In this document: piece by piece, positions 1 to 64,000 of the stretch
Position numbering within the stretch: the stretch's first letter is position 1
Layout of the letters: the number at the start of each line of letters is the position of its first letter
Source: Clostridia bacterium
Lineage (GTDB): Bacteria > Bacillota > Clostridia > Christensenellales > UBA1242
Length of the DNA stretch: 64,000 nucleotides
Direction: 5' to 3'
NCBI GenBank assembly: GCA_045648025.1
Contig: JAZRNH010000059.1
Span: 13,242-77,241, forward strand
Position numbers and translations under genes: made by a program
Notes under the pieces: model-generated
The model's input: the letters and a program-made list of their open reading frames with translations, nothing else
The model's database searches: none
Told to the model about the DNA's origin: nothing

Positions 1-31
1 CAAAAAATAATAAAATTTTTTCAAAAAACAC

Positions 32-60
32 TTGATTTTTTATCCAATATACCATATACT
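32..60 (+). promoter_or_regulatory. candidate sigma-A type promoter upstream of tRNA-Ser
   Basis: TTGATT (32-37), 17-bp spacer, TATACT (55-60). It lies about 36 nt upstream of the tRNA 5' end. Confidence 0.45.
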
Positions 61-96
61 AATATTCGTTAACCAATGTTAACCAAAACTAAATAT

Positions 97-184
97 GGAG
101 AGTTGGTAGAGCGGTTGAATACACCAGTCTTGAAAACTGGCATAGTGAAAGCTATCTGGGGTTCGAATCCCTAACTCTCCGCCA
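97..184 (+). tRNA. tRNA-Ser (anticodon UGA), CCA encoded
   Basis: Acceptor GGAGAGT/ACTCTCC. Anticodon arm CCAGT-CTTGAAA-ACTGG (anticodon TGA). Long variable arm CATAGTGAAAGCTATC. T-loop context GGTTCGAATCC. Discriminator G plus CCA. Confidence 0.93.
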
Positions 185-185
185 T

Positions 186-205
186 TCGGAACTGCGTTCG
201 CACAC
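186..205. repeat. direct repeat copy 1 (TCGGAACTGCGTTCGCACAC)
   Basis: Exact 20-mer, also present at 2973-2992. Here it forms the left arm and loop of the tRNA terminator hairpin. Confidence 0.9.
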
Positions 206-222
206 GCAGTTCTTTTATTTTT
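189..222 (+). terminator. rho-independent terminator after tRNA-Ser
   Basis: 9-bp stem GAACTGCGT/ACGCAGTTC, 6-nt loop TCGCAC, then TTTTATTTTT. Confidence 0.8.
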
Positions 223-289
223 GTCTAAAAGGTATTCCTGCAATTATAATACCAAGTTTAAGAGATATAAATAAGAAATAGTAATGTGT

Positions 290-328
290 AAAAAAGGTTG
301 GCTACAAAGAGCCGACCCTTTTTATTTT
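290..328. terminator. bidirectional rho-independent terminator (serves the 434..1891 minus-strand gene)
   Basis: A-run, stem GGTTGGCT/AGCCGACC (one mismatch), loop ACAAAG, then CTTTTTATTTT. Confidence 0.6.
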
Positions 329-433
329 GTTATTAAGTTTGTGATTAAACAACAGGATTACGATTCGCAAGCACTCCAAATTACAAAGGATTTGCCCACT
401 TTCGCAAAATTTCTTTTATTTTTTAAATCTATT

Positions 434-1891
434 TTATAAATGTTGTTTTCTTTTTTCTTTTGCACATATAGGACATCTACTCCCTCGATTTCGATATGCT
501 ATAACAGATTGCCATTCGTGTCCTTTTTTACATTTCCACCATACTTTCTTATGACTATTAGCGGTAACCATATCTGGTTGAAGTTTGCCATTTTTTTCAT
601 AATTCCATTCTTCTGCTAGTTGAGGATTTAAATTTAATAAAGATTTGATTTTTTGATTGTTTACAAATAATGAATAGATATCAGAGCGGTCTCTATTTAA
701 ATCGATATCAACTTTCTTGTTTAGAAAAGTCATTAAAAGCTCTAATGCATTTTTTAAACCTTCTTCTGAAGTTCCACAGGTAATTATTTTTAAACAGTCG
801 TTTTCAATCCATTCACACTCACTATCTTCTCTAACCCTAATAAGGAGTATGTTATTTCCTTTACAAAATTTATTTTTCTTTTCATCTATTATCTTCTTGT
901 TTTTATGCCAAAAAATACCATCGTATTCTATCGCAATATTTATTGTTGGAATAAAAATATCAAATTCCATTCCTAAATGTTTATCACCATTAATAGCATC
1001 AGGAAATAATTTTTTTATGTAAAAATAAATTGTTTGTTCAGGAAATGATGTTTGTAACTCTTTTGCGCAAATTGGGCAATTTGTACCAAGATGATTTCTA
1101 TCTCTTATTCTCGCTTGCCATTCATGACCTTTTTCACATTTCCACCACACTTTCTTCTCGCTACCTGCTGATACCATGTTGGGATTTAATTCTCTATTTT
1201 TTTCATAATCCCATTCTTTTGTTAGTGTTGGATTAACTGTTGCTAGGTCATTATAGCCAACAATAGCTTGTCTACCAGAACAATAAGGGCAACCATAACC
1301 ATTACTTCGGTCATTTACAGTAGCTTGCCATTCATGACCTTTTTCGCATTTCCACCATACTTTCTTGCCACTATTTGTCATCACCATACTTGGATTTAAC
1401 TCATTATTTTTTTCATAATCCCATTCTTTTGCAAGTGTTGGATTAATTGTTGCTAGGTCATTATAACCACTAATCGCTCTTTGCCCCGCACAATATGGAC
1501 ATCCACTTCCTTTGTTTCTTGTTTTTATACAGGCAATCCACTCGTGACCTTTTTCACATTTCCACCATACTCTCTTTTCGCTACCTGCTGATACCATATT
1601 GGGATTTAATTCGCCATTTTTTTCATAATTCCATTCTTTTGCAAGCATTGGATTAATTGTTGCTAAATCATTATAACCCTTAAGTATTTTATTATTAGAA
1701 CAATATGGACATCCACTTCCTTTGTTTCTATCCCTTATATTTGAATACCATTTATGTCCTTTTTTACAAATCCAAAATGCTTTTTTTGTAGAACCACAGG
1801 ATAAAAGATTAGGGTTTAATCCTATTTTATTGTTTTCATCCCAATCCCATTCATCAATTAATTTCATATTTTGTATTACATATTGTTCCAT
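434..1891 (-). CDS. multi-zinc-ribbon protein (five DUF4379-like treble-clef repeats) with an embedded PD-(D/E)XK / Vsr-DUF559-like domain
   Basis: 485-aa ORF. The unit EW-YEKN..L.P..V...S.KKVWWKC.KGHEW........G.GCPYC recurs every 70 aa, with CPYC at residues 61, 131 and 201 and CPIC at 272 and near the C-terminus. Residues ~285-365 (MEFDIFIP..IAIEYDGIFWH..LLIRVRE) resemble a Vsr/DUF559-type endonuclease fold. Confidence 0.8.
   Translation of the reverse strand: MEQYVIQNMKLIDEWDWDENNKIGLNPNLLSCGSTKKAFWICKKGHKWYSNIRDRNKGSGCPYCSNNKILKGYNDLATINPMLAKEWNYEKNGELNPNMVSAGSEKRVWWKCEKGHEWIACIKTRNKGSGCPYCAGQRAISGYNDLATINPTLAKEWDYEKNNELNPSMVMTNSGKKVWWKCEKGHEWQATVNDRSNGYGCPYCSGRQAIVGYNDLATVNPTLTKEWDYEKNRELNPNMVSAGSEKKVWWKCEKGHEWQARIRDRNHLGTNCPICAKELQTSFPEQTIYFYIKKLFPDAINGDKHLGMEFDIFIPTINIAIEYDGIFWHKNKKIIDEKKNKFCKGNNILLIRVREDSECEWIENDCLKIITCGTSEEGLKNALELLMTFLNKKVDIDLNRDRSDIYSLFVNNQKIKSLLNLNPQLAEEWNYEKNGKLQPDMVTANSHKKVWWKCKKGHEWQSVIAYRNRGSRCPICAKEKRKQHL
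1061..1858 (-). repeat. intragenic tandem repeats, ~210-bp period (about 3.8 units), encoding the zinc-ribbon modules
   Basis: Near-identical DNA blocks start at ~1118, ~1328 and ~1538, for example CATTCATGACCTTTTTC(A/G)CATTTCCACCA. A fifth diverged unit lies at ~437-619. Confidence 0.85.
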
Positions 1892-1897
1892 AATATG

Positions 1898-1925
1898 ATT
1901 ATAACATATATTTTTGTAAAATTAT
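1898..1925 (-). promoter_or_regulatory. extended -10 promoter placed for a leaderless transcript of the zinc-ribbon gene
   Basis: The minus strand reads TTTACA-(11)-TGTTATAAT-CATATT-ATG. TGnTATAAT ends 6 nt before the ATG (1891), and no Shine-Dalgarno is present. Confidence 0.4.
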
Positions 1926-1961
1926 CTATTTAATTAAAAAATATAAAAAAAATACTCAGTT

Positions 1962-2849
1962 TTATGACTGAGTATTTGATTTTTTACTTTTCCTTATATT
2001 GTGTTTTGTATCATTTTTTTGACTACTACATTCTTGTTGTTTTTGTGAAAAAGTTGCAGCAATATCATTTGCAACTGTAAACGCTTGTTTTATTTGGAAT
2101 CTTCTATTTGCATTATTTCTATATACAGCTAACAAATTGTTAATTTGTGCATCTTCATTTTGAGCATAAGACAATAATAAATGTTTATCCCAACTAATAT
2201 CAAACTTATGTGTCTTTTCCATTTCCCAAACACAATTGTTTAATTCTGATTTTAAATTGCAAATATTTTGAAATGCATTAAAGCATTCTATATACGCATT
2301 GTTAAAATCATTAGAATCAATATATTTAACAATTACAATATTTTGAGAAACTAGATTTAATAACCTTGATATGCAATTTACAGTATTATATACAGCAGTC
2401 GACCTTTTACCCTTTACTTTCACATCTGATGAAGAAATGAACGAGAAATCTTTGTGTTTTGTATAATTTTCACACCTATTCAAATAATTATCATTTAAGT
2501 TACTGATTTTATTTGCATAAATTCTAAGATTACCAACATCTTGATTATTATCAATGATATTCATCATAACAGACAAATCTTCTCTTTCTCTATTTAATAT
2601 ATTGTAAAAAGATGAGCAATCTGAAAATAATTTTTCATAAAGTTTATTTTTAGCAGAAGTATAATTACCAATTTCAATTATACATGGAACAATTAGACCA
2701 GCAGCAAAACTTAAACAAATATCATGAACCCATTCGTATATCTGTGGAGTATTCTCTTGATGTTGCAAAACATAAAAAACTACTGTTCCAATTGCAAACA
2801 ACACACTTGACCAAAAAGTCCAAATTATTATCTTTTTATGAGCTTTCAT
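1962..2849 (-). CDS. hypothetical membrane protein (two N-terminal TM helices, soluble C-terminal region)
   Basis: The ORF-track start at 2879 is a TTG. The ATG at 2849 follows GGAGG (CCTCC at 2854-2858 on +). Hydrophobic helices: IIIWTFWSSVLFAIGTVVFYVL and ICLSFAAGLIVPCIIEI. No catalytic motif recognised. Confidence 0.65.
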   Translation of the reverse strand: MKAHKKIIIWTFWSSVLFAIGTVVFYVLQHQENTPQIYEWVHDICLSFAAGLIVPCIIEIGNYTSAKNKLYEKLFSDCSSFYNILNREREDLSVMMNIIDNNQDVGNLRIYANKISNLNDNYLNRCENYTKHKDFSFISSSDVKVKGKRSTAVYNTVNCISRLLNLVSQNIVIVKYIDSNDFNNAYIECFNAFQNICNLKSELNNCVWEMEKTHKFDISWDKHLLLSYAQNEDAQINNLLAVYRNNANRRFQIKQAFTVANDIAATFSQKQQECSSQKNDTKHNIRKSKKSNTQS

Positions 2850-2972
2850 ATAACCTCCAATAATATTTTGATTATACAATATTTTTTTAAGATTATCAAT
2901 ATGCTAAGTCATAATTAAAGCAATATAATTTTTTAATTTTCAGTTCAACCTGAACTTTGTTCGCTCTATCAA

Positions 2973-2992
2973 TCGGAACTGCGTTCGCACAC
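2973..2992. repeat. direct repeat copy 2 (TCGGAACTGCGTTCGCACAC)
   Basis: Exact match to 186-205. The hairpin's right arm is absent here, so only the left arm and loop are duplicated. Confidence 0.9.
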
Positions 2993-3243
2993 AGGTTTGA
3001 GCCCCATATTTACTTAATTTGGCGAGGGTGAGAATTGAAGCTGTCCCGCCACATTTCGACTGTGCGAAACCCAAAATTACTGAGTTTGTACAGTCTTTTT
3101 TTATTCCTTTTCAAAACCCCACCTAATCGCTGATATTATCAGCATGTACACCTTGCACAAACATCCACCATTTCTCATAAATTTGTGCAATTTGACCATA
3201 TCCCCAAAACCACAATATAGAACACATGATAATCCCACCCATA

Positions 3244-3277
3244 ACAAAAAAAACGAACACCTATCTGATGTTCGTTT
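3244..3277 (-). terminator. rho-independent terminator ending the Dcm/GHKL/Z1 operon
   Basis: On the minus strand: stem AACGAACA/TGTTCGTT with a 10-nt loop, followed by T8. It lies 50 nt downstream of the stop at 3329. Confidence 0.7.
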
Positions 3278-3328
3278 GTTGTCCTTTCAATCTCTTCTTT
3301 TATCTCAAAAAGAGAGGCAATGAGTATT

Positions 3329-3988
3329 TTAAACTTTGTCTAATATAATTGCTTTATTTCCTTCAATAAACGAAACCGGCTTATACTCCCCGCCAAAAAA
3401 ATATCTATTTCCATCTGCATATCTATAAAATAAATATACTTTTGTATCTTTGTTTTCTTGTTCTATTATTTCATTACAAACAATGTTTGGAACGTGCGTA
3501 TAGGTTTTTCTTGCGTAATTAAGACTTTCTTTTTCATTTTCTAAATAATATTTAATCTTCTTATCTCGTTCTATCCAATTATCATCATATACGCCATTTC
3601 TTATTTGTGTTTTTAATAAAACAATATTTTTTTCTTGATTATAATACATTCCTTTTTGATGATTAAAATTGTTTGCCAACGCACAAATAGTTAAACTTGT
3701 TATTAAGTCCCCTTCTTTTAAATCCTCAATCTTGGTCGCTGGGCAAATATCCTCTTTATATTCGTTCATAATATCAATAGCTGTTTTTAATCCTGCTTCA
3801 TGTATTGCATTATATTGATCTTTCTTTATTGTTCTTATCGAAGGATTGTTTAAAAACTTTACAATATCTCCGTCATTGTTTAATGCTTTTATTTTTCCCA
3901 TAAAATATTTTATAGATAAATTAAAGTCTTTCCCCATTTCCTTCAACAGCAATTCTTCATTCTTTAGAATTTCATCTCTTAAACGCAT
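3329..3988 (-). CDS. hypothetical protein, last gene of the Dcm/GHKL/Z1 operon
   Basis: 219-aa ORF starting 3 nt after the upstream stop. No motif securely recognised. The C-terminal half (NGVYDDNW...KVYLFYRYADGNRYFFGGEYKPV) is beta-rich and vaguely SRA/PUA-like; this is speculative. Confidence 0.6.
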   Translation of the reverse strand: MRLRDEILKNEELLLKEMGKDFNLSIKYFMGKIKALNNDGDIVKFLNNPSIRTIKKDQYNAIHEAGLKTAIDIMNEYKEDICPATKIEDLKEGDLITSLTICALANNFNHQKGMYYNQEKNIVLLKTQIRNGVYDDNWIERDKKIKYYLENEKESLNYARKTYTHVPNIVCNEIIEQENKDTKVYLFYRYADGNRYFFGGEYKPVSFIEGNKAIILDKV

Positions 3989-3991
3989 ATT

Positions 3992-4903
3992 TTAAATTAA
4001 TCTCCTTAATTCATCAAAATCAGAATCTTTTATATTTGAGAAATCAACATCATATCTAACATTAGATATACCTTCAGGTATAACATCAACAAGTTTTGGA
4101 ATATTATTAGAATTATATAATTTTATACCTTCATACGTTTCGTTTTTATTACAATTTATTCCTTGATAATCCTCATTCAATCCCAACTTCTTCATCAATA
4201 ATTCAATCGCCAGCATTTGATTTTTGTTATCCAACAAAGCAATGGTTTGTTTACATAATTGATATAAAGACAATCCCAATTCACATGGTTTTAACTTGCA
4301 AGAAACGACAAACACATTTAAATGTTTTCTTGCAATTTGATCTTTCCCAAACGAATGAATTCTAACATCTTTGATTGTCGACTTAACTTCTAATTTTGTT
4401 TTTTCACTTAACTCAAAGTCATGCTTATTGAAAAAATCTGTATGCCAACTTTTATAACAATCAAATCCTCTTTCGTATAAGTAATTTATTAAAGATAATT
4501 CACCATATAATCCAATCTCTAATACCTTATCATGCATACTTACAACTGAAAAAATTGTTTCTAATGAATAGAATAATTTCAACATTTCGTCTGCGCTTAA
4601 TGCATTATCATTTTTTATAAATAAATAATCACACACTCTTTCAAAATGAGCAATACTGTTTTCATCTTTCTTCTTACAAATTAAAATATGATAATTTCCA
4701 ATCTCGTTTTCATTTATCTCTAAAATAATGTTATTTTTCATAAGAAAAAACTCATTTTCAAAAGATACAGATTCTCTAATATTTTCTGTGTTTCTTATCA
4801 AAATTGAGTGTCTTTTCTCTACATCAACACATACAACAACATTTTTGCCTTCAACATCTGCTTTTGTAATATTTGTAAAATATTGATTACAATTAATTTT
4901 CAT
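3992..4903 (-). CDS. PD-(D/E)XK motif protein (DUF4420-like)
   Basis: GLYGELSLINYL...HDFEL...KLEVKST gives a D...EVK nuclease signature. The ATG at 4903 has RBS GGGAGAG 7 nt upstream, and an alternative ATG lies at 4924. The gene overlaps the Z1 gene end (4893). Confidence 0.6.
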   Translation of the reverse strand: MKINCNQYFTNITKADVEGKNVVVCVDVEKRHSILIRNTENIRESVSFENEFFLMKNNIILEINENEIGNYHILICKKKDENSIAHFERVCDYLFIKNDNALSADEMLKLFYSLETIFSVVSMHDKVLEIGLYGELSLINYLYERGFDCYKSWHTDFFNKHDFELSEKTKLEVKSTIKDVRIHSFGKDQIARKHLNVFVVSCKLKPCELGLSLYQLCKQTIALLDNKNQMLAIELLMKKLGLNEDYQGINCNKNETYEGIKLYNSNNIPKLVDVIPEGISNVRYDVDFSNIKDSDFDELRRLI

Positions 4904-7040
4904 AGTCAAACTCTCCCGTAACATACTTTGTTGTTCTACTATCGTATGGATAATTGATTGTTAAAAAAGGTACCAAATTGTCTTTTTCTTCTTTATTTGT
5001 GTAAACATAATGAACTTGAATATTGAGTTTGTTTTCAAATACACCTTTATCACCGACATAACCATTTGTAACCTGATAACTTTCAGGAAGTTCCTTAATT
5101 GCCATACCATTAGACATTGTACTACGATATTGATTTTCTCCATCTCTCATTTTAACTAATGTGAAAGAATCGGGGATTAAATCTGCTTTAACAGAATCTA
5201 TTAGAGATTGAAATACATATCTATTAATATTTGTACACTCATAAGGAAAACTCCATCTTTTTAACACTTTTTCATAAAAATCTAGTAATGAAATATTCTC
5301 ATAATATTTATGAACATGTTCATTATTTCTCCCATAAAAATATGATTGCGGATTTCCTAAGGTTTTAAAATACTCTTCTAAAATTTGATAATTGTTTTTA
5401 TATTCTTTATCACTTGCATAACTTAATGAACGATCATAAGTATATCCAGCATTAATCTCGCCTAAGGTTACTGTTTTTGAAATTGTCTTTCTGGTTAAAA
5501 TTAACTTCTTATTACTTAAAACAAACACCCTTTTCATTTTTTGCATAGGCTGACCAGTTTTTAAAAAGTTTCTAATTGTTTGCCATAAATAATTTTCATG
5601 ATTATTAATATCAACAAAATACCTTTTCATTTCTTGAGGCATATAAACCTTACATAAATCTAAATAATTTTGTTTATAACCAAACCATCTTGCACGTTGC
5701 AAAGTATTATCTACAGGGTTTTCTTTTGCAGTTCTATAAATATATGTAACAGCTAAGTTTTTTAAAGTTATACCTCTTTCTAGCATATTTCCGCCAACAT
5801 ATATTTTATATTTGTAAAATTTATCCATTCCAATATCTTGCGAGTCGTTACTACCTTCTTTTGTATTAATTTGGTACACTCTTGTTTTATTTAAATTTTT
5901 CTTTATTACAACATACAAATCATCAAATGGCGGAAAGTAATTTGAATCCGTCACCATTTCTTCTTCGTAAATTTGTTTAAATTCATTATATAAATCATCA
6001 TATCCAAGAGAACAATCATCAGAAATAACACTTGTAATTGAGTCTAACTCATTTTTTACTTTATCGTAAATAATGTTTTGAACTGCTGTGCTAGATGATG
6101 GATGCACTAACATACTATGTGCACTTGTATCACCTCTTAAGTACCTAACACCACATCCCAAAATAAAATATTTTAAAGCATCACAGAATGATTTTGGTAC
6201 ACCCAATTTGAAGTTTTCCGTATCATTTGCTTCTTCAACTAATGTGTTTTCCATTGTATCATGAAATACATTTGCTCCTGTATATCCATTACCAGGTTCT
6301 ACCAATACACAGTCATCCGGAGAAAGATTATCTAGAGCTGTAGATAGTAATAAATTTGATTGAGGTGTGGCTGTAACAGACAAGTAGGTTCCCCTCTTGA
6401 CAAATTTTACACAATTTAAGATTGCTTGACTTACGGCTTTGGGTCTGTTTTTTGCTCCAGGAGAATATTCATCACCCTCATCATCGACAATTAGTGAAGG
6501 AACATCTGATAATGACGAAGTCAATTGCTCCAAGTTTGCCAAATTTGATTCACTTGTTTTACTTTTGTGCTTTAACACCATTAAAATAACTTTGCAACCA
6601 CAATTAATTCTTTGCTTAACTTCTCTAGCATCAGCATTGTTGATATCCATAATTAAGATATCATCATTATTAGAAAACTCTTCTAAAATTCTATCTTTGT
6701 TTTGTGATAAAAGATTGGTTTTTGTTCCACCAATAACATATGCTATGTCATAACCATTATCAAATGCAAGGGCTATTGTGCTTATGAAAAAAGATGTCTT
6801 ACCGCTTTGAACTTTACCAAGACATAATAATTTATTCATTTTTTCATATGGGCTAGTTGGCGAAACAAACTTTAACAACGCTTTCGTTGCATTTGAAAAA
6901 ACATTATTAAGATTTGTTTCTGACCAAGACTCTTTCATGTGTTCACAAAGGGTCCTTTTATAAGGACCGTCTGTAATAACATTTGTAATGTATTTACATT
7001 CATTAGCTTCAACTTGCTCGTTTATAACAGTTTCTGACAT
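4893..7040 (-). CDS. Z1-domain P-loop NTPase
   Basis: Walker A LGKVQSGKTS and Walker B LIVDDEGDE. The size (715 aa) and the position next to a GHKL ATPase and a C5-MTase are as I recall for Z1 family proteins. Confidence 0.65.
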   Translation of the reverse strand: MSETVINEQVEANECKYITNVITDGPYKRTLCEHMKESWSETNLNNVFSNATKALLKFVSPTSPYEKMNKLLCLGKVQSGKTSFFISTIALAFDNGYDIAYVIGGTKTNLLSQNKDRILEEFSNNDDILIMDINNADAREVKQRINCGCKVILMVLKHKSKTSESNLANLEQLTSSLSDVPSLIVDDEGDEYSPGAKNRPKAVSQAILNCVKFVKRGTYLSVTATPQSNLLLSTALDNLSPDDCVLVEPGNGYTGANVFHDTMENTLVEEANDTENFKLGVPKSFCDALKYFILGCGVRYLRGDTSAHSMLVHPSSSTAVQNIIYDKVKNELDSITSVISDDCSLGYDDLYNEFKQIYEEEMVTDSNYFPPFDDLYVVIKKNLNKTRVYQINTKEGSNDSQDIGMDKFYKYKIYVGGNMLERGITLKNLAVTYIYRTAKENPVDNTLQRARWFGYKQNYLDLCKVYMPQEMKRYFVDINNHENYLWQTIRNFLKTGQPMQKMKRVFVLSNKKLILTRKTISKTVTLGEINAGYTYDRSLSYASDKEYKNNYQILEEYFKTLGNPQSYFYGRNNEHVHKYYENISLLDFYEKVLKRWSFPYECTNINRYVFQSLIDSVKADLIPDSFTLVKMRDGENQYRSTMSNGMAIKELPESYQVTNGYVGDKGVFENKLNIQVHYVYTNKEEKDNLVPFLTINYPYDSRTTKYVTGEFDYEN

Positions 7041-7047
7041 ATTTTAC

Positions 7048-8538
7048 CTACTTTACACTTCTAATTATAGAGTTTATTATGCTTAAAATTTTATAAGCAT
7101 CTGAATTTCCATTGTTTTTAGATGTAATAATCGACACACATACCGTAATTGCCATTTTTTGTAAAAATTCAAGGTTGCTTTTTGTTTTTCCCAATCCGCT
7201 AAAAAATTCCAAACCATAGTTTATTGTTAAATCATATTCTGATGGTTGATTCTTTGTATGTATTTTAATCCAATCATTAAAATCATTATTTTCAAATTTT
7301 ACATTAAATACATAGTGTACACCTTGAACATCAATTTCAACAGGCTCAAACTCATCTTCTCTAACAGCGCTATCAATTGAATTTTTTAAACTTTGAGAAA
7401 CTTCTTTTTCAATTTCTGAATCAACAACTGTATTAACTATTTGCTCTATTTTTGAATTATCAATAGATTTAAATGATTTATTAATGTTGTTAGCAATCTG
7501 TTTTTTATTTTCTTTTGATATTGGTTTGTCTTCTTTTCTTAACTCTGAAGACTTGGCAATGATTGCACCTGCTGCGCTTTTCAATTCTTCAATAAATCTA
7601 TCTTCTACATCCCCTTCCCACATCAATTCATCTTTTGTGTAAGAAGGCTCCCAATTATCACCCTTTAAATTAACTTCACCTATAATTCTTTGGTAAGGAT
7701 AAAGGTTTGGTTTCCCAACCAATTTTGTTGGTCTATAATGTATTTTAATTGCCCTACCTTTTCTAAATAAAGTTAATCCTGAAAATTCAGTATCGGCTGT
7801 TGCTCTTATACCAACCCAACCATCAAATGAATATGCCTTACCCTCAACTTCAAATTGTCTTTCAAAAGTTGTCATATATGCACTACCGGTTGATTGATTT
7901 ATCCAAAGTTCAGGTTTTTGATATTTAATTGGCTCTTTATTAACTGTCATAACTAATTCTTCGTTTCTAATATCTAGCGAATACATTTCTGATAACGATC
8001 TGATTAAAGAATTAATTTTATTGGCACTTATTTTTTTGTTAAGAATCTCAATTTTAATAATTGTGTAATGTTCATTTTCATCACATTCTTCTTTTGTTGC
8101 GGTAACTGCTTCTGGTGAATTTCTTGTAATTTCATCCACGTCAACAACAGCTTTATATTTATTTTTTGAACCAAACATTGTTGTTTCAACCGACCATAAA
8201 GAACCTAGGCATGTAGCAGAAGTTTTTAACCCCATTCCCTTTTCGCATCTTCCAGAGGTATCTTCTGGTGGAGAATCTAATTTTAAAGCCCTCTTAAAAT
8301 CTTCTATCTCCATGCCATACGCATTGTCATAAATTTTAATATATTCAGGATATATTTCAATATTTATGTGACATTTATGTTGTCCAATTGCAGCCAATTC
8401 TTTTTTATGAGAAATAAAACTTTGTGTTGAATTATCAATAAATTCTGCAAATGCATTTTCAATTTTATATGATTGATTTTTATATGTTCCTAAAATACTT
8501 GACCCAGGTCTAATATTTACTAAGAATTCTTCTCTCAT
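7048..8538 (-). CDS. GHKL (HATPase_c_3 / MORC-MutL-like) ATPase
   Basis: N-box AFAEFIDNSTQS and G-box EKGMGLKTS. The start overlaps the MTase stop (TCAT at 8535-8538 on the + strand, which is ATGA on the coding minus strand). Confidence 0.65.
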   Translation of the reverse strand: MREEFLVNIRPGSSILGTYKNQSYKIENAFAEFIDNSTQSFISHKKELAAIGQHKCHINIEIYPEYIKIYDNAYGMEIEDFKRALKLDSPPEDTSGRCEKGMGLKTSATCLGSLWSVETTMFGSKNKYKAVVDVDEITRNSPEAVTATKEECDENEHYTIIKIEILNKKISANKINSLIRSLSEMYSLDIRNEELVMTVNKEPIKYQKPELWINQSTGSAYMTTFERQFEVEGKAYSFDGWVGIRATADTEFSGLTLFRKGRAIKIHYRPTKLVGKPNLYPYQRIIGEVNLKGDNWEPSYTKDELMWEGDVEDRFIEELKSAAGAIIAKSSELRKEDKPISKENKKQIANNINKSFKSIDNSKIEQIVNTVVDSEIEKEVSQSLKNSIDSAVREDEFEPVEIDVQGVHYVFNVKFENNDFNDWIKIHTKNQPSEYDLTINYGLEFFSGLGKTKSNLEFLQKMAITVCVSIITSKNNGNSDAYKILSIINSIIRSVK

Positions 8539-9743
8539 TTATTCTCCTCCACAAAGTCAACAAATTGTTTAAAGACATTATAAATAACATCAACATTAAC
8601 AGCATTTCCAAATTGTTTATAAGCCAATCTCATGTTGTTATCAATTTTAAAATCCTGTGAGAAACTTTGTAAATTTGCTGTTTCTCTTGGTGTTAAATAT
8701 CTTTTATATTTGCCAACAATAGGAACATGCACCATAGCAACAAGCGCAGGAAATTCTGTTGGTTGTTTTACTCTAACACCAGATGGTCTAAACTGAATAA
8801 TTCCATCAAAAACAGAGTCTATCATTCCATTAACTTGCCACTCAAATTTTCTGTGCGTCTTTTTGATATCTTTTAATTGATTGTTAGCAGTATACCATTT
8901 GTCAATAAATTCTTTATTTTCTTCATACAATTCTTTGTTCTTTTGAACAAATTCTTTTTTCCATTGAGGAAATTTAGAAGTATCAGTCTTTTTATAAAAT
9001 TCATCGCTCCAAATTGGGAACCCAATAATTTTTCTTTTTATACCTTTTATAAAATCATCCCAAAGTTTTAAAACTCTTTCCTCATAATCTGTAATCTTAA
9101 ATGATTGCAATTTATATTCTTTTGTATTCTTTGTCATTAATACGCTGTCAATAGAACAAGTATTTTTTTGTCTTGGCGGAATTGAAATTTTAATCTCTTT
9201 ATTAAAATAATCATTTTTTACTGCCACAATTACAGCTCTTTCTCTTAACTGTGGAACCCCTAGATAATGAGGACTTACAATCATTGGATTTTCAATAACA
9301 TTATAACCCAAATTTTTAAGTTCCTGCCTTATTCGTATCCAAGTATTTCCCTTGTCGTGAGAAACCAAATTTCTAACATTTTCAAGAATTACATATCTAG
9401 GACTACCATACATAAGATTATGGTATTGTAATATTCTTACAATATCAAAAAACAAGACACCTCTAGCATCTTGGAAACCTTTTCTTTGTCCCGCTTTTGA
9501 AAATGATTGACATGGGAATCCAGCACAAAGAACGTCAAATTCAGGGATATCCTCTGGGTTAACCTTTGTAATATCACTATAAGCTTCAATATTATAATTA
9601 TTTTTATAAGTTTCAGCTGTTTCTTTATTTATTTCTGAGGCATATACGCATTTGCCACCCAATCTTTCCATTGCTTGGTGAAAACCACCAATACCAGCAA
9701 ATAAATCTATAAATTTAAATCCATTATCAAAAAAACTATTCAT
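8535..9743 (-). CDS. dcm: DNA (cytosine-5)-methyltransferase
   Basis: Motif I FIDLFAGIGGF, motif IV GFPCQSFS, motif VI ENVRNL, motif X QFGNAV. Confidence 0.92.
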   Translation of the reverse strand: MNSFFDNGFKFIDLFAGIGGFHQAMERLGGKCVYASEINKETAETYKNNYNIEAYSDITKVNPEDIPEFDVLCAGFPCQSFSKAGQRKGFQDARGVLFFDIVRILQYHNLMYGSPRYVILENVRNLVSHDKGNTWIRIRQELKNLGYNVIENPMIVSPHYLGVPQLRERAVIVAVKNDYFNKEIKISIPPRQKNTCSIDSVLMTKNTKEYKLQSFKITDYEERVLKLWDDFIKGIKRKIIGFPIWSDEFYKKTDTSKFPQWKKEFVQKNKELYEENKEFIDKWYTANNQLKDIKKTHRKFEWQVNGMIDSVFDGIIQFRPSGVRVKQPTEFPALVAMVHVPIVGKYKRYLTPRETANLQSFSQDFKIDNNMRLAYKQFGNAVNVDVIYNVFKQFVDFVEENK

Positions 9744-9746
9744 TTG

Positions 9747-10310
9747 TTATTCTGCCTTATTATTATCTATATAATTATCTAAAAATGTTTCAAAATATTC
9801 TGGTCTGAACACCCATATCTTTTGATCAGAACATGTCGTTTGCTCAAATCCTTTTTTATATCCATCTTGCAAATCTTTCACTTCCACATAGCAAGATCTA
9901 TTCGTATTATGACTTATATAACGATATGCATTCCACGCAACCATAATTGGATTATTGTCAAAGTTATAATAACCAAGGATTACTAAAACCTCAGTGTCTG
10001 TTGTATCAATGTAATTGTCAATATTGTCTTTTCTAATATTTGTTACTTGCACTCTTCTAATATGTGGCTTACCTGCCCAACCAGCACCAGTAATATTTTT
10101 TAAATATGTAACTATTCTATACCTTTTATTATTTTTTTCCAAAACAAACTCATAAGGAACACGTTTCGTATTAACTCTTTCTTTAATAACAAAACCATTT
10201 ACAGAAACAAATTCTTCAAATTTCTGTAATAATTCCCCTTTTTCATAGACTTTTTCAGGCTTATCGTAAACTAAATTATTTGCTTTATCAATATTGATAT
10301 ATTGAACCAT
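9747..10310 (-). CDS. hypothetical protein, first gene of the Dcm/GHKL/Z1 operon
   Basis: 187-aa ORF with RBS AAGGAGAA; its stop lies 3 nt before the dcm start. Conserved-looking patch NITGAGWAGKPHIRRVQV. Possibly a methylase-associated DNA-binding or nuclease component, but not recognised with certainty. Confidence 0.6.
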   Translation of the reverse strand: MVQYINIDKANNLVYDKPEKVYEKGELLQKFEEFVSVNGFVIKERVNTKRVPYEFVLEKNNKRYRIVTYLKNITGAGWAGKPHIRRVQVTNIRKDNIDNYIDTTDTEVLVILGYYNFDNNPIMVAWNAYRYISHNTNRSCYVEVKDLQDGYKKGFEQTTCSDQKIWVFRPEYFETFLDNYIDNNKAE

Positions 10311-10350
10311 CTTGCTTTTTCTCCTTAGTTAAGCATAAATTTCCAACTAC

Positions 10351-10359
10351 ATTATAACA
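10351..10359 (-). promoter_or_regulatory. extended -10 element (TGTTATAAT) for the six-gene operon
   Basis: The minus strand reads TGTTATAAT about 40 nt upstream of the 10310 start. The -35 is poor. Confidence 0.35.
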
Positions 10360-10476
10360 TACTTTTCTGATTTTTGTATAAAATTACAAAATAAATATAA
10401 TTTATTTTTAGAAAATACTTGCAATTATCACTTTAAAGAGTTAAAACACACACCAACTATTTAATGTGAGGTGTTT

Positions 10477-10713
10477 ATGGATAACAAAATTTTAGCAGAA
10501 ATGATCAAAGAAAAATACTATGAAGAAAAGATGACTGCAGATTACAAACTTCAACTCAATAAAGTTGTTGAAATGGAAGACAAATTTCTAAAAGACTTTT
10601 CAAAAAACAAATGGAAAGAATATTTATATTTAGACATAGAAAAAGGTCAACTCCATTCACTTGAAGTTGACCAAATTATTGAGTTTGTTATTAAATTTTT
10701 ACTTAATCCTTAA
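10477..10713 (+). CDS. small hypothetical protein (78 aa), the only plus-strand gene in the island
   Basis: The ORF-track start is GTG at 10471. An ATG at 10477 follows GAGGTG. The protein is helical and charged, with no HTH motif recognised. Confidence 0.5.
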   Translation: MDNKILAEMIKEKYYEEKMTADYKLQLNKVVEMEDKFLKDFSKNKWKEYLYLDIEKGQLHSLEVDQIIEFVIKFLLNP

Positions 10714-10738
10714 TTATAAATATTTAATGAACAAAATA

Positions 10739-11920
10739 TTAAAACTTGAATTTCTTTTTGTAATCATTTTCTAGAGCGATACAAGCGCTATAATTAAAAT
10801 ATTCTCCCTGCTTATTAAAATTTTGTTTTATCTCTTCAGAATCATTAAATCTATTCATAAATTTTAATAAAGATATCAAACAAATAAAATCATCAGCAAA
10901 AATTCCCGCAAAAGTCTTATTCCAAGAAGTATTTAAATCGCAAACAATATATTTTAATTTTTTATACAAATTAAGTTGACTATCTGTCAAATTAAACCAC
11001 TCGGAAGATAATAATGTCTTTTTTATATTATTTGTATCTATTGGATGCATTGATTTGTTTATTGACTTCAATAATTTGCTTATAAAACCAGCAAACATAT
11101 CTGCCACACGAATCCCAAAGCATAGCTTAGAATCTTCGTCTGATACATTTTTTATTCCTACATTTTTAGCGGACATAACAGTTTTTTGAGAATCTCCCTC
11201 TCTATCAATAATAAGACTATAATTATCAATCGAATTTTCTTCTAAAAAATGTTTAAAGCCGACAAATGGGGGATCATAATTCCAATTTAATGTATTAATA
11301 TTTTCAATATCATCAAGCAAAAACAATATTTGCCTAAAAGACTCATTTTCTCTTTCTTTTAACACTAGATTAACTTGATTTTTCTTCATTCTTTCAATAA
11401 AAAATTTTCTTAAAGATCCTATTATATTGTCAGGTTTGTTATATATGCTATCAATAACATTTTGTGGTTTATAAATAACTAACGCTTTAACTATTGAGTA
11501 TTTCATTGAATTGATATCTACAAACAAATTACTTTTATAATTTTTAAACAGCTGATTAATTATAAATTCTATTTTGCTAAACGTTGAAACATAAATAAAT
11601 ATATCTTCTGATAAAAAATCTAAAAAGTCATTTATAAAACCTATATTGAATTTTGAAATTGAACGAAATCCATTGATAAAATAGTTGCTTTTAAAAGAAT
11701 GACTTTTTAATTCTCCTTCTTGTTGTCTTTCTATGTATTTCATTTCAAAATCTTTATATTTTTTACAAATAGAATCTTCTTTATCAGATTTCCACCCAAC
11801 AATTACTGTAATAAAATTATCATAAAAATTATCAGCCGTTATTGTGTCATACCCTATTTGTCTACTATGCTCTGACTCATCATAATAAAATTTATATTTA
11901 AAATCCGTTTTTGTTATCAT
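10739..11920 (-). CDS. DUF3800-like protein
   Basis: N-terminal FYYDESEHS and C-terminal IRVADMFAGFI resemble the two conserved DUF3800 motifs (from memory). RBS GAGGAG. The gene starts 15 nt after the upstream stop. Confidence 0.45.
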   Translation of the reverse strand: MITKTDFKYKFYYDESEHSRQIGYDTITADNFYDNFITVIVGWKSDKEDSICKKYKDFEMKYIERQQEGELKSHSFKSNYFINGFRSISKFNIGFINDFLDFLSEDIFIYVSTFSKIEFIINQLFKNYKSNLFVDINSMKYSIVKALVIYKPQNVIDSIYNKPDNIIGSLRKFFIERMKKNQVNLVLKERENESFRQILFLLDDIENINTLNWNYDPPFVGFKHFLEENSIDNYSLIIDREGDSQKTVMSAKNVGIKNVSDEDSKLCFGIRVADMFAGFISKLLKSINKSMHPIDTNNIKKTLLSSEWFNLTDSQLNLYKKLKYIVCDLNTSWNKTFAGIFADDFICLISLLKFMNRFNDSEEIKQNFNKQGEYFNYSACIALENDYKKKFKF

Positions 11921-11935
11921 AATCTCCTCTAATAA

Positions 11936-12559
11936 TCATCCTTGTTCTTCATTTATTTCTTCATTATTAGAAAAATTAAGTATTAAATGAAATACTTTAA
12001 ATTTGTTTTCATTGTTATCAATTTCTTCCGATTCAGCAATAAAATTAAACTTATATTCCATCGATAAATTATTAAAATTAAATTTATCATTTAATCTATT
12101 AAATAATTTACAACTATCACCACTTTCAACAAAAGATATCATTCCCGCACAATCATAAGGAATTGGATATTTGCCAGAAATAAATCTGTTCAAACCATTT
12201 TGAACATATTCAGCATTAATATGAGATGCACAAATTTCATTTTTTAGAAATCGTTTACACTCAAATGTAATACCCTCATCTGTCATAGAATCAATAAAAA
12301 CAGTAATATCTGTTCTCCCCAAAGTCATCCCTGTTTCTTCATCAAAAGGCTCTAATTGAGATATGACATGATCAAAGTTAAACTTTTTCTTATGATTACG
12401 AATTTCTTTAATTAACAGATTTCTTCTTTGATCTTCTAACAAAATTTCATCTTGTGCATTTATGGACATTTTCTTATAAGAATATATAATTAAGTTAATA
12501 AAATTTTCCAATAAATTTATTTTTATATCATTTACTAATTCAAAATTAATATTATTCAT
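11936..12559 (-). CDS. small PD-(D/E)XK nuclease-like protein (candidate restriction endonuclease)
   Basis: GRTDITVFIDSMTDEGITFECKRF gives D...ExK. The start overlaps the MTase stop by 8 nt, and RBS GGGAGG lies inside the MTase 3' end. Confidence 0.55.
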   Translation of the reverse strand: MNNINFELVNDIKINLLENFINLIIYSYKKMSINAQDEILLEDQRRNLLIKEIRNHKKKFNFDHVISQLEPFDEETGMTLGRTDITVFIDSMTDEGITFECKRFLKNEICASHINAEYVQNGLNRFISGKYPIPYDCAGMISFVESGDSCKLFNRLNDKFNFNNLSMEYKFNFIAESEEIDNNENKFKVFHLILNFSNNEEINEEQG

Positions 12560-15482
12560 TATTTCCTCCCATTAGAAGGATTTTTTCAATTTTGGAAAAA
12601 TCAAGATAAGCAACTGCCTCTTGCCAATTTTCTTCTTTTTTATTTTTTATAATAAATACACCATCTGTAAAAGTTCCGATAAAATTTTTTCTAAGAGCGA
12701 TATTATTAAATAATTGATTTATTGAAGACATTTCGTATGTTTTTAAAATTAATTCAAGTAAACGTTGTAAATCTGTTTTATTTTCTTTTTGTGAAAACTC
12801 AAAAAGTATTATCTTGAAAAATTTGCCTTCATAATAATTAACATACACATTATATTTCTTTGGAATTAACTGTTTTATTAATTTTTTAAGAGTTTTGTTG
12901 TAAACATTTGTTGAATCAACAATCTCATCCATATTTTTTTCTTTTAAACAATATTTCAATGAATATTTGATAATAGCTATATCTTTATCATCCAACCCAT
13001 ACAATTTATAAACTTCTTTATTTAAAGATTCTAACAACGATATATAATTGCATGTATCTCCAGAATGTTCATATAAAAAACTAATTTGTTTTTCATTTAT
13101 GTTTTTTATTTGTAAAGCATCAAATTTTATTAATTCTTTATGTATTTTTTTAACAATACTAATCAAATTTAAAAATGAGTTTTTAGTATATACAGGTAAG
13201 GGAAAATCTTTTATACTATCCATCCTAATTTCCGGTTGTGATGTTTTATTGTAAGATGGAGCCATATGAAATTGGTAATAATTATAAATATCTGAATTTA
13301 AAATAGCTTCCAAAAACAATAACTCATCTATTCTTTCTTCATTTGTAAATATTGAATAAAAATCATTTCTAAAGAATATTTGATTATTAATAAATGCACA
13401 CTCTGGTCTTTTATCTCTAATAGACCTTTTAATTAATAATTTGTATTTGCAAAAATATTGCTCTATATTATGCAATCTTTCAAATCTGTAAACTGTATTG
13501 TTAGTTAAATTATCATAATCAATCTTGAATCTTGAAAAACGACTAGACTCGCAATGTTTTAAATCTAAAAACTCTTTATTTTCTTTGTCCCCAGCTGAAT
13601 ATCCCTGAGATATCTTAAGATTATGTTTTAGAATATATTTATCTATCGTAAAACCATTTTCTCTTATTAAATTTATTAGCTCAAAGTCTAATTTATTTCC
13701 TTCATGCAATATAGACCATATATAATCATACTTTTTCATTACCTTTGAACTAATTTGTTGAGCATTTGATTTATCAAATGCAATTTTATTTTGCAATACA
13801 TCTATAAAATCTTTTTCTATATTAATATAATCACATAAAGACTCATTTTTGCTTTTTAAAACGTAAGTTATAACGGAACAAGGGTATTTTGCATTTTGGA
13901 AAAGACTTGCTCTAAGTCGTTGTAAATTCATAATTTCAACTATTGAAAAATGCTTAAACATTTCTTTCCTAAATCTATTAGCTAATGAATTATATAAAAT
14001 TCCATTCGAAATTAATATTGAAGCTACACCATCTTCTAATAAAAAATCCTTAGTTCTCAATATAAATGATTGACATAATTGCGAATCTGAAATTACATCC
14101 TTATGATTTACATCTAGATATTTTTTACAATCTTCAGTCAAGATGCTTGACCAAGGCGGATTACCAATAATTAAATCAAATTTTTGATCAAAAACAAGTT
14201 TTTCACTAAAAAAATCTTTACAATTTAAATTATTATTCAAATCAGGTAAATATATTTCATTTTCCTCTATATCTTTAGGATTAAAACAATCTAAAAGTGC
14301 AATATATAGACTTATTCTTGTAATTTTTAATGCCTGTGCATTAATATCTACACCGAAAATACTTTCCTTCAAAATAGAGATTAACTTCGCATGACTTCTG
14401 CATGTTTGTAATGACACCAATTTTTTAAAACATGATACCAAAAATACTCCCGAGCCACAAGAAGGATCAAGAATTCGATATGATTTTTTTAAAATTCTGC
14501 TTTGAATGTTTTCTATCATTGCATTTGCTAAAAAATATGGAGTATAGAAGGCTCCGTTATTTTTCTTAGCAACAATATCCTCCTCAGATAAAAATAATTC
14601 ATAAATATTACTTATAAGTTCTATTGGTATTATACTGAAATCATATCCATACAAACATAATTGCCCTGTATTTAGTTCCGTTCCATTTAGAAAATCAATT
14701 ATAATATCTGCTTCATATTTTTCTAATAATGAAGAATTATTATAAAAAATATTTCCTTTAAACTTATTTTCTAAATACATTAAAAATTCATTAAGGTTTT
14801 TAGAAACTAATATTTCCTTATAATCTTTCACTCCAAACTTATTATAAGTTTTTTCTGTTAAAATTTTTCTGTCTTCTAAATATTTTATAAAAATAGATTT
14901 AGATAAGATATCATGCGCATTATCAAAAGAGGTTCCTTTTTCACACAAAAGTCTAAGAGCTGCTTTTATATTTATTAAAAGTTTTTGATCAACCCTATCG
15001 GAACTTTTTACTATTTTTTCGCAAGCTTCGATAAATTTACCATTAATTAAATTTTCATATTTTAATAAGATAAAATCTAACTTCCCTCTTTTTTCTAGAG
15101 AATTTAAAAATTTAAACCCATCCTTAATGCTAAAATTGTTATTTAAAATAACATCTGTTGGAGTTATGAACAACGATATTGGTATGTTATTTCTATTCCA
15201 AAGTATTCCTCTCAACTGCCTAATTTCATTCGGATCATTTCTTTTAAAACATTTTATTCCCAATATTGCAGTTTTTTCTATATCACCAACTCTTGCAATT
15301 TTAACAACAAAATCAAATATATCATCAGAAACAAGTTCTATTTCCTCTTTATTCTTTAGGTCCAATATTTCTAATAATGTATTTAGTTGATCTTCTATTT
15401 TCAAACTTAATATATTTTTTAATTTATCTCTTAAATATTTTTCATCTTCAATAAAATAAGATTCTTTCATATTTTTTTCCAT
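12552..15482 (-). CDS. gamma-class N6-adenine DNA methyltransferase with large N- and C-terminal extensions (Eco57I/PglX-like layout)
   Basis: Motif X GAFYTPYFLA, motif I ILDPSCGSGVFLV and motif IV IIGNPPWSS, in the order X-I-IV. 976 aa. No clear nuclease motif in the N-terminal ~300 aa. Confidence 0.85.
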   Translation of the reverse strand: MEKNMKESYFIEDEKYLRDKLKNILSLKIEDQLNTLLEILDLKNKEEIELVSDDIFDFVVKIARVGDIEKTAILGIKCFKRNDPNEIRQLRGILWNRNNIPISLFITPTDVILNNNFSIKDGFKFLNSLEKRGKLDFILLKYENLINGKFIEACEKIVKSSDRVDQKLLINIKAALRLLCEKGTSFDNAHDILSKSIFIKYLEDRKILTEKTYNKFGVKDYKEILVSKNLNEFLMYLENKFKGNIFYNNSSLLEKYEADIIIDFLNGTELNTGQLCLYGYDFSIIPIELISNIYELFLSEEDIVAKKNNGAFYTPYFLANAMIENIQSRILKKSYRILDPSCGSGVFLVSCFKKLVSLQTCRSHAKLISILKESIFGVDINAQALKITRISLYIALLDCFNPKDIEENEIYLPDLNNNLNCKDFFSEKLVFDQKFDLIIGNPPWSSILTEDCKKYLDVNHKDVISDSQLCQSFILRTKDFLLEDGVASILISNGILYNSLANRFRKEMFKHFSIVEIMNLQRLRASLFQNAKYPCSVITYVLKSKNESLCDYINIEKDFIDVLQNKIAFDKSNAQQISSKVMKKYDYIWSILHEGNKLDFELINLIRENGFTIDKYILKHNLKISQGYSAGDKENKEFLDLKHCESSRFSRFKIDYDNLTNNTVYRFERLHNIEQYFCKYKLLIKRSIRDKRPECAFINNQIFFRNDFYSIFTNEERIDELLFLEAILNSDIYNYYQFHMAPSYNKTSQPEIRMDSIKDFPLPVYTKNSFLNLISIVKKIHKELIKFDALQIKNINEKQISFLYEHSGDTCNYISLLESLNKEVYKLYGLDDKDIAIIKYSLKYCLKEKNMDEIVDSTNVYNKTLKKLIKQLIPKKYNVYVNYYEGKFFKIILFEFSQKENKTDLQRLLELILKTYEMSSINQLFNNIALRKNFIGTFTDGVFIIKNKKEENWQEAVAYLDFSKIEKILLMGGNNE

Positions 15483-15509
15483 ATAATATTCCCTTATGTT
15501 TTAAAATCA

Positions 15510-16559
15510 CTATTCTGTTCTAGTATAATAAGTCAACTTGCGTTCTCCGTGTTTTTCAATTAGATTATGGTCTAACAATTCTTTTAAGCATCTTTCAATT
15601 GTTGTTTCTGATAGTGTAGGACACAATGCAACGATATCTGCTTTTGTAAATTTGCCAATTTTTGTTTTAATGATATCTTGGACTTGAGTTAATGCTTTTG
15701 ATTTCTGTTCAAGCAAAATATTTGCTCTTGTTTCAAAGTCTCTATATGCCTTCAAAATTACTGACAACATATATTTGATAAACTCAGTTGGATTATTTGT
15801 GTTGTCTGACCAATTTGTTGAACTATATTGCAAAGCATCATAATATCTGCCTTTGGTTTCTTCAATAATTTTTTCAATAGAAATAAACTTTCCAACATTA
15901 TATTCTTGCTTGTATAGAAGAAGTAAAGTCAAAAGTCTGCTCATTCTACCATTTCCATCATTGAATGGGTGAATGCACAAGAAATCTAAAATAAAGATAG
16001 GAATTAAAATTAGTGGGTCAACATCATCTTTGCTGACTGCAATATTAAACTCTTCACAAAGCCTGTCAATAGCATTAGGAGTTTCGTATGGTTCTAAAGG
16101 TTGAAATCTTACAAAAGAACTTCCATCAGATCTTGTTTCTGAAATATAGTTTTGAACATTCTTAAACTTTCCGCCAATAGGTTTTTCAGAAAACTTATAT
16201 AGGTCTCCATGAAGTTGCAAAATATAAGAACTTTTTACTGGAATAAACTCATAGTTTTCGTGAATTGTATTAAGAACATCTCTATAACCAAGAATTTCTT
16301 TTTCACCTCTATCCTTTGGTGTTGTTTTATTTTCACAAATTTGTTTAATTCTTGTGGCCGTGGTAACAATACCTTCAATCTTGTTTGAAGCTTCAGTGCT
16401 TTGAATTTTAGCAATTTCAACAAGTTTATTTATCTTTGCTTTGTTTTTAATCTCAATATTATATAACTTGCCTTTAAACTCATGTATTTGTGAAATATAT
16501 CCTAAAATCTCGTTGTCCCAAGAAACATCCTTATATTGTGAATAATTAAAAATTCGCAT
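15510..16559 (-). CDS. class II Fic-domain protein with C-terminal winged-helix
   Basis: Fic motif HPFNDGNGRMSRLL. An inhibitory-helix motif SNKIEG ([ST]xxxE[GN]) lies N-terminal to it. C-terminal TIERCLKELLDHNLIEKHG is wHTH-like. Strong RBS AAGGAG. Confidence 0.88.
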   Translation of the reverse strand: MRIFNYSQYKDVSWDNEILGYISQIHEFKGKLYNIEIKNKAKINKLVEIAKIQSTEASNKIEGIVTTATRIKQICENKTTPKDRGEKEILGYRDVLNTIHENYEFIPVKSSYILQLHGDLYKFSEKPIGGKFKNVQNYISETRSDGSSFVRFQPLEPYETPNAIDRLCEEFNIAVSKDDVDPLILIPIFILDFLCIHPFNDGNGRMSRLLTLLLLYKQEYNVGKFISIEKIIEETKGRYYDALQYSSTNWSDNTNNPTEFIKYMLSVILKAYRDFETRANILLEQKSKALTQVQDIIKTKIGKFTKADIVALCPTLSETTIERCLKELLDHNLIEKHGERKLTYYTRTE

Positions 16560-16571
16560 ATTTCATCTCCT

Positions 16572-16658
16572 TTATTGCACCATTTTATCACACTTGATGC
16601 AATAAATCAAGTTTATGTGACACTTTTATTGCATCATTTTTAATATTTTGATGCAATA
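16572..16658. promoter_or_regulatory. fic-operon promoter with two inverted-repeat operator units
   Basis: Half-sites TTATTGCA(C/T)CA occur at 16572-16582 and 16626-16636. Their inverted copies TTGATGCAATA occur at 16594-16605 and 16648-16658, so the unit is duplicated at a 54-bp offset. The minus-strand promoter is TTGATT (16605-16610), 17 bp, TAAAAT (16582-16587) with TG; unit 1 overlaps it. Confidence 0.55.
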
Positions 16659-16660
16659 CT

Positions 16661-17062
16661 TTAAAATAACCCATACTTCTTTAAGTAATGATCCACGTAT
16701 TTGCCGTGGTCGTTTTCGAAGGTGATGGCTATGGCGATGAGGTGGCGATAAGCTACGAAGGTGTTGAATTTTATGTCGGTGATTTCTTTGAACATATCTT
16801 TTCGTTTTAGCGCGTCATAGCGCAGGTTGATTTCTTCGGGGCTAACTTTTTGATTTTTGTATAGTTTCTTTGCTTGTTTAACTATGTAATCATCATATTC
16901 AGTCTTCTCTGGAACCGATTGGTCTTTTGTAGTGTTTAGTGGTGAATTTATACTATTTTGATGTATTTCAAGAGATTCTGATGTGTTTTTGTCACAATTT
17001 TGCCCCATTTCGCAGTGTTGAGAGGCCTCCATCCCGCCATAGCGGGGCTGGTTGAACCCCAC
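16661..17062 (-). CDS. hypothetical protein in a GC-shifted patch (start uncertain)
   Basis: 133-aa ORF. The C-terminal two thirds read like coding sequence (..YDALKRKDMFKEITDIKF..ITFENDHGKYVDHYLKKYGLF). The 5' ~70 nt is GC-rich with hairpins and no clear RBS. Confidence 0.4.
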   Translation of the reverse strand: MGFNQPRYGGMEASQHCEMGQNCDKNTSESLEIHQNSINSPLNTTKDQSVPEKTEYDDYIVKQAKKLYKNQKVSPEEINLRYDALKRKDMFKEITDIKFNTFVAYRHLIAIAITFENDHGKYVDHYLKKYGLF

Positions 17063-17194
17063 AATAAAATTTCAGAGATTATGTCAATTTTTTGTTTTTT
17101 ATAAAAACAACTACAACCAATAGCTCTCAATCTTAATAATTATGCTAAATTTTTGATACAATAATATAATTAGTTCAAAAAATAAAGTTACCAT

Positions 17195-17226
17195 AAAAAG
17201 GAAGTTAAATATAACTTCCTTTTTTA
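17195..17226. terminator. bidirectional rho-independent terminator
   Basis: Stem AGGAAGTTA/TAACTTCCT with loop AATA, flanked by an A-run and a T-run. It directly abuts the stop at 17227. Confidence 0.75.
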
Positions 17227-18528
17227 TTATTTTACACTAAAATATGCTTTAATTTCTTTTTCAACTTCAACAAGACTGTCAGGTTTGAGTGTTCTGGTTA
17301 TTTTATTTTCAGTTCTAACAACATCAAGCAAATCTTTGTCTTCAAGCAAATCAATAAGCTTTGCCGCTCTTGAATAACCAACAGCAAAAACTCTTTGAAT
17401 TAAAGCCGCAGAAATAAGTCCGTCATTATGATAAACAACTCTTTCAACCTTTTCGTTTAATTCTTTCATATAATTATCCTCCTCTTTTATTTCATCAAAT
17501 TCTTCATTTTCACAACCATCTTTAATTGTTATTTTTGAAATATATGGTCCATTGATTTCAACCAAAACTTCATCTTGTTCATTTGCATATTCACGATAAG
17601 TTATAAACAGTTTATAATCGTCTTCATTTAACTTTTTCAACACATCAACAACAACCATTGCACCCTTGTCATAAATCAATTTTCTTTGATCTTCAAACTT
17701 ATTCAAAATGGCAATTTTTCCAACAATTGTTTGGTCGTGAGATTCTGAATAATACACCGCATTTTCATCAAGAATTTCTGCAAGATAAATGACATTTCCA
17801 AATTCAATTGCCATTGAAATCGCAAAGAATGCTTTTTTAGAACTCAAATTTCTCAAATCATCTTTTGTTATTGGTTTAAGCTCTAGCGGAAAAACTTCTT
17901 CAACTGAGCAGCTTTTTCCACCTTCAAAATAACAAATTCCATCGTGAATTTCGTCAACCAAATATTCTTTATCAACTTCAAAACCCTCTGTATTTTTCTC
18001 AGGATTTGAAAATCCTTTATATTTCACTTTTGTTGCAACAACATCAATAAAATCTTTTGCAGGATACTCTTTAAGCTCATCAATTTCATTTGGAATCAAA
18101 TAAACATCTCTTTCTTTGTTGTAAATTGCCCTAACCCAATAATACTCATCTTTAAAAAGCTCTTTGTTGCTCTCACCTTTATATTGCACAGTTTTCTTTC
18201 TTGGAAAAACCTCATATCTAGTTTTTCCGTAAAGTCTAAGCAAATAATCCACATAATTTATAGCCGCTGTGCTAGAAAGCCCACTTCGCATACCCTTATA
18301 GATAACATAATCTAAAAGGTCTTCAAGAAACTTAAAATATTCATCTGAGCCAATTTCAATATTTTCTTCAATTTTAACAAAAATAAAACGGCAATCATCT
18401 GCTGAAAACCCAGCATACTTAAATAATTCAATCAAAAAATGATCTTTTCTTTTGTGGATATATTCTCTAAATTCTTTCACTTCTTTTTCTGAAATAGTTT
18501 CATTTTGTTTTTCATCAATAATAGTCAT
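17227..18528 (-). CDS. hypothetical protein with C-terminal FtsK/SpoIIIE gamma-type winged-helix DNA-binding domain
   Basis: C-terminus GLISAALIQRVFAVGYSRAAKLIDLLEDKDLL fits the gamma-domain consensus (S..lQR...iGY.RAA.lid.LE). The N-terminal ~350 aa is unrecognised. RBS AAGGAGAA. Confidence 0.7.
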   Translation of the reverse strand: MTIIDEKQNETISEKEVKEFREYIHKRKDHFLIELFKYAGFSADDCRFIFVKIEENIEIGSDEYFKFLEDLLDYVIYKGMRSGLSSTAAINYVDYLLRLYGKTRYEVFPRKKTVQYKGESNKELFKDEYYWVRAIYNKERDVYLIPNEIDELKEYPAKDFIDVVATKVKYKGFSNPEKNTEGFEVDKEYLVDEIHDGICYFEGGKSCSVEEVFPLELKPITKDDLRNLSSKKAFFAISMAIEFGNVIYLAEILDENAVYYSESHDQTIVGKIAILNKFEDQRKLIYDKGAMVVVDVLKKLNEDDYKLFITYREYANEQDEVLVEINGPYISKITIKDGCENEEFDEIKEEDNYMKELNEKVERVVYHNDGLISAALIQRVFAVGYSRAAKLIDLLEDKDLLDVVRTENKITRTLKPDSLVEVEKEIKAYFSVK

Positions 18529-18542
18529 AACAATATTCTCCT

Positions 18543-19439
18543 TTAGTTTTCAAATTTGTCTTTATATTTTTTAAAAAATTCATAATATATTTTTGGATTT
18601 TCAAGTTCCCACCAATTTTTTATATCAACAGGATTCGCATCAAGGTCATAAATTTTTGCAGAGTCAATACCAAGCAAAAATGGAGAGTGTGTAGCAATAA
18701 TAAATTGACAACCGCAATATCTTGAAAGTTCTTCAATAAGTTGCATTAACTCAATTTGTTTTTTGGGCGATAAACTATTTTCTGGCTCATCTAAAAGATA
18801 TAATTTGTCATTTTCAAGATGAACAATAAAATATCTTAATGCCGTTTCACCATTGCTGTCTAGTTTAAGTTCTTCACCAGCTGTTAGCCGTTTAAATTTT
18901 CTAGCAGTCATTTTCTTTTTATTTGCAAGAACCCTAAGCCTTAAATCATCATAATCAATCATTCCCTTAACTTTAACGGTTTCGTAATATCTTTTTTGAT
19001 AGAAGTCTTTTTCTGCAATTTCTCTTGATTCTGTGATGTTTTGATTATTTTCTCTGATGTTTAACATATATTCAAAAATATCATCGCTACAAATTATCTT
19101 GCTTCCATTAGGAATTCTAAGTTCTTCACCATAATCACCATAACCCATTTTGGCTTTGCACAACTTGGCAAATTCATCAAAATTTTCATTTGAATTAAAT
19201 GGCGAAGTTCTAATCAAATTTAAGTTTTCGGCAATCAAATTTAAAAGTGTGGTTTTTCCTGAACCATTGCCACCATAAAAAATGGTAATTTTGTCAAAAT
19301 CAACTTCTTTCAAATTTTTTGCAGGAAATATATCTGCCGGATAGTTTCCTCCAATATATCTGCCATTTCTATCAAATATATTGCTGTCAACATATTCTTT
19401 GTTTTGATATATAACAAACTTATCAAGCCAAATAGTCAT
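18543..19439 (-). CDS. ABC-type (AAA_21-like) ATPase, no transmembrane or nuclease domain
   Basis: Walker A GGNGSGKTT, signature-like DSNGETAL, Walker B LYLLDEPENSLSP, H-loop ATHSP. RBS AGGAGG. Confidence 0.8.
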   Translation of the reverse strand: MTIWLDKFVIYQNKEYVDSNIFDRNGRYIGGNYPADIFPAKNLKEVDFDKITIFYGGNGSGKTTLLNLIAENLNLIRTSPFNSNENFDEFAKLCKAKMGYGDYGEELRIPNGSKIICSDDIFEYMLNIRENNQNITESREIAEKDFYQKRYYETVKVKGMIDYDDLRLRVLANKKKMTARKFKRLTAGEELKLDSNGETALRYFIVHLENDKLYLLDEPENSLSPKKQIELMQLIEELSRYCGCQFIIATHSPFLLGIDSAKIYDLDANPVDIKNWWELENPKIYYEFFKKYKDKFEN

Positions 19440-19459
19440 ATTTGCCTCCTAAACATTTT

Positions 19460-19570
19460 TTATTTCTTTTTCTTTTTATCATTTTTTGAAAGTGATTCAA
19501 ATTCAGCTTCTGCAATAGGAGTTTCTTCACTAATAACACCCCAACCCATAATTAAATCAATAATACCCAT
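19460..19570 (-). CDS. unannotated 36-aa micro-ORF (MGIIDLIMGWGVISEETPIAEAEFESLSKNDKKKKK)
   Basis: It is below the ORF-track length cut-off. An ATG at 19570 is preceded by AAGGAGG with an 8-nt spacer. The TAA stop lies 20 nt upstream of the ATPase start. Confidence 0.45.
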   Translation of the reverse strand: MGIIDLIMGWGVISEETPIAEAEFESLSKNDKKKKK

Positions 19571-19757
19571 AATCATTTCCTCCTTAAATTAATGACCAAT
19601 AATAAAGTTCATCGTAGAATAAATTAGAAATATAACAACAATAATTGCCATACACATCTCTTCTTTACACCTATATCATATCAAACATTAAGTCCAAAAA
19701 AACGGATTTAAAAATTGAATTTTGATATTTTTTAACAAATTTAAAAATTTTTAGCAT

Positions 19758-19790
19758 AAAAAAAGAAAGGTTATTTCACCTTTCTTTTTG
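19758..19790 (-). terminator. rho-independent terminator after the 575-aa gene
   Basis: Stem AGAAAGGT/ACCTTTCT with loop TATTTC, flanked by A/T runs. Confidence 0.7.
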
Positions 19791-19797
19791 ATTGTTT

Positions 19798-21525
19798 TTA
19801 ACTCATTTGTTCGCCATTTAATTTTCTTTTGGCAAAATATTCTTCAATACTTTTGCACTCTTTCATATTTTCAAGAATCTGTCTTCGAAGTTCTGCTTTA
19901 TATGCTTCTGTTTCTTGTTGGTTTTGAATTTTGCCTTCTGCAACAGCTTTGATAACCCTATTCATAACACCAATCGATTTAAACAATCTATTGGTTGACA
20001 CAAAACATTCTGCCATATCAACCATTTGTGGCTCAACTTTAATTTGACTGCCATCTGGTTGCAAAAAGTAAACCGAGTTAGACATATATTCTCCTCTGTT
20101 AAAGCATGACGAATATGGTTTCAATCTAACCTTTATGCCTTTGTTTCTGTCATAAAGTTTAGCTTTTTCTTGTGTGTCAAAAAACTTAATATATTCCATT
20201 ATTGTTTTAATAAAGGCATCTGAAAAATCAACTGACTTGCCATCTTTTGCTCTTTCAAAAAGCTCTTCACCAACCAAAAATTCAATTTCTTTGTAAGTAA
20301 GTCTGTTTTTAAGAGCTGATTCATCGGTTGAAAATTCTTCATAAGAATTGAGTCTTTGATAAAAATAATCAACCATCTTTTTAACAAAAATAATATCAAT
20401 TCCCGGTTTATCAAAAGTTGATTTTGCAATTCTTGTCATCTTTGAAAAATCGCGAAGTGAAGAACTTTCTTCAATAACCTCTTCTGGTGAAACCTTTCCT
20501 GTAACAACCCCAGCAACTCCATTTCTTGATTCAGCAACAAAAGCTCTGCTGCTTGTTTCTGAGTTCTTTTCATAAAACTCTGCAAATTCTGGGTCTAAGT
20601 AAGCCACTTTTTTGAGCATATCTCTAAACCCGTCAACCGAATCAATTTTATATTGTTTGCAAAATGCATAAGCAGACATTTCAGACTGTCTAAAAATCTC
20701 TGCAATTTGAATATAATCTTCTGGATAAAAAATTGGAAAACCATCTTCAAGTTTAAAGAATTGAAGCAATCCACCGTTTTCATCATACCAAGAAGCCATT
20801 CGCTCATCTCTTTTTTGCTTCCAAAACTCAGAAAGTCTTTTGTTTGCTTCAATCTTGTTTTCTGCAAATTTTCTTGTGTTTTCAATATATTCTTTAACAA
20901 CTGGCGGAAGCTTTTCAATATCACCCAAACTTTTATATCTTTCAACAACCTCTGCTCTGCCCACTTTTTGATTTGCAACTTTTTTAAACATTTCAGGATT
21001 ATTTTCAGCAAACCAATCAAGCAATTCCCACTTATTGTCATCATTGATATAATATCCAACAAGTTGAATATGTTCCAAAATCTTCCACATCATTTTTGGA
21101 TTATCAAGAACCTCTTTTGTGAGCGGAGAAAGTTTTTCAAACTCTGCTTCATAGCCTTTAAAATCTTTTTTAGTTATATGTTTGTAAGGAAGAAGCATTC
21201 TAATACAAGGCTCTGCTGCTTGAATATCAGTGATAAAGCATTTCATAATAACTGCTTTTTTCTCTTTGATAAACTCTTCTCTTTGTTCCATACTATGAGA
21301 CTTAAAACATTTTGAAAAAGTTTCTTCAATGTTGGCAGATATATAATTGATAACTTCGTTTCCAAAATACAAAATTTGTTCACTTGAAAGATATTTCAAA
21401 TATAGCCATTCAAACTTTGAATTTAACAATCTTTCAAATTCTACCATTCTTCCGTCATCATAAAGTTTTTTAAGTTCCTTAAAAAATTCATTAAAAAGAA
21501 CTTTTCTTCTTGTTGTTTCACCCAT
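19798..21525 (-). CDS. hypothetical protein (575 aa), no recognisable domain
   Basis: Long uninterrupted ORF with normal amino-acid composition. It starts 3 nt after the stop of the 52-aa ORF. Confidence 0.7.
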   Translation of the reverse strand: MGETTRRKVLFNEFFKELKKLYDDGRMVEFERLLNSKFEWLYLKYLSSEQILYFGNEVINYISANIEETFSKCFKSHSMEQREEFIKEKKAVIMKCFITDIQAAEPCIRMLLPYKHITKKDFKGYEAEFEKLSPLTKEVLDNPKMMWKILEHIQLVGYYINDDNKWELLDWFAENNPEMFKKVANQKVGRAEVVERYKSLGDIEKLPPVVKEYIENTRKFAENKIEANKRLSEFWKQKRDERMASWYDENGGLLQFFKLEDGFPIFYPEDYIQIAEIFRQSEMSAYAFCKQYKIDSVDGFRDMLKKVAYLDPEFAEFYEKNSETSSRAFVAESRNGVAGVVTGKVSPEEVIEESSSLRDFSKMTRIAKSTFDKPGIDIIFVKKMVDYFYQRLNSYEEFSTDESALKNRLTYKEIEFLVGEELFERAKDGKSVDFSDAFIKTIMEYIKFFDTQEKAKLYDRNKGIKVRLKPYSSCFNRGEYMSNSVYFLQPDGSQIKVEPQMVDMAECFVSTNRLFKSIGVMNRVIKAVAEGKIQNQQETEAYKAELRRQILENMKECKSIEEYFAKRKLNGEQMS

Positions 21526-21528
21526 AAT

Positions 21529-21687
21529 TTATTCCTCATTTTCATCAAGCAAAAACTTCTTTTTGCGGTCTAAATATTCGTTCAATAATTCTAACTCTTC
21601 AACAGTGAGTTCAATAAGCAAATCATTTTGTTCATCAATAAGTTTAATAAGTTTTTCAATATCTTTATCTTCTTTAAATTTTGCCAT
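21529..21687 (-). CDS. unannotated 52-aa acidic helical ORF (MAKFKEDKDIEKLIKLIDEQNDLLIELTVEELELLNEYLDRKKKFLLDENEE)
   Basis: It is below the ORF-track cut-off. RBS GGTGGTGAG lies 4 nt before the ATG at 21687, and a promoter lies directly upstream. Confidence 0.55.
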   Translation of the reverse strand: MAKFKEDKDIEKLIKLIDEQNDLLIELTVEELELLNEYLDRKKKFLLDENEE

Positions 21688-21707
21688 TTATCTCACCACC
21701 TTGCATT

Positions 21708-21736
21708 ATTATAATATATTTTACTACCAAATTCAA
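21708..21736 (-). promoter_or_regulatory. sigma-A type promoter of the 52-aa/575-aa pair
   Basis: Minus strand: TTGAAT (21731-21736), 17 bp, TATAAT (21708-21713). Confidence 0.55.
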
Positions 21737-21741
21737 TAGTC

Positions 21742-21769
21742 AAAAAAAATTGTGCCACAAAGCACAATT
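21742..21769 (-). terminator. rho-independent terminator after the SAM-MTase gene
   Basis: Stem AATTGTGC/GCACAATT, followed by a T-run on the minus strand. It abuts the stop at 21770. Confidence 0.7.
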
Positions 21770-22543
21770 TTAGTTCTTTTTTAAAATATCTAAGATATGC
21801 GAACTTGCTCCAATAAGTTCTTGTCTTTCAGCAATTGATAATTGATACTTTTTATAAAATTCAAAATCTTCTTCTGAAAGTTTGTTTATCACCGGTCTAA
21901 TATAATCAGTTGCACCATCAACCCCAACAATTTTATATCTTGCAAGACCAGCTTCGTCTTTAAGTTTGTTAATTTCTTCAATTCTCACATAACTATACAA
22001 ATCTTTTTCGGTGGTGACGGTTTGAAAGTTTTCGTCAATCTTTCCCTCTTTCAAACACTCTTGCAAATGTCCTTGTTTGAAAGCATAGGTAATCATTGCA
22101 TATTCGTTCATCAAATACATAATGAGAATATATCCACCTTTCTTCACAACTCTCTTTGCTTCATTAATTGCTTGAAGTTTTTCTTCGTGACTAATCAAGT
22201 GATAAGTTGGACCAAAAAGCAAAACAATATCAAATGAATTGTCTTTAAACTTTTTCAAATTTGTTGCAGTTCCTTGCTTTGCAACAACTTTGTCAGACTT
22301 CATTTTTATTTGACTAACATTTTTTTGCACCAATTCAACTGCGGTCACATTATGCCCTTTTTCAGCAAGTAAAACCGAATATCTACCCGTTCCAGCACCA
22401 ACATCAATAATGTCAAGATTTTCTCTGCCATCAATCACTTGATCAATATAGTGATTTGCAACAAAAAATTCAACCTGACCGTGTCTTCTAAGCAACCTTT
22501 TATCTTCATTAAATTTGTTATAATATTTTTCTAATTCGTTCAT
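21770..22543 (-). CDS. class I SAM-dependent methyltransferase (small-molecule type)
   Basis: Motif I IIDVGAGTGRYSVLLAEKGHNVTAVE. The ATG at 22543 has AGGAA upstream; the ORF-track start at 22561 is a GTG. Confidence 0.75.
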   Translation of the reverse strand: MNELEKYYNKFNEDKRLLRRHGQVEFFVANHYIDQVIDGRENLDIIDVGAGTGRYSVLLAEKGHNVTAVELVQKNVSQIKMKSDKVVAKQGTATNLKKFKDNSFDIVLLFGPTYHLISHEEKLQAINEAKRVVKKGGYILIMYLMNEYAMITYAFKQGHLQECLKEGKIDENFQTVTTEKDLYSYVRIEEINKLKDEAGLARYKIVGVDGATDYIRPVINKLSEEDFEFYKKYQLSIAERQELIGASSHILDILKKN

Positions 22544-22624
22544 AATAAAATTCCTGCACACATAATATCACTTTAATAAAAAAATGTAAAGACAATAAAA
22601 AAAGACAAGCGATATCACTTGTCT

Positions 22625-23398
22625 TTATGAATCTCTTTGCATATCAATATGGTCACTAAGTTTATACTCATATTCAAAAAACAAACCATATTGTGTTTTT
22701 GTATCAACTCTTTGAACGATTCCTTCCTTCATAAGTTGCCAAAGCCTAACAACAACTTGGTCAAATGTTACAACCAACCTTCCGTGTTTCAAGAAAATAT
22801 CCGAAATAATTTGTCTGCAAGGCTTTGGCTTTTCAGACATAAATTCAAAAATATACTTGTCAAAATAATCATCTTTAACAGCAACAACTCTCTTGTTTAA
22901 TACAGTTTTAAATAACATTTTTGAATTTTTTAATAACATATATAATTCATCTTCTAAATATTCAACAAAATCTTCATTTAACGGTTTTTCATTTTTTGCA
23001 AATTCATAAACATATTTTGGTTGAATGCTATGGAACTTTGTTGAATCATATTCAATATAAGACTTGTTTTTAAAACTATTAAAATATCTTAAAAAGAAAC
23101 TCATATTCATATGTTGTTTAACATCATTAAAATCAATCCAAAAACAAAGTTCTTCATCTCTGTTTAGTGACAAAATTTCACCAACGGTTGAGTGTGCTTG
23201 AAGAAAATAAAGTGTGTAAGCATTTTTTCCTGCAACCACTTCATAGATTTCATTGTTAATTGCAGAGTTTTTTGACATAAAAATATCGCCAACTTCCAAG
23301 ATTAATTGAAGTGAAACAATCTTGCTCACAGAGGCTGTTTTCGGCTTATTTTCTTTAAGTGCATTACATAGCCCATTATCAAAAGTGATATAAACCAT
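22625..23398 (-). CDS. hypothetical protein (possibly DUF1835/DUF3658-like)
   Basis: 257-aa ORF with strong RBS AAGGAGG. The family guess rests only on general resemblance. Confidence 0.55.
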   Translation of the reverse strand: MVYITFDNGLCNALKENKPKTASVSKIVSLQLILEVGDIFMSKNSAINNEIYEVVAGKNAYTLYFLQAHSTVGEILSLNRDEELCFWIDFNDVKQHMNMSFFLRYFNSFKNKSYIEYDSTKFHSIQPKYVYEFAKNEKPLNEDFVEYLEDELYMLLKNSKMLFKTVLNKRVVAVKDDYFDKYIFEFMSEKPKPCRQIISDIFLKHGRLVVTFDQVVVRLWQLMKEGIVQRVDTKTQYGLFFEYEYKLSDHIDMQRDS

Positions 23399-23459
23399 AA
23401 TAACCTCCTTTTTTCTTCTAATTCAATAATATCACAATCAAAAATTATTCGTCAAATTA

Positions 23460-23488
23460 TTGCTATCAAAAAATAAATGTGTTATAAT
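23460..23488 (+). promoter_or_regulatory. sigma-A promoter with extended -10
   Basis: TTGCTA (23460-23465), 17 bp, TGTTATAAT (TATAAT at 23483-23488). Confidence 0.5.
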
Positions 23489-23524
23489 TTCGCTGTTTAT
23501 AACAGATAAACAAATGAGGTTTTT

Positions 23525-24037
23525 ATGAATAAAATTACTGTTATTGGCTGCCCAGGAAGCGGAAAATCAACACTAACTTTTAAGCTAGAAAAACTGCTTG
23601 GTTTCAACACTCTTCACTTAGACAAAATTTATCATATTGATAATGACAAACACATTTCAAGAGAAGAACTTGTTGAAAAAGTAAACAAATTTGCAAATGC
23701 AAACCCACAATGGATTATTGACGGAAACTATATTTCAACCGTTGAGCAAAGAATAAAACTTGCCGACACTGTTATACTTCTTGATATTGACACAGAAACT
23801 TGCATAAACAATGCAATAAGTAGGTCAAAGAAAGAAAAAACTGCAGATATGGCAGACGGCTTTGATAATTCAAAATTAAATAATGATTTTTTAAGTTTTA
23901 TCACAAAATTCAAAGAAGATAGCCTTCCAAAAATTTTGGAACTCTTTGAAAAATATAAAGCAGAAAAAAATATTATCATTTTAAAAAGCTATGAAGAAAT
24001 TGATAATTTTTTAAATGATTTGCAATCAAAAAAATAA
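23525..24037 (+). CDS. P-loop kinase-fold protein (adenylate-kinase / topology-modulation FlaR-like)
   Basis: ITVIGCPGSGKSTL Walker A at the N-terminus. About 170 aa. Confidence 0.6.
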   Translation: MNKITVIGCPGSGKSTLTFKLEKLLGFNTLHLDKIYHIDNDKHISREELVEKVNKFANANPQWIIDGNYISTVEQRIKLADTVILLDIDTETCINNAISRSKKEKTADMADGFDNSKLNNDFLSFITKFKEDSLPKILELFEKYKAEKNIIILKSYEEIDNFLNDLQSKK

Positions 24038-24055
24038 GGGCTTTCGCCCTTACCT

Positions 24056-24130
24056 GTTCCCTTAGTTAAATGGATATAACGGGGCCCTCCTAAGGCTCAG
24101 TTACAGGTTCGATTCCTGTAGGGAACACCA
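24056..24130 (+). tRNA. tRNA-Arg (anticodon CCU), CCA encoded
   Basis: Acceptor GTTCCCT/AGGGAAC. Anticodon arm GGGCC-CTCCTAA-GGCTC (anticodon CCT). T-arm ACAGG-TTCGATT-CCTGT. Discriminator A plus CCA. Confidence 0.9.
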
Positions 24131-24132
24131 AC

Positions 24133-24170
24133 AAAAAAAGTCACTTGAAATTCAAGTGACTTTTTATTTT
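24133..24170. terminator. bidirectional rho-independent terminator
   Basis: A7, palindrome GTCACTTGAA-A-TTCAAGTGAC, then TTTTTATTTT. Confidence 0.8.
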
Positions 24171-25236
24171 ATTGTTTTTGTTTTGGATCTTTTGATTCAG
24201 CAGTTGCAGCAGCTTCATCTTTTGCTTTTTGTTCTTTTGCCATTCTCACAAAATAACTTGGAGATGGAAGGTCTTCTTTAATAAGCTTGTCCATTGGCAT
24301 CTTTTTAAGAGTTGAAATAAATTCATCACATTTGTCTAAGATATACTTTTCATCTCTTGAAACAATTTTTTCAACATCTCTTTTAAAGCAACTAATAATA
24401 CTTGCTGCTTTGTCTTCATAAATTGTTCTCAAATAATAGCTTCCGCTTTGAGCCATTTCTTCAGCGATTGCAACTTTTTCTTCTGCAAGTTCAGCAATTG
24501 AAACTTGCTTTGCAGCGGTTCCATATTTCAAACCTTGAGTAGCACCATAAACCGCACTGCTAATCTTTTCGTATTCTTCAAATGTTGCAGTTTCACCTTT
24601 TTTTTGATATTTTTTATAATCAGAATCAACTGCTTTTAATCTCTTTTTATATTCTGCAACTTCTCCTGCTAAGATTTTTTCAAAGTCAGCCGCTGCATCA
24701 TCAATAACTTTTGTTGGGTCTGGAAGATTATAAACTTGAAGTTCAGAAAGTTTCATTCTTCTGAGATCATGAAGAATTTTTCCAACTGCATCTGAGCAGT
24801 GTGAATAAGCATCACCCATACCGTTTTTCTTGAAGTTTGCATTATGACAGTCATTTTCAAAATTGGCAATTTTTGCAGCCATATCTTCGGCAAGAGGATC
24901 ACGAAAAGCAATCATATCTTCGGCAGATACTCCTGTTTTTTCCAACTCTTTATTCATTGCTTTCAAAGCTCTTCTACAAGCCATCATACTGTGATTTTTA
25001 AATCCACCATACATTTTGTGGGTTTCATCAAGTCCACGACCTCTTGGGTCAGGAACAGGAACAAACTCATCACGATAAAAATATTCAACCGCCCTTTCAA
25101 CTTGAAGATAATCATTAACAGTTGCAGATTGACCCTTTGCTAAATAATCTCTATAAACTTGATTTGCAGCAACAACTCTTCTTTTAATTTCAGAAATTCT
25201 AGAAGCGATATCGTCTTTAACATTTTGTCTAGCCAT
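24169..25236 (-). CDS. hypothetical protein with internal two-fold repeat
   Basis: 355 aa with RBS GGAGGA. The two halves share the pattern Y(R/K).Y..KG..AT...Y......AV ... (N/D)LP.P. Confidence 0.7.
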   Translation of the reverse strand: MARQNVKDDIASRISEIKRRVVAANQVYRDYLAKGQSATVNDYLQVERAVEYFYRDEFVPVPDPRGRGLDETHKMYGGFKNHSMMACRRALKAMNKELEKTGVSAEDMIAFRDPLAEDMAAKIANFENDCHNANFKKNGMGDAYSHCSDAVGKILHDLRRMKLSELQVYNLPDPTKVIDDAAADFEKILAGEVAEYKKRLKAVDSDYKKYQKKGETATFEEYEKISSAVYGATQGLKYGTAAKQVSIAELAEEKVAIAEEMAQSGSYYLRTIYEDKAASIISCFKRDVEKIVSRDEKYILDKCDEFISTLKKMPMDKLIKEDLPSPSYFVRMAKEQKAKDEAAATAESKDPKQKQ

Positions 25237-25354
25237 AAACCATGATCCTCCGTCACATATTTACAATTATATTATACAATAATATAAACTGTATAGTCAA
25301 GTCTAAACAAATTTGAAAAAAATGTAACTATTTTATTTTTGTAGATTTTTCATT

Positions 25355-25382
25355 TTGAAAATTTTGCAAATTTTGGCATAAT
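25355..25382 (+). promoter_or_regulatory. extended -10 promoter positioned for a leaderless mRNA
   Basis: TTGAAA (25355-25360), 16 bp, TGGCATAAT (CATAAT at 25377-25382), then 6 nt to the ATG at 25389. No Shine-Dalgarno. Confidence 0.4.
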
Positions 25383-25388
25383 ATTCTT

Positions 25389-26153
25389 ATGGAAAAAGAA
25401 ATATCAAAAGAAGAAATTCAATCACAAAACAAACCAATTAAAAGCAAAAGAAAATGGTATTTTAGATTTTTGAAAAAAATTATGAAATGCAGATACAAAC
25501 AACCTGCATTCATTTATCTTGGTGAAGAATTTGAAACCGGCTCAATAATTTTAAGCAACCACGAAGGCACAGATGCACCAATGTCGCTTGAAATTTATTC
25601 TGGAAAACCTCTTAGAATGTGGGGTGCCCACGAAATGAACTCTGGACTTATCAAAATGTATAAATATCAATCAAGAGTTTATTACCATAAAAAGAAACAT
25701 TGGAACTTGCACCTTGCAAGATTGTTTTGCTTGATTGCCAGTCCCCTCACCAATCTTTTTTATAGCGGTCTCAACTTAATTTCAACCTATCGCGATGGCA
25801 GACTCTCAAAAACCATCAAAGAATCTGTTGAAGCCATAAAAAACGGTGAAAATATTGTTATCTTTCCAGAAGACTCAACAAAGGGTTACTTAGAAGAACT
25901 TGAAGGTTTTTATGCTGGATTTGCACTTCTTGCCGAATCTTGTTATAAAAAAGGCATAGATGTTCCAATCTTTGTAACTTATTTCAGAAAAAAAGATTTA
26001 GTTTATATTGTTGACAAACCTGTTTTATATTCAGAACTTAAAAAACAATTTTCAAACAAAAAAGAAATCGCAGCTCACCTTGTTAAAAGATGCAATGAAC
26101 TTGGTCAAATGCAATTTAACGAAGACACAATTGCCGCTACAAAAAACAAATAA
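25389..26153 (+). CDS. lysophospholipid acyltransferase (PlsC-like) family protein, motif I atypical
   Basis: LSNHEGTDAP is HX3D rather than the canonical HX4D. FPEDSTKG resembles the FPEGTR block. Confidence 0.45.
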   Translation: MEKEISKEEIQSQNKPIKSKRKWYFRFLKKIMKCRYKQPAFIYLGEEFETGSIILSNHEGTDAPMSLEIYSGKPLRMWGAHEMNSGLIKMYKYQSRVYYHKKKHWNLHLARLFCLIASPLTNLFYSGLNLISTYRDGRLSKTIKESVEAIKNGENIVIFPEDSTKGYLEELEGFYAGFALLAESCYKKGIDVPIFVTYFRKKDLVYIVDKPVLYSELKKQFSNKKEIAAHLVKRCNELGQMQFNEDTIAATKNK

Positions 26154-26154
26154 A

Positions 26155-26190
26155 CAAAAAGATGTGCCACCGCACATCTTTTTTTATTTT
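26155..26190. terminator. bidirectional rho-independent terminator
   Basis: Stem AGATGTGC/GCACATCT with loop CACC, flanked by an A-run and a T-run. Confidence 0.8.
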
Positions 26191-27875
26191 TAAATATTTT
26201 CATCAAGCCAAGAAATTCTTCCTGCAAACCAATTATCAATATTTAAAATCATATTTTCAGCTGTTTTAAGACCTGATTTCCATCTAGGAATTTCAAATGT
26301 TAAAAGTTCATTATATACTTCAAGATTCATAGAATTTACTTTTGTTTTAACATCGTTCAAAATATCTGCTTTTGTTTCTTCAAACAATTGTTCATAAATT
26401 TCACAAAATTCATCAATTTCAAATAATAGTTTGTAATAAAAATGTGGTTCATATCTAAGTCTATAAAACATTTCTGCTGAATTAGGAGAGAATATTGAAT
26501 CATAATCCCAAGTTGGTCCCATACAAAGAGGAGAATCTGCTGAATCTTTTTTTGTTAGATAAATATTAGAACCACCAGAATCCCAAGTTCCTAAATAATC
26601 ATGTGTCAAAATCCATTTTGCAAATGATGTATAGTCAATATAATTTGATAATTCATCACTCTTTTCAACCATCAATTCTTCAACTCTTGTGATATACTCT
26701 TTAATGTATGTATATTCTGTTGAATTTTCATCGAAATCATCTGGATCAGGCTCTTTAAATGTAAAATGAGCAAATGTATTTTGAGTTAACGGTGTTGTAA
26801 AGTGCATATCTTCTTTCCACCAATAGGAGTCCTGTTCAATAATATAACCATCATCATCAATAGCACAACGAGATTGTTCATCGCCTTCACCCTTACCCTT
26901 TTCTGCACTTTCTGTAAGAATATACAAGCCTCGATAATCTCCATTAACAAATAGTGTTACATATGAATGTGCGGTAGTATATGCCAAACCAACACTTTCA
27001 CTAACCGCAGTTCCAATTGTTTGATTAAGAGAGTCTCCCGAACCTAAAAGAACCCAATCTTTGTTTTTATATTCTTTATCAGTTCTGTTTGACAATAAAC
27101 CATCTAACAAATCTTTATTTTTTCCAAGTTTAACTTTTAATGAATTTTTTTCTACTGATGCAGAAGTATTTCCTCTTACTCTAATTCTGTCAGCATCTTC
27201 GCCATTAACATCAAGACTGGTATATAAATTATTGTTTTCACTATCATAAATTTCGATGGTTGAATAAACATATTCATTATCAACTATTGATGAACCAATG
27301 CAACCTGATGGTGCATAAACAGTTCTATATGTTGGAATAATACCATCTTTTGTTGTTATTTCAACCCTAGGAAAATTAATTTCTTTTATATCTGGATTAA
27401 AATATCTTGAAAAAGATAATTTTTCATATTCAATAGTTTCATCTGTTTCAAACTCTACTTCAAATTCATATAAAACACCTTTTTCTAGATTTAAAGTAAA
27501 TGTGTGAACTCCCTTTCCAAGTTGACTATCTTCAGTTGAACCAGCACAACTTACAGAAACTGTTGTTGATTCAATTTCTTCTTTATCGTCCCATGAAATA
27601 GTTAATGCACCAGTTTCTGAAATAGAACTTGCAAAATTTGTCATAGCAACAACTGGAACCGGCTCTGGTGCTTCTGGAACTTCAGGTTCTTCTGGGTTTT
27701 CAGGTTCTTCTGGGGTTTCAGGTTCTTCCGGAGTATTTGGTGGTGTAATTGGTGTTTCTTGATTTGTTTGTGGAGATTCATTTGGAGTTGTTTTATCATT
27801 GGAATTACCACAAGCAACTAAAAAAGAACATATTAAAACTAAACATATTGATAAAATTTTTCTTATGTATTTCAT
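26190..27875 (-). CDS. CotH-family lipoprotein
   Basis: The likely start is MKYIRK (ATG at 27875, RBS GGAG), not the upstream track start. Lipobox LVAC-GNS. Pro/Glu-rich linker. The RIRVRGNTS..SLKVKL block is typical of CotH kinase-like proteins. Confidence 0.65.
   Translation of the reverse strand: MKYIRKILSICLVLICSFLVACGNSNDKTTPNESPQTNQETPITPPNTPEEPETPEEPENPEEPEVPEAPEPVPVVAMTNFASSISETGALTISWDDKEEIESTTVSVSCAGSTEDSQLGKGVHTFTLNLEKGVLYEFEVEFETDETIEYEKLSFSRYFNPDIKEINFPRVEITTKDGIIPTYRTVYAPSGCIGSSIVDNEYVYSTIEIYDSENNNLYTSLDVNGEDADRIRVRGNTSASVEKNSLKVKLGKNKDLLDGLLSNRTDKEYKNKDWVLLGSGDSLNQTIGTAVSESVGLAYTTAHSYVTLFVNGDYRGLYILTESAEKGKGEGDEQSRCAIDDDGYIIEQDSYWWKEDMHFTTPLTQNTFAHFTFKEPDPDDFDENSTEYTYIKEYITRVEELMVEKSDELSNYIDYTSFAKWILTHDYLGTWDSGGSNIYLTKKDSADSPLCMGPTWDYDSIFSPNSAEMFYRLRYEPHFYYKLLFEIDEFCEIYEQLFEETKADILNDVKTKVNSMNLEVYNELLTFEIPRWKSGLKTAENMILNIDNWFAGRISWLDENI
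27681..27734 (-). repeat. 3 x 18-bp tandem repeat encoding the PEEPE(x) linker
   Basis: The units are TTCAGGTTCTTCTGGGTT, TTCAGGTTCTTCTGGGGT and TTCAGGTTCTTCCGGAGT. Confidence 0.8.
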
Positions 27876-27973
27876 AATTTCTCCTTTTAGCATAGTTAAT
27901 AACAATTTAATTCTATCTTTATAAAAGAACTTTGTCAATAAAAAAACACCTTCGCTTGAAGGTGTTAGTTGTT

Positions 27974-28489
27974 TTATTTTTTGAATATTTCTAACAGTTT
28001 ATCGGCAAGATATTCACCTCTAAAAAGTTCAATTTTAAAGGCTGGTCTTTTATCAGTTACACTTGCCTCATAAAATTCATCAATTGGGTCAAGCATACTT
28101 CTAACAAAATTTGGTTGATTTCCCCTGTTAAGCATTCTCTGTTCAATTTCATCAATACAATCTTTTGAGTGATAAACCAAACAATAAGGAATTTGATTTT
28201 CATAAATCATTTCAACAATTTGTGGATTTGGAGCAAAAAGCAAAATCTTGTCAGTTTCTTTTAAATATTTCATAATTTGATTTTTGATATATTCTGTCGA
28301 ATCTTCACGAAGTGGCTTTCCCCTGTTTCCTTTAAGTCTTTCCATCTCTGCAACAGACAATTTTTCATAGCCATATTTATATCTGGCTTTCATATCATCA
28401 AAATCAACAAACCTGTCATCAATTTCACAGAGATAACTTTTGCCCACTGCTGGGACACATACAAAAACTCTAATATCTTTTAATTCCAT
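27974..28489 (-). CDS. hypothetical P-loop protein
   Basis: The ATG at 28489 has RBS AAGGAG. VFVCVPAVGKSYL is a Walker-A-like motif. No further assignment. Confidence 0.5.
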   Translation of the reverse strand: MELKDIRVFVCVPAVGKSYLCEIDDRFVDFDDMKARYKYGYEKLSVAEMERLKGNRGKPLREDSTEYIKNQIMKYLKETDKILLFAPNPQIVEMIYENQIPYCLVYHSKDCIDEIEQRMLNRGNQPNFVRSMLDPIDEFYEASVTDKRPAFKIELFRGEYLADKLLEIFKK

Positions 28490-28647
28490 AAAACTCCTTT
28501 TGAAATTTAAGATATTTTTATTATAATACATTAAACAAAAAATGTCAAAATTGAATTTATTGCATAATTAATTTAAATTATTCAAAAAATAATATTATGC
28601 TAACAAAGTTATTAATGTGCTTAATTTTTTCACTTCACGGAGGTTTT

Positions 28648-29064
28648 ATGGAAACAAATCAAATTGGATTAACCGACAAATTTGCCTTAGCTGCCGCCAT
28701 CACAATTTATGATAATGATGAAACTTTCAGTTTTTCAAAAGGCGACGACAAGTTTGAATCTGTTTTATCTTCATTAAAATTTATAACCCAAAACAGCCAC
28801 GAAATGCCTGGCTTTGCAGTCAGCCTAGACAACGAAACCAAACAGGCAATTCAAAACGGCAGATGGCTTGAACTTGAATTTAAAAAAACACAAAAATATA
28901 ATGATATGCCATTTGACTCACTTTTAATTGAGGTTTCAAAAGATTATTCAGGTTTCAATTTAATAAGAAAAACAAATGGCAAATATGAAGGCAGATGTTT
29001 TTATTTAAATTTAAGCCAAAATATGGAACCACTTTATAACACCATAGAGTCTATAATTAAATGA
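28648..29064 (+). CDS. hypothetical protein
   Basis: The ATG at 28648 follows GGAGG. 138 aa with no motif recognised. Confidence 0.55.
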   Translation: METNQIGLTDKFALAAAITIYDNDETFSFSKGDDKFESVLSSLKFITQNSHEMPGFAVSLDNETKQAIQNGRWLELEFKKTQKYNDMPFDSLLIEVSKDYSGFNLIRKTNGKYEGRCFYLNLSQNMEPLYNTIESIIK

Positions 29065-29136
29065 ACTATTTTTTAGTTCATTTTTTTATATTTTTTATTA
29101 TTTTTTAACATTTTTATTTTTTGGCAGTCCGATTGT

Positions 29137-29165
29137 TTGCCAATCAAAGATTATAAAGGTATAAT
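29137..29165 (+). promoter_or_regulatory. sigma-A promoter of the transporter tandem
   Basis: TTGCCA (29137-29142), 17 bp, TATAAT (29160-29165). Confidence 0.55.
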
Positions 29166-29194
29166 GTATATGCAAAATATACAAAGGAAATTTT

Positions 29195-30520
29195 ATGGCA
29201 AAAACAAAATTAACAAAAAATCAATCTGCACTTTTAACTGTGCAACTTATAAGAATTATATTAGAGCTTTTCACAAGCACATTCTTAACATCACACATCA
29301 TATCACTTAGCCCAGACAACATTTTTGGCTCAGGACTATTCAATGTAGCAATTCTTTACATTTCACAATACATTGCATACATTTTGATTTATTCAATCAA
29401 CAGTTATTTCGTTGATAAAAGCAATAGAGTCAATTTCCTCAGAATTGGAATATTTGTAAATGCTTGTTTCGTAATTGCAATTGTTTTGTGGGGTGAAATC
29501 ATTTCACAATGGATTGTTCTCGCTGGTGCAATATGCGGTATATCAAATGCTTTCTATTATTCAAGTTTCAATGTAATGAAAAACGAACTTGTAAACCGAA
29601 TTTATATGAAGAAATTCAGCATTTTAAACACTGTGTTCACAAACCTTATCAATGTAATATTCCCAACTCTTTTGGGTCTTGTTATTGATGTTTCTTCATA
29701 CTCAACAATCGCACTTTATGTTGTTGTTATCATTATTATTCAATTTGTAATTTCACTCTTTATCAAAGCTCCAAAACCAAGTGATTCAAAGCTTGAAGTA
29801 ATGAAATATTTAAGATATTTAAAAGAAAACAAAACCGACCGCAACAAAATCAAATACACATATTACAACGGTTTACTTGCGGGTATCAAAACAACCTATA
29901 AAATTGTAATTATTATTCTTACAATTTTCGCATTTAAAACAAACTTAAGCCTTGGTTTGCTTTCATCTGTATTTTCACTCATCACTATTGGACTTTTAAT
30001 TTTATACAGAAAAGCAGAAGATAAACCAAAAACAAACAAGCTTTTAATTTACTTAACTGTGGGAACTCTTCCACTCATTGCTTGTATAATCTTTATGATT
30101 ATCACAAACAAGGCAACATTTATCATTTTAAACTGTTTCCTCACAATTGCAATTTACTTCTCTGACTATTACGGCGATGCTGAAAGAGATGCAATTATCA
30201 AAAACCTTGGTCACTTTGAATTTATTGCAGAACACAACTTGATTCACGATGTAATGAAATATATCGTTAGCATTTTTGTTTATATTATGTTCATTATCGT
30301 AGCAACTTTTGAAAGCATCACTGCATTTAAAATATTGCTTCTTGCAATGATTGCAATTTGTCCATTTAAATTCTTTATGATGTATAAACAAAGACTTGTT
30401 AGAAAACAATTCGAAAAAGAACTCAAAGAACAAAAAGCTGCTGAAAGAGCCGCTCAAAAAGCTTTAGAACAAGCAGCAAATGAATCACCTGCAAAAGAAA
30501 CTGTTGCAGAACAAAAATAA
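29195..30520 (+). CDS. polytopic membrane transporter (MFS-like), paralog 1
   Basis: Hydrophobic segments run throughout, with a charged C-terminal tail. Clearly homologous to the next gene (for example ELFTSTFLTSHI.SL.PDN..G.GLFNV, FVDKSNR, WIVLAG, AFYYSS..VMKNEL.NR). Confidence 0.6.
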   Translation: MAKTKLTKNQSALLTVQLIRIILELFTSTFLTSHIISLSPDNIFGSGLFNVAILYISQYIAYILIYSINSYFVDKSNRVNFLRIGIFVNACFVIAIVLWGEIISQWIVLAGAICGISNAFYYSSFNVMKNELVNRIYMKKFSILNTVFTNLINVIFPTLLGLVIDVSSYSTIALYVVVIIIIQFVISLFIKAPKPSDSKLEVMKYLRYLKENKTDRNKIKYTYYNGLLAGIKTTYKIVIIILTIFAFKTNLSLGLLSSVFSLITIGLLILYRKAEDKPKTNKLLIYLTVGTLPLIACIIFMIITNKATFIILNCFLTIAIYFSDYYGDAERDAIIKNLGHFEFIAEHNLIHDVMKYIVSIFVYIMFIIVATFESITAFKILLLAMIAICPFKFFMMYKQRLVRKQFEKELKEQKAAERAAQKALEQAANESPAKETVAEQK

Positions 30521-30536
30521 CTTTAAGGAAAACATT

Positions 30537-31775
30537 ATGCCTCACTTAAACAGAACACAAAAATCTCTTATTGCTGTGCATATTCTTAGAATGGTGCTAG
30601 AACTTTTCACTAGCACCTTTTTAACATCACACATTGTTTCCCTCACCCCAGACAATATGCTGGGTGACGGACTATTCAATGTTGGACTTTTCTACATTTC
30701 TCAATTTTTTGTATATGCAGTATTTTATCTTTTAGTTAGTCACTTTGTTGACAAAAGTAACAGAATCGGATTTTTAAGATTCGGAATTGTTATTTATGTG
30801 TTTTTGCTTATTGCCATCGTGTTCTGGGGCGAACAACTTTCAAAATGGATTGTTCTTGCTGGTTCACTCATTGGTTTTTCAGATGCTTTTTATTATTCAA
30901 GCTATCTTGTAATGAAAAACGAACTCACAAACCGCAAAAACATCAAGAACTACAATATTCACACAACCATCTTAACCAACATAACAAAAATTATTGTTCC
31001 AACAATTTTAGGTTTATTAATTGATGTTTCATCTTATTCAAATATTGCAATTTATGTAATCATTTTATCAGTAATTGAATTTGCTATTTCATTTATGATA
31101 AAATCACAAAAACCTGAAAATTCAAGTTTTGAACTCAAAGAATATTTCTCATATTTAAAACAAAACAAAGATATTAGAAAAAAAATCAAATACACATATT
31201 TCAATGCTGCCCTTGTTGGTCCAAAAAGCACTTATAAAATAATTGTAGTTGTTCTCACAATTTACACATTTAAAACAAATTTAAGTCTTGGACTTTTAAC
31301 TTCAATATTTTCAATTATCACAATGCTTTTATTAATGCTCTACAAAAAATTTGATAGTCAAAAAAATTTAAGACAAACACCAATTTATTTAAGCATCGGC
31401 ATCTTACCTGTTATTGCCTGTGTTATTATGGTTATATGGCTCAACAAAACCACTCTTATTGTTTATAATGCCTTTTTAACTATTGCTATTTATTTTTCTG
31501 AATATTTTGGCAGCACCGAAAGAGATGCCATCATTAAAAATGTTGGAAAGTATGAATATATTGCAGAGCATCAATTTATTGTTGAAACCGTTCAAGATAT
31601 CAGCAGAATCATCTCTTATGGCCTCTTTGTAATTGTTGGTTTAATTTCAAGCATAACCGCATTTAAAGTGTTGCTTTTATTTTTAATTTTAATCAACCCT
31701 ATCAAATATTTGGTTATGAACAAACAAAGAAGAATTAGAAAAGAATTTGAAAAACAAGCAGAATCTGCTGCTTAA
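30537..31775 (+). CDS. polytopic membrane transporter (MFS-like), paralog 2
   Basis: The ATG at 30537 has AAGGA upstream; the track start at 30480 would overlap paralog 1. The motif set is the same as in paralog 1. Confidence 0.6.
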   Translation: MPHLNRTQKSLIAVHILRMVLELFTSTFLTSHIVSLTPDNMLGDGLFNVGLFYISQFFVYAVFYLLVSHFVDKSNRIGFLRFGIVIYVFLLIAIVFWGEQLSKWIVLAGSLIGFSDAFYYSSYLVMKNELTNRKNIKNYNIHTTILTNITKIIVPTILGLLIDVSSYSNIAIYVIILSVIEFAISFMIKSQKPENSSFELKEYFSYLKQNKDIRKKIKYTYFNAALVGPKSTYKIIVVVLTIYTFKTNLSLGLLTSIFSIITMLLLMLYKKFDSQKNLRQTPIYLSIGILPVIACVIMVIWLNKTTLIVYNAFLTIAIYFSEYFGSTERDAIIKNVGKYEYIAEHQFIVETVQDISRIISYGLFVIVGLISSITAFKVLLLFLILINPIKYLVMNKQRRIRKEFEKQAESAA

Positions 31776-31917
31776 TTAAAAACAATAAAAAATACCTAAA
31801 AAAATAGGTATTTTTTTATTTTATTTAAACACGGCTGCAAATATCACCGCAAATTTTCAACATTATTGACAATATATATTATTTATGATATAATAACCAT
31901 ATATGGGGAGTGTCAAT

Positions 31918-32889
31918 ATGAAAAAGATAAATGAAGAGTTTTTAAAAGAATATATCGCAACACATATTCTTGGTTATGACAACGACTATAACTTAATCAA
32001 TCTTTTCAGAATGTTTGTGGCTTTTTCTGTTCACAATTTTGAAGAACTCAAAGCTGCACCAAACAAATATGCAAACTTTTTGCTTGAAAATGCAAACTTA
32101 ATTGTCGTTGGAGGTAAACACACAAAAGAAGAACTTCCAAAAATGATTGAATCCGCAAGACTTCACTTAATTAAAAAGATTCAACTTTCATCATCAAAGC
32201 CACAAAAAGACTTTGTTGAAATTGTTAGTGAACTTTCACCAAATAAAAAGTCATCACACATTTTAGATGTTGGTGCGGGAATCATTCCATATTCATCAAT
32301 ACTTTTTGGTGAAGAGTTTGAACATTCATCAACAATGGATAGACGATTCTTTTTAGACAAACAAACCCTTGAAAATATGAATGTCACCCCTTATGACCAA
32401 TTTTTTGATGCAAACACTCCTGTTGATAAATTTGACATTGTTGTTGGAAAAGCTCCATGCTCTGCAATTGAACACATTGTTAGAAATTGTGCAGCTGCCG
32501 GAAAACCATATTTCATTGAGCTTTGTGACTGCAATATTCCAAACAAAAAACCATATATTGCTGACTGGTATGGTTGGCAATCTGTGCTTCCTGAAATTGA
32601 CGAATTTGTGAAATTTTACACTGCTCAAAGCACATTTGCATATAATCTTGATGCAACTGATGAACAAGTGAAAAAAGTTATTGATTCACATATTCCACCA
32701 AAAATCGTTTACAGCCCAACAAGTTTTCCTGTTAAAAGATATTCTGCTTCAAGCAGTTTGTGGCTCACAGATGATGTGACTTATGAACCAGACCATTCTG
32801 ACTGGCAAAAACCAACTCCTCAAAAAAGACCACAACCAATGCCTGACGATTCTGAATTTCTTCAAATGGAAATTTTTGAAAGAAGTTAA
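31918..32889 (+). CDS. hypothetical protein
   Basis: The ATG at 31918 lies 7 nt after GGGGAG. ILDVGAGIIPYSS hints at a Rossmann-type fold. The C-terminus is Pro-rich. Confidence 0.55.
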   Translation: MKKINEEFLKEYIATHILGYDNDYNLINLFRMFVAFSVHNFEELKAAPNKYANFLLENANLIVVGGKHTKEELPKMIESARLHLIKKIQLSSSKPQKDFVEIVSELSPNKKSSHILDVGAGIIPYSSILFGEEFEHSSTMDRRFFLDKQTLENMNVTPYDQFFDANTPVDKFDIVVGKAPCSAIEHIVRNCAAAGKPYFIELCDCNIPNKKPYIADWYGWQSVLPEIDEFVKFYTAQSTFAYNLDATDEQVKKVIDSHIPPKIVYSPTSFPVKRYSASSSLWLTDDVTYEPDHSDWQKPTPQKRPQPMPDDSEFLQMEIFERS

Positions 32890-32891
32890 AC

Positions 32892-32927
32892 AAAAAAGAC
32901 ACTTGAAAATCCAAGTGTCTTTTTTTA
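32892..32927. terminator. bidirectional rho-independent terminator
   Basis: Stem AGACACTTG/CAAGTGTCT with A/T-run flanks. Confidence 0.8.
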
Positions 32928-32929
32928 TT

Positions 32930-34183
32930 TTAACATCTTCCAACCAAAATATTATCCGTTGTTCTGTCAGCTAGTTCTTGAATTGGGTGGTCTTTTGTTT
33001 GATATCTATAATCTTCTCCATTTTTTTGAATATATTCTTTAATCACCATATGACTTGGAACTTGTGCTTCGGTTTTACAAACTTGCTTATTATATTTTTT
33101 GAAATCAGATTTTTCGCCAACATCTCTTGAATCAATATACCCTTCTCTGTCTTTTGTAAAATGCACAGTGCTTTCAATGACATCTCTAATATATTCAATA
33201 TTGCCTTCAAACTTTAATAGTTCTGGAAAATCTCCACCACACGGAAACAAACATTTCCACTCTTTTCCCTCATATTTTTCAAGCATTTCAGCAGCTTTTT
33301 GAAGGTGTCCACACTCCTCATAATACATTTGCTTGTAAACCGCTTTAATGTCTTCATCGGTTTCATCTTGATAGCAAGAATAATACAAATAACACTCTGT
33401 ATATTCATGCATAACCCAATTTTCAAGCCAAGAACAGTTTGTGTCTAAAAGGCTTCCATATTCAGTTACATGTTGTTCTTCAATCATAGCAATTTCAGAA
33501 TATAATTTTCTGCCCTTTTCAGACTTATGCACATTTGCAATGTTCATATAATAATTCATTGTTTGTTGCTCAGCACCAGTGATAATGTTTGTTGTAAGCT
33601 TTGTAAACAAATCTGCAGACATATTGCAAATAAACTTGTTAATACTGTCAAATGGGTGTCTGTGTTCAGAAATTGTTGGTCTTCCCGGCATAATTTCTGT
33701 GTATTTAAGCACAATATCTTTTGCAGACTTTCCCTCTTCTTCTTCAAGCAAATTAGAAAATCTATAAAGATGGTCAAAATCTTCTAGAAGAGCAAAATTC
33801 AAAGCAGATTTCACCGACTCATCTTTCACATGCTTTGCAAGTATTGCAGTAAGGTCAACCGCAAGTTGTTCATAACTAATGGTTGTTTCAAGGTCGGTTT
33901 CATCAATAGGCTTTAAACTTGCAATCATTTTTTGTTGTTGCTGTTCATGTCTTCTGATATTTGCAAGTTCTCTTCTAATATCATTATTATTGCAATGTCT
34001 GTTAAATTGATGCATAAACCAATTTGCTTCAAATTCTGTGCCATTCATCAAAATCATTCTGGTTTTTGTGTAAGGCGAAGCTGTGTTTTTATCATAAGGT
34101 TTTAAACACAAGTTCTTTAGTTCTTTAAATGTTCCATCAACAGGAACTGCATTTTCTTCATAAAACGGATTTACTTTTTTCAT
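32930..34183 (-). CDS. ferritin-like (di-iron carboxylate type) protein
   Basis: ExxH motifs occur in predicted helices (IEEQHV, YEECGHL) together with upstream acidic helices. 417 aa. Confidence 0.4.
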   Translation of the reverse strand: MKKVNPFYEENAVPVDGTFKELKNLCLKPYDKNTASPYTKTRMILMNGTEFEANWFMHQFNRHCNNNDIRRELANIRRHEQQQQKMIASLKPIDETDLETTISYEQLAVDLTAILAKHVKDESVKSALNFALLEDFDHLYRFSNLLEEEEGKSAKDIVLKYTEIMPGRPTISEHRHPFDSINKFICNMSADLFTKLTTNIITGAEQQTMNYYMNIANVHKSEKGRKLYSEIAMIEEQHVTEYGSLLDTNCSWLENWVMHEYTECYLYYSCYQDETDEDIKAVYKQMYYEECGHLQKAAEMLEKYEGKEWKCLFPCGGDFPELLKFEGNIEYIRDVIESTVHFTKDREGYIDSRDVGEKSDFKKYNKQVCKTEAQVPSHMVIKEYIQKNGEDYRYQTKDHPIQELADRTTDNILVGRC

Positions 34184-34305
34184 ATTTTATCTCCTTATAA
34201 AAAATGATTTACCGATAAATAAAAGTTATACAAAAATTTTTGAGTTATATTGAAAATCAAATTTCACTTTGTTATACTTTTTGTGTATTTTAAGGGGATA
34301 AAACT

Positions 34306-35400
34306 ATGATTATTCAAGGCATCACATTTCCAGACGATATAAAAGTTGAACAAAGATTTGGTCAACGAATTACTTATGACAAAAAAAATCCAATTCATTG
34401 GAGAGAAATGGATATTAACCATATAAATCTCACAAAACCAACCATTTTATGTTTTGGTGGAATTGGAACAACCAACGACAAAGATGCAAACTTTGTTGCA
34501 AAAATGATACAACGACTTCTTGGAATCAATGCCGAAGCCAACCTTGTTTCAATCGTTCACAGCCACTATATGGGCGAAACCGCTGCAAGATATTTTGATG
34601 AAGACAAAGAAGAACATTTAAGAAACCACATAAAAGAATCTTATGATATTGTTGATGCTCTTTTTCTTCCAATTGTATGCGACAAAAACGGCAACAGATT
34701 AATGGTTCAAGAGGCTTGTCGAAATGTTCGAAACATAAACATTTTTGCACACTGTTACGGCTATTTTTCAACCGTAAACTATGTTGAAGATGCTCTTAAA
34801 AGCACACTTGAAATGCTCTGCTATACAGAAGATGAAATCAGACAAATTTTAAAACAAATTTTTGTTGTTAGCTATGAAGCTGGTGACATCTTTCAAACCG
34901 GTTTTTCAAATCTTAACATAAACTCCGTCAACTCAGAACTTTGGAGAGACATTGTTCTTGCCTTTCCTGAAAGAGATTTGTCAACCGCTGAAATGTTTGA
35001 TGGCGAAGCTGAAAAAATTATGGCAAGTCAAATGTATCAAACAAAAGAACCTGCCCTTGTTGAAAAGTTTTTAAGAAACAATAAATACCTTCTCTTAAAA
35101 GAAGGAAATGTAATTGATATTTTAACAAATGGCTTAACTATTGACAAAACCGACCACGACCTTTCAACAATCTATATGCACCAAGATAAGTCTTACAGCT
35201 ATTACACAAATGAGCTTGGAAGAATCGTTTCACAAACCATTGCAGCAGCTCTTAAAATTGCACTTGATAATTCAATTGAAAACAACTATACCACTAGATT
35301 TAAACCACTTGATATGGACAAGATTTTTGCAGCTTGTGACAAATCACTCAAATTGTCAAGAACTTATTTTGGTATGGTTTCAGACTTAGACTTTTCTTAA
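34306..35400 (+). CDS. hypothetical protein, possibly alpha/beta-hydrolase-like with Cys nucleophile
   Basis: The beta-strand ILCFGGIG is followed by the elbow-like NIFAHCYGYF (small-x-Nu-x-small with Cys). Speculative. Confidence 0.5.
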   Translation: MIIQGITFPDDIKVEQRFGQRITYDKKNPIHWREMDINHINLTKPTILCFGGIGTTNDKDANFVAKMIQRLLGINAEANLVSIVHSHYMGETAARYFDEDKEEHLRNHIKESYDIVDALFLPIVCDKNGNRLMVQEACRNVRNINIFAHCYGYFSTVNYVEDALKSTLEMLCYTEDEIRQILKQIFVVSYEAGDIFQTGFSNLNINSVNSELWRDIVLAFPERDLSTAEMFDGEAEKIMASQMYQTKEPALVEKFLRNNKYLLLKEGNVIDILTNGLTIDKTDHDLSTIYMHQDKSYSYYTNELGRIVSQTIAAALKIALDNSIENNYTTRFKPLDMDKIFAACDKSLKLSRTYFGMVSDLDFS

Positions 35401-35411
35401 TTTTTTGCAAT

Positions 35412-35447
35412 AAAAAAAACACTTGGACTTTTCCAAGTGTTTTTATT
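35412..35447. terminator. bidirectional rho-independent terminator
   Basis: Stem AACACTTGGA/TCCAAGTGTT with loop CTTT, flanked by A8 and a T-run. Confidence 0.8.
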
Positions 35448-35453
35448 TGTTTA

Positions 35454-36182
35454 TTAAAAACCTTCTTTTTCTGTTTCTTCATCTTCTTCAGCTTCATCAG
35501 TGTCAACAAAACCTTCAACACCGCCGTCGTTTTCATCTTCTTCAACCGCTTCTTGTTTTGCAGGTTTTGTTTCTTCAATAACTGTTTCTTCTTTTGTTTC
35601 AACAGTTGCTTCTTCTGTTGTTTCTTGTTTTTCAAACAAAGAATGTAATTCTTTTTGAATAACAAATGTATAAAATAATCTAACACTGCCATCAAGAATA
35701 ATTGTTATACCATAAATAATCATTGCAATTTTTGCTCCGACTGCTGTGTTATATAAAATTATTGTAATAATGCCAAGAACAGCAAGAACCACACCAAAGA
35801 TAACCGCAATCCACCACTTTGTGTCCCCTGCCTTTTTGTCAAGAATTGCAGACTTAATATAAATCGCACCAGAAAGCACAACAATAAGTCCCATACAAAC
35901 AACCAAAAGTGCAGGAACAAATATTAAAAGCAAACCAACAGCTGTTGCTGCTGCACCTTTAATTAAAAGTGTCATACTCTTATCTTCTGCATTCCACAAA
36001 CAATACACAACAATTGCAGCAATACCATAAAGCAAAATAGCAAAACAAACAACAGTTTCAACAAACATATGCATTTTTAACGGAATAATGCAAAACAATA
36101 TTCCAAGCACAATGCAAACAGATGAAAGCACAATAGATTTAATTTGTTCTTTTTTAATATCATCAAGTCTTTCAGTTTCCAT
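35454..36182 (-). CDS. DUF308/HdeD-like membrane protein with acidic C-terminal tail
   Basis: Six hydrophobic segments in pairs, followed by a Glu/Thr/Asp-rich tail. Confidence 0.45.
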   Translation of the reverse strand: METERLDDIKKEQIKSIVLSSVCIVLGILFCIIPLKMHMFVETVVCFAILLYGIAAIVVYCLWNAEDKSMTLLIKGAAATAVGLLLIFVPALLVVCMGLIVVLSGAIYIKSAILDKKAGDTKWWIAVIFGVVLAVLGIITIILYNTAVGAKIAMIIYGITIILDGSVRLFYTFVIQKELHSLFEKQETTEEATVETKEETVIEETKPAKQEAVEEDENDGGVEGFVDTDEAEEDEETEKEGF

Positions 36183-36238
36183 AAAATTTCTCCTAAAATC
36201 ATTTTATCATTTTAAACCGCTATAAGCAAACAAAATAA

Positions 36239-37081
36239 TTATTTTTCATCTTTTTTAAATTTGTCTAAAAAGCTATGTTTTTCGCCGTCTAGTTTATAAG
36301 AAACAATTGTATCAAGTTGAACATTTGTCAAACTTTTCAAAATATGTTCTTCAAGGTCAGGAATATCCTTTTTTAAGTCTTCAATAATTTGTTTTGTTTT
36401 GTGCCTTGCAGAATTTTCATCACCTTTTGCAAGACCTTCTGTGAGTTTACAAGCACAAGCAATAAAATCTAAATTATTCTTATCTCTCCACTTTTTAATA
36501 TCAATTTCATCAACATAATAAAGCGGACGAATAAGTTGCATACCTTCAAAGTTTGTACTTTTAAGTTTTGGAAGCATTCCTTGAATTTGCCCACTAAAAA
36601 ACATACCCATAACAGTTGTTTCAATAACATCGTTTTTGTGATGACCAAGGGCAATTTTATTGCAGCCAAGTTCTTTTGCTTTTGCATATAAGTGACCTCT
36701 TCTCATTCTTGCACAAAGATAACAAGGATTTCCGCCAACTGATGCCGTAACATCAAAAATATTGCTTTCAAAGAAATTTACAGGGATTTCTATTTTTTTT
36801 GCATTTTCTTCTATTTTTTTGCGATTTTTTTCATTATATCCTGGATCCATTGAAATATACTCAATTTCAAATGGAACATCACTTATTTTTTGAAGCATTT
36901 GCATAAGTTTTGCAAGAAGCATACTGTCTTTTCCACCGGAAATACAAACGGCAATTTTGTCACCTTCTTCAATAAGATTAAACTCTTTTATTGCCTTTGT
37001 AAACTTTGTCCAAATTGCAGGTCGAAAAGTGGTATTCAAACTTCTTTCAATTTCACCTGCTTCTGTTAATTGTTTTCGCAT
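36239..37081 (-). CDS. ttcA: tRNA 2-thiocytidine biosynthesis protein TtcA-like PP-loop ATPase
   Basis: PP-loop VCISGGKDS, plus CYLCARMRRG and a later C.AC cysteine pair. Confidence 0.75.
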   Translation of the reverse strand: MRKQLTEAGEIERSLNTTFRPAIWTKFTKAIKEFNLIEEGDKIAVCISGGKDSMLLAKLMQMLQKISDVPFEIEYISMDPGYNEKNRKKIEENAKKIEIPVNFFESNIFDVTASVGGNPCYLCARMRRGHLYAKAKELGCNKIALGHHKNDVIETTVMGMFFSGQIQGMLPKLKSTNFEGMQLIRPLYYVDEIDIKKWRDKNNLDFIACACKLTEGLAKGDENSARHKTKQIIEDLKKDIPDLEEHILKSLTNVQLDTIVSYKLDGEKHSFLDKFKKDEK

Positions 37082-37154
37082 AAATATCTACCTCAAAAAA
37101 ATTATATCATACTTATTTTTTTTATTCAATAAAATGCAAAATTTAATTTTTTCA

Positions 37155-37185
37155 CAAAAAAATGGGCAAATTAGCCCATTTTTAT
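37155..37185 (-). terminator. rho-independent terminator after nfnB
   Basis: Stem AATGGGC/GCCCATT, followed by a T-run on the minus strand. Confidence 0.7.
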
Positions 37186-37222
37186 ATTTTTTTGCAGAAT
37201 ATTTTTAATAATTTTGCAGTTT

Positions 37223-38647
37223 TTATTTTTTCTTTAAATACTCATCAATTGCTTCAGCAGCAACTTTTCCAGCACCCATAGCAGAGATAACTGTTGCAGC
37301 ACCAGTAACCGCATCACCACCAGCATAAACAGCATCTTTTGATGTTTTTCCAGTGTTTTCTTCAACAATAATTCCACCCCATTTGTTGGTATCTAAACCT
37401 TTTGTTGTGGCCTTGATAAGTGGGTTTGGAGATGTGCCAATAGACATAATAACAGTGTCAACTTCCAAATCAAATTCACTACCTTGAACTTCAATTGGTC
37501 TTCTTCTGCCTTGTTCATCTGGCTCACCAAGTTCCATTTTAATACATTTAATTGCTGTAACAAATCCGTTCTTTGGATCTCTCTTATCATTAGGATTTTC
37601 ATAGCCCAAAATTTCAACAGGATTGTTTAAAAGTTTAAATTCAACACCTTCTTCAATAGCATGTTCAACTTCTTCTTTTCTTGCAGGAAGTTCTTCCATT
37701 GATCTACGATAAACAATATAAACTTTTTCTGCACCAAGTCTAAGAGCGGTTCTAGCAGCATCCATAGCAACATTTCCGCCACCAACAACAGCAACTTTTC
37801 CACCTTTCATAATAGGTGTTGTTGTGTTCTTTTCATAAGATTTCATAAGGTTTGCTCTGGTTAAAAATTCATTTGCAGAATAAACACCATTTAAGCCTTC
37901 ACCTTTGATTCCCATAAATCTTGGAAGTCCAGCACCAGAACCAATAAACACAGCTTCAAAACCCATTTTAAAGAGTTCATCAACTGTTAAAGTTTTTCCA
38001 ATAACAATGTTTGTTTCAATTTTAACACCCATTGATTCAAGCTTATCGATTTCTTTTTGAACAATAGCTTTTGGAAGTCTGAATTCTGGAATACCATAAA
38101 CTAACACACCACCAGCTTTGTGAAGTGCTTCAAAAACAGTAACAGCATAACCCTTTCTAGCAAGGTCACCTGCACAAGTGAGTCCTGATGGACCAGAACC
38201 AACAACGGCAACTCTATGTCCGTTTGGTTTTGCAACAATTTCTTTTGCATCGCTATGAGCATTGTGGAAGTCAGCAACAAATCTTTCAAGTCTGCCGATG
38301 CCAACAGGTTCACCTTTGATTCCTCTAACACATTTTGATTCACATTGTGTTTCTTGAGGACAAACTCTTCCGCAAACTGCTGGAAGACTTGAAGTTTGAC
38401 TGATAATTTGATAAGCAGCTTCAAAGTCGCCTTCTTTGATTTTTGCAATAAATTCAGGAATATGAATTTTAACAGGACAACCTGCCACACAAGGCATATT
38501 AACACAGTTTAAACATCTTTTAGCTTCGTCAATAGCCACAGCCTCATCATAACCCAAAGCAACTTCATCAAAATTCTTTGCTCTCTTTTTTGGTTCTTGA
38601 GTAGGCATTTCATTTTTTGTCATTTTCATATTTGGAATTTCAGCCAT
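37223..38647 (-). CDS. nfnB: NADH-dependent reduced ferredoxin:NADP oxidoreductase subunit B (GltD-like)
   Basis: Fe-S cysteine clusters CLNC..MPCVAGCP and CGRVCPQETQCESKC. Dinucleotide fold VAVVGSGPSGLTCAGDL. TAATG overlap with the upstream partner. Confidence 0.8.
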   Translation of the reverse strand: MAEIPNMKMTKNEMPTQEPKKRAKNFDEVALGYDEAVAIDEAKRCLNCVNMPCVAGCPVKIHIPEFIAKIKEGDFEAAYQIISQTSSLPAVCGRVCPQETQCESKCVRGIKGEPVGIGRLERFVADFHNAHSDAKEIVAKPNGHRVAVVGSGPSGLTCAGDLARKGYAVTVFEALHKAGGVLVYGIPEFRLPKAIVQKEIDKLESMGVKIETNIVIGKTLTVDELFKMGFEAVFIGSGAGLPRFMGIKGEGLNGVYSANEFLTRANLMKSYEKNTTTPIMKGGKVAVVGGGNVAMDAARTALRLGAEKVYIVYRRSMEELPARKEEVEHAIEEGVEFKLLNNPVEILGYENPNDKRDPKNGFVTAIKCIKMELGEPDEQGRRRPIEVQGSEFDLEVDTVIMSIGTSPNPLIKATTKGLDTNKWGGIIVEENTGKTSKDAVYAGGDAVTGAATVISAMGAGKVAAEAIDEYLKKK

Positions 38648-39495
38648 TATTTTACCTCCTTGTTGAATAAGTTGCAGGTTTCTTCGTGTTTCTTTCTTTC
38701 AAAACCAACATACATTTGATTTCTTCTCATCATCTCATCAAAATCAACAAGATAACCATCAAAATCAGGACCATCAACACAAGCAAATTTCATTTGGCCA
38801 TCAACGGTAAGTCGGCATCCGCCACACATACCAGTTCCATCAATCATAATAGGGTTCATTGAAACCACACAAGGAATATTATATTTCTTTGCAGTTTGAA
38901 CAACAAACTTCATCATAATAAGTGGTCCAATAGCAAAAATTTTATCAAACTTTTTGCCAGAAGAAAGCATTTCTTCAAGTGGAACACAAACATTTCCTTG
39001 TCTGCCATAAGTTCCGTCATCAGTCATAACCACAAGTTCTTTTGAAGCCTTTTTGAATTCATCTTCCAAAATAACAAGGTCTTTGTTTCTAAAACCAATA
39101 ACAGATGTAACAGCTGTTTTTTGTGCTGCAAATTTTTCAGCAACAGGCATAGCAATTGCACAGCCCACACCGCCACCAACAACACAAACAGACTTAATGC
39201 CTTCTGTTTCAGTTGCATTTCCAAGTGGACCAACAAAATCTTGAATAAAATCACCAACATTTTTGTGTTTCAATTGTTCTGTTGTGCTTCCAACAACTTG
39301 GAAAATAATTTTAACTGTTCCTTTTTTTCTATCAAATCCTGCAATAGTAAGAGGAATTCTTTCACCATTTTCATCAACTCTCAAAATGATAAATTGACCA
39401 GGTTCTGCTTTGTTTGCAACAAATGGTGCATGAATTTGCATCTCACACACAGTTTCGTTTAAAAATCTTTTTTCTAAAATCTCAAACATAAACAC
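38647..39495 (-). CDS. nfnA: NfnA (ferredoxin-NADP reductase-like FAD/NAD-binding subunit)
   Basis: FEILEKRFL..., PGQFIILRV..GERIPLTIAG, and C-terminal CGGCR..C.DGP Fe-S motif. About 280 aa, adjacent to nfnB. Confidence 0.8.
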   Translation of the reverse strand: MFMFEILEKRFLNETVCEMQIHAPFVANKAEPGQFIILRVDENGERIPLTIAGFDRKKGTVKIIFQVVGSTTEQLKHKNVGDFIQDFVGPLGNATETEGIKSVCVVGGGVGCAIAMPVAEKFAAQKTAVTSVIGFRNKDLVILEDEFKKASKELVVMTDDGTYGRQGNVCVPLEEMLSSGKKFDKIFAIGPLIMMKFVVQTAKKYNIPCVVSMNPIMIDGTGMCGGCRLTVDGQMKFACVDGPDFDGYLVDFDEMMRRNQMYVGFERKKHEETCNLFNKEVK

Positions 39496-39627
39496 ACTCC
39501 TTTATTTGATAATTCTATGTTATCACAACAAAATGAATTTTCAAAATATAAATTAAAAAAATATAGACAAATTAACAATATTATGTTATAGTTTTTCGGT
39601 ATTAACGACTTTTTTAGGAGATTTTTT

Positions 39628-40266
39628 ATGTTACGAAATGTAATATTTGATTATATGGGGGTTCTTGCTAGTGTTGATTATAAACTTATGGCAAGTAAAT
39701 TTGGACTCATTGATAAGTTTAAAGCTCTAAGAATTTTGATTGCAATAAAAAAGAATCCTATCTTCAAACAAGCTTTTGACGAATATCAAATGGGACAACT
39801 CACCCGCGATGACCTTTACAATATTGCAGCAGAACATTATCCAAGAGCTGCAACTGTTGTTCCAAAAATATTAGACAACATTCCAGAATGCATAAAAGAA
39901 AACAAAGCAGTTTTAGCCCTTGCTGAAAAATTGCATAACGACGGATTTAAAGTTATTCTTTTGTCAAACTCAATTCCTGAAACTGGGTTCAAAATTCAAA
40001 ACAGCGATTTTGTAAGATATTTTGACGGTTTTGTATTGTCACACCTTGTTGGTATGGCAAAACCAAACACAGATATCTTCGATTTCACCTGCTCTGTTTA
40101 TGATATCAAAGCCGATGAAAGCATCTTTATTGATGACAAATTAGAAAATATTGCAGGTGCTGAAAAAGCAAAACTCAAAACAATGCACTGTGAAGGTCCT
40201 GAAATCCTTGCCAAAAGACTTGGCAACTTATTTTATAGTCAATATCAACCACAACCAAATGAATAA
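39628..40266 (+). CDS. HAD-superfamily hydrolase (motif I DxYxG-like, dehalogenase-type)
   Basis: VIFDYMGVL (motif I, second Asp absent), LLSNS (motif II), FIDDKLENI (motif IV). Confidence 0.6.
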   Translation: MLRNVIFDYMGVLASVDYKLMASKFGLIDKFKALRILIAIKKNPIFKQAFDEYQMGQLTRDDLYNIAAEHYPRAATVVPKILDNIPECIKENKAVLALAEKLHNDGFKVILLSNSIPETGFKIQNSDFVRYFDGFVLSHLVGMAKPNTDIFDFTCSVYDIKADESIFIDDKLENIAGAEKAKLKTMHCEGPEILAKRLGNLFYSQYQPQPNE

Positions 40267-40340
40267 TTGACAATAAAAAAAACTAGTATTAAACTAAATG
40301 CAGATACAAAATATCTGCATTTTATTTTATGGAGCATATT

Positions 40341-40919
40341 ATGATTATTGGAATCACAGGAAAAAGTGGAACAGGAAAATCTCATCTTGCAGAAATCTTA
40401 GCAAACGAAATTTCTGCAGAAGTTATAAATTTTGATAAAGTGTCTCACTTAACCATTGAAACAGATTCATTTAAAAACCTTGTAACAAAATGGAATACTC
40501 CTTCTGTTTTTGACAACAATGGAAACATTATTCGAAAAAAACTTGGTGATATTGTTTTTGAGGATAAAGAAAAACTTGGTCAAATCAACAATCTTTCAGA
40601 AAAACTTATGACTGAAATTATTGATGATATGATTCAAAAATCAACCGCAAAATATATCGTATTAGAATATGCTCTTCTTCCACTTATGAAATTTTTCAAT
40701 GAGTGTGATATTAAAATTTTAATCACTGCACCTGAATCTGTTAGATTTGAAAGAATTTTAAATCGTGATGGAATCAGTGAAGAATATTTCAAAAAAAGAG
40801 ATGCAAATTCATTAGAATATAGTCCATCGCAATATGATATTGTAATTGAAAATAATTCAAACGAAAACATTGTTATTCACAATATCATTAATCTTATTAA
40901 ATCAAAGGAGAACTTATGA
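40341..40919 (+). CDS. dephospho-CoA kinase-like P-loop kinase
   Basis: IIGITGKSGTGKSHL at the N-terminus. About 190 aa. The start is taken at the ATG after GGAG. Confidence 0.5.
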   Translation: MIIGITGKSGTGKSHLAEILANEISAEVINFDKVSHLTIETDSFKNLVTKWNTPSVFDNNGNIIRKKLGDIVFEDKEKLGQINNLSEKLMTEIIDDMIQKSTAKYIVLEYALLPLMKFFNECDIKILITAPESVRFERILNRDGISEEYFKKRDANSLEYSPSQYDIVIENNSNENIVIHNIINLIKSKENL

Positions 40920-41650
40920 TTAGAAAAACCGCTATAATTTCAGGAGCTTTCGGAGATATTGGAAAAGCAACCGCAAGAAAATTTGCACAAAACGGCTATA
41001 ATCTTGCTTTAACTTATTTAAACTCATTTGATACAGAATTTATTTCAGAACTCAAATCTTATAATATTGATGTTTTGGCTGTTAGATGTGACCAATCAAG
41101 TGAAAGTGATATTGAAAGTTTTGTAAACTCTGCAGTCAAAGAATTTGAATATATTGACACTTTTGTTGCCTGTGCAGGAAAAGCCGAAGAGGTTCAACTT
41201 TTAACCGAAAAAACAACCGAAGAAATCGACAACATTATTAATATAAATTTAAGAGGCACAATTCTTTTCGTTAAAACAGTTTTAAAACAATTTCAAAAAC
41301 AAAAGTATGGAACAATTGAAGTTGTGTCATCAATTTATGGTCAAACTGGTGGCAGCTTAGAATCTGTTTATTCTGCTTGTAAAGCCGGTCTTATTGGATT
41401 TGTAAAATCAATCTCTGTTGAGTTTGCTCCAAACATCAGAATCAATGCTGTTGCACCTGGTTGCATTGATACAAAAATGACCAGCTATTTATCAGATTCA
41501 GACAGAACTGCAATTATAAGCTCTACCCCACTTGAACGACTTGGAAAACCAGAAGATGTTGCAAATACAATTTTCTTTTTAGCAAGTCAAGAAAGTTCAT
41601 TTATCACTGGCGAAACAATCTCTGTTACTGGTGGTGTAGTTAGGTTTTAA
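40916..41650 (+). CDS. SDR-family oxidoreductase (FabG-like)
   Basis: ISGAFGDIGKA (TGxxxGxG variant) and YSACKAG (YxxxK). ATGA overlap with the upstream gene. Confidence 0.8.
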   Translation: MIRKTAIISGAFGDIGKATARKFAQNGYNLALTYLNSFDTEFISELKSYNIDVLAVRCDQSSESDIESFVNSAVKEFEYIDTFVACAGKAEEVQLLTEKTTEEIDNIININLRGTILFVKTVLKQFQKQKYGTIEVVSSIYGQTGGSLESVYSACKAGLIGFVKSISVEFAPNIRINAVAPGCIDTKMTSYLSDSDRTAIISSTPLERLGKPEDVANTIFFLASQESSFITGETISVTGGVVRF

Positions 41651-41825
41651 AATGTATATTTTTAAACAAAAACAAAACAATTTAACATTTAATCACAAAA
41701 AGATAGAAAATTCTATCTTTTTTATTTTTTTATTAAAAAATAACAAAATTTCACAAAATATATTTTACTTTAAAATTTATTATGTTATACTCAAAATATT
41801 ATAACTTGTTTTAAGGAGGCAGATT

Positions 41826-42803
41826 ATGAAAGTTATTGAAGTTCAAAATTTAAGAAAAGATTTTACAGTTAAAAAACCAGCTGTCAAAACAAATGGCAAA
41901 AAATGTATTTTTAAAAAAGACAAACAAATCAAATCGGCTGTTGATAACATTTCATTTTCTGTTGAAGAAGGTGAAGCTGTTGCATTTATTGGTCCAAATG
42001 GTGCTGGAAAATCAACCACAATAAAAATGCTCACCGGCATACTTTATCCAACCAGTGGTGATATTAAAGTTTTAGGATTTAATCCAAGCAAAGAAAGAGT
42101 TAAACTTTCTTATGAAATCGGTTCTGTGTTCGGACAAAAAGAACAACTTTGGGTGCATCTTTCAGCCTATGAAAACTTCAAGTTTTTTGGCTCAATTTAT
42201 GACATTAAAAAGAAAGACCTTGAAGAAAGAATTGCAGAACTTTCAAAGATTTTTGAAATTGAAGCCTTTATTCACCAACCAGTAAAAAGTTTAAGCTTAG
42301 GTCAAAGAATGAAATGCGAAATGGTTGCAAGTCTTCTTCATAATCCAAAAATGCTTTTCTTTGATGAGCCAACAATTGGCTTAGACCCTATTGCAAAAGA
42401 AACACTTAGAAAACTTATCAAAAAAATCAACAAAGAACTCAAAACAACCATCTTCTTCACATCTCACGATGTTGGTGATATTGAAGAAGTTTGCAAAAGA
42501 GTTATTATCATCAACAACGGAAAAATTGTTTTAGACGATTCAATGAAAAACTTAAAGTATCATTATTTAAACAAAAAGATTGTTGATGTAAACCTCAAAA
42601 ACGATGTCAAAATCAAAGAAAAAGATGGCATCACTGTTTTAAAAGCAAAAGATACACTTTATAAAATTGAAGTCGATATGAACAAGTCAACCATTGAAGA
42701 ACTTTTAAGTTTGTTCAAGGCTGACGATATTCAAGATATAACAATATCTAGCACCCCACTTGAAGACATCATAAAAGATATCTACAGAGGTGAAAATGAA
42801 TAA
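41826..42803 (+). CDS. ABC transporter ATP-binding protein (ABC-2 type exporter)
   Basis: GPNGAGKSTT, LSLGQRMK, LFFDEPTIGLD. Confidence 0.9.
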   Translation: MKVIEVQNLRKDFTVKKPAVKTNGKKCIFKKDKQIKSAVDNISFSVEEGEAVAFIGPNGAGKSTTIKMLTGILYPTSGDIKVLGFNPSKERVKLSYEIGSVFGQKEQLWVHLSAYENFKFFGSIYDIKKKDLEERIAELSKIFEIEAFIHQPVKSLSLGQRMKCEMVASLLHNPKMLFFDEPTIGLDPIAKETLRKLIKKINKELKTTIFFTSHDVGDIEEVCKRVIIINNGKIVLDDSMKNLKYHYLNKKIVDVNLKNDVKIKEKDGITVLKAKDTLYKIEVDMNKSTIEELLSLFKADDIQDITISSTPLEDIIKDIYRGENE

Positions 42804-43593
42804 GTATTTTTCAATTTTTAAAACCAGTTTCAAACAAGAAAGCAAAACTCTTGGAAACTCTATCACTTCAGTTATATCTTTTGCTGTTATCATCTACATT
42901 TTCAAAGAACTTTGGAAATTCATTTATGGTGGAAGCGGTGGCGGAACTTTAATTAATGGCTACTCACTTAAAATGATGCTTTGGTATATGATTATGGCAG
43001 AAATACTTATGTATGCCTTAAACGGAAGAGCCACAACAAGAGCCTTTTCTGCGGATATCAAGTCTGGCAAAATTGCATACCAATTAAACAAACCTTACAA
43101 TTATTATTCTTATCAAATTGCTTCACAAAGTGGACTTTGTGTTTATAAATTGTGCTTTTTGATTCCAACTGCAATTTTGATGGGACTCATTTTAGTTGGA
43201 CCTATTGAAAATTTTCAAATTAGTTTTGTTTTGCCAATTTTGTTATCATTAATTCTTGCAACACTTCTTCTTTGTGTTGTTTATGGAATCGTTGGACTTC
43301 TTGCCTTTTGGATTGAAGAATCAACACCATTTACTTGGATAATTCAAAAATTTATTATGCTTTTTGGCTTATTCTTTCCACCAGAATTCTTCCCTAACTG
43401 GTTGCAACCATTTATCAATTATAGTCCAATCTATTCAATGATGAGTGGACCATGCAAACTTCTTGCAAACTTTTCGTGGGAATTATTTACAAAAGTCGCA
43501 ATCTCTCAGGTATTTTACCTAACCATATTCTTAGTGATTGGTATGATTGTTTATAAACTTGGAACAAAGAAGGTGAATATGAATGGCGGTTAA
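42790..43593 (+). CDS. ABC-2 family permease
   Basis: Polytopic protein that overlaps the ATPase gene end. The true start may be the ATG at 42796. Confidence 0.65.
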   Translation: MKMNKYFSIFKTSFKQESKTLGNSITSVISFAVIIYIFKELWKFIYGGSGGGTLINGYSLKMMLWYMIMAEILMYALNGRATTRAFSADIKSGKIAYQLNKPYNYYSYQIASQSGLCVYKLCFLIPTAILMGLILVGPIENFQISFVLPILLSLILATLLLCVVYGIVGLLAFWIEESTPFTWIIQKFIMLFGLFFPPEFFPNWLQPFINYSPIYSMMSGPCKLLANFSWELFTKVAISQVFYLTIFLVIGMIVYKLGTKKVNMNGG

Positions 43594-44374
43594 AAATAAT
43601 TTAAAATTAATTTTTAGTTACTTCAAACTAAACCTTAAAAAAGAATATAAATATAAAGCATCTTTCTATATGCAACTTTTAATGATGGTTTTAAATGACT
43701 TATTCTTCATTATCCAGTGGACAATAATCTTTAAACTTGTCACCGATATTGGCGGATATGGTTTTGATGAAACATTGTTATTATTTGGAATTGCTGCTGG
43801 TGCATTTGGAGTTTCTCACATATTCTTTTATGGCACATGGAGAATAAAAGATATCGTTTATGACGGAAAACTTGATGTGTTTTTAACACAACCAAAATCT
43901 GTATTAATCAACACTTGCTGTTCTTCAACCGATGTTTCAGGAATTGGTGACATAATTTATGCTTTTGTTGTTCTTGCAATCATTGGTGCACCATGGTATT
44001 GGTATTTAATTATGATTCCTGTAATTATTTTGGCTGGAATCTTATATGCTGCAGTTTATGCTGTTTTTGTTAGCATTTGCTTTTATATCAAAAAAGGTGA
44101 TGCTGTTGCAAAATCTGTTGAGGGAACAATCAACAAAGCTGCAAACTACCCACCTGCTATTTACAACTTAACAGTAAAAGCTTTATTCTTTACAATTATT
44201 CCAACATTTTTCTATACATTTGTTCCTGCTCAATATTTCTTTTTAACACCAAACATTTGGTGGATGATAGGTCTTGTTGCAGTTGTTGCAATTTGGGTTG
44301 CCCTTGCATTTTTCTGTTTTAACAAAGGTCTCAAAAAATACAATTCAGGAAACTTGATGAGCGGCAGACTTTAA
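43583..44374 (+). CDS. ABC-2 family permease
   Basis: Polytopic protein. RBS AAGGTG. It overlaps the upstream permease by 11 nt. Confidence 0.65.
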   Translation: MAVKNNLKLIFSYFKLNLKKEYKYKASFYMQLLMMVLNDLFFIIQWTIIFKLVTDIGGYGFDETLLLFGIAAGAFGVSHIFFYGTWRIKDIVYDGKLDVFLTQPKSVLINTCCSSTDVSGIGDIIYAFVVLAIIGAPWYWYLIMIPVIILAGILYAAVYAVFVSICFYIKKGDAVAKSVEGTINKAANYPPAIYNLTVKALFFTIIPTFFYTFVPAQYFFLTPNIWWMIGLVAVVAIWVALAFFCFNKGLKKYNSGNLMSGRL

Positions 44375-44383
44375 GGAGGTTTT

Positions 44384-44893
44384 ATGGATATCACAATCAG
44401 ACACACAACAGTTAGTGACGAACCAGAAACATTAAAAATAAGATGGCTTGGTTGGCTTTCTGCCTATCCTCACATTTTTGGTGTAGAAAATATCAATAAA
44501 CACTTTGAAAACAAAGATAACGACCCTGCTTATCATGAAGAATGTATAAACAGAATCAAAACAAATCCAAACAACTATGTTGCCGAAGCTGACGGCAAAG
44601 TTGTTGCAACAATGATTGTTAAAGAAGTTGAAAAAGAAGATGACTTTGTTGAAGTTATGTGTCTTTATGTGCATCCAGATTATCATAGACTTGGAATAGG
44701 CGGAAAACTCTACTCTCTTGCAAAAGACATTGCAAAAGAACATGGTATTCACAAAATTCATATTGAAGCACTCAAAGACAACCATATTGGCTGCAGTTTT
44801 TACAAGAAAAACGGTGGCAAAATTATTAGCGAAAGAATTAGAGAATGTTGCGGAATTTCTGCAACAAATGTTATGTTTGAATTTAAAATTTAA
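44384..44893 (+). CDS. GNAT family N-acetyltransferase
   Basis: VHPDYHRLGIGGKLY (acetyl-CoA motif A). 169 aa. Confidence 0.8.
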   Translation: MDITIRHTTVSDEPETLKIRWLGWLSAYPHIFGVENINKHFENKDNDPAYHEECINRIKTNPNNYVAEADGKVVATMIVKEVEKEDDFVEVMCLYVHPDYHRLGIGGKLYSLAKDIAKEHGIHKIHIEALKDNHIGCSFYKKNGGKIISERIRECCGISATNVMFEFKI

Positions 44894-45004
44894 AGACACT
44901 ATCATTGTGTCTTTTTTTCAGCAAATTTTAACATTTATAAAAAATTTAAGGTATTGACAATTAATAATGGATAATTATAATAAAAAATAATAAAGGGAGG
45001 ATTT

Positions 45005-45541
45005 ATGATGGATAGTAAAATAGTTAATATCTATAATATAGCCGCATATAAAAGCCCATACTCTGATATTGGTGCGAATTATACAGGAGTTATGTTTGAA
45101 TATGAAAATAAATTAGTTAGAGGTTATTTATTAGATAAAAACTTCAACCCATCTGATGTTTTTGTTGGTGCATTAGACAAAAACAAAGGTATGATTGCTG
45201 TTGATTTTGATTATCAAAATCCAGTTTCTGAGCAAATTATGATTGAAGCATCAATTAGCCCAATAGAAAAATTGACATTAAATGGCAATTATTCTTATTT
45301 TGATGCAGACGAAAATGTTTACCCTATTGGAATAATAAAAATGACATTAACTCCTAAAAAATCGTTAGATTCAATTATTGAAATGGAATCTATGATTTTT
45401 GATGGAATATTAGGAGTTATAGAATCATCAAATCCTCTAAACTACCAATATTTTAATTTATATGGAGAAAACATTGACTCTTTCGTTGAAGACATAAACA
45501 ATGCTTATCCTGATTCAAATGGCTCTCAACCTATAAAATAA
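45005..45541 (+). CDS. hypothetical protein
   Basis: RBS GGGAGG and its own promoter (TTGACA..TATAAT at ~44954-44981). No motif recognised. Confidence 0.6.
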   Translation: MMDSKIVNIYNIAAYKSPYSDIGANYTGVMFEYENKLVRGYLLDKNFNPSDVFVGALDKNKGMIAVDFDYQNPVSEQIMIEASISPIEKLTLNGNYSYFDADENVYPIGIIKMTLTPKKSLDSIIEMESMIFDGILGVIESSNPLNYQYFNLYGENIDSFVEDINNAYPDSNGSQPIK

Positions 45542-45545
45542 ACAA

Positions 45546-45578
45546 CAAAAAAACACCATTTCTGGTGTTTTTTTATTT
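45546..45578. terminator. bidirectional rho-independent terminator
   Basis: Stem AACACCA/TGGTGTT with loop TTTC, flanked by A/T runs. Confidence 0.75.
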
Positions 45579-45585
45579 TATGAAA

Positions 45586-46560
45586 TTATTTCTTTTCTTC
45601 TGTTTTCTTTGCCTTTTTAGCTTTCTTTTTGTTTTTGAAAAGTTTTGTTAAATCAGCTGTTTCTAAATCAAAATGCTCTTCAACCATTCTTTCCTTTTCA
45701 ACTCTTTGTTGAAGTGGTTCTTTGTTAAAAGGCATAACAACTTTGTCTGTTCTTGTTCTAACTTCAAGTTGATTGTATGGAATAGAAATGTCATTTTTCT
45801 TAAATTCATTATACACGGTTTCAACCACATAATAATAAACATCCCAATAATCTTCTTTGTCAACCCAACAGTTTGCAAAGAAATCAATGCTACTAGCACC
45901 AAGAGTTTTGAGTCTGCAGAATGGTGTGTTCTTGTCATTGTCAATAATCTTTCCATTGCTCTTCATAACATCAATAACAATCTTTTTAACAAGCTCAACA
46001 TCAGTTTCATAAGCCACTGAGAATGTGAAGTCAATTCTTCTGGTTTTGTTTGCACCAGCATTTTCAACTTCGCCATTAACAATTGCACTATTAGGAATAG
46101 TTACTCTTTTGTTATCAGAAGTGTTGATTGTTGTAAAGAAAAAGTTAATATCAACAACACCACCACTAACTCCGTTAACAGAAATCCAATCGCCCTTTTT
46201 GAACATTTTTGTTGCAACAATAATCACACCGTTTGCAAGGTTTGCAATGTTGTTTTGAAGAGCCATACCAACAGCAAGAATAAGTGCACTAAGTGCTGTG
46301 ATGATTCCGGTAACTTCAATTCCGATTGTGCTTAAAAGTGCAAGAACCAAAATCAAGTAAAGTGCAACTTTAACTGCACCCATAATAAATTGTTGTGCAA
46401 TCTTTTCCATTTTTGCCTTATTTAAAAGTTTGTTGGTAACATTAATAACAAGCTTAATGGCAACAATTCCAATAAATAAAATTGCAAAAAATTTCACAAT
46501 GTTCCAGATATTGTTTTCAAAAAAGTTAACAATACTGTCCCAAATTTCGTTCCATTTCAT
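45586..46560 (-). CDS. MscS-family mechanosensitive channel
   Basis: GDWISVNGVSGGVVDINFFFTTI..DNKRVTIPNS is the MscS beta-domain signature. The start is taken at MKWNEIW (ATG at 46560, RBS GGAGAA). Confidence 0.85.
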   Translation of the reverse strand: MKWNEIWDSIVNFFENNIWNIVKFFAILFIGIVAIKLVINVTNKLLNKAKMEKIAQQFIMGAVKVALYLILVLALLSTIGIEVTGIITALSALILAVGMALQNNIANLANGVIIVATKMFKKGDWISVNGVSGGVVDINFFFTTINTSDNKRVTIPNSAIVNGEVENAGANKTRRIDFTFSVAYETDVELVKKIVIDVMKSNGKIIDNDKNTPFCRLKTLGASSIDFFANCWVDKEDYWDVYYYVVETVYNEFKKNDISIPYNQLEVRTRTDKVVMPFNKEPLQQRVEKERMVEEHFDLETADLTKLFKNKKKAKKAKKTEEKK

Positions 46561-46668
46561 AAAATTATTTCTCCTTTGTTTTATTTCTAAATTCATTATA
46601 ACAATAAGGTAATAATTTTTAAAGTATTTTAGAAAATTTTTAATAAAAAAATGATAGAAACATTTCTA

Positions 46669-47205
46669 TCATTTTGCCATTTGTTGTTCTTCTCTTGCAT
46701 AATCTAAGATTTTTTCAATAAAATCATTTTTTGCAGCGGTATAAAGTTTTCTTTCATCTTTAAACCTTTCAAACATATCTTTCTTCAAATCTTCATATTC
46801 TTTGATATATTCAGGATGTTTAATGAGATAATCTCTAAACAAAATATGATTATTCCAAAACATACTATTCAAAACTTCAATATGAATATAGTGTGTTCTG
46901 TTATCAGGAGTCCCCTTTCTTGCCAAAATTTCACCAAGTTCATTAATTGAATCTTTAACATCATATCCTGCGGAAGAAAGAACCGATATTAATTTTTTAA
47001 GCACACTAGCTGATTTAACCGCAACAGCAATGTCCAAAATAGGTTTTGCCATAAGCCCAGGAATTGAGGTGCTGCCAACATGTTGAATATCAATTGCGGC
47101 TTTGCCTAAAAGTTTTTTCAATTTCTTCTTTTCTGATTCAAATTCAACCGCCCAACTATCATCATGAGGCACAAGTTCAACCCTATCTTTATTTAAACCA
47201 AGCAT
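46669..47205 (-). CDS. GrpB-family protein
   Basis: IQHVGSTSIPGLMAKPILDI. Confidence 0.8.
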   Translation of the reverse strand: MLGLNKDRVELVPHDDSWAVEFESEKKKLKKLLGKAAIDIQHVGSTSIPGLMAKPILDIAVAVKSASVLKKLISVLSSAGYDVKDSINELGEILARKGTPDNRTHYIHIEVLNSMFWNNHILFRDYLIKHPEYIKEYEDLKKDMFERFKDERKLYTAAKNDFIEKILDYAREEQQMAK

Positions 47206-47325
47206 ACTGTCTTCCTCCTACACAAAATCATTATTGCACTAATTAGCCAAACTGTCAATTAAATAAAAGTTGAAAAACTTTTGACAATACAAAACAATCT
47301 GCTAAAATAAATACAGGAGATTATT

Positions 47326-47733
47326 ATGGAAACAAAAAAAGCTGGTTGTGTTGTTGTAAACCTTGAAACCAAACAAATAGCACTTATTTTTAGAGATTAT
47401 TATAATGATTACACATTTCCAAAAGGACATCTTGAAGAAGGTGAAACTCTTGAAGAATGTGCCGTTCGCGAAACTGCTGAAGAAACTAAAAGAGATTGCA
47501 AAATTATTGATTCAATAAAGCCGTATATAGACAAATACACCACTCCAAGAGGAGAAAATTGTGTATGCTATATGTATGTTGCAATTGATTGTGGAAAGAG
47601 CGATAATGATTCAACCGACACCCACGACCTTGTTTGGGTAAACTTTGATGAGGTTGAAAACAAACTTTCTTACGACAGTTTAAAAAAGAACTGGCAATTT
47701 TTTAAAGAAGATATCAAAAATTTATTAAAATAA
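47326..47733 (+). CDS. NUDIX hydrolase
   Basis: Nudix box GHLEEGETLEECAVRETAEETK. Confidence 0.88.
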   Translation: METKKAGCVVVNLETKQIALIFRDYYNDYTFPKGHLEEGETLEECAVRETAEETKRDCKIIDSIKPYIDKYTTPRGENCVCYMYVAIDCGKSDNDSTDTHDLVWVNFDEVENKLSYDSLKKNWQFFKEDIKNLLK

Positions 47734-47765
47734 AAAGCAGATGGAATTCATCTGCTTTTTTTTGT

Positions 47766-48461
47766 TTAATTTTTTTGTTTTTTGATAAGCGGTGCTCCAC
47801 AATAATCACATTTTGAATTATTTATATTATTGTCAAGTCCACAATATTTGCAACTAATTTTTGGTTCAAATCTAGTTTCATCAACCGAAATAACTCCAGC
47901 AACAAACTCTTGTTTTGCTTTTACAATTGTTTTAAACTTTGTTTTTGCAAAGTTTGAAATAAGCCCAATCAATATAAATAGAACACCAAAGAAACATGGG
48001 AAAACTGTCAAAATAATCTTTCCGGCATTGCTTTTAAAATTTTCAAATTCACTAAATAAATCATCTTCATAAACAAAAATTAAATTTTTGCCAGAAACTG
48101 ATTCAACTTTAATTTCACCATATTTGTCTGAATAGTCTTTTTTATAATCAATAATTCTGTATATATATTCATCTTCAATTGCAATAATAAATTCAAGTTT
48201 ATAAGTTTTTGTTTCACCAAAAGAAGAAACTTTCAAAATAATTTCATCATCAACATTAAGTCTTCTGTCTGATTCAATTTCAAGGTTATATGCCCCATCA
48301 TTAACTGTTGAAACATAATCAATTGAATATTCACCATCTGGCGATTTAAACATAAGTTGTGGCAAGACTATTCCCACCAAAATCAATATAATGCCAACAA
48401 ACACCAAAAACAAAGATGATTTACTAACTTTTTTGTCTTCATTTTCCATAAAATTCCCCAT
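47766..48461 (-). CDS. membrane protein with C-terminal zinc ribbon
   Basis: Two TM segments, then C-terminal CKYCG..(x9)..CDYCG. TAATG overlap with the upstream lipoprotein gene. Confidence 0.65.
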   Translation of the reverse strand: MGNFMENEDKKVSKSSLFLVFVGIILILVGIVLPQLMFKSPDGEYSIDYVSTVNDGAYNLEIESDRRLNVDDEIILKVSSFGETKTYKLEFIIAIEDEYIYRIIDYKKDYSDKYGEIKVESVSGKNLIFVYEDDLFSEFENFKSNAGKIILTVFPCFFGVLFILIGLISNFAKTKFKTIVKAKQEFVAGVISVDETRFEPKISCKYCGLDNNINNSKCDYCGAPLIKKQKN

Positions 48462-49450
48462 TAAACATTGCTAACAATTTTCCAGTTAAATGTAATTTCT
48501 GTTCTGTCTTCGTTATATTCAAAATCAACAGATTCTGTCCATTCAATCTCATAAATTTGATAATTTTTTGCAGCAGCTTCTTTAAGCTTAATTACAACTG
48601 TATATTCACCAACGGCTGTTGCTGAAATATCACCTGAAACAACTTCAAAAAAGTCTTCAAATTTTGATTCATTGTTATAATCGACAAAAACAAGAGTTTT
48701 TTCTGTGCCATCATAAACAAATTCAAGTTCAGCAGGGCTAGACATAATAATTGGAGCTCTTGTGATTTCCCATTCAAAAACAAGTTCTTCTTTGTTTGTT
48801 TCATCAAACTCTTCCCAAACATAGTTGTCATTTGGAACAATTCTAACTTGATAAACACCAGCTTCATCTGCTGAGGTCACAGAACCTTCAACAATTTTCA
48901 TTGTGTTTTCATCAAAACTTTCAAATGAAATTTCAAATGGTGTTGATAAGTTTTTGATATATGGGTGAATATTGTTATCTTTCACATAAACTGGTTTTTG
49001 AATCTTTTTTTCAGAAACTTCAACATTAATTTCTGCTTCAAGTTCATCAACTTCAACCAAAAGTTTATAATTTCCAGCAGCAAGACCAGAATTAATTGAT
49101 GTTAAATCAACTTCAAAAGCAGAAACAATTGATGTTGTATTGTCGCTATAATTTGCAATAACTTCAATATCTGATTTTTCAAGTTCAACTTCTGTGCCAT
49201 ACTCAAACTTAATTGTGTTTGATTCTTCATCATAAACAAACTCAGTATGCTCACCAACAATTGTTGCAGTAATTCCTGTCATTGTTGCAGGTGTTTCTGC
49301 TGGTGGTGCAGCAGGAGTAACCGGTGCTGTTGGAGTTGCAGGTGTTTCTGGTGGTGGATCAGTTTTATCTTTTCCACAACCCACAAGCATTGCAGCTGTT
49401 GGAATAACAATTAACATAAAAACCAAAATTTTTTTCAAAATATTTTTCAT
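48461..49450 (-). CDS. lipoprotein with Pro/Thr-rich linker and Ig-like beta-rich repeats
   Basis: Signal peptide with lipobox MLVGC-GKD. Confidence 0.7.
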   Translation of the reverse strand: MKNILKKILVFMLIVIPTAAMLVGCGKDKTDPPPETPATPTAPVTPAAPPAETPATMTGITATIVGEHTEFVYDEESNTIKFEYGTEVELEKSDIEVIANYSDNTTSIVSAFEVDLTSINSGLAAGNYKLLVEVDELEAEINVEVSEKKIQKPVYVKDNNIHPYIKNLSTPFEISFESFDENTMKIVEGSVTSADEAGVYQVRIVPNDNYVWEEFDETNKEELVFEWEITRAPIIMSSPAELEFVYDGTEKTLVFVDYNNESKFEDFFEVVSGDISATAVGEYTVVIKLKEAAAKNYQIYEIEWTESVDFEYNEDRTEITFNWKIVSNV

Positions 49451-49563
49451 AATCTCAATATCCTTTATAACGATATTTTTTCACAATTTAATCTTATCAC
49501 ATATATCCCTTTTAAACAAAATGTTTAATATCATTTATTTTGATTTTTCACAAATTAAACAAT

Positions 49564-49597
49564 AAAAAAGACTAAGAAAGTTTTTCTTAGTCTTTTG
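49564..49597 (-). terminator. rho-independent terminator after the ABC fusion gene
   Basis: 11-bp stem AGACTAAGAAA/TTTCTTAGTCT. Confidence 0.75.
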
Positions 49598-49601
49598 TTT
49601 A

Positions 49602-52541
49602 TTAGTTTGCTCTAAGTGCAACAACAGGGTCTTTTTTAGCAGCAAATCTTGCTGGAAGAAGACCGGCAATCAATGTTAAACAAACACTAATTGCAATCAA
49701 GATTAATGCTCCACCCCAAGGAAGAACTGCAAGTCCGCCAATTCCTGTGAAATGCTTCATAATGATATTGATTGGAATGGTAAGAAGGAATGACACAGCA
49801 ATTCCAAACACACCACTAGCAAGACCAATAATAAAGCTTTCAGCAGTAAACACTCTCTTAACATCTTTTTTAGATGCACCAATACTTCTTAAAACTCCAA
49901 TTTCTTTTGTTCTTTCAATAACTGAAATATAAGTGATGATTCCAATCATAATAGAGCTAACCACAAGTGAAACACTAACAAAAGCAATAAGTACATAAGT
50001 GATAGCATTGATAATTGTTGACACTGTGCTCATAATAAAACCAGCAACATCTGAATATGTAATTTGGTCATTTTTGTCTGCTTGTGCATTGTAAGCATCA
50101 ATAAAACCAGTTACATTTTCTTTTGATTCAAAAGATTTAATGTAAAGTGCAATTGTTTTTGGCACTTTAATATTAACTTTTGCCATATCATTTTCAGAAA
50201 TTCCAATTGTTTCGATTCTGCTATTTCTGTAATTGATTATTTGTTCGGTAAAATATTTTGTATATGCAACACCAGATTTAAGTGTTCCAGATTTTGTAGT
50301 TTCATTTAATCTAACAATACCAACAATTTTTACCTCATTTTGACAATCGTCATAAGCTTTTTTATATGCAGCCATATACTTCATTTGACCATAAGTTGCA
50401 TCATAAATTGGATTTGTTTCAACCATTTCTTTGGTTTCTGGATTTTCAACTTTAATAGATTTTATATATAATCTAAAATCAACAACCTTTCCCAACGATT
50501 CATCATAAACAAAATAATCTGATTGATCTAAAACTTTATATGTCTTTCCAATAATAGAATCAAAATCAATTGGATCATCAACTCTTTGATTATTAACAAT
50601 GCCTTTTAAAATCTTGTTCATTTGATCATCTTCTAAAAGTCCCAAGCCATAAAGAACATAGTCATCAAGTTCATTATTTGAATCAAGAACTAAGTATGCT
50701 TCGTTTGCATGATCTTTATCATTTTTAATATAATCACCTGCCAAAAGGTCATATTGTGATTTGATAAATTCTTCATTATCAATCATTTCATTAAAAATAT
50801 TCATACTTCCAAACATTGAAACCATTGATGATGAACTTGAAATCATTGATGTAGCATCAAAATCAATATCTAAAATATTAAACACAAGTGGCAAAATTTC
50901 AGTTTGACCAAGTTTAATAGAACCATTGTTTGCTGGATCTTCAAGTCTTTCAGCAATTGAATAAAGTTCTTCATATTGATTATCATAAATAAATGGATAA
51001 GCAGCCTTTCTTGCAGCTAAATTTTCATCACCATTTAAATAAGTTGTAAGATGTGCTGGTCTTTTAAATGCATAACTTCCATCTGCATTTGCAACAGCCA
51101 CAATTCCTGTTTTGCTTTCAAAATAGAAAAGTGCATATTTTGTAATCATTGACATAAGTGCTCTGTTGTTTGAATCTGGCTCAACAGCCACAGATGGCAC
51201 ATAGTTAACTGTTTCTTGATCTAAATAAAATTCAAGTCCCAAATCATAAGTATATTGAACTGCATTAATATAATCTTTCAAATTATCATAATTCTCTTCA
51301 ATATAAGCATTAAATTTCTCAAGATTATTTGTTCCTAAATTGCTTCCAACACTATTCATCATTGTTGAAATGTTTTGATTTACATACACACCATTATCTG
51401 GATTTTCTGTATTTTGAGAGTTTTCTGATTCTATAAACATTTGCGAAACAATTGATGCAAAATCAACTTTTTTAGATTGAATTGTTATTGGACTAGTTGA
51501 AAGTGTGTCTTCTTGCATCTTGTTAATATAGGTTGAAAAACCACTTGAAACCGCCAAAATAAGAGCGATTCCGATAATACCAATTGAACCAGCAAAGGCA
51601 ACCAAAATTGTTCTAGCTTTCTTTGTGAGCAAGTTTCTAAAACTAAGTGCAAGTGCTGTGAAGAAAGACATTCTCTTTTTCTTGCTCTTTTGAACAGGCT
51701 CTTCTTTATCTTTCTTTTTGCTCTTTTTTGCGGTACTTTCTTCCACAACTTCTGCAACAGTTTCAGTTTCTTCAGATTTATTTTTCTTTTCAGCTTTTTC
51801 ATCTGCTTCAACTTCGTGTGCAAGTCTTGTGTCAGCCTTAGCTTCTTTTTTGGCATCTTTTTCAGTGAACGGATTGCTGTCAGCCATAAGTTCACCATCT
51901 AAGAGTCTCACAATTCTTGTTGAATATTCTTCAGCAAGTTCTGGGTTGTGAGTAACCATAATAATAAGTCTATCTTTTGAAATTTCTTTCAAGATTTCCA
52001 TAATTTGAACACTTGAACCAGTGTCAAGAGCACCAGTTGGTTCGTCAGCTAAAATAATTTCTGGATCATTAACCAAAGCTCTTGCAATTGCAACTCTTTG
52101 CATTTGACCACCAGAAAGTTGATTTGGTTTGCTTTTAAGTTTGTCGCCAAGACCAACTCTTTCTAAAACAGCAGCAGCTCTTTGTCTTCTCTCTTCTTTT
52201 GAAACACCTGAAAGAGTAAGTGCAAGTTCAACATTTTCTAAAACTGTTTGATGAGGAATCAAGTTATAACTTTGGAAAACAAAACCAACAGAATGGTTTC
52301 TGTAAGTATCCCATTCTTTATCTCTAAATTCTTTTGTTGAAGTTCCATTGATAACAATATCGCCGTCTGTGTATCTATCAAGTCCACCAACAATGTTTAA
52401 AAGTGTAGTTTTTCCGCAACCAGAAGGTCCAAGAACTGAAACAAACTCTGATTTTCTAAATTCAACAGAAATCCCCTTCAAAGCTTCAACTTTAAGGTCA
52501 CCCATATCATAAATTTTGGTAATGTTATCTAACTTTAACAT
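49602..52541 (-). CDS. MacB-like fused ABC ATPase / FtsX-type permease with very large extracytoplasmic domain
   Basis: GPSGCGKTT, LSGGQMQRVAIARAL, ILADEPTGALD. Then a Lys/Glu-rich linker, one TM, a ~500-aa soluble domain, and a C-terminal FtsX block ERTKEIGVLRSIGASK. Confidence 0.85.
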   Translation of the reverse strand: MLKLDNITKIYDMGDLKVEALKGISVEFRKSEFVSVLGPSGCGKTTLLNIVGGLDRYTDGDIVINGTSTKEFRDKEWDTYRNHSVGFVFQSYNLIPHQTVLENVELALTLSGVSKEERRQRAAAVLERVGLGDKLKSKPNQLSGGQMQRVAIARALVNDPEIILADEPTGALDTGSSVQIMEILKEISKDRLIIMVTHNPELAEEYSTRIVRLLDGELMADSNPFTEKDAKKEAKADTRLAHEVEADEKAEKKNKSEETETVAEVVEESTAKKSKKKDKEEPVQKSKKKRMSFFTALALSFRNLLTKKARTILVAFAGSIGIIGIALILAVSSGFSTYINKMQEDTLSTSPITIQSKKVDFASIVSQMFIESENSQNTENPDNGVYVNQNISTMMNSVGSNLGTNNLEKFNAYIEENYDNLKDYINAVQYTYDLGLEFYLDQETVNYVPSVAVEPDSNNRALMSMITKYALFYFESKTGIVAVANADGSYAFKRPAHLTTYLNGDENLAARKAAYPFIYDNQYEELYSIAERLEDPANNGSIKLGQTEILPLVFNILDIDFDATSMISSSSSMVSMFGSMNIFNEMIDNEEFIKSQYDLLAGDYIKNDKDHANEAYLVLDSNNELDDYVLYGLGLLEDDQMNKILKGIVNNQRVDDPIDFDSIIGKTYKVLDQSDYFVYDESLGKVVDFRLYIKSIKVENPETKEMVETNPIYDATYGQMKYMAAYKKAYDDCQNEVKIVGIVRLNETTKSGTLKSGVAYTKYFTEQIINYRNSRIETIGISENDMAKVNIKVPKTIALYIKSFESKENVTGFIDAYNAQADKNDQITYSDVAGFIMSTVSTIINAITYVLIAFVSVSLVVSSIMIGIITYISVIERTKEIGVLRSIGASKKDVKRVFTAESFIIGLASGVFGIAVSFLLTIPINIIMKHFTGIGGLAVLPWGGALILIAISVCLTLIAGLLPARFAAKKDPVVALRAN

Positions 52542-52948
52542 AAAGACTCCTTTAATATATTAATATTAATATATTTAAAAACTATATTATCATTATATGG
52601 TTTTTCGCTTTGGTGTCAATAATTCAAAGAAACAAATTTTCAAAATTTTAAAATTTCTATATTGATGTTACAATTTGATAAATTTGTTGTTAAGATTAAC
52701 AATTTTTGTTATAACAAACCCCCAAATTATAAATAAATTTTAAGATAGTTTTTAAAATATAATTTGGTCAGAAATGGTAAAATTTTTGGTCAAAAAATAA
52801 AAGTTATTAACAAATAGTTTGCAAATAATATCTATTTATCTTTTCTACCTTTGATTTTATCAACTATTCAAGTAAAAAATGGTCATTTTTAAAAAATCTC
52901 AATTTTTGTATATTTTAACCAAAAATACAACATTTTGTTGTTGCTACT

Positions 52949-53004
52949 TTGACAAAAACACAAGATATTGTATTATTGTAATCGAAATGATACAATGATA
53001 TAAG
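52949..53004 (+). promoter_or_regulatory. nrdD promoter with candidate NrdR box(es)
   Basis: TTGACA (52949-52954), 16 bp, TATTAT (52971-52976). ACACAAGATATTGTAT (52958-52973) resembles the NrdR-box palindrome and overlaps the spacer and -10. A weaker second box lies ~31 bp downstream (52990-53005). Confidence 0.45.
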
Positions 53005-53064
53005 TTCGGACAAATCATCACAACTTATGTCACAAAAAGATAAAACAGAAGGAGTGTGGGCATT

Positions 53065-55242
53065 ATGAAAATTATCAAGAGAAGTGGAGAGGAGCAAGTA
53101 TTTGACAGCAGCAAAATTATTCAAGCTATCAGCAAGGCAAATTTGTCAGTTGAACCAAAACAAAGACTTTCATCTGAAAAGATTGCAGAAATTGCAGACT
53201 ATATTGAATATAAATGCAAAAAGACAAAAAGAGCTTTCAATGTAGAAGAAATTCAAGACCTTGTTGAAAATCAACTTATGTCAATTGGTGCACATGAACT
53301 TGCAAGAAACTACATCACATATCGTTATACCAGAGCCCTTGCTCGTCAAAACAACACAACTGACAAGCAAATTCTTTCGCTTATTGACTGCAACAACGAA
53401 GAAGTTAAACAAGAAAACTCAAACAAAAACCCAACCATCAACTCTGTTCAAAGAGACTATATGGCTGGTGAAGTGTCAAAAGACCTTTGCAAGAGATTCT
53501 TGGTTCCTGAAGATGTTATGAAAGCACATGAAGACGGACTTATTCACTTCCACGATGCAGACTATTTTGCACAAAGAATGCATAACTGCGACCTTGTTAA
53601 CCTTGAAGATATGCTTCAAAACGGAACAGTTATTTCTGGAACAATGATTGAAAAGCCACATTCATTCTCAACTGCTTGTAACATTGCAACACAAATCATT
53701 GCACAAGTTGCATCAAACCAATATGGTGGCCAAAGCATTTCACTCACCCACCTTGCTCCATTTGTTGATATTTCAAGAAAGAAAATCAGAAGAAAAACTG
53801 TTGAAGAATTTAAAAAGTTAAACATTTCTTTAACAGATGAACAATTAACTGAAATCGTTGAAAACAAAGTTAAAGACGAAATCAACAAAGGTATCCAAAC
53901 AATTCAATATCAAGTTGTAACACTCATGACAACAAATGGTCAAGCACCATTTATCACAGTGTTTATGTATCTTGGCGAAGCTAGAAACGAACAAGAAAAG
54001 AAAGACCTTGCCTTGATGATTGAAGAAACATTAAGACAAAGAATTCAAGGTGTAAAGAACCAAAAAGGTGTTTACATCACTCCAGCCTTCCCAAAACTTA
54101 TCTATGTTTTAGAAGAACAAAATATTCACGAAGATAGCGAATATTTCTACTTGACCAAACTTGCAGCTGAATGCACAGCAAAGAGAATGGTTCCTGATTA
54201 TATTTCAGAAAAGAAAATGCTTGAACTCAAAGTTGACCAAAACGGTGATGGACAATGCTATACCTGTATGGGTTGCAGAAGCTTCTTAACACCTTATGTT
54301 GACGAAAACGGCAAACCAAAATATTATGGAAGATTCAACCAAGGTGTTGTAACTGTAAACCTTGTTGATATTGCCCTTTCATCTGGAAAAGATATGAAGA
54401 AATTCTGGGAAATCTTTGACGAAAGAATGGAACTTTGTCACAAAGGTCTTCAATGTCGTCATGAAAGACTTACCGGAACACTTTCAGATGCTGCTCCAAT
54501 TCTTTGGCAATTTGGTGCTCTTGCAAGACTTCAACCAGGCGAACCTATTGACAAACTTCTCCACGGTGGTTATTCTACTATATCACTTGGATATGCTGGT
54601 CTTTGGGAAACAGTTTACTATTTAATTGGCAAAAAACTCACAGAAACTGAAGGCAAAGAACTTGGACTTGAAATTATGAAAAAACTCAATGAATACACCA
54701 AAAAATGGAAAGCTGCTGAAAATATTGATTATTCACTTTATGGCACACCACTTGAAAGCACAACATACAAATTTGCAAAGCATTTGCAAGAAAGATTTGG
54801 TGTTATTCAAGGTGTAACCGATAAAAACTATATCACAAACAGTTATCATGTTCATGTTACTGAGGATATTGACGCCTTTGAAAAATTGGCGCTTGAAGCT
54901 AAATTCCAAGCACTTTCTCCCGGTGGTGCGATTTCTTACGTTGAAGTACCTAATATGCAAAACAATCTTGATGCAGTGCTTTCGGTTATGAAATTCATAT
55001 ATGACAATATTATGTATGCCGAACTCAACACAAAGAGTGACTACTGCTCTTGCTGCGGTTATGACGGCGAAATCAAAATCGAAGAAGACCTTGACGGAAA
55101 ACTTATTTGGAAATGTCCAAACTGTGGCAACACTGACCAAACAAAACTTAATGTAGCAAGAAGAACTTGTGGTTATATTGGTTCACAATTCTGGAACCAA
55201 GGCAGAACTCAAGAAATCAAAGAAAGAGTTCTTCACTTATAA
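53065..55242 (+). CDS. nrdD: anaerobic ribonucleoside-triphosphate reductase
   Basis: N-terminal ATP-cone (MKIIKRSGEEQVFDSSKI). C-terminal Zn site CSCCGY..C.NCG. Glycyl-radical motif RRTCGYIG. The ATG at 53065 lies 8 nt after GGAGTG. Confidence 0.93.
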   Translation: MKIIKRSGEEQVFDSSKIIQAISKANLSVEPKQRLSSEKIAEIADYIEYKCKKTKRAFNVEEIQDLVENQLMSIGAHELARNYITYRYTRALARQNNTTDKQILSLIDCNNEEVKQENSNKNPTINSVQRDYMAGEVSKDLCKRFLVPEDVMKAHEDGLIHFHDADYFAQRMHNCDLVNLEDMLQNGTVISGTMIEKPHSFSTACNIATQIIAQVASNQYGGQSISLTHLAPFVDISRKKIRRKTVEEFKKLNISLTDEQLTEIVENKVKDEINKGIQTIQYQVVTLMTTNGQAPFITVFMYLGEARNEQEKKDLALMIEETLRQRIQGVKNQKGVYITPAFPKLIYVLEEQNIHEDSEYFYLTKLAAECTAKRMVPDYISEKKMLELKVDQNGDGQCYTCMGCRSFLTPYVDENGKPKYYGRFNQGVVTVNLVDIALSSGKDMKKFWEIFDERMELCHKGLQCRHERLTGTLSDAAPILWQFGALARLQPGEPIDKLLHGGYSTISLGYAGLWETVYYLIGKKLTETEGKELGLEIMKKLNEYTKKWKAAENIDYSLYGTPLESTTYKFAKHLQERFGVIQGVTDKNYITNSYHVHVTEDIDAFEKLALEAKFQALSPGGAISYVEVPNMQNNLDAVLSVMKFIYDNIMYAELNTKSDYCSCCGYDGEIKIEEDLDGKLIWKCPNCGNTDQTKLNVARRTCGYIGSQFWNQGRTQEIKERVLHL

Positions 55243-55267
55243 AAATCTTTAAAGGGGGAAAACAATA

Positions 55268-55792
55268 ATGTATTACGGAAACATCAAAAATACAGACATC
55301 GCAAATGGTGAAGGCATTAGAGTTACACTTTTTGTGTCTGGCTGCACTCATCATTGCAAAAATTGTTTTAACCCAGAAACTTGGAACTTCTGTTATGGCA
55401 AACCATTTACCAAAGATGTTGAAGATGAAATTATAAAAATGCTTGAACCTGACTATATTCAAGGCTTAACACTTCTTGGTGGTGAGCCAATGGAACCTCA
55501 AAATCAAGCTTCCCTCTTGCCTCTTGTTAAAAGAGTTAGAGAAACTTATGGAAACAAAAAGAACATTTGGTGCTACACAGGTTATGTTTTAGACCGTGAC
55601 CTTCTTGGAGAAAGCAGAGCAAAATGTGAACACACCAAAGAACTTCTTCAAAATATTGATGTTTTGGTTGATGGTCCATTTGTTGAAGATCTCAAAAATA
55701 TCTCACTCAAATTTAGAGGTTCTTCAAATCAAAGAATCATCAATGTTCCAGAAACACTTAAATCAAATGACATTGTTCTTGCAATGGCATAA
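55268..55792 (+). CDS. nrdG: anaerobic ribonucleotide reductase activating protein (radical SAM)
   Basis: CTHHCKNCFN (CxxxCxxC). About 170 aa, immediately downstream of nrdD. Confidence 0.9.
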   Translation: MYYGNIKNTDIANGEGIRVTLFVSGCTHHCKNCFNPETWNFCYGKPFTKDVEDEIIKMLEPDYIQGLTLLGGEPMEPQNQASLLPLVKRVRETYGNKKNIWCYTGYVLDRDLLGESRAKCEHTKELLQNIDVLVDGPFVEDLKNISLKFRGSSNQRIINVPETLKSNDIVLAMA

Positions 55793-55807
55793 AATAAAAC
55801 AAATATA

Positions 55808-55840
55808 AACACTTGCTAAATCACGGCAAGTGTTTTTTTT
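55808..55840 (+). terminator. rho-independent terminator after nrdG
   Basis: Stem AACACTTGC/GCAAGTGTT followed by T8. Confidence 0.8.
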
Positions 55841-55965
55841 ATAAAAATCATTTAAGACGACTAGAAATAATCCATATATCAAATTAAACCATAAAAATTG
55901 CAGCCACCTGTCTGCTATGTTATAATACCCTTGTCGTCAAAATGACAGTAAGGAGAAAAATTTTT

Positions 55966-56256
55966 ATGTTTAAATTTGTAGATATTATCGGAACAGATGA
56001 AGAATCAAAAACTGTTCTTGCTTCATATAGAGATGGTTCAATTGTATTAGATGCAATTCCTGCAACCGTTAATTATATGAAAAACAAAGTTGGATACACA
56101 ATGCTTTTTAAAGATAATGCAGGTGTGGTTATCGAAGTTACACCAGAATCAACAATTGATTCAGTTGAAGCAGATTGGTTAGCAGCAAAAGATCGTGAAA
56201 AACAAGTTTTTCTTGCAGCAGCTGCTCAAAAAACACAAGCTCAACCAACATTATAA
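55966..56256 (+). CDS. small hypothetical protein (96 aa)
   Basis: Promoter TTGCAG (55898-55903), 17 bp, TATAAT (55921-55926). RBS AAGGAG. ATG at 55966. Confidence 0.6.
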   Translation: MFKFVDIIGTDEESKTVLASYRDGSIVLDAIPATVNYMKNKVGYTMLFKDNAGVVIEVTPESTIDSVEADWLAAKDREKQVFLAAAAQKTQAQPTL

Positions 56257-56390
56257 AAACATTAAAGCACTTAATTTATTTAAGTGCTTTTTATTTTGCA
56301 AAATTAAAATCAATATCATTTTGTTTGACGAAAGTTTTAAAATAAATGTATATTGTATTTAGTAAAATAGAAAACTAAGGAGAATAAATT

Positions 56391-58136
56391 ATGAAGAAAA
56401 AAATATTATGCCTTTTACTTATGATTTGCTTAATCTTCCCATTCGCAGCAACATCGCTTACTGCTTGTGGTGACAAAAACAATGACACAACAACTGAAAC
56501 ACCTGTCACACCAGCACCAACCACCCCAACAACACCTACTCATACCTGCACTGCTGCAACTGAATGGACAACTGATGACACTCATCACTGGCACAAATGC
56601 ACAAGCGAAACTTGTACACTTGTGTTAGATAAAGCAGAACACGAATTTGAGTTTACATCAGAAACTGATGCAACAATTGATGCAGATGGTTTGAAGATTG
56701 AAACTTGCAAAACTTGTCCAAAAACAAAGGAAACTATAATTCCAAAACTTGTTCAATCAAAAGACGAAATGATTGCTGTTCTTGGATCAGCAGTAAGAGA
56801 ACAAAACTATTCTGGAAACATTCAAGAAACAGCTTATTATGAAAAATCTTCAGATGATTCAATGATATCTGCTGCTGAAACACCAGAAAAAACAACAACT
56901 TATCTTATAAAAAAAGCTGATGGAACAATGGTTCACTACACAGTTGACCACAACAATCCAGAAGATTTTGAAGGTGAATTTATCACAGATGCAACATACA
57001 TCACAAATGTAGATACAGACACAATTGCTTATTATCTTTCAGCAAATGAGTTAACCTATGTTTTAGAAGGTAGCACAGCCACAACAATTGGCAACAATTA
57101 CACAAAAAATTACACAATTGATAACATCAACACAAATTTAGACTATCTTTTAAGTATGCATGACGAAGAGTCAATGATTTACACTCTTAGAGAAACTCTT
57201 TCATTCTATGTTGATATGTATCAATCAATCCTTGCATTAAATGGTGCAGTATTTACATACGACAAAAACGATATTGAAGTTGAATCAACCATTACTTATG
57301 AAGATGGAATTTACACAGCTGTTGGAACAATTGTTTTGGCAGAAGAAGCCGTTGTTTATCAAGGTGCACCAACTGTTAAAATCAAAGATTTCAAAGTTGA
57401 ATTTGCTGTTGAATATAAAACTGATTTGGTTGTTAGAAATGATTCAAAATTCATTTACACAGTTGAAAATGCTGGAACTTCAACTCAATTTTATATCATC
57501 AACAACTATGCCTACACAAAAACAATTGATGAACAACTCATCACAAAAATTGCAACTGTTTCTGATGCAGAAGACTATGGCAGCACATTCCCTCATCAAG
57601 AAACCCTTACAGTTTATGTAAACAATGTTCTTTATACAAAAGCAAACATTGACTTTGGCACAGCAATCAACACAACACTCAATGATATTATTGATGAACT
57701 TGTTGATTCAATTGGTGATTATTCAGCAATTTCAACAAGAATTGAAAATGAAGATGCTTATGTTCCAACAGAAGATGTTATCATTGAAGATTACTATGGC
57801 ACATCTGCATATATCACAGTAGCCCCAAATAGCGGTTACACACTTGTTATCACAAGCTATATCCTTGTTGAACAAAACTATGGTATTGAACTTATCAGAA
57901 CTAATAAAGTAGAAATTGTTGAAACAAATTCAGGAACATATACAATTGACAAAATGGGTCCAAATCCAGATTATGATCCAACATTTAATCCAACAGCTCC
58001 TGAAACTGTTGCTTATGACGATTATATGGTTGTAAACAATGCTGAAATTTCAGACAGTGAACTCACATTTGAAGTAACTGAAAATGCTTATTATATTGAA
58101 TTAACATATTATATTGACCTTAGTGGTTTGTTATAA
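56391..58136 (+). CDS. lipoprotein (Thr/Pro-rich linker, Cys-containing module, large beta-rich domain)
   Basis: Signal peptide with lipobox LTAC-GDKN. Confidence 0.7.
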   Translation: MKKKILCLLLMICLIFPFAATSLTACGDKNNDTTTETPVTPAPTTPTTPTHTCTAATEWTTDDTHHWHKCTSETCTLVLDKAEHEFEFTSETDATIDADGLKIETCKTCPKTKETIIPKLVQSKDEMIAVLGSAVREQNYSGNIQETAYYEKSSDDSMISAAETPEKTTTYLIKKADGTMVHYTVDHNNPEDFEGEFITDATYITNVDTDTIAYYLSANELTYVLEGSTATTIGNNYTKNYTIDNINTNLDYLLSMHDEESMIYTLRETLSFYVDMYQSILALNGAVFTYDKNDIEVESTITYEDGIYTAVGTIVLAEEAVVYQGAPTVKIKDFKVEFAVEYKTDLVVRNDSKFIYTVENAGTSTQFYIINNYAYTKTIDEQLITKIATVSDAEDYGSTFPHQETLTVYVNNVLYTKANIDFGTAINTTLNDIIDELVDSIGDYSAISTRIENEDAYVPTEDVIIEDYYGTSAYITVAPNSGYTLVITSYILVEQNYGIELIRTNKVEIVETNSGTYTIDKMGPNPDYDPTFNPTAPETVAYDDYMVVNNAEISDSELTFEVTENAYYIELTYYIDLSGLL

Positions 58137-58167
58137 TAAATTCAATACAACAAAAAGTTTACATAAC

Positions 58168-58205
58168 AAAAAAACACTTGGAAATATCCAAGTGTTTTTT
58201 ATTTG
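58168..58205. terminator. bidirectional rho-independent terminator
   Basis: Stem AACACTTGGA/TCCAAGTGTT with loop AATA, flanked by A/T runs. Confidence 0.8.
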
Positions 58206-58217
58206 TTAAATAATTAA

Positions 58218-58760
58218 CTATGTATCATATTCAGGTGTTTGTGAATGAATAACTTCACTCTGTTCTTTGTCAAAAGCCTTTTTAGCTCTTGTCATAGCTT
58301 TGTCATAATCTTCTTCAGAAACAATAAAACTAGCTGACATTTTTTCAGGTTTTCCATCAAAAACAGAATCTATGTTTGTTAAAACCAAATGTGTTTTAAG
58401 AGCATCTGGAGCTTTTTTTCTAAAAATTGATTTTGATGAAACAAGATAATCAAAAACAATAAAGTTTTCAATAACTGAACCAATATCAACAGCCTCAAAA
58501 GGCACAGCATTTCTTCCACCAAAAATTCTTGATTCTCTGATAACTGGGTTTGACAAAACAACTTCAGTTTCATCTGTATCTTTATCATAAGAAACAGTTA
58601 CCCTAGCATCTTTGCTAAGCACAAAACGACTGTATCTCAATCTTTTTGCATCAAAACCCACAAATTTTGGTTTAATAAGTGGAACCAATTCATCTAAATC
58701 TTTAACTCTAAAATCGTCAAAATTAAATTTATCTTTTGTAAATAATTCTTTATCTGCCAT
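58218..58760 (-). CDS. hypothetical protein
   Basis: 180 aa with RBS GGGAGAAAGGG. No motif recognised. Confidence 0.6.
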   Translation of the reverse strand: MADKELFTKDKFNFDDFRVKDLDELVPLIKPKFVGFDAKRLRYSRFVLSKDARVTVSYDKDTDETEVVLSNPVIRESRIFGGRNAVPFEAVDIGSVIENFIVFDYLVSSKSIFRKKAPDALKTHLVLTNIDSVFDGKPEKMSASFIVSEEDYDKAMTRAKKAFDKEQSEVIHSQTPEYDT

Positions 58761-58859
58761 AACCCTTTCTCCCTTTGTGACAACACATCTTCTTATTATG
58801 ATTAAATTATATCACAAAGACAATCAAAAATCAATATTAAATTATAAAAAAATAACTAT

Positions 58860-59057
58860 CTATTTATATTTATAATAAAGTCGGCAATGACAATATCCTT
58901 CAAATTCAGGGTCAGCAATTTGGTCTTTAAACTCTTTGCACATACATTTGTTTTCTGGAATCTTTTCAAGTCTGCATGGACAGTAACCATCTTTCTTTTT
59001 AAGCCCTTCTTGAATCATTTCAACAACTTTTTTATCTTTATTAAATTCAACCTTCAT
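58860..59057 (-). CDS. ferredoxin-thioredoxin reductase catalytic-subunit-like mini-protein
   Basis: The GYCPCR...CMC...GYCHCRLY cysteine pattern (CPC / CxC / CHC), as in the FTR catalytic chain. RBS AGGAGAA. Confidence 0.6.
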   Translation of the reverse strand: MKVEFNKDKKVVEMIQEGLKKKDGYCPCRLEKIPENKCMCKEFKDQIADPEFEGYCHCRLYYKYK

Positions 59058-59214
59058 ACAACTTTCTCCTATTATTATTTTACACTAAATTCTCATTTTT
59101 AAAAAACATTTTAATTTGTTTGATAAATTTGTAAAAAATCATCAATTGTTTAGTTGTTTAAATATGTTTTTTTTGATATATTGTTTACTGATAAGATATT
59201 TTATAGGAGAACTT

Positions 59215-60102
59215 ATGAAAAAGAAGCCAATTATTATAATGACTGACTCAAATTCGGGAATCCGACAAAGCGAAGCAAAAGACCTTGGAATCTTTGTTGT
59301 TCCAATGCCATTTACTATTAATGATGAAGAATATTTTGAAGACATTTCAATTTCTCAAGAAGAATTTTATGAATTTTTGAGACAAGATGCAACAGTTTCA
59401 ACATCTCAACCATCTCAAATTTATCTTGAAGAAACTTGGACAAATCTTTTAAAAGAATATGAAGAAGTTGTGTTTATTCCAATGTCAAGCGGTCTTAGTG
59501 CAACTTGTGAAAATGCAAAAAACTATGCAAAATCTTTTGATGGAAAAGTTTTTGTTGTTGACAACAAAAGAATTTCTTGCAATATGAAAGAATCTGTTTT
59601 TGAAGCTATTGCCCTTGCAAAACAAGGCAAAACTGGCAGTCAAATCAAAGCATATTTAGAAAGAACAAGCAACTTGTTTGCAGTTTATATTATGGTTGGA
59701 ACTCTTAAATATTTAAAGAGAGGCGGAAGAATTTCTGCCGCAGCTGCAGCAATTGGTTCAGCACTCAATTTAAAACCAATATTAACAACAAATGGTGATA
59801 AATTTGAAAAAGTTGCAATGGTTCTTTCTGTTGCACAAGCAAAAAAGAAAATGATTCAAAAAGTTAAAACAGATATTGAAACTGCATTTAAAAGCGAATA
59901 TGAAAAAGGCACAATGACAATCTCTGTTGCTCACACTGAAAACCTTGCAGAAGCTGAAAAATTTAAAGCAGAAATTATGAAAGAACTTCCAAACTTAAAG
60001 TTTAGATGGGTTGACCCACTTTCACTTAGTGTGTCTTGCCACATTGGTCCAGGTGCACTTGCTGCAACTCTTGGAAATAATGCTTTTATGGATCAAGAAT
60101 AA
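59215..60102 (+). CDS. DegV-family fatty-acid-binding protein
   Basis: IIIMTDSNSGI at the N-terminus; GTLKYLKRGGRIS. The start is taken at the ATG at 59215 after AGGAGAA. Confidence 0.8.
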   Translation: MKKKPIIIMTDSNSGIRQSEAKDLGIFVVPMPFTINDEEYFEDISISQEEFYEFLRQDATVSTSQPSQIYLEETWTNLLKEYEEVVFIPMSSGLSATCENAKNYAKSFDGKVFVVDNKRISCNMKESVFEAIALAKQGKTGSQIKAYLERTSNLFAVYIMVGTLKYLKRGGRISAAAAAIGSALNLKPILTTNGDKFEKVAMVLSVAQAKKKMIQKVKTDIETAFKSEYEKGTMTISVAHTENLAEAEKFKAEIMKELPNLKFRWVDPLSLSVSCHIGPGALAATLGNNAFMDQE

Positions 60103-60127
60103 ATAGTAAAAAAATAAATAAAAATCA

Positions 60128-60177
60128 TAAAAAACACTCAAAAATATAGTTTTTTCTATAAATTTGAGTGTTTTTCT
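60128..60177. terminator. long bidirectional terminator hairpin
   Basis: Outer stem AACACTCAAA/TTTGAGTGTT with an inner TATAG/CTATA pairing and A/T flanks. Confidence 0.65.
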
Positions 60178-60194
60178 ATTGGTTTTGCGATTTT

Positions 60195-61016
60195 TTATAA
60201 AAAGTAACCATTAATTGCAATAACAGTTTCACCATTTGCAGGAACCGTTACAATAGGTCCTGAAATTGATGGAATTGTAAATAAATTATTGTTTGAAACC
60301 ACATAATCGGTTGCAACTAATGTTTGATAATCAGAAGTTCCAATTTTCAGTTCAACAGACGAAATCACAAAGTTTGGTGGAAGTTGGTCGGTTGTTGTTG
60401 AATCTGCAACCGCATTGTCGCTTCCATTTGTCAGGGTTATATAATAGGTGAAATTTTCCCTGGGTAACACCTCTGTTTCACTTGCAGTTTTTCTAATAGA
60501 AAGACCACTAACCCCTCTTCTATTGATTCTTGAAGATGCTGAACCATTGACAGTTCCTGTGCTGGTGTAACCAATTGCTCTAACTGAGTTTGTAATGGTT
60601 GAAAATGAAACTGGCAAATCAAACACAACTTGTGCTTTATAAGTAAGTGTCATTGACTGACCATTGTTTAATTGTTGAAGTGCAAAAGTAAGTGGACTGG
60701 TTTGTGATGGACTCACTGGATAGGTTGTTGTTGAAGACAAACTTGCAGAACCTGAAACATAAGCCAAGTTTCCACCACCAAGGTCATCAATAATTCTGAC
60801 ACCTGTTAAAAAAGTTCCAGTATTGTTGGTAATTCTAACAGTATATGTGATGATGTCACCAGCTGAAAAAGTTGTTGGTGAAGAAGTTTTTGAAACAACC
60901 AAACCTGAAACATCTTCAAGTGTAATTTGATTTACATTTGATGTAACAGTTTCTGTTGTTGATGAACCCACAAATTGATAAGTTGTTGTCGCTGAATTGT
61001 TAATTTCGCTAGGCAT
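60195..61016 (-). CDS. DUF11 (conserved repeat domain) protein, two repeats, no signal peptide
   Basis: LVVSKTSSPTTFSAGDIITYTVRITNNTGT and LSIRKTASETEVLPRENFTYYITLTNGSDN match the DUF11 repeat pattern. Confidence 0.55.
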   Translation of the reverse strand: MPSEINNSATTTYQFVGSSTTETVTSNVNQITLEDVSGLVVSKTSSPTTFSAGDIITYTVRITNNTGTFLTGVRIIDDLGGGNLAYVSGSASLSSTTTYPVSPSQTSPLTFALQQLNNGQSMTLTYKAQVVFDLPVSFSTITNSVRAIGYTSTGTVNGSASSRINRRGVSGLSIRKTASETEVLPRENFTYYITLTNGSDNAVADSTTTDQLPPNFVISSVELKIGTSDYQTLVATDYVVSNNNLFTIPSISGPIVTVPANGETVIAINGYFL

Positions 61017-61169
61017 ATTTCCTCCTTTTGTTTTATTTGATAAAAAACTTTTCTTTTGCCTTTATCATATTTTAAAGGGCAGACTGTCCTGCCCTAACAT
61101 ATTTTATGCCACACACAAAATTAATGTCACAAAAAAACACCCCACAAACATTTGCAGGGTGTTTTTATT

Positions 61170-61709
61170 TTATTTGCTTATATTTTGTTTCATCAATTTT
61201 TGAATTCCATCATAAGTAACATTTTTTCTTGAAAGTCCATATGGTTTAACAAATTCAATAATATCCTCTGTTGATGATTTTTCATCTTTGAGTTCAACTT
61301 CCAAAAATTCACCAAGACCTTTGACAGAATCAAAATCAAATTCAAAACCAAAAGCTGAATATGAATCTCTTGTTTTGTCTATTTTCATTTGAATTTCAAA
61401 TCCAATCGCAAACAAAATCTTTTCAGTTTGTTCTGCTGACAAAACTTCTGTTTCAAACTCATCACAATAAACAGGGTCAGATTCTCTATGTATTTTTTTA
61501 TAAGTCAAGATTGCTTTGCCATTTTCTTCTCTAATTCTAACACACTCCATTGTTTCGCCATTGATTTCAAATTCGCGAAAATATGGAACATAATAAGTGT
61601 CTATCATTCTACTTGTTTTTGCAGTTGAAACTTTATTTAAATCAAAAATGATTTCTTTTTTTGTCTGTTCATCAATAATAAATTTAAGTTCAATTTCTTT
61701 GTTATTCAT
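61170..61709 (-). CDS. CYTH-domain protein (triphosphate tunnel metalloenzyme)
   Basis: N-terminal EIELKF (ExExK). About 180 aa. Confidence 0.7.
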   Translation of the reverse strand: MNNKEIELKFIIDEQTKKEIIFDLNKVSTAKTSRMIDTYYVPYFREFEINGETMECVRIREENGKAILTYKKIHRESDPVYCDEFETEVLSAEQTEKILFAIGFEIQMKIDKTRDSYSAFGFEFDFDSVKGLGEFLEVELKDEKSSTEDIIEFVKPYGLSRKNVTYDGIQKLMKQNISK

Positions 61710-61721
61710 AAAATTCTCACA

Positions 61722-62471
61722 TTATGTTCTTGCACAACCATCAACTGACAAAATTTCACCAGTAACATAACTTGCAGCATCACTAGCAAGATATAAAAAT
61801 GCATTTGCAACATCTTCAGGTGTTCCAATTCTGCCAAGTGGAATAGTTTTTTGAATGCCTTCTCTAACAGCATCTGGAAGGTTTGCAACCATATCTGTAT
61901 CAGTAACACCAGGAGCCACTGCATTAACTCTAATTTTGTCAGCAGCAAGTTCTCTTGCAAGTGACTTTGTCATACCATTAACAGCAAACTTAGAAGTTGG
62001 ATAAGCCACACCTGCTGGTTGACCATAAAGTGAAACCATTGAAGAAGTGTTTAAAATAACACCGCCACCATTTGCTTTCATAACAGGAGCAACCGCTCTT
62101 ATTGCATAAAACACAGCATTAACATTAAGCATCATAACTTTATCAAATGCTTCTGGTTGATAATTATAAATGCTGTCCATTGCAGAAACACCAGCATTGT
62201 TAACCAAAATATCAATCTTTCCATATTTTTTTGCAACTGCTTGAATAGCTGTTTCAACAGCAGCAGCATCTGTTAAATTTGGAGCGATTCCTTCAACAGC
62301 ATAATTTTTATTAATTTTTTTAAGTTCTGCAACAGCCTTGTCTGCGGTTTCTTGTTTTGAACCACAAAGCACAACCTTTGCACCATTATCAAGATAGGTC
62401 TTTACAATAGAAAAACCAATACCTCTTGTTCCGCCAGTAACAACGGCAACTTTACCTTTTAATAATTCCAT
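61722..62471 (-). CDS. SDR-family oxidoreductase
   Basis: VTGGTRGIG and YPTSKFA (YxxxK). Confidence 0.85.
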   Translation of the reverse strand: MELLKGKVAVVTGGTRGIGFSIVKTYLDNGAKVVLCGSKQETADKAVAELKKINKNYAVEGIAPNLTDAAAVETAIQAVAKKYGKIDILVNNAGVSAMDSIYNYQPEAFDKVMMLNVNAVFYAIRAVAPVMKANGGGVILNTSSMVSLYGQPAGVAYPTSKFAVNGMTKSLARELAADKIRVNAVAPGVTDTDMVANLPDAVREGIQKTIPLGRIGTPEDVANAFLYLASDAASYVTGEILSVDGCART

Positions 62472-62497
62472 AAAACATCTCCTTTTTTTTACTAATT

Positions 62498-63637
62498 CTA
62501 TTCTAAAACATTTTTATCTTGTTTAGCAACTAAAATTTTAACAGCAGTTCCTGCCATAATGGCGGCAGAAACCATACCCACCACAAATTGTCCCACCAAA
62601 CTTGGAATAACAAAATATGGCATAAACATAATTTCTTTTGCAAACATTATATAAACATCTCTATAACTCATTCCGTCAAACCTGTTGTTTTCTCTGGTAA
62701 GTTTTTTAACAAAACAAGAAAACATTGGAACAAACATAAGTGGAAAGCTCACTGCAATAACACAAGAACAAACATAAAGAATAGCAGCATTTTTAATGGT
62801 AAGCATCAAAACACTTCCAACCACAAGAAACACTGCACTAAAACAAATGCTTATAGCAGACTTGTTTTTCTTAATCAAAAACTTAGCAAACAAATTTGCT
62901 GCAATTTTGCAAACTTCAATAGCGGCCATAACAATTGCAACTGCTTCAAATGTTAAATTTTCAACAAACAAATAAAGTGGAACAACCACATCAAGCACAG
63001 ACTGACAAATTGAAAATGCTCCATGATAAACATTGAAAATCTTATAAGACTTTTTATCAACAACTGGTGGGTGCAATGCAATTTCATTGTAATTTGATTT
63101 CAAAAGATTATAGCCATACACAATAGGCACAGCTGAAAGCAAATAAAGAACCGTTCCTGCAATTGAAAGCACCAATATTGAATCTTTAAATGATGAGCCA
63201 ATTATAAAACCACTTGCAATAGTGAATATCAATTTTCCAACATTGGTTGCAATTTGAAACTTGGCAACATTTACTTCTTTGTCAGTAAATGCAAACAAAA
63301 TATTAAGCGGAACTGAATAAAGCACCTGCCCCATCGCTGCAAACACCGCAATAATCAAACAGAGCCACCAAGAAATTTTTGCCGTTAATAAAAATTGCAA
63401 AATAATAAGCGGCACAGCATGAAGAATCATCGCTATCACACCATATTTCTGCAAAAACTTCTTTAATGCAATATTAAAAATTCCACATAAAAAATAATAG
63501 CTTACAAGATAAATCATTGAAAGCCATAAACTTCCACCATTTTTCAAAATAATGAGCGGAATAAAAACTTTAACCATACTATCTGCAATGGCTTTTATTA
63601 GTTTATGGCAAAATATCAAATTAGTTCTATTTTTCAT
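62498..63637 (-). CDS. polytopic membrane protein (MFS-like efflux candidate), divergent from marR
   Basis: Hydrophobic segments run throughout. It is divergently arranged with a MarR gene and shares an operator region with it. Confidence 0.55.
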   Translation of the reverse strand: MKNRTNLIFCHKLIKAIADSMVKVFIPLIILKNGGSLWLSMIYLVSYYFLCGIFNIALKKFLQKYGVIAMILHAVPLIILQFLLTAKISWWLCLIIAVFAAMGQVLYSVPLNILFAFTDKEVNVAKFQIATNVGKLIFTIASGFIIGSSFKDSILVLSIAGTVLYLLSAVPIVYGYNLLKSNYNEIALHPPVVDKKSYKIFNVYHGAFSICQSVLDVVVPLYLFVENLTFEAVAIVMAAIEVCKIAANLFAKFLIKKNKSAISICFSAVFLVVGSVLMLTIKNAAILYVCSCVIAVSFPLMFVPMFSCFVKKLTRENNRFDGMSYRDVYIMFAKEIMFMPYFVIPSLVGQFVVGMVSAAIMAGTAVKILVAKQDKNVLE

Positions 63638-63692
63638 AACACCACCAGTTTATCAAAAAAAATTTATAAATCAAAACAAAAAACATAAAAAA

Positions 63693-63749
63693 CTTGTTGA
63701 CAAATCAACAAGAAATCTATAATATATTACTTGTTGACAAATCAACAAG
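63693..63749. promoter_or_regulatory. twin 20-bp operators (CTTGTTGACAAATCAACAAG x2) in the marR/transporter divergent region
   Basis: Identical copies at 63693-63712 and 63730-63749, each with 8-bp inverted arms CTTGTTGA/TCAACAAG. Copy 1 contains TTGACA (63697-63702), and TATAAT (63718-63723) lies between the copies. Confidence 0.7.
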
Positions 63750-63768
63750 GTTTAATTAGGAGTTATTT

Positions 63769-64000
63769 ATGCAAGACAGATTTAATACATTCACTATGCA
63801 AATTGCCAAAATAAGCAGAAATATTCGAAAAATTAAAACTGAAGAAATGTCTGAGTTTAATTTAAAAAGCACCCATGTTTCTTGCCTTTATTATCTATAC
63901 AAAAACAACGGAACATTAACTGCAAAAGAAATTTCTGACCTTTGCGATGAAGATAAAGCCGCAGTTTCAAGATCTCTTGATTATCTTGAAGCAAATGGCT
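63769..64000 (+). CDS. MarR-family transcriptional regulator (5' partial, runs off the window)
   Basis: RBS AGGAG. The N-terminus ..FNLKSTHVSCLYYLYKNNGTLTAKEISDLCDEDKAAVSRSLDYLE is a typical MarR wHTH. Confidence 0.8.
   Translation, partial: MQDRFNTFTMQIAKISRNIRKIKTEEMSEFNLKSTHVSCLYYLYKNNGTLTAKEISDLCDEDKAAVSRSLDYLEANG

Follow-up and report, generated by a model that had tools for sequence, protein, structure and literature searches.

A conserved methyltransferase–putative nuclease pair with separable Fic and DUF3800 neighbours in a four-gene locus of a Clostridia bacterium

A genome segment of a Clostridia bacterium carries four tightly packed genes, encoding a Fic protein (fic), a gamma-class N6A methyltransferase (MT), a 207-residue nuclease-like protein (S207) and a DUF3800-family protein. 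On comparative sequence evidence, MT–S207 is the only conserved and obligate unit of this locus and represents a widespread, so far unnamed, putative two-protein restriction–modification (R-M) module. The locus as a whole is probably a modular defence operon made of three separable modules, one of them an obligate pair and the other two facultative companions. The preliminary description of this DNA had envisaged a composite four-gene system combining restriction, an AMPylating toxin and a DUF3800 effector. For the four-gene composition this proposal is not supported, given that only the methyltransferase–nuclease pair is conserved in other genomes while fic and the DUF3800 gene vary, and a dedicated four-component system appears unlikely.

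Results

Organization of the locus

The window, i.e., the whole 64 kb stretch of DNA that was analysed, contains the following features.

16559..15510, minus strand: fic, SoFic-type Fic AMP-transferase of 349 aa (Pfam Fic, PADLOC SoFic, motifs)
15482..12552, minus strand: MT, gamma-class N6A methyltransferase and presumed recognition subunit of 976 aa (Pfam, PADLOC, motifs, N-terminal model)
12559..11936, minus strand: S207, predicted small PD-(D/E)XK nuclease subunit of 207 aa (family invariants, linkage to MT)
11920..10739, minus strand: 393-aa short form of a DUF3800-family protein (Pfam DUF3800, alignment)
16575-16602 and 16629-16656, no strand: putative palindromic operator in two copies, TTGCAYCA-N12-TGRTGCAA
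16582..16610, minus strand: promoter-like site, TTGATT, 17-nt spacer, TAAAAT, with TG upstream (consensus scan)
10672-10645, minus strand: hairpin and T run resembling a terminator, 67 nt past the DUF3800 stop; predicted end of the transcription unit

ORF calling places the four genes on the minus strand within 10739-16559, in the order fic, MT, S207, DUF3800, and the junctions are as first described: +27 nt between fic and MT, −8 nt between MT and S207, and +15 nt between S207 and the DUF3800 gene. Ribosome-binding sites precede the starts of MT (AAGGGA) and of the DUF3800 gene (GAGGAG), and the one serving S207 (GGGAGG) lies within the 3′ end of the MT gene.

Upstream of fic, the operator pattern occurs in exactly two copies, both confirmed as inverted repeats, and is found nowhere else in the 64 kb; 100 shuffles of the sequence gave no match. 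The proximal copy overlaps the −10 element of the promoter-like site. The operator of the "single operator-bearing promoter" proposed earlier is thus real, but its singleness is not assertable because promoter-like hexamers are at chance frequency in this AT-rich DNA (83 found against 85 expected). A scan of the minus strand from 16559 to 10739 returned no terminator-like site, in agreement with the preliminary description, and the first one appears at 10672-10645. With no such site between the genes and one past the last, the four genes are predicted to form one transcription unit. The terminator-like hairpin sits inside a convergent ORF of 80 aa (10471-10713, plus strand). More broadly, the part of the window that extends from a tRNA-Ser to a tRNA-Arg gene is crowded with defence-type genes.

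MT carries a degenerate nuclease-like domain

The gamma-class m6A motifs FYTP, DPSCGSG and NPPW reported for MT are present, with little or no variation across 27 homologues. The protein matches Pfam N6_Mtase and Eco57I (84 and 71 bits, respectively) as well as MmeI_Mtase, and aligns over nearly its full length (residues 83-966) with the PADLOC profile REase_MTase_IIG (PDLC03603, E=1.5e-48); 1615 homologues were found at E<=1e-10. Its layout comprises an N-terminal restriction-endonuclease-like domain, a helical region, the gamma-class N6A methyltransferase and a C-terminal region of ~380 aa, which presumably recognises the target. Searching the window protein for target recognition domain (TRD) families in Pfam gave no match, and PF12950 is present in some homologues. 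To our knowledge, no member of this MT subfamily has been characterised. A BREX, DISARM or MADS affiliation was considered and rejected: MT matches PglX, DrmMI and MAD2 weakly and partially, over the methyltransferase domain only, and no families of their companions (PglZ, BrxC, DrmA/B, mad genes) were detected among the window neighbours.

The N-terminal domain is modelled with confidence (pLDDT 91). Its top Foldseek match is the nuclease-domain chain of DrdV (7lvv_D, E=0.058, non-significant), and the other top matches, also non-significant, are restriction-endonuclease-fold proteins. In place of the canonical D...(D/E)xK, the window protein displays D57...G75-I-K77, and GxK instead of ExK is the family consensus: in an alignment of 96 sequences, D57 is found in 92, G75 in 78 and K77 in 82. 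MT had been described as devoid of any recognisable nuclease motif, which is correct as regards the canonical ExK; nonetheless, a restriction-endonuclease-like domain is there. We propose, from the alignment and the model, that this domain has a restriction-endonuclease-like fold with a degenerate active-site motif.

D57 and K77, together with the acidic residue that the family has at position 84 (E in 75/96), could complete a non-canonical active site resembling that of Cfr10I, in which the acidic residue is provided by the following helix. Since D57 and K77 are conserved and position 84 is acidic in most members, MT may cut DNA itself in at least part of the family. This leads to an alternative in which MT needs no partner: as a single-chain type IIG/IIL enzyme, it would cut with its own N-terminal domain, and S207 would be an accessory, either an unrelated helper or a second-strand nuclease, a role for which heterodimeric type IIS enzymes provide a model. 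Such a reading is in line with the near-full-length PADLOC match and with a confident N-domain model whose top matches are nuclease domains, but these matches lack significance and the ExK glutamate is a glycine in most relatives. Furthermore, the window protein carries P84 and R91 in place of the E and H of the family (the latter in 86/96), and its close relatives are likewise without E84 and H91. The presence of an intact PD-(D/E)XK partner in 76/80 loci, detailed below, would be hard to explain if no partner were needed. We consider a self-sufficient MT unlikely.

S207 is a putative PD-(D/E)XK nuclease obligatorily linked to MT

The D...ExK motif noticed in the 207-aa protein is present, as D84...E100-C-K102, and belongs to a set of residues, E42, D84, E100, K102, Y118 and H191, that are invariant in 78 diverse members of the family. 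The family thereby carries the PD-(D/E)XK signature E...(P)D...(D/E)xK. Profile searches, which the preliminary description had proposed for all four proteins, assigned Pfam families to Fic, MT and the DUF3800 protein, whereas the window S207 matched no family in Pfam, NCBIfam or PADLOC; among its 78 relatives, 9 match Pfam PDDEXK_9 (best E=2.8e-6). The structural model of S207 is poor (pLDDT 51), with an order of elements compatible with the alpha-beta-beta-beta-alpha-beta core fold and a predicted secondary structure that puts D84 at the start of a strand and ExK at the end of one. All of its Foldseek matches are restriction nucleases (McrC, EcoO109I, EcoRV), weak and non-significant. The family comprises 293 representatives at 50% identity, and there is no domain fusion among the best 150 of them because their lengths are 61-254 aa. 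The invariant residues, together with the predicted order of secondary-structure elements, suggest that S207 is a PD-(D/E)XK nuclease.

MT is immediately followed by an S207 homologue in 76/80 distant loci, belonging to many phyla, and in each of the 15 close ones, and the intergenic distances cluster at −8, −4, −1 and +7. The proposed R-M-like core, in which MT is translationally coupled to the 207-aa protein through the 8-nt overlap, is borne out. Homology among S207 proteins persists even where their MT partners share only ~26% identity. A neighbourhood survey of the pair loci revealed no widely conserved third gene. On plasmids of Clostridium sporogenes and C. botulinum, the pair stands alone, annotated as "N-6 DNA methylase" and "hypothetical protein". 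Its closest relatives (47-63% identity) have neither fic nor DUF3800 and are preceded either by an HKD-SNF2 helicase together with a second type IIG methyltransferase or by a HinfI system.

Fic is a free-standing gene with its own operators

The two Fic motifs quoted in the preliminary description were found again, the active-site motif HPFNDGNGRMSR at residue 197 and the inhibitory motif SNKIEG at residue 58. The protein matches Pfam Fic (62 bits) and, over its full length, PADLOC SoFic (PDLC03963, E=2.4e-41, residues 26-345), and carries a C-terminal domain. It thus combines the canonical Fic motif HxFx(D/E)GNGRxxR, a C-terminal domain and a full-length profile match, as does SoFic, a single-gene anti-phage system, but its score is far under the NCBIfam equivalog cut-off (NF046030; 68.5 bits vs 550) and it has an intramolecular inhibitory motif. 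AMPylation-driven abortive infection has been reported for Sofic (PMC12249575). In contrast to the Sofic/AS1 arrangement (PMC12249575), the 27-nt gap before MT is too short for a small downstream AS1-like ORF.

The nearest plasmid homologues of Fic (42-46% identity) stand alone in unrelated contexts. On four plasmids, Fic homologues have their own palindromes directly upstream, three of which share the half-site ATCATTT/AAATGAT, which suggests that a palindromic operator travels with fic. The search for co-occurrence of Fic, MT and DUF3800, suggested as a check on the composite system, went against it: a Fic gene precedes MT in only 2/80 distant MT loci, and no DUF3800 gene was detected in 95 MT loci. 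Two other lineages have such an order: Blautia faecis, where Fic lies upstream of MT–S207 with the same 27-nt gap, and a Flavobacteriaceae MAG, where it lies upstream of a fragmentary MT. This recurrence exceeds what random gene placement predicts, and some functional tie is possible. From its genomic contexts, Fic is nevertheless best described as a free-standing defence gene, independent of the MT–S207 pair.

The DUF3800 clade sits beside restriction systems

The assignment of the last gene to DUF3800 stands, on a marginal Pfam score (PF12686, 22.7 bits vs a cut-off of 21), on the N-terminal sequence YYDESEHS, invariant in the clade, and on RefSeq names, with 48%-identical homologues called "DUF3800 domain-containing protein" by PGAP. 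The protein also has R271-x-x-D274, and 724 homologues were found. It lacks the ~105-aa C-terminal extension present in most relatives, as do the short forms that make up 12/119 homologues, and no remnant of this extension was found downstream. The domain had been introduced as having no assigned function; this needs updating, in that published models give DUF3800 an RNase H-like fold (PMC7736814, PMC10910872) and the literature repeatedly ties it to defence systems.

Neighbours were counted at the 54 clade loci flanked by at least 2 kb on each side, and their identities were checked by Pfam and by the RefSeq annotation of Lactococcus cremoris pJM2A. The DUF3800 gene adjoins a restriction gene in 48 of them, no more than 700 nt away and on the same strand: it comes after hsdR in 33, between hsdS and hsdR in 7, after an MT–S207 pair in 6 and next to hsdS or hsdR in 2. 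The remaining 6 are without such a neighbour. At the listed loci, gaps are typically 15-40 nt from hsd genes and about 235 nt past S207. At least four architectures were distinguished (M-S-R-DUF, S-DUF-R, R-M-S-DUF and MT-S207-DUF). Many of these loci represent repeated copies of the same few gut elements, and independent events are modest in number; after clustering at 90% identity, 12/25 clusters adjoin an R-M gene and 13/25 have no detected R-M neighbour, partly owing to short contigs. An S207-family gene is absent from 78/90 DUF3800 loci. Taken together, the neighbour counts indicate that this clade habitually sits beside restriction systems and is not specific to the MT–S207 family. In a second MT–S207 pair followed by DUF3800, the pairs are 26% identical and the DUF3800 proteins 57% identical, which hints at a partnership more specific than one with any R-M system.

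Mere clustering within a defence island is somewhat unlikely as an explanation of the locus. It would make SoFic, the R-M pair and a stand-alone DUF3800 three independent systems, the DUF3800 clade neighbouring R-M genes only as fellow cargo of the same mobile elements, as the packing of defence-type genes between tRNA-Ser and tRNA-Arg, the integrases and Mob genes flanking many loci, and the clusters without a detected R-M neighbour would suggest. DUF3800 relatives also occur after a Gabija-like pair, after a helicase and in prophage tail regions. Passive clustering, however, does not predict placement between hsdS and hsdR, nor does it sit well with same-strand proximity to a restriction gene in 48/54 loci and with the recurrence of at least four DUF3800/R-M architectures.

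The opposite view, in which Fic and DUF3800 both serve to regulate or back up restriction by MT–nuclease in one integrated system, has in its favour the tight co-directional packing, the one operator-bearing upstream region, the absence of an internal terminator-like site, and the partial orders seen again elsewhere, Fic–27 nt–MT–S207 in B. faecis and MT–S207–DUF3800 in a second lineage. Yet no other locus among the 185 examined has all four genes together, the closest MT–S207 relatives are without both flanking genes, DUF3800 occurs in 0/95 MT loci, and an S207-family gene is missing from 78/90 DUF3800 loci. Fic homologues, for their part, occur alone on plasmids, and single-gene SoFic systems are known (PMC12249575). 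We regard such integration as very unlikely.

Discussion

Based on the above data, we favour a modular operation of the locus. In the first module, MT and S207 would constitute a two-subunit restriction-modification enzyme. MT would read the target and methylate host DNA, its nuclease-like domain having lost the canonical acidic residue, and S207, with an intact E...D...ExK, would be the cleaving subunit, receiving sequence recognition through MT. This dependence is proposed because S207 stays homologous across ~26%-identical MTs, in the manner of HsdR and Res, which are homologous across specificities, unlike sequence-reading type IIP nucleases. The two proteins would form a physical complex. 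The second module, an autoinhibited SoFic-type Fic with its own palindromic operators, may be an abortive-infection toxin that works on its own, and the fic region probably supplies the promoter for the downstream genes. The third module, DUF3800, would be linked to restriction as a PrrC-like accessory or back-up effector. Co-transcription would link the modules, with possible cross-talk between them.

The pair shares features with several classes of restriction enzymes. The domains of MT follow the order seen in MmeI, DrdV and other type IIG/IIL enzymes, from a nuclease-fold N-terminal domain to a C-terminal region presumed to serve recognition; MT also matches PDLC03603 nearly end to end, and the DrdV nuclease domain is the best, non-significant, structural match of its N-domain. 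It differs from them by D...GxK in place of D...ExK and by the separate, translationally coupled PD-(D/E)XK gene that almost always accompanies it. Single-chain type IIG enzymes by definition have no separate nuclease gene; here, a predicted nuclease gene overlaps the MT stop, and the R-M functions would not be confined to one chain. The logic we propose, with specificity residing in the methyltransferase and a conserved, separate nuclease subunit targeted by it, is that of type III (Mod/Res) and type I (HsdM/S/R) systems, except that S207, at ~200 aa, has no helicase or translocase module and the pair encodes no ATPase.

For DUF3800, the PrrC analogy raised in the preliminary description proved apt. 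The PrrC anticodon nuclease lies inside the EcoprrI type Ic hsd locus, and DUF3800 relatives likewise lie between hsdS and hsdR or right after hsdR, on the same strand and with short gaps. The likeness is one of gene position alone: PrrC joins an ABC-ATPase to a nuclease domain, a fold unrelated to the RNase H-like one modelled for DUF3800, and its partner is a type I system, which that of the window protein is not. DUF3800 proteins have also been described in type VII retrons, in TPR-DUF3800 proteins associated with Cas12a2 and Cas12a3, and in the Cas13-associated Csx32. These share the Pfam family and the N-terminal DE motif with the window protein and are likewise recurrent accessory genes of nucleic-acid-targeting immune systems. 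The present clade differs in having an R-M system as partner and, usually, its own ~105-aa C-terminal extension, which the window copy lacks; the latter also has no TPR domain and no reverse transcriptase fusion.

Two wider readings can be offered. Judging by its distribution, MT–S207 may be a phylogenetically widespread class in which a type IIG/IIL-like chain without a catalytic site of its own works with a dedicated nuclease subunit of ~200 aa. By analogy, the DUF3800 clade may be an equivalent of PrrC with an RNase H fold, coupled to type I and MT–S207 complexes and triggered when restriction fails. That both hold together, i.e., that MT–S207 is an undescribed R-M class cutting through S207 in trans and the DUF3800 clade a dedicated restriction-linked effector, is a tentative proposal, possible rather than probable.

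If S207 is the true nuclease, hundreds of loci now read as "single-chain type IIG", or as an orphan "N-6 DNA methylase" next to a "hypothetical protein", would be two-subunit enzymes, and defence-system annotation would change. It would also mean that nature provides a nuclease module separable from a programmable methyltransferase-and-recognition scaffold, with potential use in enzyme engineering. DUF3800 also accompanies retrons, Cas12 and Cas13 systems as an accessory so far unsolved, and the occurrence of the present clade in type I hsd operons on plasmids of culturable Lactococcus offers a tractable system for the role of this domain.

Gene order and signals of the four-gene locus

The genes for Fic, the gamma-class N6-adenine methyltransferase (MT), the small PD-(D/E)XK-type protein (S207) and the DUF3800-like protein lie on the minus strand with junctions of +27, -8 and +15 nt, at exactly the coordinates of the preliminary description.

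Genes and signals of the locus (window coordinates)
16629-16656 and 16575-16602, upstream of fic: two copies of the operator TTGCAYCA-N12-TGRTGCAA
16559..15510, minus strand: Fic, 349 aa
15482..12552, minus strand: MT, methyltransferase, 976 aa
12559..11936, minus strand: S207, small protein, 207 aa
11920..10739, minus strand: DUF3800-like protein, 393 aa
10672-10645, minus strand: first terminator-like hairpin, 67 nt past the DUF3800 stop

A ribosome-binding site precedes all four starts; that of S207 (GGGAGG) is embedded in the final MT codons, and the DUF3800 gene carries GAGGAG 5 bases 5' of its ATG. The operator has no further copy in the window and none in 100 shuffles, and its proximal copy overlaps the promoter-like sequence TTGATT-17-TAAAAT. 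The scan of the minus strand detected no terminator-like site between the four genes. The operator-bearing region and the lack of an internal terminator-like hairpin stand as first described. The proposal of one promoter and one transcript is a prediction only, since promoter-like hexamers are about as common as chance predicts (83 found versus 85 expected) at the G+C content of about 25%.

Two small open reading frames (ORFs) border the locus. Convergent with the DUF3800 gene, an 80-aa ORF on the plus strand (10471-10713) encloses the terminator-like hairpin; it matches no family and has a GAGGTG ribosome-binding site 5' of an internal ATG. On the other side, between the terminator of an FtsK-gamma gene and the fic operators, a minus-strand region of raised G+C (16661-17130) without Rfam match contains a 133-aa GTG-start ORF that has no match in Pfam, NCBIfam or PADLOC; this ORF could encode the operator-binding protein, or the unit could in truth begin with it.

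The S207 stop is a TGA (11936-11938), and the DUF3800 gene, 15 nt further on, is in the same frame. For this reason a public protein collection contains a 606-aa S207-DUF3800 "fusion", called with a TGA-sense code. On the evidence of the sequence, this protein is a gene-calling artefact. The code-4 reading is rejected on three grounds: TGA ends 5 of 54 long ORFs and interrupts none, S207 can be aligned over its whole length with homologues of 198 aa, and DUF3800 starts at an ATG with a ribosome-binding site of its own.

The locus belongs to a 23-kb stretch, nearly all minus-strand and rich in defence-type genes, that extends from tRNA-Ser (97-184) to tRNA-Arg (24056-24130). Directly downstream lies a separate Dcm-linked cluster (3329-10310, minus) with its own promoter-like site (10380-10351); upstream, the 133-aa ORF is preceded by a pair of genes that may form another two-gene defence module (17227-19439).

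Neighbouring genes
18543-19439, minus strand: PtuA/AriA-like AAA_21 ATPase
17227-18528, minus strand: 433-aa protein with an FtsK-gamma winged helix, after the ATPase gene
9747-10310, minus strand: MTaX1, Dcm-linked cluster
8535-9743, minus strand: C5 cytosine methyltransferase, Dcm-linked cluster
7048-8538, minus strand: HATPase_c_3 protein, Dcm-linked cluster
4893-7040, minus strand: Z1 helicase-type protein, Dcm-linked cluster
3992-4924, minus strand: DUF4420 PD-(D/E)XK protein, Dcm-linked cluster
within 3329-10310, minus strand: 219-aa ORF without family, Dcm-linked cluster

At the tRNA-Ser end, a 23-nt direct repeat (22/23 identical) occurs at 183-205, starting at the tRNA 3' end, and again 2.8 kb away at 2970-2992. 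It looks like an attachment-site duplication and brackets a 305-aa ORF and a DUF4379 zinc-finger repeat protein, whose gene (434-1891) contains tandem repeats of 210 nt.

MT and S207 form the conserved unit

MT and S207 are the conserved unit of the locus. We collected 1615 MT homologues at E<=1e-10, most of about 970 aa and aligning end to end, and a distant set of 80 MT loci from species-representative genomes, which spans Bacteroidota, Chloroflexota, Planctomycetota, Acidobacteriota, Cyanobacteria, Pseudomonadota, Patescibacteria, Bacillota and one methanogen. An S207 homologue lies just 3' of MT in about 45 of these 80 loci by tblastn with the window S207 as query, and in 76 of 80 with an iterated profile; the MT-S207 gaps cluster at -8, -4, -1 and +7 nt. 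The methyltransferase-nuclease core proposed earlier is real. The closest MT relatives with usable contigs (47-63% identity) have a 198-aa S207 homologue after MT with the same short overlap, and these loci lack both fic and DUF3800. Clustering of neighbouring genes found no third gene conserved family-wide beside the pair, and plasmids of Clostridium sporogenes and C. botulinum carry MT-S207 alone, under the RefSeq names "N-6 DNA methylase" and "hypothetical protein". The pair alone is thus conserved and fic and DUF3800 vary freely, which leaves the idea of a dedicated four-component system without support.

The closest pairs have one of two kinds of neighbour on their 5' side, a HinfI system or an HKD-SNF2 helicase together with a second type IIG methyltransferase. 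The helicase (HKD(PLD)-SNF2, PADLOC C3a139/DrmD-like) and the second methyltransferase (about 1090-1330 aa) adjoin the pair in closest relatives (among loci L081-L092), and one or both recur beside MT-S207 in varying order in four distant phyla (loci L004, L053, L067 and L077; both in L004). With MT-S207 these genes may make up a four-gene super-system that recurs between genomes and that the window lacks.

Sequence and predicted structure of the pair

S207 has no match in Pfam, NCBIfam or PADLOC, and sequence and profile searches returned nothing meaningful in the PDB; nine of its relatives match Pfam PDDEXK_9. A narrow profile from nine sequences retrieves a family of 293 representatives at 50% identity, and the best 150 of these measure 61-254 aa, so that none of them is fused to another domain. 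Only E42, D84, E100, K102, Y118 and H191 are invariant in a 78-sequence family alignment, and E42/D84/E100-x-K102 corresponds, as judged from the alignment, to the classical E...D...ExK constellation of PD-(D/E)XK nucleases. A structure model of poor quality (pLDDT 51), built from a 9-sequence alignment, has D84 opening one strand and E100-x-K102 closing the next, and it weakly resembles McrC, EcoO109I and EcoRV.

In MT, the gamma-class motifs FYTP, DPSCGSG and NPPW are invariant, and the PADLOC model for type IIG restriction enzyme-methyltransferases matches residues 83-966. Membership of BREX, DISARM or MADS was rejected, as only partial methyltransferase-domain matches were obtained and companion genes were not detected. 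Residues 1-290 are modelled with pLDDT 91 as helices followed by a beta-beta-beta-alpha-beta-beta unit. Among the structural matches of this model, none of them significant, DrdV, a type IIL enzyme, ranks best with its nuclease-domain chain (7lvv_D, E=0.058), along with a series of proteins that have the restriction-endonuclease fold. D57 is kept in 92 of 96 homologues, and the position of the ExK motif is occupied by G75-I-K77 (G in 78/96, K in 82/96). We infer that MT has the single-chain type IIG/IIL layout with a degenerate nuclease site of its own, and that S207, almost never absent, is the catalytically intact-looking nuclease. A less likely alternative is that MT still cuts, using D57, K77 and an acidic residue borne on a helix, and that S207 cleaves the second strand or acts as a helper; the window protein is a poorer candidate for this than the family at large, in which E84 (75/96) and H91 (86/96) are found at positions that are P and R in the window MT and its close relatives.

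Fic probably brings its own operator

The window Fic gives a full-length match (E=2.4e-41) to the PADLOC model of SoFic, a one-gene abortive-infection system known from the literature (PMC12249575), and scores far under the NCBI equivalog cut-off. Its gene is not followed by a small ORF of the AS1 type. Its closest plasmid homologues (42-46% identity) occur in unrelated contexts, and four of them (loci L189-L192) each have a palindrome of their own immediately 5' of the start codon, perfect over 16-19 nt in two. Since these palindromes accompany fic, and the half-site ATCATTT/AAATGAT is common to three of the four and to the window operators, the operator probably belongs to fic; this arrangement suggests that the Fic C-terminal domain autoregulates the gene through the upstream palindrome.

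Fic lies directly 5' of MT in two of the 80 distant loci. One is in Blautia faecis, where the Fic gene is SoFic-like, has a degenerate motif and is separated from MT-S207 by the same 27-nt gap; the other is in a Flavobacteriaceae MAG, and its MT is fragmentary. This frequency exceeds the random-placement expectation and is consistent with the tendency of Fic genes to occur in defence islands.

DUF3800 as a rider on restriction systems

No DUF3800 homologue is present in any of the 95 MT loci (80 distant, 15 close). Searched from its own side, the DUF3800 protein has 724 homologues, most of them about 498 aa long, with a minority of short forms to which the window copy belongs; recent truncation was dropped as an explanation, as the downstream DNA gives only chance-level matches to the missing C-terminal extension. 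A relative with 79% identity is found behind a helicase, one with 55% behind a type IIG gene and a Gabija-like OLD/UvrD pair, and one with 56% after MT (996 aa), an S207-family protein (223 aa) and a small ORF. Across the 90 DUF3800 loci, 80 of them from a metagenome scan, hsdR or hsdS of type I systems lies within 6 kb in 57, and an S207-family gene just upstream in 12, ten of which have MT too. Another N6 methyltransferase is the sole nearby restriction-modification (R-M)-type gene in five, and the rest have no hsd, S207 or such methyltransferase. The HsdM, HsdS and HsdR neighbours were confirmed by Pfam. On plasmid pJM2A of Lactococcus cremoris, for example, the RefSeq order is hsdM, hsdS, xerA, hsdS', hsdS', DUF3800, hsdR.

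Position of DUF3800 in the 54 loci flanked on each side by 2 kb or more
33 loci: directly after hsdR
7 loci: between hsdS and hsdR
6 loci: after an MT-S207 pair
2 loci: abutting hsdS or hsdR only
6 loci: without R-M neighbour

DUF3800 hence abuts an R-M gene in 48 of these 54 loci. At the level of 90%-identity clusters the count is 12 of 25, and the number of independent events is therefore modest. Between the window and a second MT-S207-DUF3800 lineage, MT shares 26-27% identity and S207 is barely alignable, whereas DUF3800 shares 56-57%, so that related DUF3800 genes attach to very different members of one R-M family. The analogy drawn earlier with PrrC, the anticodon nuclease inside the EcoprrI hsd locus, is apt for the DUF3800 gene: its clade would be a general rider on restriction systems, including a place between hsdS and hsdR, and not a part specific to the locus.

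Within type I hsd operons the clade is often beside xerA-type hsdS shufflons, with HEPN_Apea or GmrSD genes just past them. Published models give DUF3800 an RNase H-like fold (PMC7736814, PMC10910872), and the domain is an accessory of type VII retrons, Cas12a2, Cas12a3 and a Cas13 kinase system. No DUF3800-associated RNA motif was detected with Rfam, at gathering score over the whole window or at E<=1 over 10000-17400. Our literature search found no paper linking DUF3800 to hsd loci.

Proposed mechanism for MT-S207

Homology of S207 can still be recognised between pairs whose MT proteins are only about 26% identical and presumably differ in specificity. The nuclease subunits HsdR (type I) and Res (type III) do not read sequence, whereas type IIP nucleases are replaced wholesale when specificity changes. 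In keeping its homology across these presumed specificities S207 behaves like HsdR and Res, and unlike type IIP nucleases. Based on these data, we favor as the most likely mechanism one in which MT would recognise its site and methylate host DNA, S207 would dock onto MT, perhaps through the relic nuclease domain, and S207 would then cut unmodified DNA. Activity and complex formation, like transcription of the four-gene locus, are what we infer from these comparisons. Our search for a paper describing a split type IIG enzyme returned none; it was narrow and is no proof of absence. The methyltransferase-nuclease core is more interesting than the preliminary description stated because MT-S207 is a widespread and unnamed pair that is, by its sequence, probably a split variant of the type IIG/IIL enzymes.

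What the first reader, a model, noticed from the sequence alone, without database searches (positions are those of the whole stretch)
17227..19651. Operon of micro-ORF(s), stand-alone ABC-type ATPase and an FtsK-gamma-domain protein
Seen in the sequence:
- The unit lies on the minus strand between two strong terminators (19758-19790 upstream, 17195-17226 downstream).
- It contains a possible 20-aa hydrophobic ORF (19589-19651) and a 36-aa ORF with an excellent RBS (19460-19570).
- These are followed by a 298-aa ABC/AAA_21-like ATPase (GGNGSGKTT, DSNGETAL, LLDEPENSLSP, ATHSP).
- 14 nt later comes a 433-aa protein whose only recognisable part is a C-terminal FtsK/SpoIIIE gamma winged helix (LIQRVFAVGYSRAAKLIDLLED).

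Established knowledge:
- AAA_21/AAA_15-type ATPases are the sensor or motor subunits of several two-gene defence systems (Septu, Gabija, PARIS), each paired with a nuclease.
- The gamma domain is the sequence-reading (KOPS) DNA-binding module of translocases.

Inference: pairing this ATPase with a gamma-domain protein lacking any translocase ATPase is unusual. It could be a DNA-recognising defence, exclusion or partition-like module. I am not aware of a described system with this composition.
Basis: partly seen in the sequence, partly recalled or inferred. Interest (0 to 1): 0.7.

Follow-up and report, generated by a model that had tools for sequence, protein, structure and literature searches.

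The report
Stress-controlled microprotein, ATPase, DNA-binder cassette
A four-gene operon in a bacterial defence island (two tiny conserved proteins, a small ATPase and a DNA-binding partner) is one variant of an undescribed gene cassette that carries the likely binding site of a DNA-damage-type (WYL) regulator, so it is probably switched on by DNA damage or phage attack, though what it does is still unknown.

Summary
Between two terminators on the minus strand lie a 20-aa hydrophobic ORF, a 36-aa ORF, a 298-aa AAA_21 ABC-type ATPase and a 433-aa protein ending in a genuine FtsK-gamma winged helix.

- The partner has no nuclease. It is a helical bundle, two small beta-barrels, an NTF2-like domain and the gamma domain.
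- The ATPase family is large, well conserved and usually solitary among housekeeping genes.
- ATPase/N-domain pairing recurs in only three lineages, and ATPase/gamma pairing in two.

The consistently conserved parts are different. One is the microprotein MGIIDLIMGWGVVSEETP..., with 143 synonymous versus 12 non-synonymous codon differences. The other is a promoter with a 6-bp inverted repeat (AAATCC-N8-GGAyTT) 9 nt upstream of an extended -10.

In related genomes this promoter and microprotein head a hypervariable cargo slot. The slot is followed by a 327-aa wHTH-WYL-WCX regulator whose own gene carries the same repeat.

I infer a WYL-controlled, damage- or phage-inducible cassette, of which the window holds a copy in a defence island. 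No WYL gene lies in the window, and the function is untested.

The parts
19760..19789 (.). Bidirectional intrinsic terminator. It ends the upstream 575-aa gene and insulates the cassette.
   Evidence: 12-pair stem plus T run. On the minus strand the sequence reads GAAAGGT-GAAATA-ACCTTTC followed by TTTTTTT.
19690..19709 (-). Operator-like inverted repeat AAATCC-N8-GGACTT. It overlaps the position where a -35 element would be.
   Evidence: Conserved in register upstream of the microprotein, hydrophobic-peptide, gamma, ATPase and WYL genes in L001, L006, L007, L093-L106 and L100. The composite motif has 1 match in the window versus 0 expected in 100 shuffles.
19675..19680 (-). -10 hexamer TATGAT preceded by TGa (extended -10), 9 nt downstream of the repeat. 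No recognisable -35.
   Evidence: Constant 9-nt spacing in 15 of 17 copies across loci. Sequence read.
19589..19651 (-). 20-aa hydrophobic peptide gene (MAIIVVIFLIYSTMNFIIGH); an in-frame upstream ATG at 19657 would give 22 aa. One membrane-helix-like segment.
   Evidence: ORF. Homologue in L007 (MIVVVIFLIYATLNFLTGIGG) behind its own copy of the operator/promoter, with synonymous changes such as CTA/TTG, ACG/ACA, AAC/AAT and GGT/GGC.
19460..19570 (-). 36-aa microprotein gene (MGIIDLIMGWGVISEETPIAEAEFESLSKNDKKKKK). This is the conserved first or second gene of the cassette.
   Evidence: RBS AAGGAGG. Family of 19 clusters, 31-40 aa. 84% identical to the L007 copy although the ATPases are only 63% identical. 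143 synonymous versus 12 non-synonymous codon differences in codons 1-18, including AGY/TCN serine switches.
18543..19439 (-). 298-aa stand-alone ABC-type (AAA_21/AAA_15) ATPase with an intact Walker A, signature-like SNGET, Walker B DEPE and H-loop THSP.
   Evidence: All family-invariant residues are present. More than 8000 strong homologues. PDB matches cover only the generic signature/Walker B region.
18232..18489 (-). 433-aa protein, residues 14-99: five-helix N-terminal region.
   Evidence: AF2 model m33ecf2eb2d32, pLDDT about 65-88.
17869..18216 (-). 433-aa protein, residues 105-220: two small beta-barrel units (SH3/KOW-like by topology). This is the most conserved part of the rare N-domain family.
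   Evidence: AF2 model, pLDDT above 90. Family alignment A2 with invariant Y130 and Y189. Weak KOW/L21e-like viral fold matches.
17518..17856 (-). 433-aa protein, residues 225-337: NTF2-like (SnoaL/ketosteroid-isomerase-like) domain.
   Evidence: Foldseek against the PDB: NTF2-like proteins, E 6e-5, TM (target) 0.72. The same region links the L006 743-aa partner by hhalign (probability 89-90%).
17275..17502 (-). 433-aa protein, residues 343-418: FtsK/SpoIIIE gamma-type winged-helix DNA-binding domain with no translocase motor.
   Evidence: Pfam PF09397 at 34 bits, above the 30.6 cutoff. PHROG 13700 'FtsK/SpoIIIE-like' at 1.1e-7. AF2 pLDDT 88 with a winged-helix fold. Profile hits PDB FtsK gamma at E 2e-18.
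17195..17224 (.). Bidirectional intrinsic terminator ending the operon.
   Evidence: 13-pair stem. The minus-strand reading is GGAAGTTA-TATT-TAACTTCC followed by TTTTT.

Best explanation
The unit is a copy, relocated into a defence island, of a lineage-specific cassette that is headed by a microprotein and controlled by a WYL-type operator.

Shown:
- One promoter precedes the operon: an inverted repeat AAATCC-N8-GGACTT overlapping the missing -35, 9 nt upstream of an extended -10. Given the gene spacing and the two flanking terminators, it most likely drives all four genes: a 20-aa membrane-type peptide, a 36-aa microprotein under strong purifying selection, a catalytically intact 298-aa ABC-type ATPase, and a 433-aa partner.
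- The partner consists of a helical region, two beta-barrels, an NTF2-like domain and an FtsK-gamma winged helix.
- In related genomes the same promoter and microprotein head a hypervariable cargo slot. The cargo can be a tandem gamma protein, small unknown proteins, ATPase plus gamma, or nothing. The slot is followed by a 327-aa wHTH-WYL-WCX regulator whose own gene carries the same repeat.

Inferred:
- The repeat is the binding site of that WYL regulator.
- As with DriD, PafBC, DdaA and CapW, single-stranded DNA made during DNA damage or phage infection switches the cassette on.
- The gamma domain then places the partner on specific DNA motifs.
- The ATPase acts as an ATP-driven dimerising clamp or switch on the partner, through the N-domain with which it co-occurs in three lineages.
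- The small hydrophobic peptide is the most likely output, causing membrane or cell-division arrest in the manner of DidA or TisB.

Whether the end result is phage defence or a DNA-damage checkpoint is not resolved. I lean slightly towards a conflict or defence role for this copy.
For: Anatomy.

Domains.

Microprotein:
- The family and its contexts.
- Purifying selection.

Operator:
- Found in front of the microprotein in every locus, and in front of the ATPase (L006), gamma gene (L007), hydrophobic peptide (L007, window) and WYL genes (L007, L094/95, L100), at fixed geometry.
- Unique in the window, with 0 expected by chance.

Regulator and cargo:
- WYL proteins are 63-76% identical across loci while the cargo differs.
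- The L007 regulator has HTH_11, WYL and WCX domains and matches the PADLOC WYL model at 2e-27.

Pairing:
- ATPase/N-domain pairing recurs in L088 (13-nt gap, ATPase 56% identical) and L006.
- ATPase/gamma pairing recurs in L007.

Defence-type contexts:
- The window island.
- An N-domain protein sits inside a type I R-M locus next to a weakly CapP-like peptidase.

Literature:
- DriD binds a pseudo-palindrome overlapping the absent -35 at a fixed distance from the -10, and its regulon includes the division inhibitor didA (PMC13004042, PMC9186387).
- The WYL activator DdaA controls both DNA-damage and defence genes (PMC12392091).
- CapW senses ssDNA (PMC11662680).
- BrxR-type WYL regulators co-localise with defence islands (PMC9122601).
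Against: - No WYL homologue lies in the 64-kb window. This holds even beside the MscS gene that neighbours the WYL locus in related genomes. Regulation would therefore have to act in trans, or the operator is an orphan.
- Binding of the regulator to the repeat, and the inducing signal, are inferred only from position and analogy.
- The wider ATPase family is solitary, well conserved and sits in housekeeping contexts. The ATPase may therefore have an independent cellular role.
- Half of the N-domain lineages lack the ATPase.
- No known effector domain is present, and PADLOC does not recognise the partner.
- The evidence rests on a dozen metagenomic loci from one lineage of unknown taxonomy.
Confidence: 0.5

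Rival explanations
1. The unit is an autonomous two-gene defence system of the Septu/PARIS/Gabija type. The AAA_21 ATPase senses infection, and the gamma-domain protein reads foreign DNA and executes defence or exclusion. The micro-ORFs are incidental.
For: - Defence-island location.
- The best PADLOC hits of the ATPase are PtuA and AriA models.
- Tight 14-nt coupling of the two genes.
- The pairing recurs with divergent proteins in L088 and L006.
- The partner is very rare and patchy, as defence genes often are.
Against: - PtuA and AriA similarity covers only the generic C-terminal ABC motifs and falls far below family cutoffs: NCBIfam PtuA 35 bits against a cutoff of 500, MADS3 40 against 420.
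- The partner has no nuclease, protease, NADase or other effector fold.
- The ATPase family is mostly solitary among housekeeping genes.
- The most conserved elements are the microprotein and the operator. These also occur without the ATPase.
Confidence: 0.2
2. The cassette is a DNA-damage or cell-cycle module, not an immune system. The WYL regulator induces it after damage. The gamma-domain proteins compete with or substitute for FtsK/SpoIIIE at KOPS/SRS-like motifs or on Xer recombinases. This would delay or assist chromosome segregation and dimer resolution. The small peptides block division, as DidA, SidA, YneA and TisB do.
For: - The core locus (microprotein, gamma protein, WYL) is vertically conserved at one chromosomal site among housekeeping genes such as HAD, HIT and MscS.
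- The promoter architecture resembles that of DriD, and the DriD regulon contains the small division inhibitor didA (PMC13004042, PMC9186387).
- The FtsK gamma domain activates XerD and reads KOPS (PMC5052618, PMC3130261).
- A YpsA/SLOG gene sits next to an operator-WYL unit in L100. YpsA is a division inhibitor in Bacillus (own knowledge).
Against: - The cargo slot is hypervariable between close relatives, which is unusual for a housekeeping checkpoint.
- The window copy sits in a defence island.
- N-domain relatives occur in a type I R-M locus.
- No DNA-repair gene was seen carrying the operator in the roughly 0.9 Mb examined.
Confidence: 0.22
3. The juxtaposition is incidental. The ATPase is a housekeeping enzyme with its own function. 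It was inserted by chance between the microprotein and a gamma-domain gene, and the N-domain/gamma fusion is an unrelated protein. Co-transcription does not reflect cooperation.
For: - The ATPase is found alone in most lineages.
- L004/L005 carry a 75%-identical ATPase with no partner.
- N-domain proteins exist without the ATPase.
Against: - The N-domain family has only about 25 representative clusters among 1.8 billion proteins. Yet it lies immediately downstream of this one ATPase family, at gaps of 9-14 nt, in three divergent lineages.
- Four ATPase loci of the subclade with at least 63% identity carry the operator or a degenerate form of it.
Confidence: 0.1
4. The 36-aa ORF is a cis-acting regulatory leader peptide, a uORF or arrest peptide that tunes translation of whatever cargo follows. 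It would not be a trans-acting protein. This rival concerns only the micro-ORF and is compatible with the other models.
For: - The ORF is first in its transcription unit in all related loci (in window/L001 the 20-aa ORF precedes it), 18-26 nt upstream of the next gene's start whatever the cargo.
- Its amino-acid sequence is constrained, as in SecM, MifM and TnaC-type peptides.
- The window allele ends in a poly-lysine tract encoded by an A-rich run.
Against: - The invariant part is the N-terminus (MGIIDLIMGWGVVSEETP), whereas the C-terminus next to the stop codon varies. This is the opposite of known arrest peptides (own knowledge).
- L106 keeps the microprotein with no cargo before the WYL gene.
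- Rfam finds no leader RNA.
Confidence: 0.25

Closest known systems
WYL-domain (wHTH-WYL-WCX) regulons: DriD (Caulobacter), PafBC (mycobacteria), DdaA (Moraxellaceae), and CapW/BrxR (defence-system repressors)
   Same: - A 327-aa HTH-WYL-WCX protein is encoded at the end of the related loci.
- A palindromic site overlaps an absent -35 at a fixed distance from the -10, as at DriD promoters (PMC13004042).
- The site is also present at the regulator's own gene.
- Target genes include very small membrane-type peptides (compare didA) and a member inside a defence island (compare DdaA, BrxR and CapW; PMC12392091, PMC9122601, PMC11662680).
   Different: - The operator sequence (AAATCC-N8-GGAyTT) and the target genes (microprotein, FtsK-gamma proteins, ABC ATPase) are not those of any described WYL regulon.
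- No regulator gene lies in the window.
- Binding, the inducer, and the activator-versus-repressor mode are untested.
Two-gene ABC-ATPase defence systems: Septu (PtuA-PtuB), PARIS (AriA-AriB), Gabija (GajA-GajB), AbiL
   Same: An AAA_21/AAA_15-type ATPase gene lies immediately upstream of a partner gene, in a defence island.
   Different: - The ATPase is a minimal 298-aa protein. It matches those families only over the generic signature/Walker B region and far below family cutoffs.
- The partner has no HNH, Toprim or helicase domain. It has an NTF2-like domain and a gamma winged helix.
- The pairing is not a property of the ATPase family.
FtsK/SpoIIIE gamma domain (KOPS/SRS reader and XerD activator), stand-alone Xer activators such as XafT, and phage small terminases with a gamma domain
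   Same: - The winged-helix family is the same by Pfam and by profile-to-PDB comparison.
- The recognition-helix motif GY(S/N)RAA(K/R)LI(D/E) is kept.
- Gamma-type or gamma-mimicking modules acting without the motor are known (PMC6744903, PMC9226527, PMC8190038).
   Different: - There is no alpha/beta translocase motor.
- The domain is fused to an NTF2-like/beta-barrel module.
- The wing motif G-x-x-PREV is replaced.
- The residues aligned with E. coli N1296, R1300 and E1303 (numbering from memory) are S, K and D.
- No Xer recombinase gene or dif-type site was looked for or seen next to the unit.
Damage-induced small membrane peptides: TisB (SOS-induced type I toxin), DidA/SidA, YneA, SosA
   Same: A 20-27-aa single-helix hydrophobic peptide is expressed from a promoter of DNA-damage-regulator type. 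DidA is the DriD-controlled precedent (PMC9186387).
   Different: - There is no sequence similarity to any of these peptides.
- No antisense RNA is evident.
- Toxicity and localisation are untested.
- The peptide is present only in the ATPase-containing variants (window/L001 and L007).

Membership tests
FtsK/SpoIIIE gamma domain (Pfam PF09397) | Profile match above the curated gathering score | tested here: met
   34.0 bits against a cutoff of 30.6, E 2.5e-8, residues 361-400.
FtsK/SpoIIIE gamma domain (Pfam PF09397) | Winged-helix fold (three helices plus a beta-hairpin wing) | tested here: met
   AF2 model of residues 335-433, pLDDT 88, topology H-H-H-E-E. Foldseek finds only winged-helix proteins (MarR/ArsR types rank first because flanking helices were included).
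FtsK/SpoIIIE gamma domain (Pfam PF09397) | Specific sequence relationship to experimentally solved FtsK gamma domains | tested here: met
   Profile A6 (the window domain plus 19 relatives) hits 2j5o, 2ve8, 2j5p, 2iut and 5dcf at E 2e-18 to 4e-16; the next hits are around 4e-4. The profile is dominated by the relatives. The window sequence alone rests.
FtsK/SpoIIIE translocases | Gamma domain attached to the alpha/beta RecA-type pump (FtsK_SpoIIIE) | tested here: not met
   No FtsK_SpoIIIE or other P-loop domain in the 433-aa protein. The N-terminal part is helices, beta-barrels and an NTF2-like domain.
FtsK/SpoIIIE gamma domain (function) | Binding of a polar 8-bp motif (KOPS/SRS) and/or activation of XerD-type recombinases | not testable with these tools
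   Needs SELEX, ChIP or EMSA and recombination assays.
ABC-type ATPase (AAA_21/AAA_15, SMC/Rad50-like) | Walker A, signature-like motif, Walker B with catalytic Glu, and H-loop all intact | tested here: met
   GGNGSGKT (56-63), SNGET (195-199), LLDEPE (215-220) and THSP (250-253) are all invariant in alignment A1. Pfam AAA_21 1.8e-17.
Septu / PARIS / Gabija / MADS ATPase subunits | Full-length match reaching the family-specific cutoff | tested here: not met
   NCBIfam PtuA 35 bits (cutoff 500) and MADS3 40 bits (cutoff 420). PADLOC hits cover only about 50-100 C-terminal residues.
Septu / PARIS / Gabija | Partner with an HNH, Toprim/OLD or helicase-nuclease domain | tested here: not met
   No such Pfam, PADLOC or NCBIfam hit. 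The fold search finds only NTF2-like folds.
Conserved two-gene system (ATPase + gamma/N-domain protein) | Synteny of the pair across the ATPase family | tested here: not met
   Among 84 ATPase loci, an N-domain partner occurs only in L001 and L006, and an adjacent gamma protein only in L001 and L007. L088 adds a third N-domain case. From the N-domain side, 3 of 6 lineages are linked.
WYL (wHTH-WYL-WCX) regulon | Regulator with wHTH-WYL-WCX architecture encoded at the locus | tested here: inconclusive
   Met in the related loci L007, L093-L106 and L100. Not met in the window: tblastn found nothing at E up to 1, and nothing lies beside MscS.
WYL (wHTH-WYL-WCX) regulon | Palindromic operator at a fixed position in target promoters, also at the regulator's own gene | tested here: met
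   AAATCC-N8-GGAyTT lies 9 nt upstream of TAnnnT in 15 of 17 copies, including the WYL genes of L007 and L100 (11 nt in L094/95). The window copy is at 19709-19675 with 0 expected by chance.
WYL (wHTH-WYL-WCX) regulon | Regulator binds the operator; activity is switched by ssDNA or another ligand | not testable with these tools
   Needs EMSA or ChIP, with and without ssDNA, and expression profiling.
NTF2-like superfamily | Alpha+beta cone fold | tested here: met
   Residues about 225-337, pLDDT above 90. Foldseek matches NTF2-like, SnoaL and ketosteroid-isomerase structures at E 6e-5 to 1e-3, with target TM up to 0.72.

The most novel reading that the evidence does not exclude
A new class of WYL-controlled conflict cassette. 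A near-invariant 31-40-aa microprotein and a dedicated operator head a hypervariable cargo slot. The ATPase plus NTF2-gamma partner, with the 20-aa membrane peptide as effector, is one cargo type. It would be a nuclease-free anti-phage or anti-plasmid system that reads DNA motifs with an FtsK-gamma domain. On this reading, stand-alone gamma-domain proteins would be immune or checkpoint DNA readers that use chromosome-polarity-type motifs to tell self from non-self DNA.
Probability: 0.22. Interest if true: 0.85.

Novelty: new variant of a known kind. Interest (0 to 1): 0.6.

Why it matters
The regulatory logic is familiar: a WYL regulator with a palindromic operator replacing the -35. What it appears to control here is new.

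- **Microprotein.** It is a strongly constrained 31-40-aa protein of unknown function.
- **Gamma proteins.** They are stand-alone FtsK-gamma DNA readers, alone or in tandem.
- **ATPase and partner.** In some variants there is a minimal ABC ATPase with an NTF2-gamma partner.

If the cassette is damage- or phage-induced, three things follow:
- It would give a function to a large orphan ATPase family, at least in its recruited subclade.
- It would give a function to the many small gamma-domain proteins of low-GC bacteria.
- It would add a Firmicute-type example to the emerging picture that WYL regulators link DNA-damage sensing to immunity.

The hypervariable cargo slot behind a fixed microprotein is also a convenient handle for discovering further conflict genes. 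Everything is directly testable with one cloned 2.6-kb fragment plus the regulator.

Tried and rejected
- **Hidden nuclease or effector in the 433-aa protein: rejected.** Pfam, NCBIfam, PADLOC and PHROGs recognise only the gamma domain. The confident AF2 model gives only NTF2-like matches in the PDB and nothing informative in the viral library.
- **General ATPase/gamma or ATPase/N-domain synteny: rejected.** HMM scans and hhalign over 84 ATPase loci found it only in a few lineages. The nearest neighbours of the ATPase family are housekeeping genes.
- **Plasmid-partition, conjugation or phage module: rejected.** The 433-aa protein has no tblastn hit in 72,556 plasmids or 50,697 phages. The ATPase occurs in 4 plasmid-collection records and 2 small phage-labelled contigs, named only 'AAA family ATPase'.
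- **Known leader RNA or riboswitch: none found.** Rfam at E up to 1 gave only a spurious snoRNA hit.
- **Collection scans that added little.** The JGI metagenome scan with the N-domain alignment found nothing. The operator scan of viral contigs found nothing, and that of metagenomes found one locus, L100.
- **Foldseek of the gamma model.** It ranked MarR/ArsR regulators above FtsK gamma. The profile-to-PDB search settled the family assignment.
- **WYL gene, second gamma domain or second operator in the window: none found**.
- **Organism identity: not established.** Cluster look-ups returned no names. The GTDB scan returned only ATPase relatives at 59% identity or less.
- **Classical arrest-peptide reading of the microprotein.** I consider it less likely because the N-terminus is invariant, not the C-terminus.

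Full report
**1. Observation**

- A terminator hairpin at 19760-19789.
- A short leader.
- A 22-aa hydrophobic ORF, 20 aa from the better-placed second ATG at 19651.
- A 36-aa ORF behind AAGGAGG (19570-19460).
- A 298-aa ORF behind AGGAGG (19439-18543).
- Fourteen nucleotides later, a 433-aa ORF behind AAGGAG (18528-17227).
- A second terminator at 17195-17224.

Pfam confirms AAA_21/AAA_15 for the 298-aa protein. It also confirms FtsK_gamma, above the gathering score, for residues 361-400 of the 433-aa protein.

**2. Surroundings**

The unit lies in a 23-kb stretch between tRNA-Ser and tRNA-Arg that is a typical defence island. It contains:
- A Dcm methylase with MTaX1, HATPase_c_3, Z1 and DUF4420 genes.
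- A DUF3800 gene.
- A type IIG restriction-modification enzyme.
- A SoFic-type Fic protein directly downstream.

The 575-aa gene upstream and the 133-aa ORF downstream match nothing.

**3. The 433-aa protein**

It is almost unique. The 5.8-billion-protein search found only a 94%-identical orthologue (same context, L001) and one 38%-identical, 349-aa relative lacking the gamma domain.

The exhaustive HMMER search split the protein into two modules:
- **N-domain (residues about 35-340).** It has about 25 representative clusters. They are stand-alone 320-350-aa proteins or the C-terminal part of 467-877-aa proteins.
- **Gamma-like winged helix.** It is shared with many small proteins that often carry two to four tandem copies.

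An AF2 model built on the family alignment is confident for residues 95-335. It shows five helices, two small beta-barrels and an alpha+beta domain. Foldseek identifies the last of these as NTF2-like. No nuclease or other effector fold is present.

A second model of residues 335-433 (pLDDT 88) is a winged helix. The domain profile hits solved FtsK gamma domains at E about 2e-18 and nothing else comparably.

**4. The ATPase**

All ABC motifs are intact. The family is very large, with more than 8000 strong hits at 55-60% identity, across Clostridia and other Bacillota. No curated family names it. Similarity to PtuA, AriA, GajA and to solved structures is confined to the generic signature/Walker B region.

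I examined 80 loci from species-representative genomes plus four metagenomic loci:
- No neighbour family recurs in a fixed position.
- The nearest flanking genes are ordinary: tRNA synthetases, transporters, HTH_3 regulators and GNATs.
- A gamma-like gene next to the ATPase occurs only in L001 and L007.
- An N-domain partner occurs only in L001 and, detectable by profile-profile comparison, in L006.

Seen from the rare N-domain side the link is not random:
- In L088 a 27-30%-identical 580-aa N-domain protein follows an ATPase of this family after 13 nt.
- In L006 a 743-aa protein with the NTF2-like part follows the ATPase after 9 nt.
- Three other N-domain lineages lack the ATPase: L002/3, L089, and L090/91. 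In L090/91 the gene sits directly after hsdM-hsdS of a type I R-M system and before a weakly CapP-like HExxH peptidase.

The pairing is therefore real but facultative.

**5. The micro-ORFs and the promoter**

This is the unexpected part.

*Microprotein.* The 40-aa ORF upstream of the L007 ATPase is 84% identical to the window's 36-aa ORF, although the ATPases are only 63% identical. A search with it found 19 clusters of 31-40-aa proteins. All begin MGIIDLIMGWGVVSEE(T/A)P, except one (P0207...PEEVSE...) and a 54-aa protein (P0209) that carries the motif internally. Across eight distinct alleles the first 18 codons differ synonymously 143 times and non-synonymously 12 times. All 12 are I/V at position 13, and there are AGY/TCN serine switches. 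It is a translated, strongly constrained peptide.

*Hydrophobic peptide.* It also has a homologue in L007, located after the gamma gene.

*Promoter element.* Aligning the leaders revealed a conserved element: AAATCC-N8-GGAyTT, then 9 nt ending in TGn, then TAnnnT, then GTGTAAAG and a GGAG-type ribosome-binding site. The composite motif occurs once in the window with none expected. In the 106 loci fetched (about 0.9 Mb) its exact form occurs only at these promoters.

**6. The related loci**

Contexts of the microprotein show one conserved chromosomal locus: a HAD hydrolase (in the L094-L099 and L101-L105 loci), operator/promoter, microprotein, a cargo slot, then a 327-aa protein with HTH, WYL and WCX domains.

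The WYL proteins are 63-76% identical between loci, yet the cargo differs completely:
- A 169-172-aa protein with two gamma domains (L094-L099).
- Two paralogous 83/89-aa proteins (L093).
- An unrelated 80-98-aa protein (L101-L105).
- Nothing (L106).
- An 83-aa gene, the ATPase, a single-gamma 81-aa protein and the hydrophobic peptide (L007).

The operator is repeated in front of separate units. L007 has four copies: before the microprotein, the gamma gene, the hydrophobic peptide and the WYL gene. It also precedes the WYL gene in L094/95 and in L100. It precedes the ATPase directly in L006, and a degenerate form precedes the solitary ATPase of L004.

The window organism is related to these organisms. 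Its MscS gene is about 74% identical in protein to the one beside their WYL locus. However, the window has no WYL gene, neither there nor elsewhere.

**7. Interpretation**

A palindromic site at a constant distance from a -10, replacing the -35, and also present at the regulator's own gene, is what has been described for the WYL activator DriD. DriD binds ATACGAC-N7-GTCGTAT, and its regulon includes the small division inhibitor didA (PMC13004042, PMC9186387). WYL regulators sense single-stranded DNA (PMC11662680, PMC11804915) and control DNA-damage genes, defence systems or both (PMC12392091, PMC9122601).

I therefore infer that the window operon belongs to the regulon of such a regulator and is induced by DNA damage or infection.

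The following steps are inference, not observation:
- The regulator binds the repeat.
- The signal is ssDNA.
- The gamma domain targets the partner to DNA motifs.
- The ATPase acts on the partner through the N-domain.
- The hydrophobic peptide is an effector.

Points in favour of a conflict or defence role:
- The hypervariable cargo slot.
- The defence-island position of this copy.
- The type I R-M context of an N-domain relative.

Points in favour of a DNA-damage or segregation checkpoint:
- The vertically conserved, housekeeping-type context of the core locus.
- The known biology of FtsK gamma in XerD activation and KOPS reading (PMC5052618, PMC3130261).

**8. Comparison and novelty**

The unit is not a member of Septu, PARIS or Gabija: the family cutoffs are not reached and there is no nuclease partner. 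It is not an FtsK/SpoIIIE translocase, having no motor. It is not a plasmid or phage module.

It resembles WYL regulons in regulatory architecture only. Searches for FtsK gamma together with WYL or anti-phage, and a scan of the titles of 25 of the 42 papers that mention the Pfam domain, found no description of such a cassette.

I classify it as a new variant of a known kind: a WYL-type, stress-controlled cassette, and an ABC-ATPase-plus-partner module with a non-canonical partner. There is a minority chance that it is a new type of system.

**9. Caveats**

- The taxonomy of the organism is unknown.
- The comparative evidence comes from about a dozen metagenomic loci of one lineage.
- Several contigs are short.
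- AF-multimer modelling and genome-wide operator surveys could not be run.

Noticed in passing
window 1-24130: The whole stretch between tRNA-Ser (97-184) and tRNA-Arg (24056-24130) is a defence island. It holds a Dcm C5-methylase (8535-9743) with MTaX1 (9747-10310), HATPase_c_3 (7048-8538), Z1 (4893-7040) and DUF4420/PD-(D/E)XK (3992-4924). It also holds DUF3800 (10739-11920), a type IIG R-M enzyme (12552-15482) and a SoFic-type Fic protein (15510-16559).
   Followed up: partly
window 19798-21525 (-) and 16661-17062 (-): The 575-aa gene just upstream of the cassette has no match in Pfam, NCBIfam, PADLOC or PHROGs, and is conserved at the same position in L001 (572 aa). The 133-aa GTG-start ORF between the cassette and SoFic also has no match.
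   Followed up: no
window 434-1891 (-): A 485-aa protein with five DUF4379 treble-clef zinc-finger repeats (E 5e-103) sits at the edge of the island.
   Followed up: no
L093-L106, L007 (cargo slot between microprotein and WYL gene): The slot is hypervariable among relatives whose WYL regulators are 63-76% identical. Its contents are a 2x-gamma protein, an 83/89-aa paralogue family, an unrelated 80-98-aa protein, ATPase plus gamma, or nothing. None of the small cargo proteins matches any Pfam or PADLOC model.
   Followed up: partly
L090 4647-7782 / L091: An N-domain protein (578 aa) lies directly after hsdM-hsdS of a type I R-M system. It is followed by a 182-aa HExxH protein with a weak CapP (ImmA/IrrE-type peptidase) match (E 5e-4) and a 277-aa unknown protein. 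This may be another damage-sensing regulatory pairing.
   Followed up: no
L100 582-2278: A YpsA/SLOG-family gene (E 4e-19) lies immediately upstream of an operator-WYL unit that lacks the microprotein.
   Followed up: no
P0142-P0192: Many small proteins (about 130-260 aa) in public data consist of two to four tandem FtsK-gamma-like winged helices with no motor domain. As far as I found, their function is undescribed.
   Followed up: partly
P0011, P0014, P0020: Some ATPase homologues (about 58% identical) carry a roughly 90-aa C-terminal helical extension absent from the window protein.
   Followed up: no
P0128, P0129, P0156: Larger N-domain proteins carry what look by eye like ankyrin-like or leucine-rich-repeat-like N-terminal regions (not tested). 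In L089 the N-domain gene is followed by an LRR_5 protein. These architectures are reminiscent of immunity or sensor proteins.
   Followed up: no
window 45586-46596 (-): The MscS-type channel gene is about 74% identical in protein to the one that neighbours the WYL locus in L093-L095. In the window it is flanked instead by GrpB, NUDIX and GNAT genes, so the canonical microprotein-WYL locus is absent from this position.
   Followed up: yes
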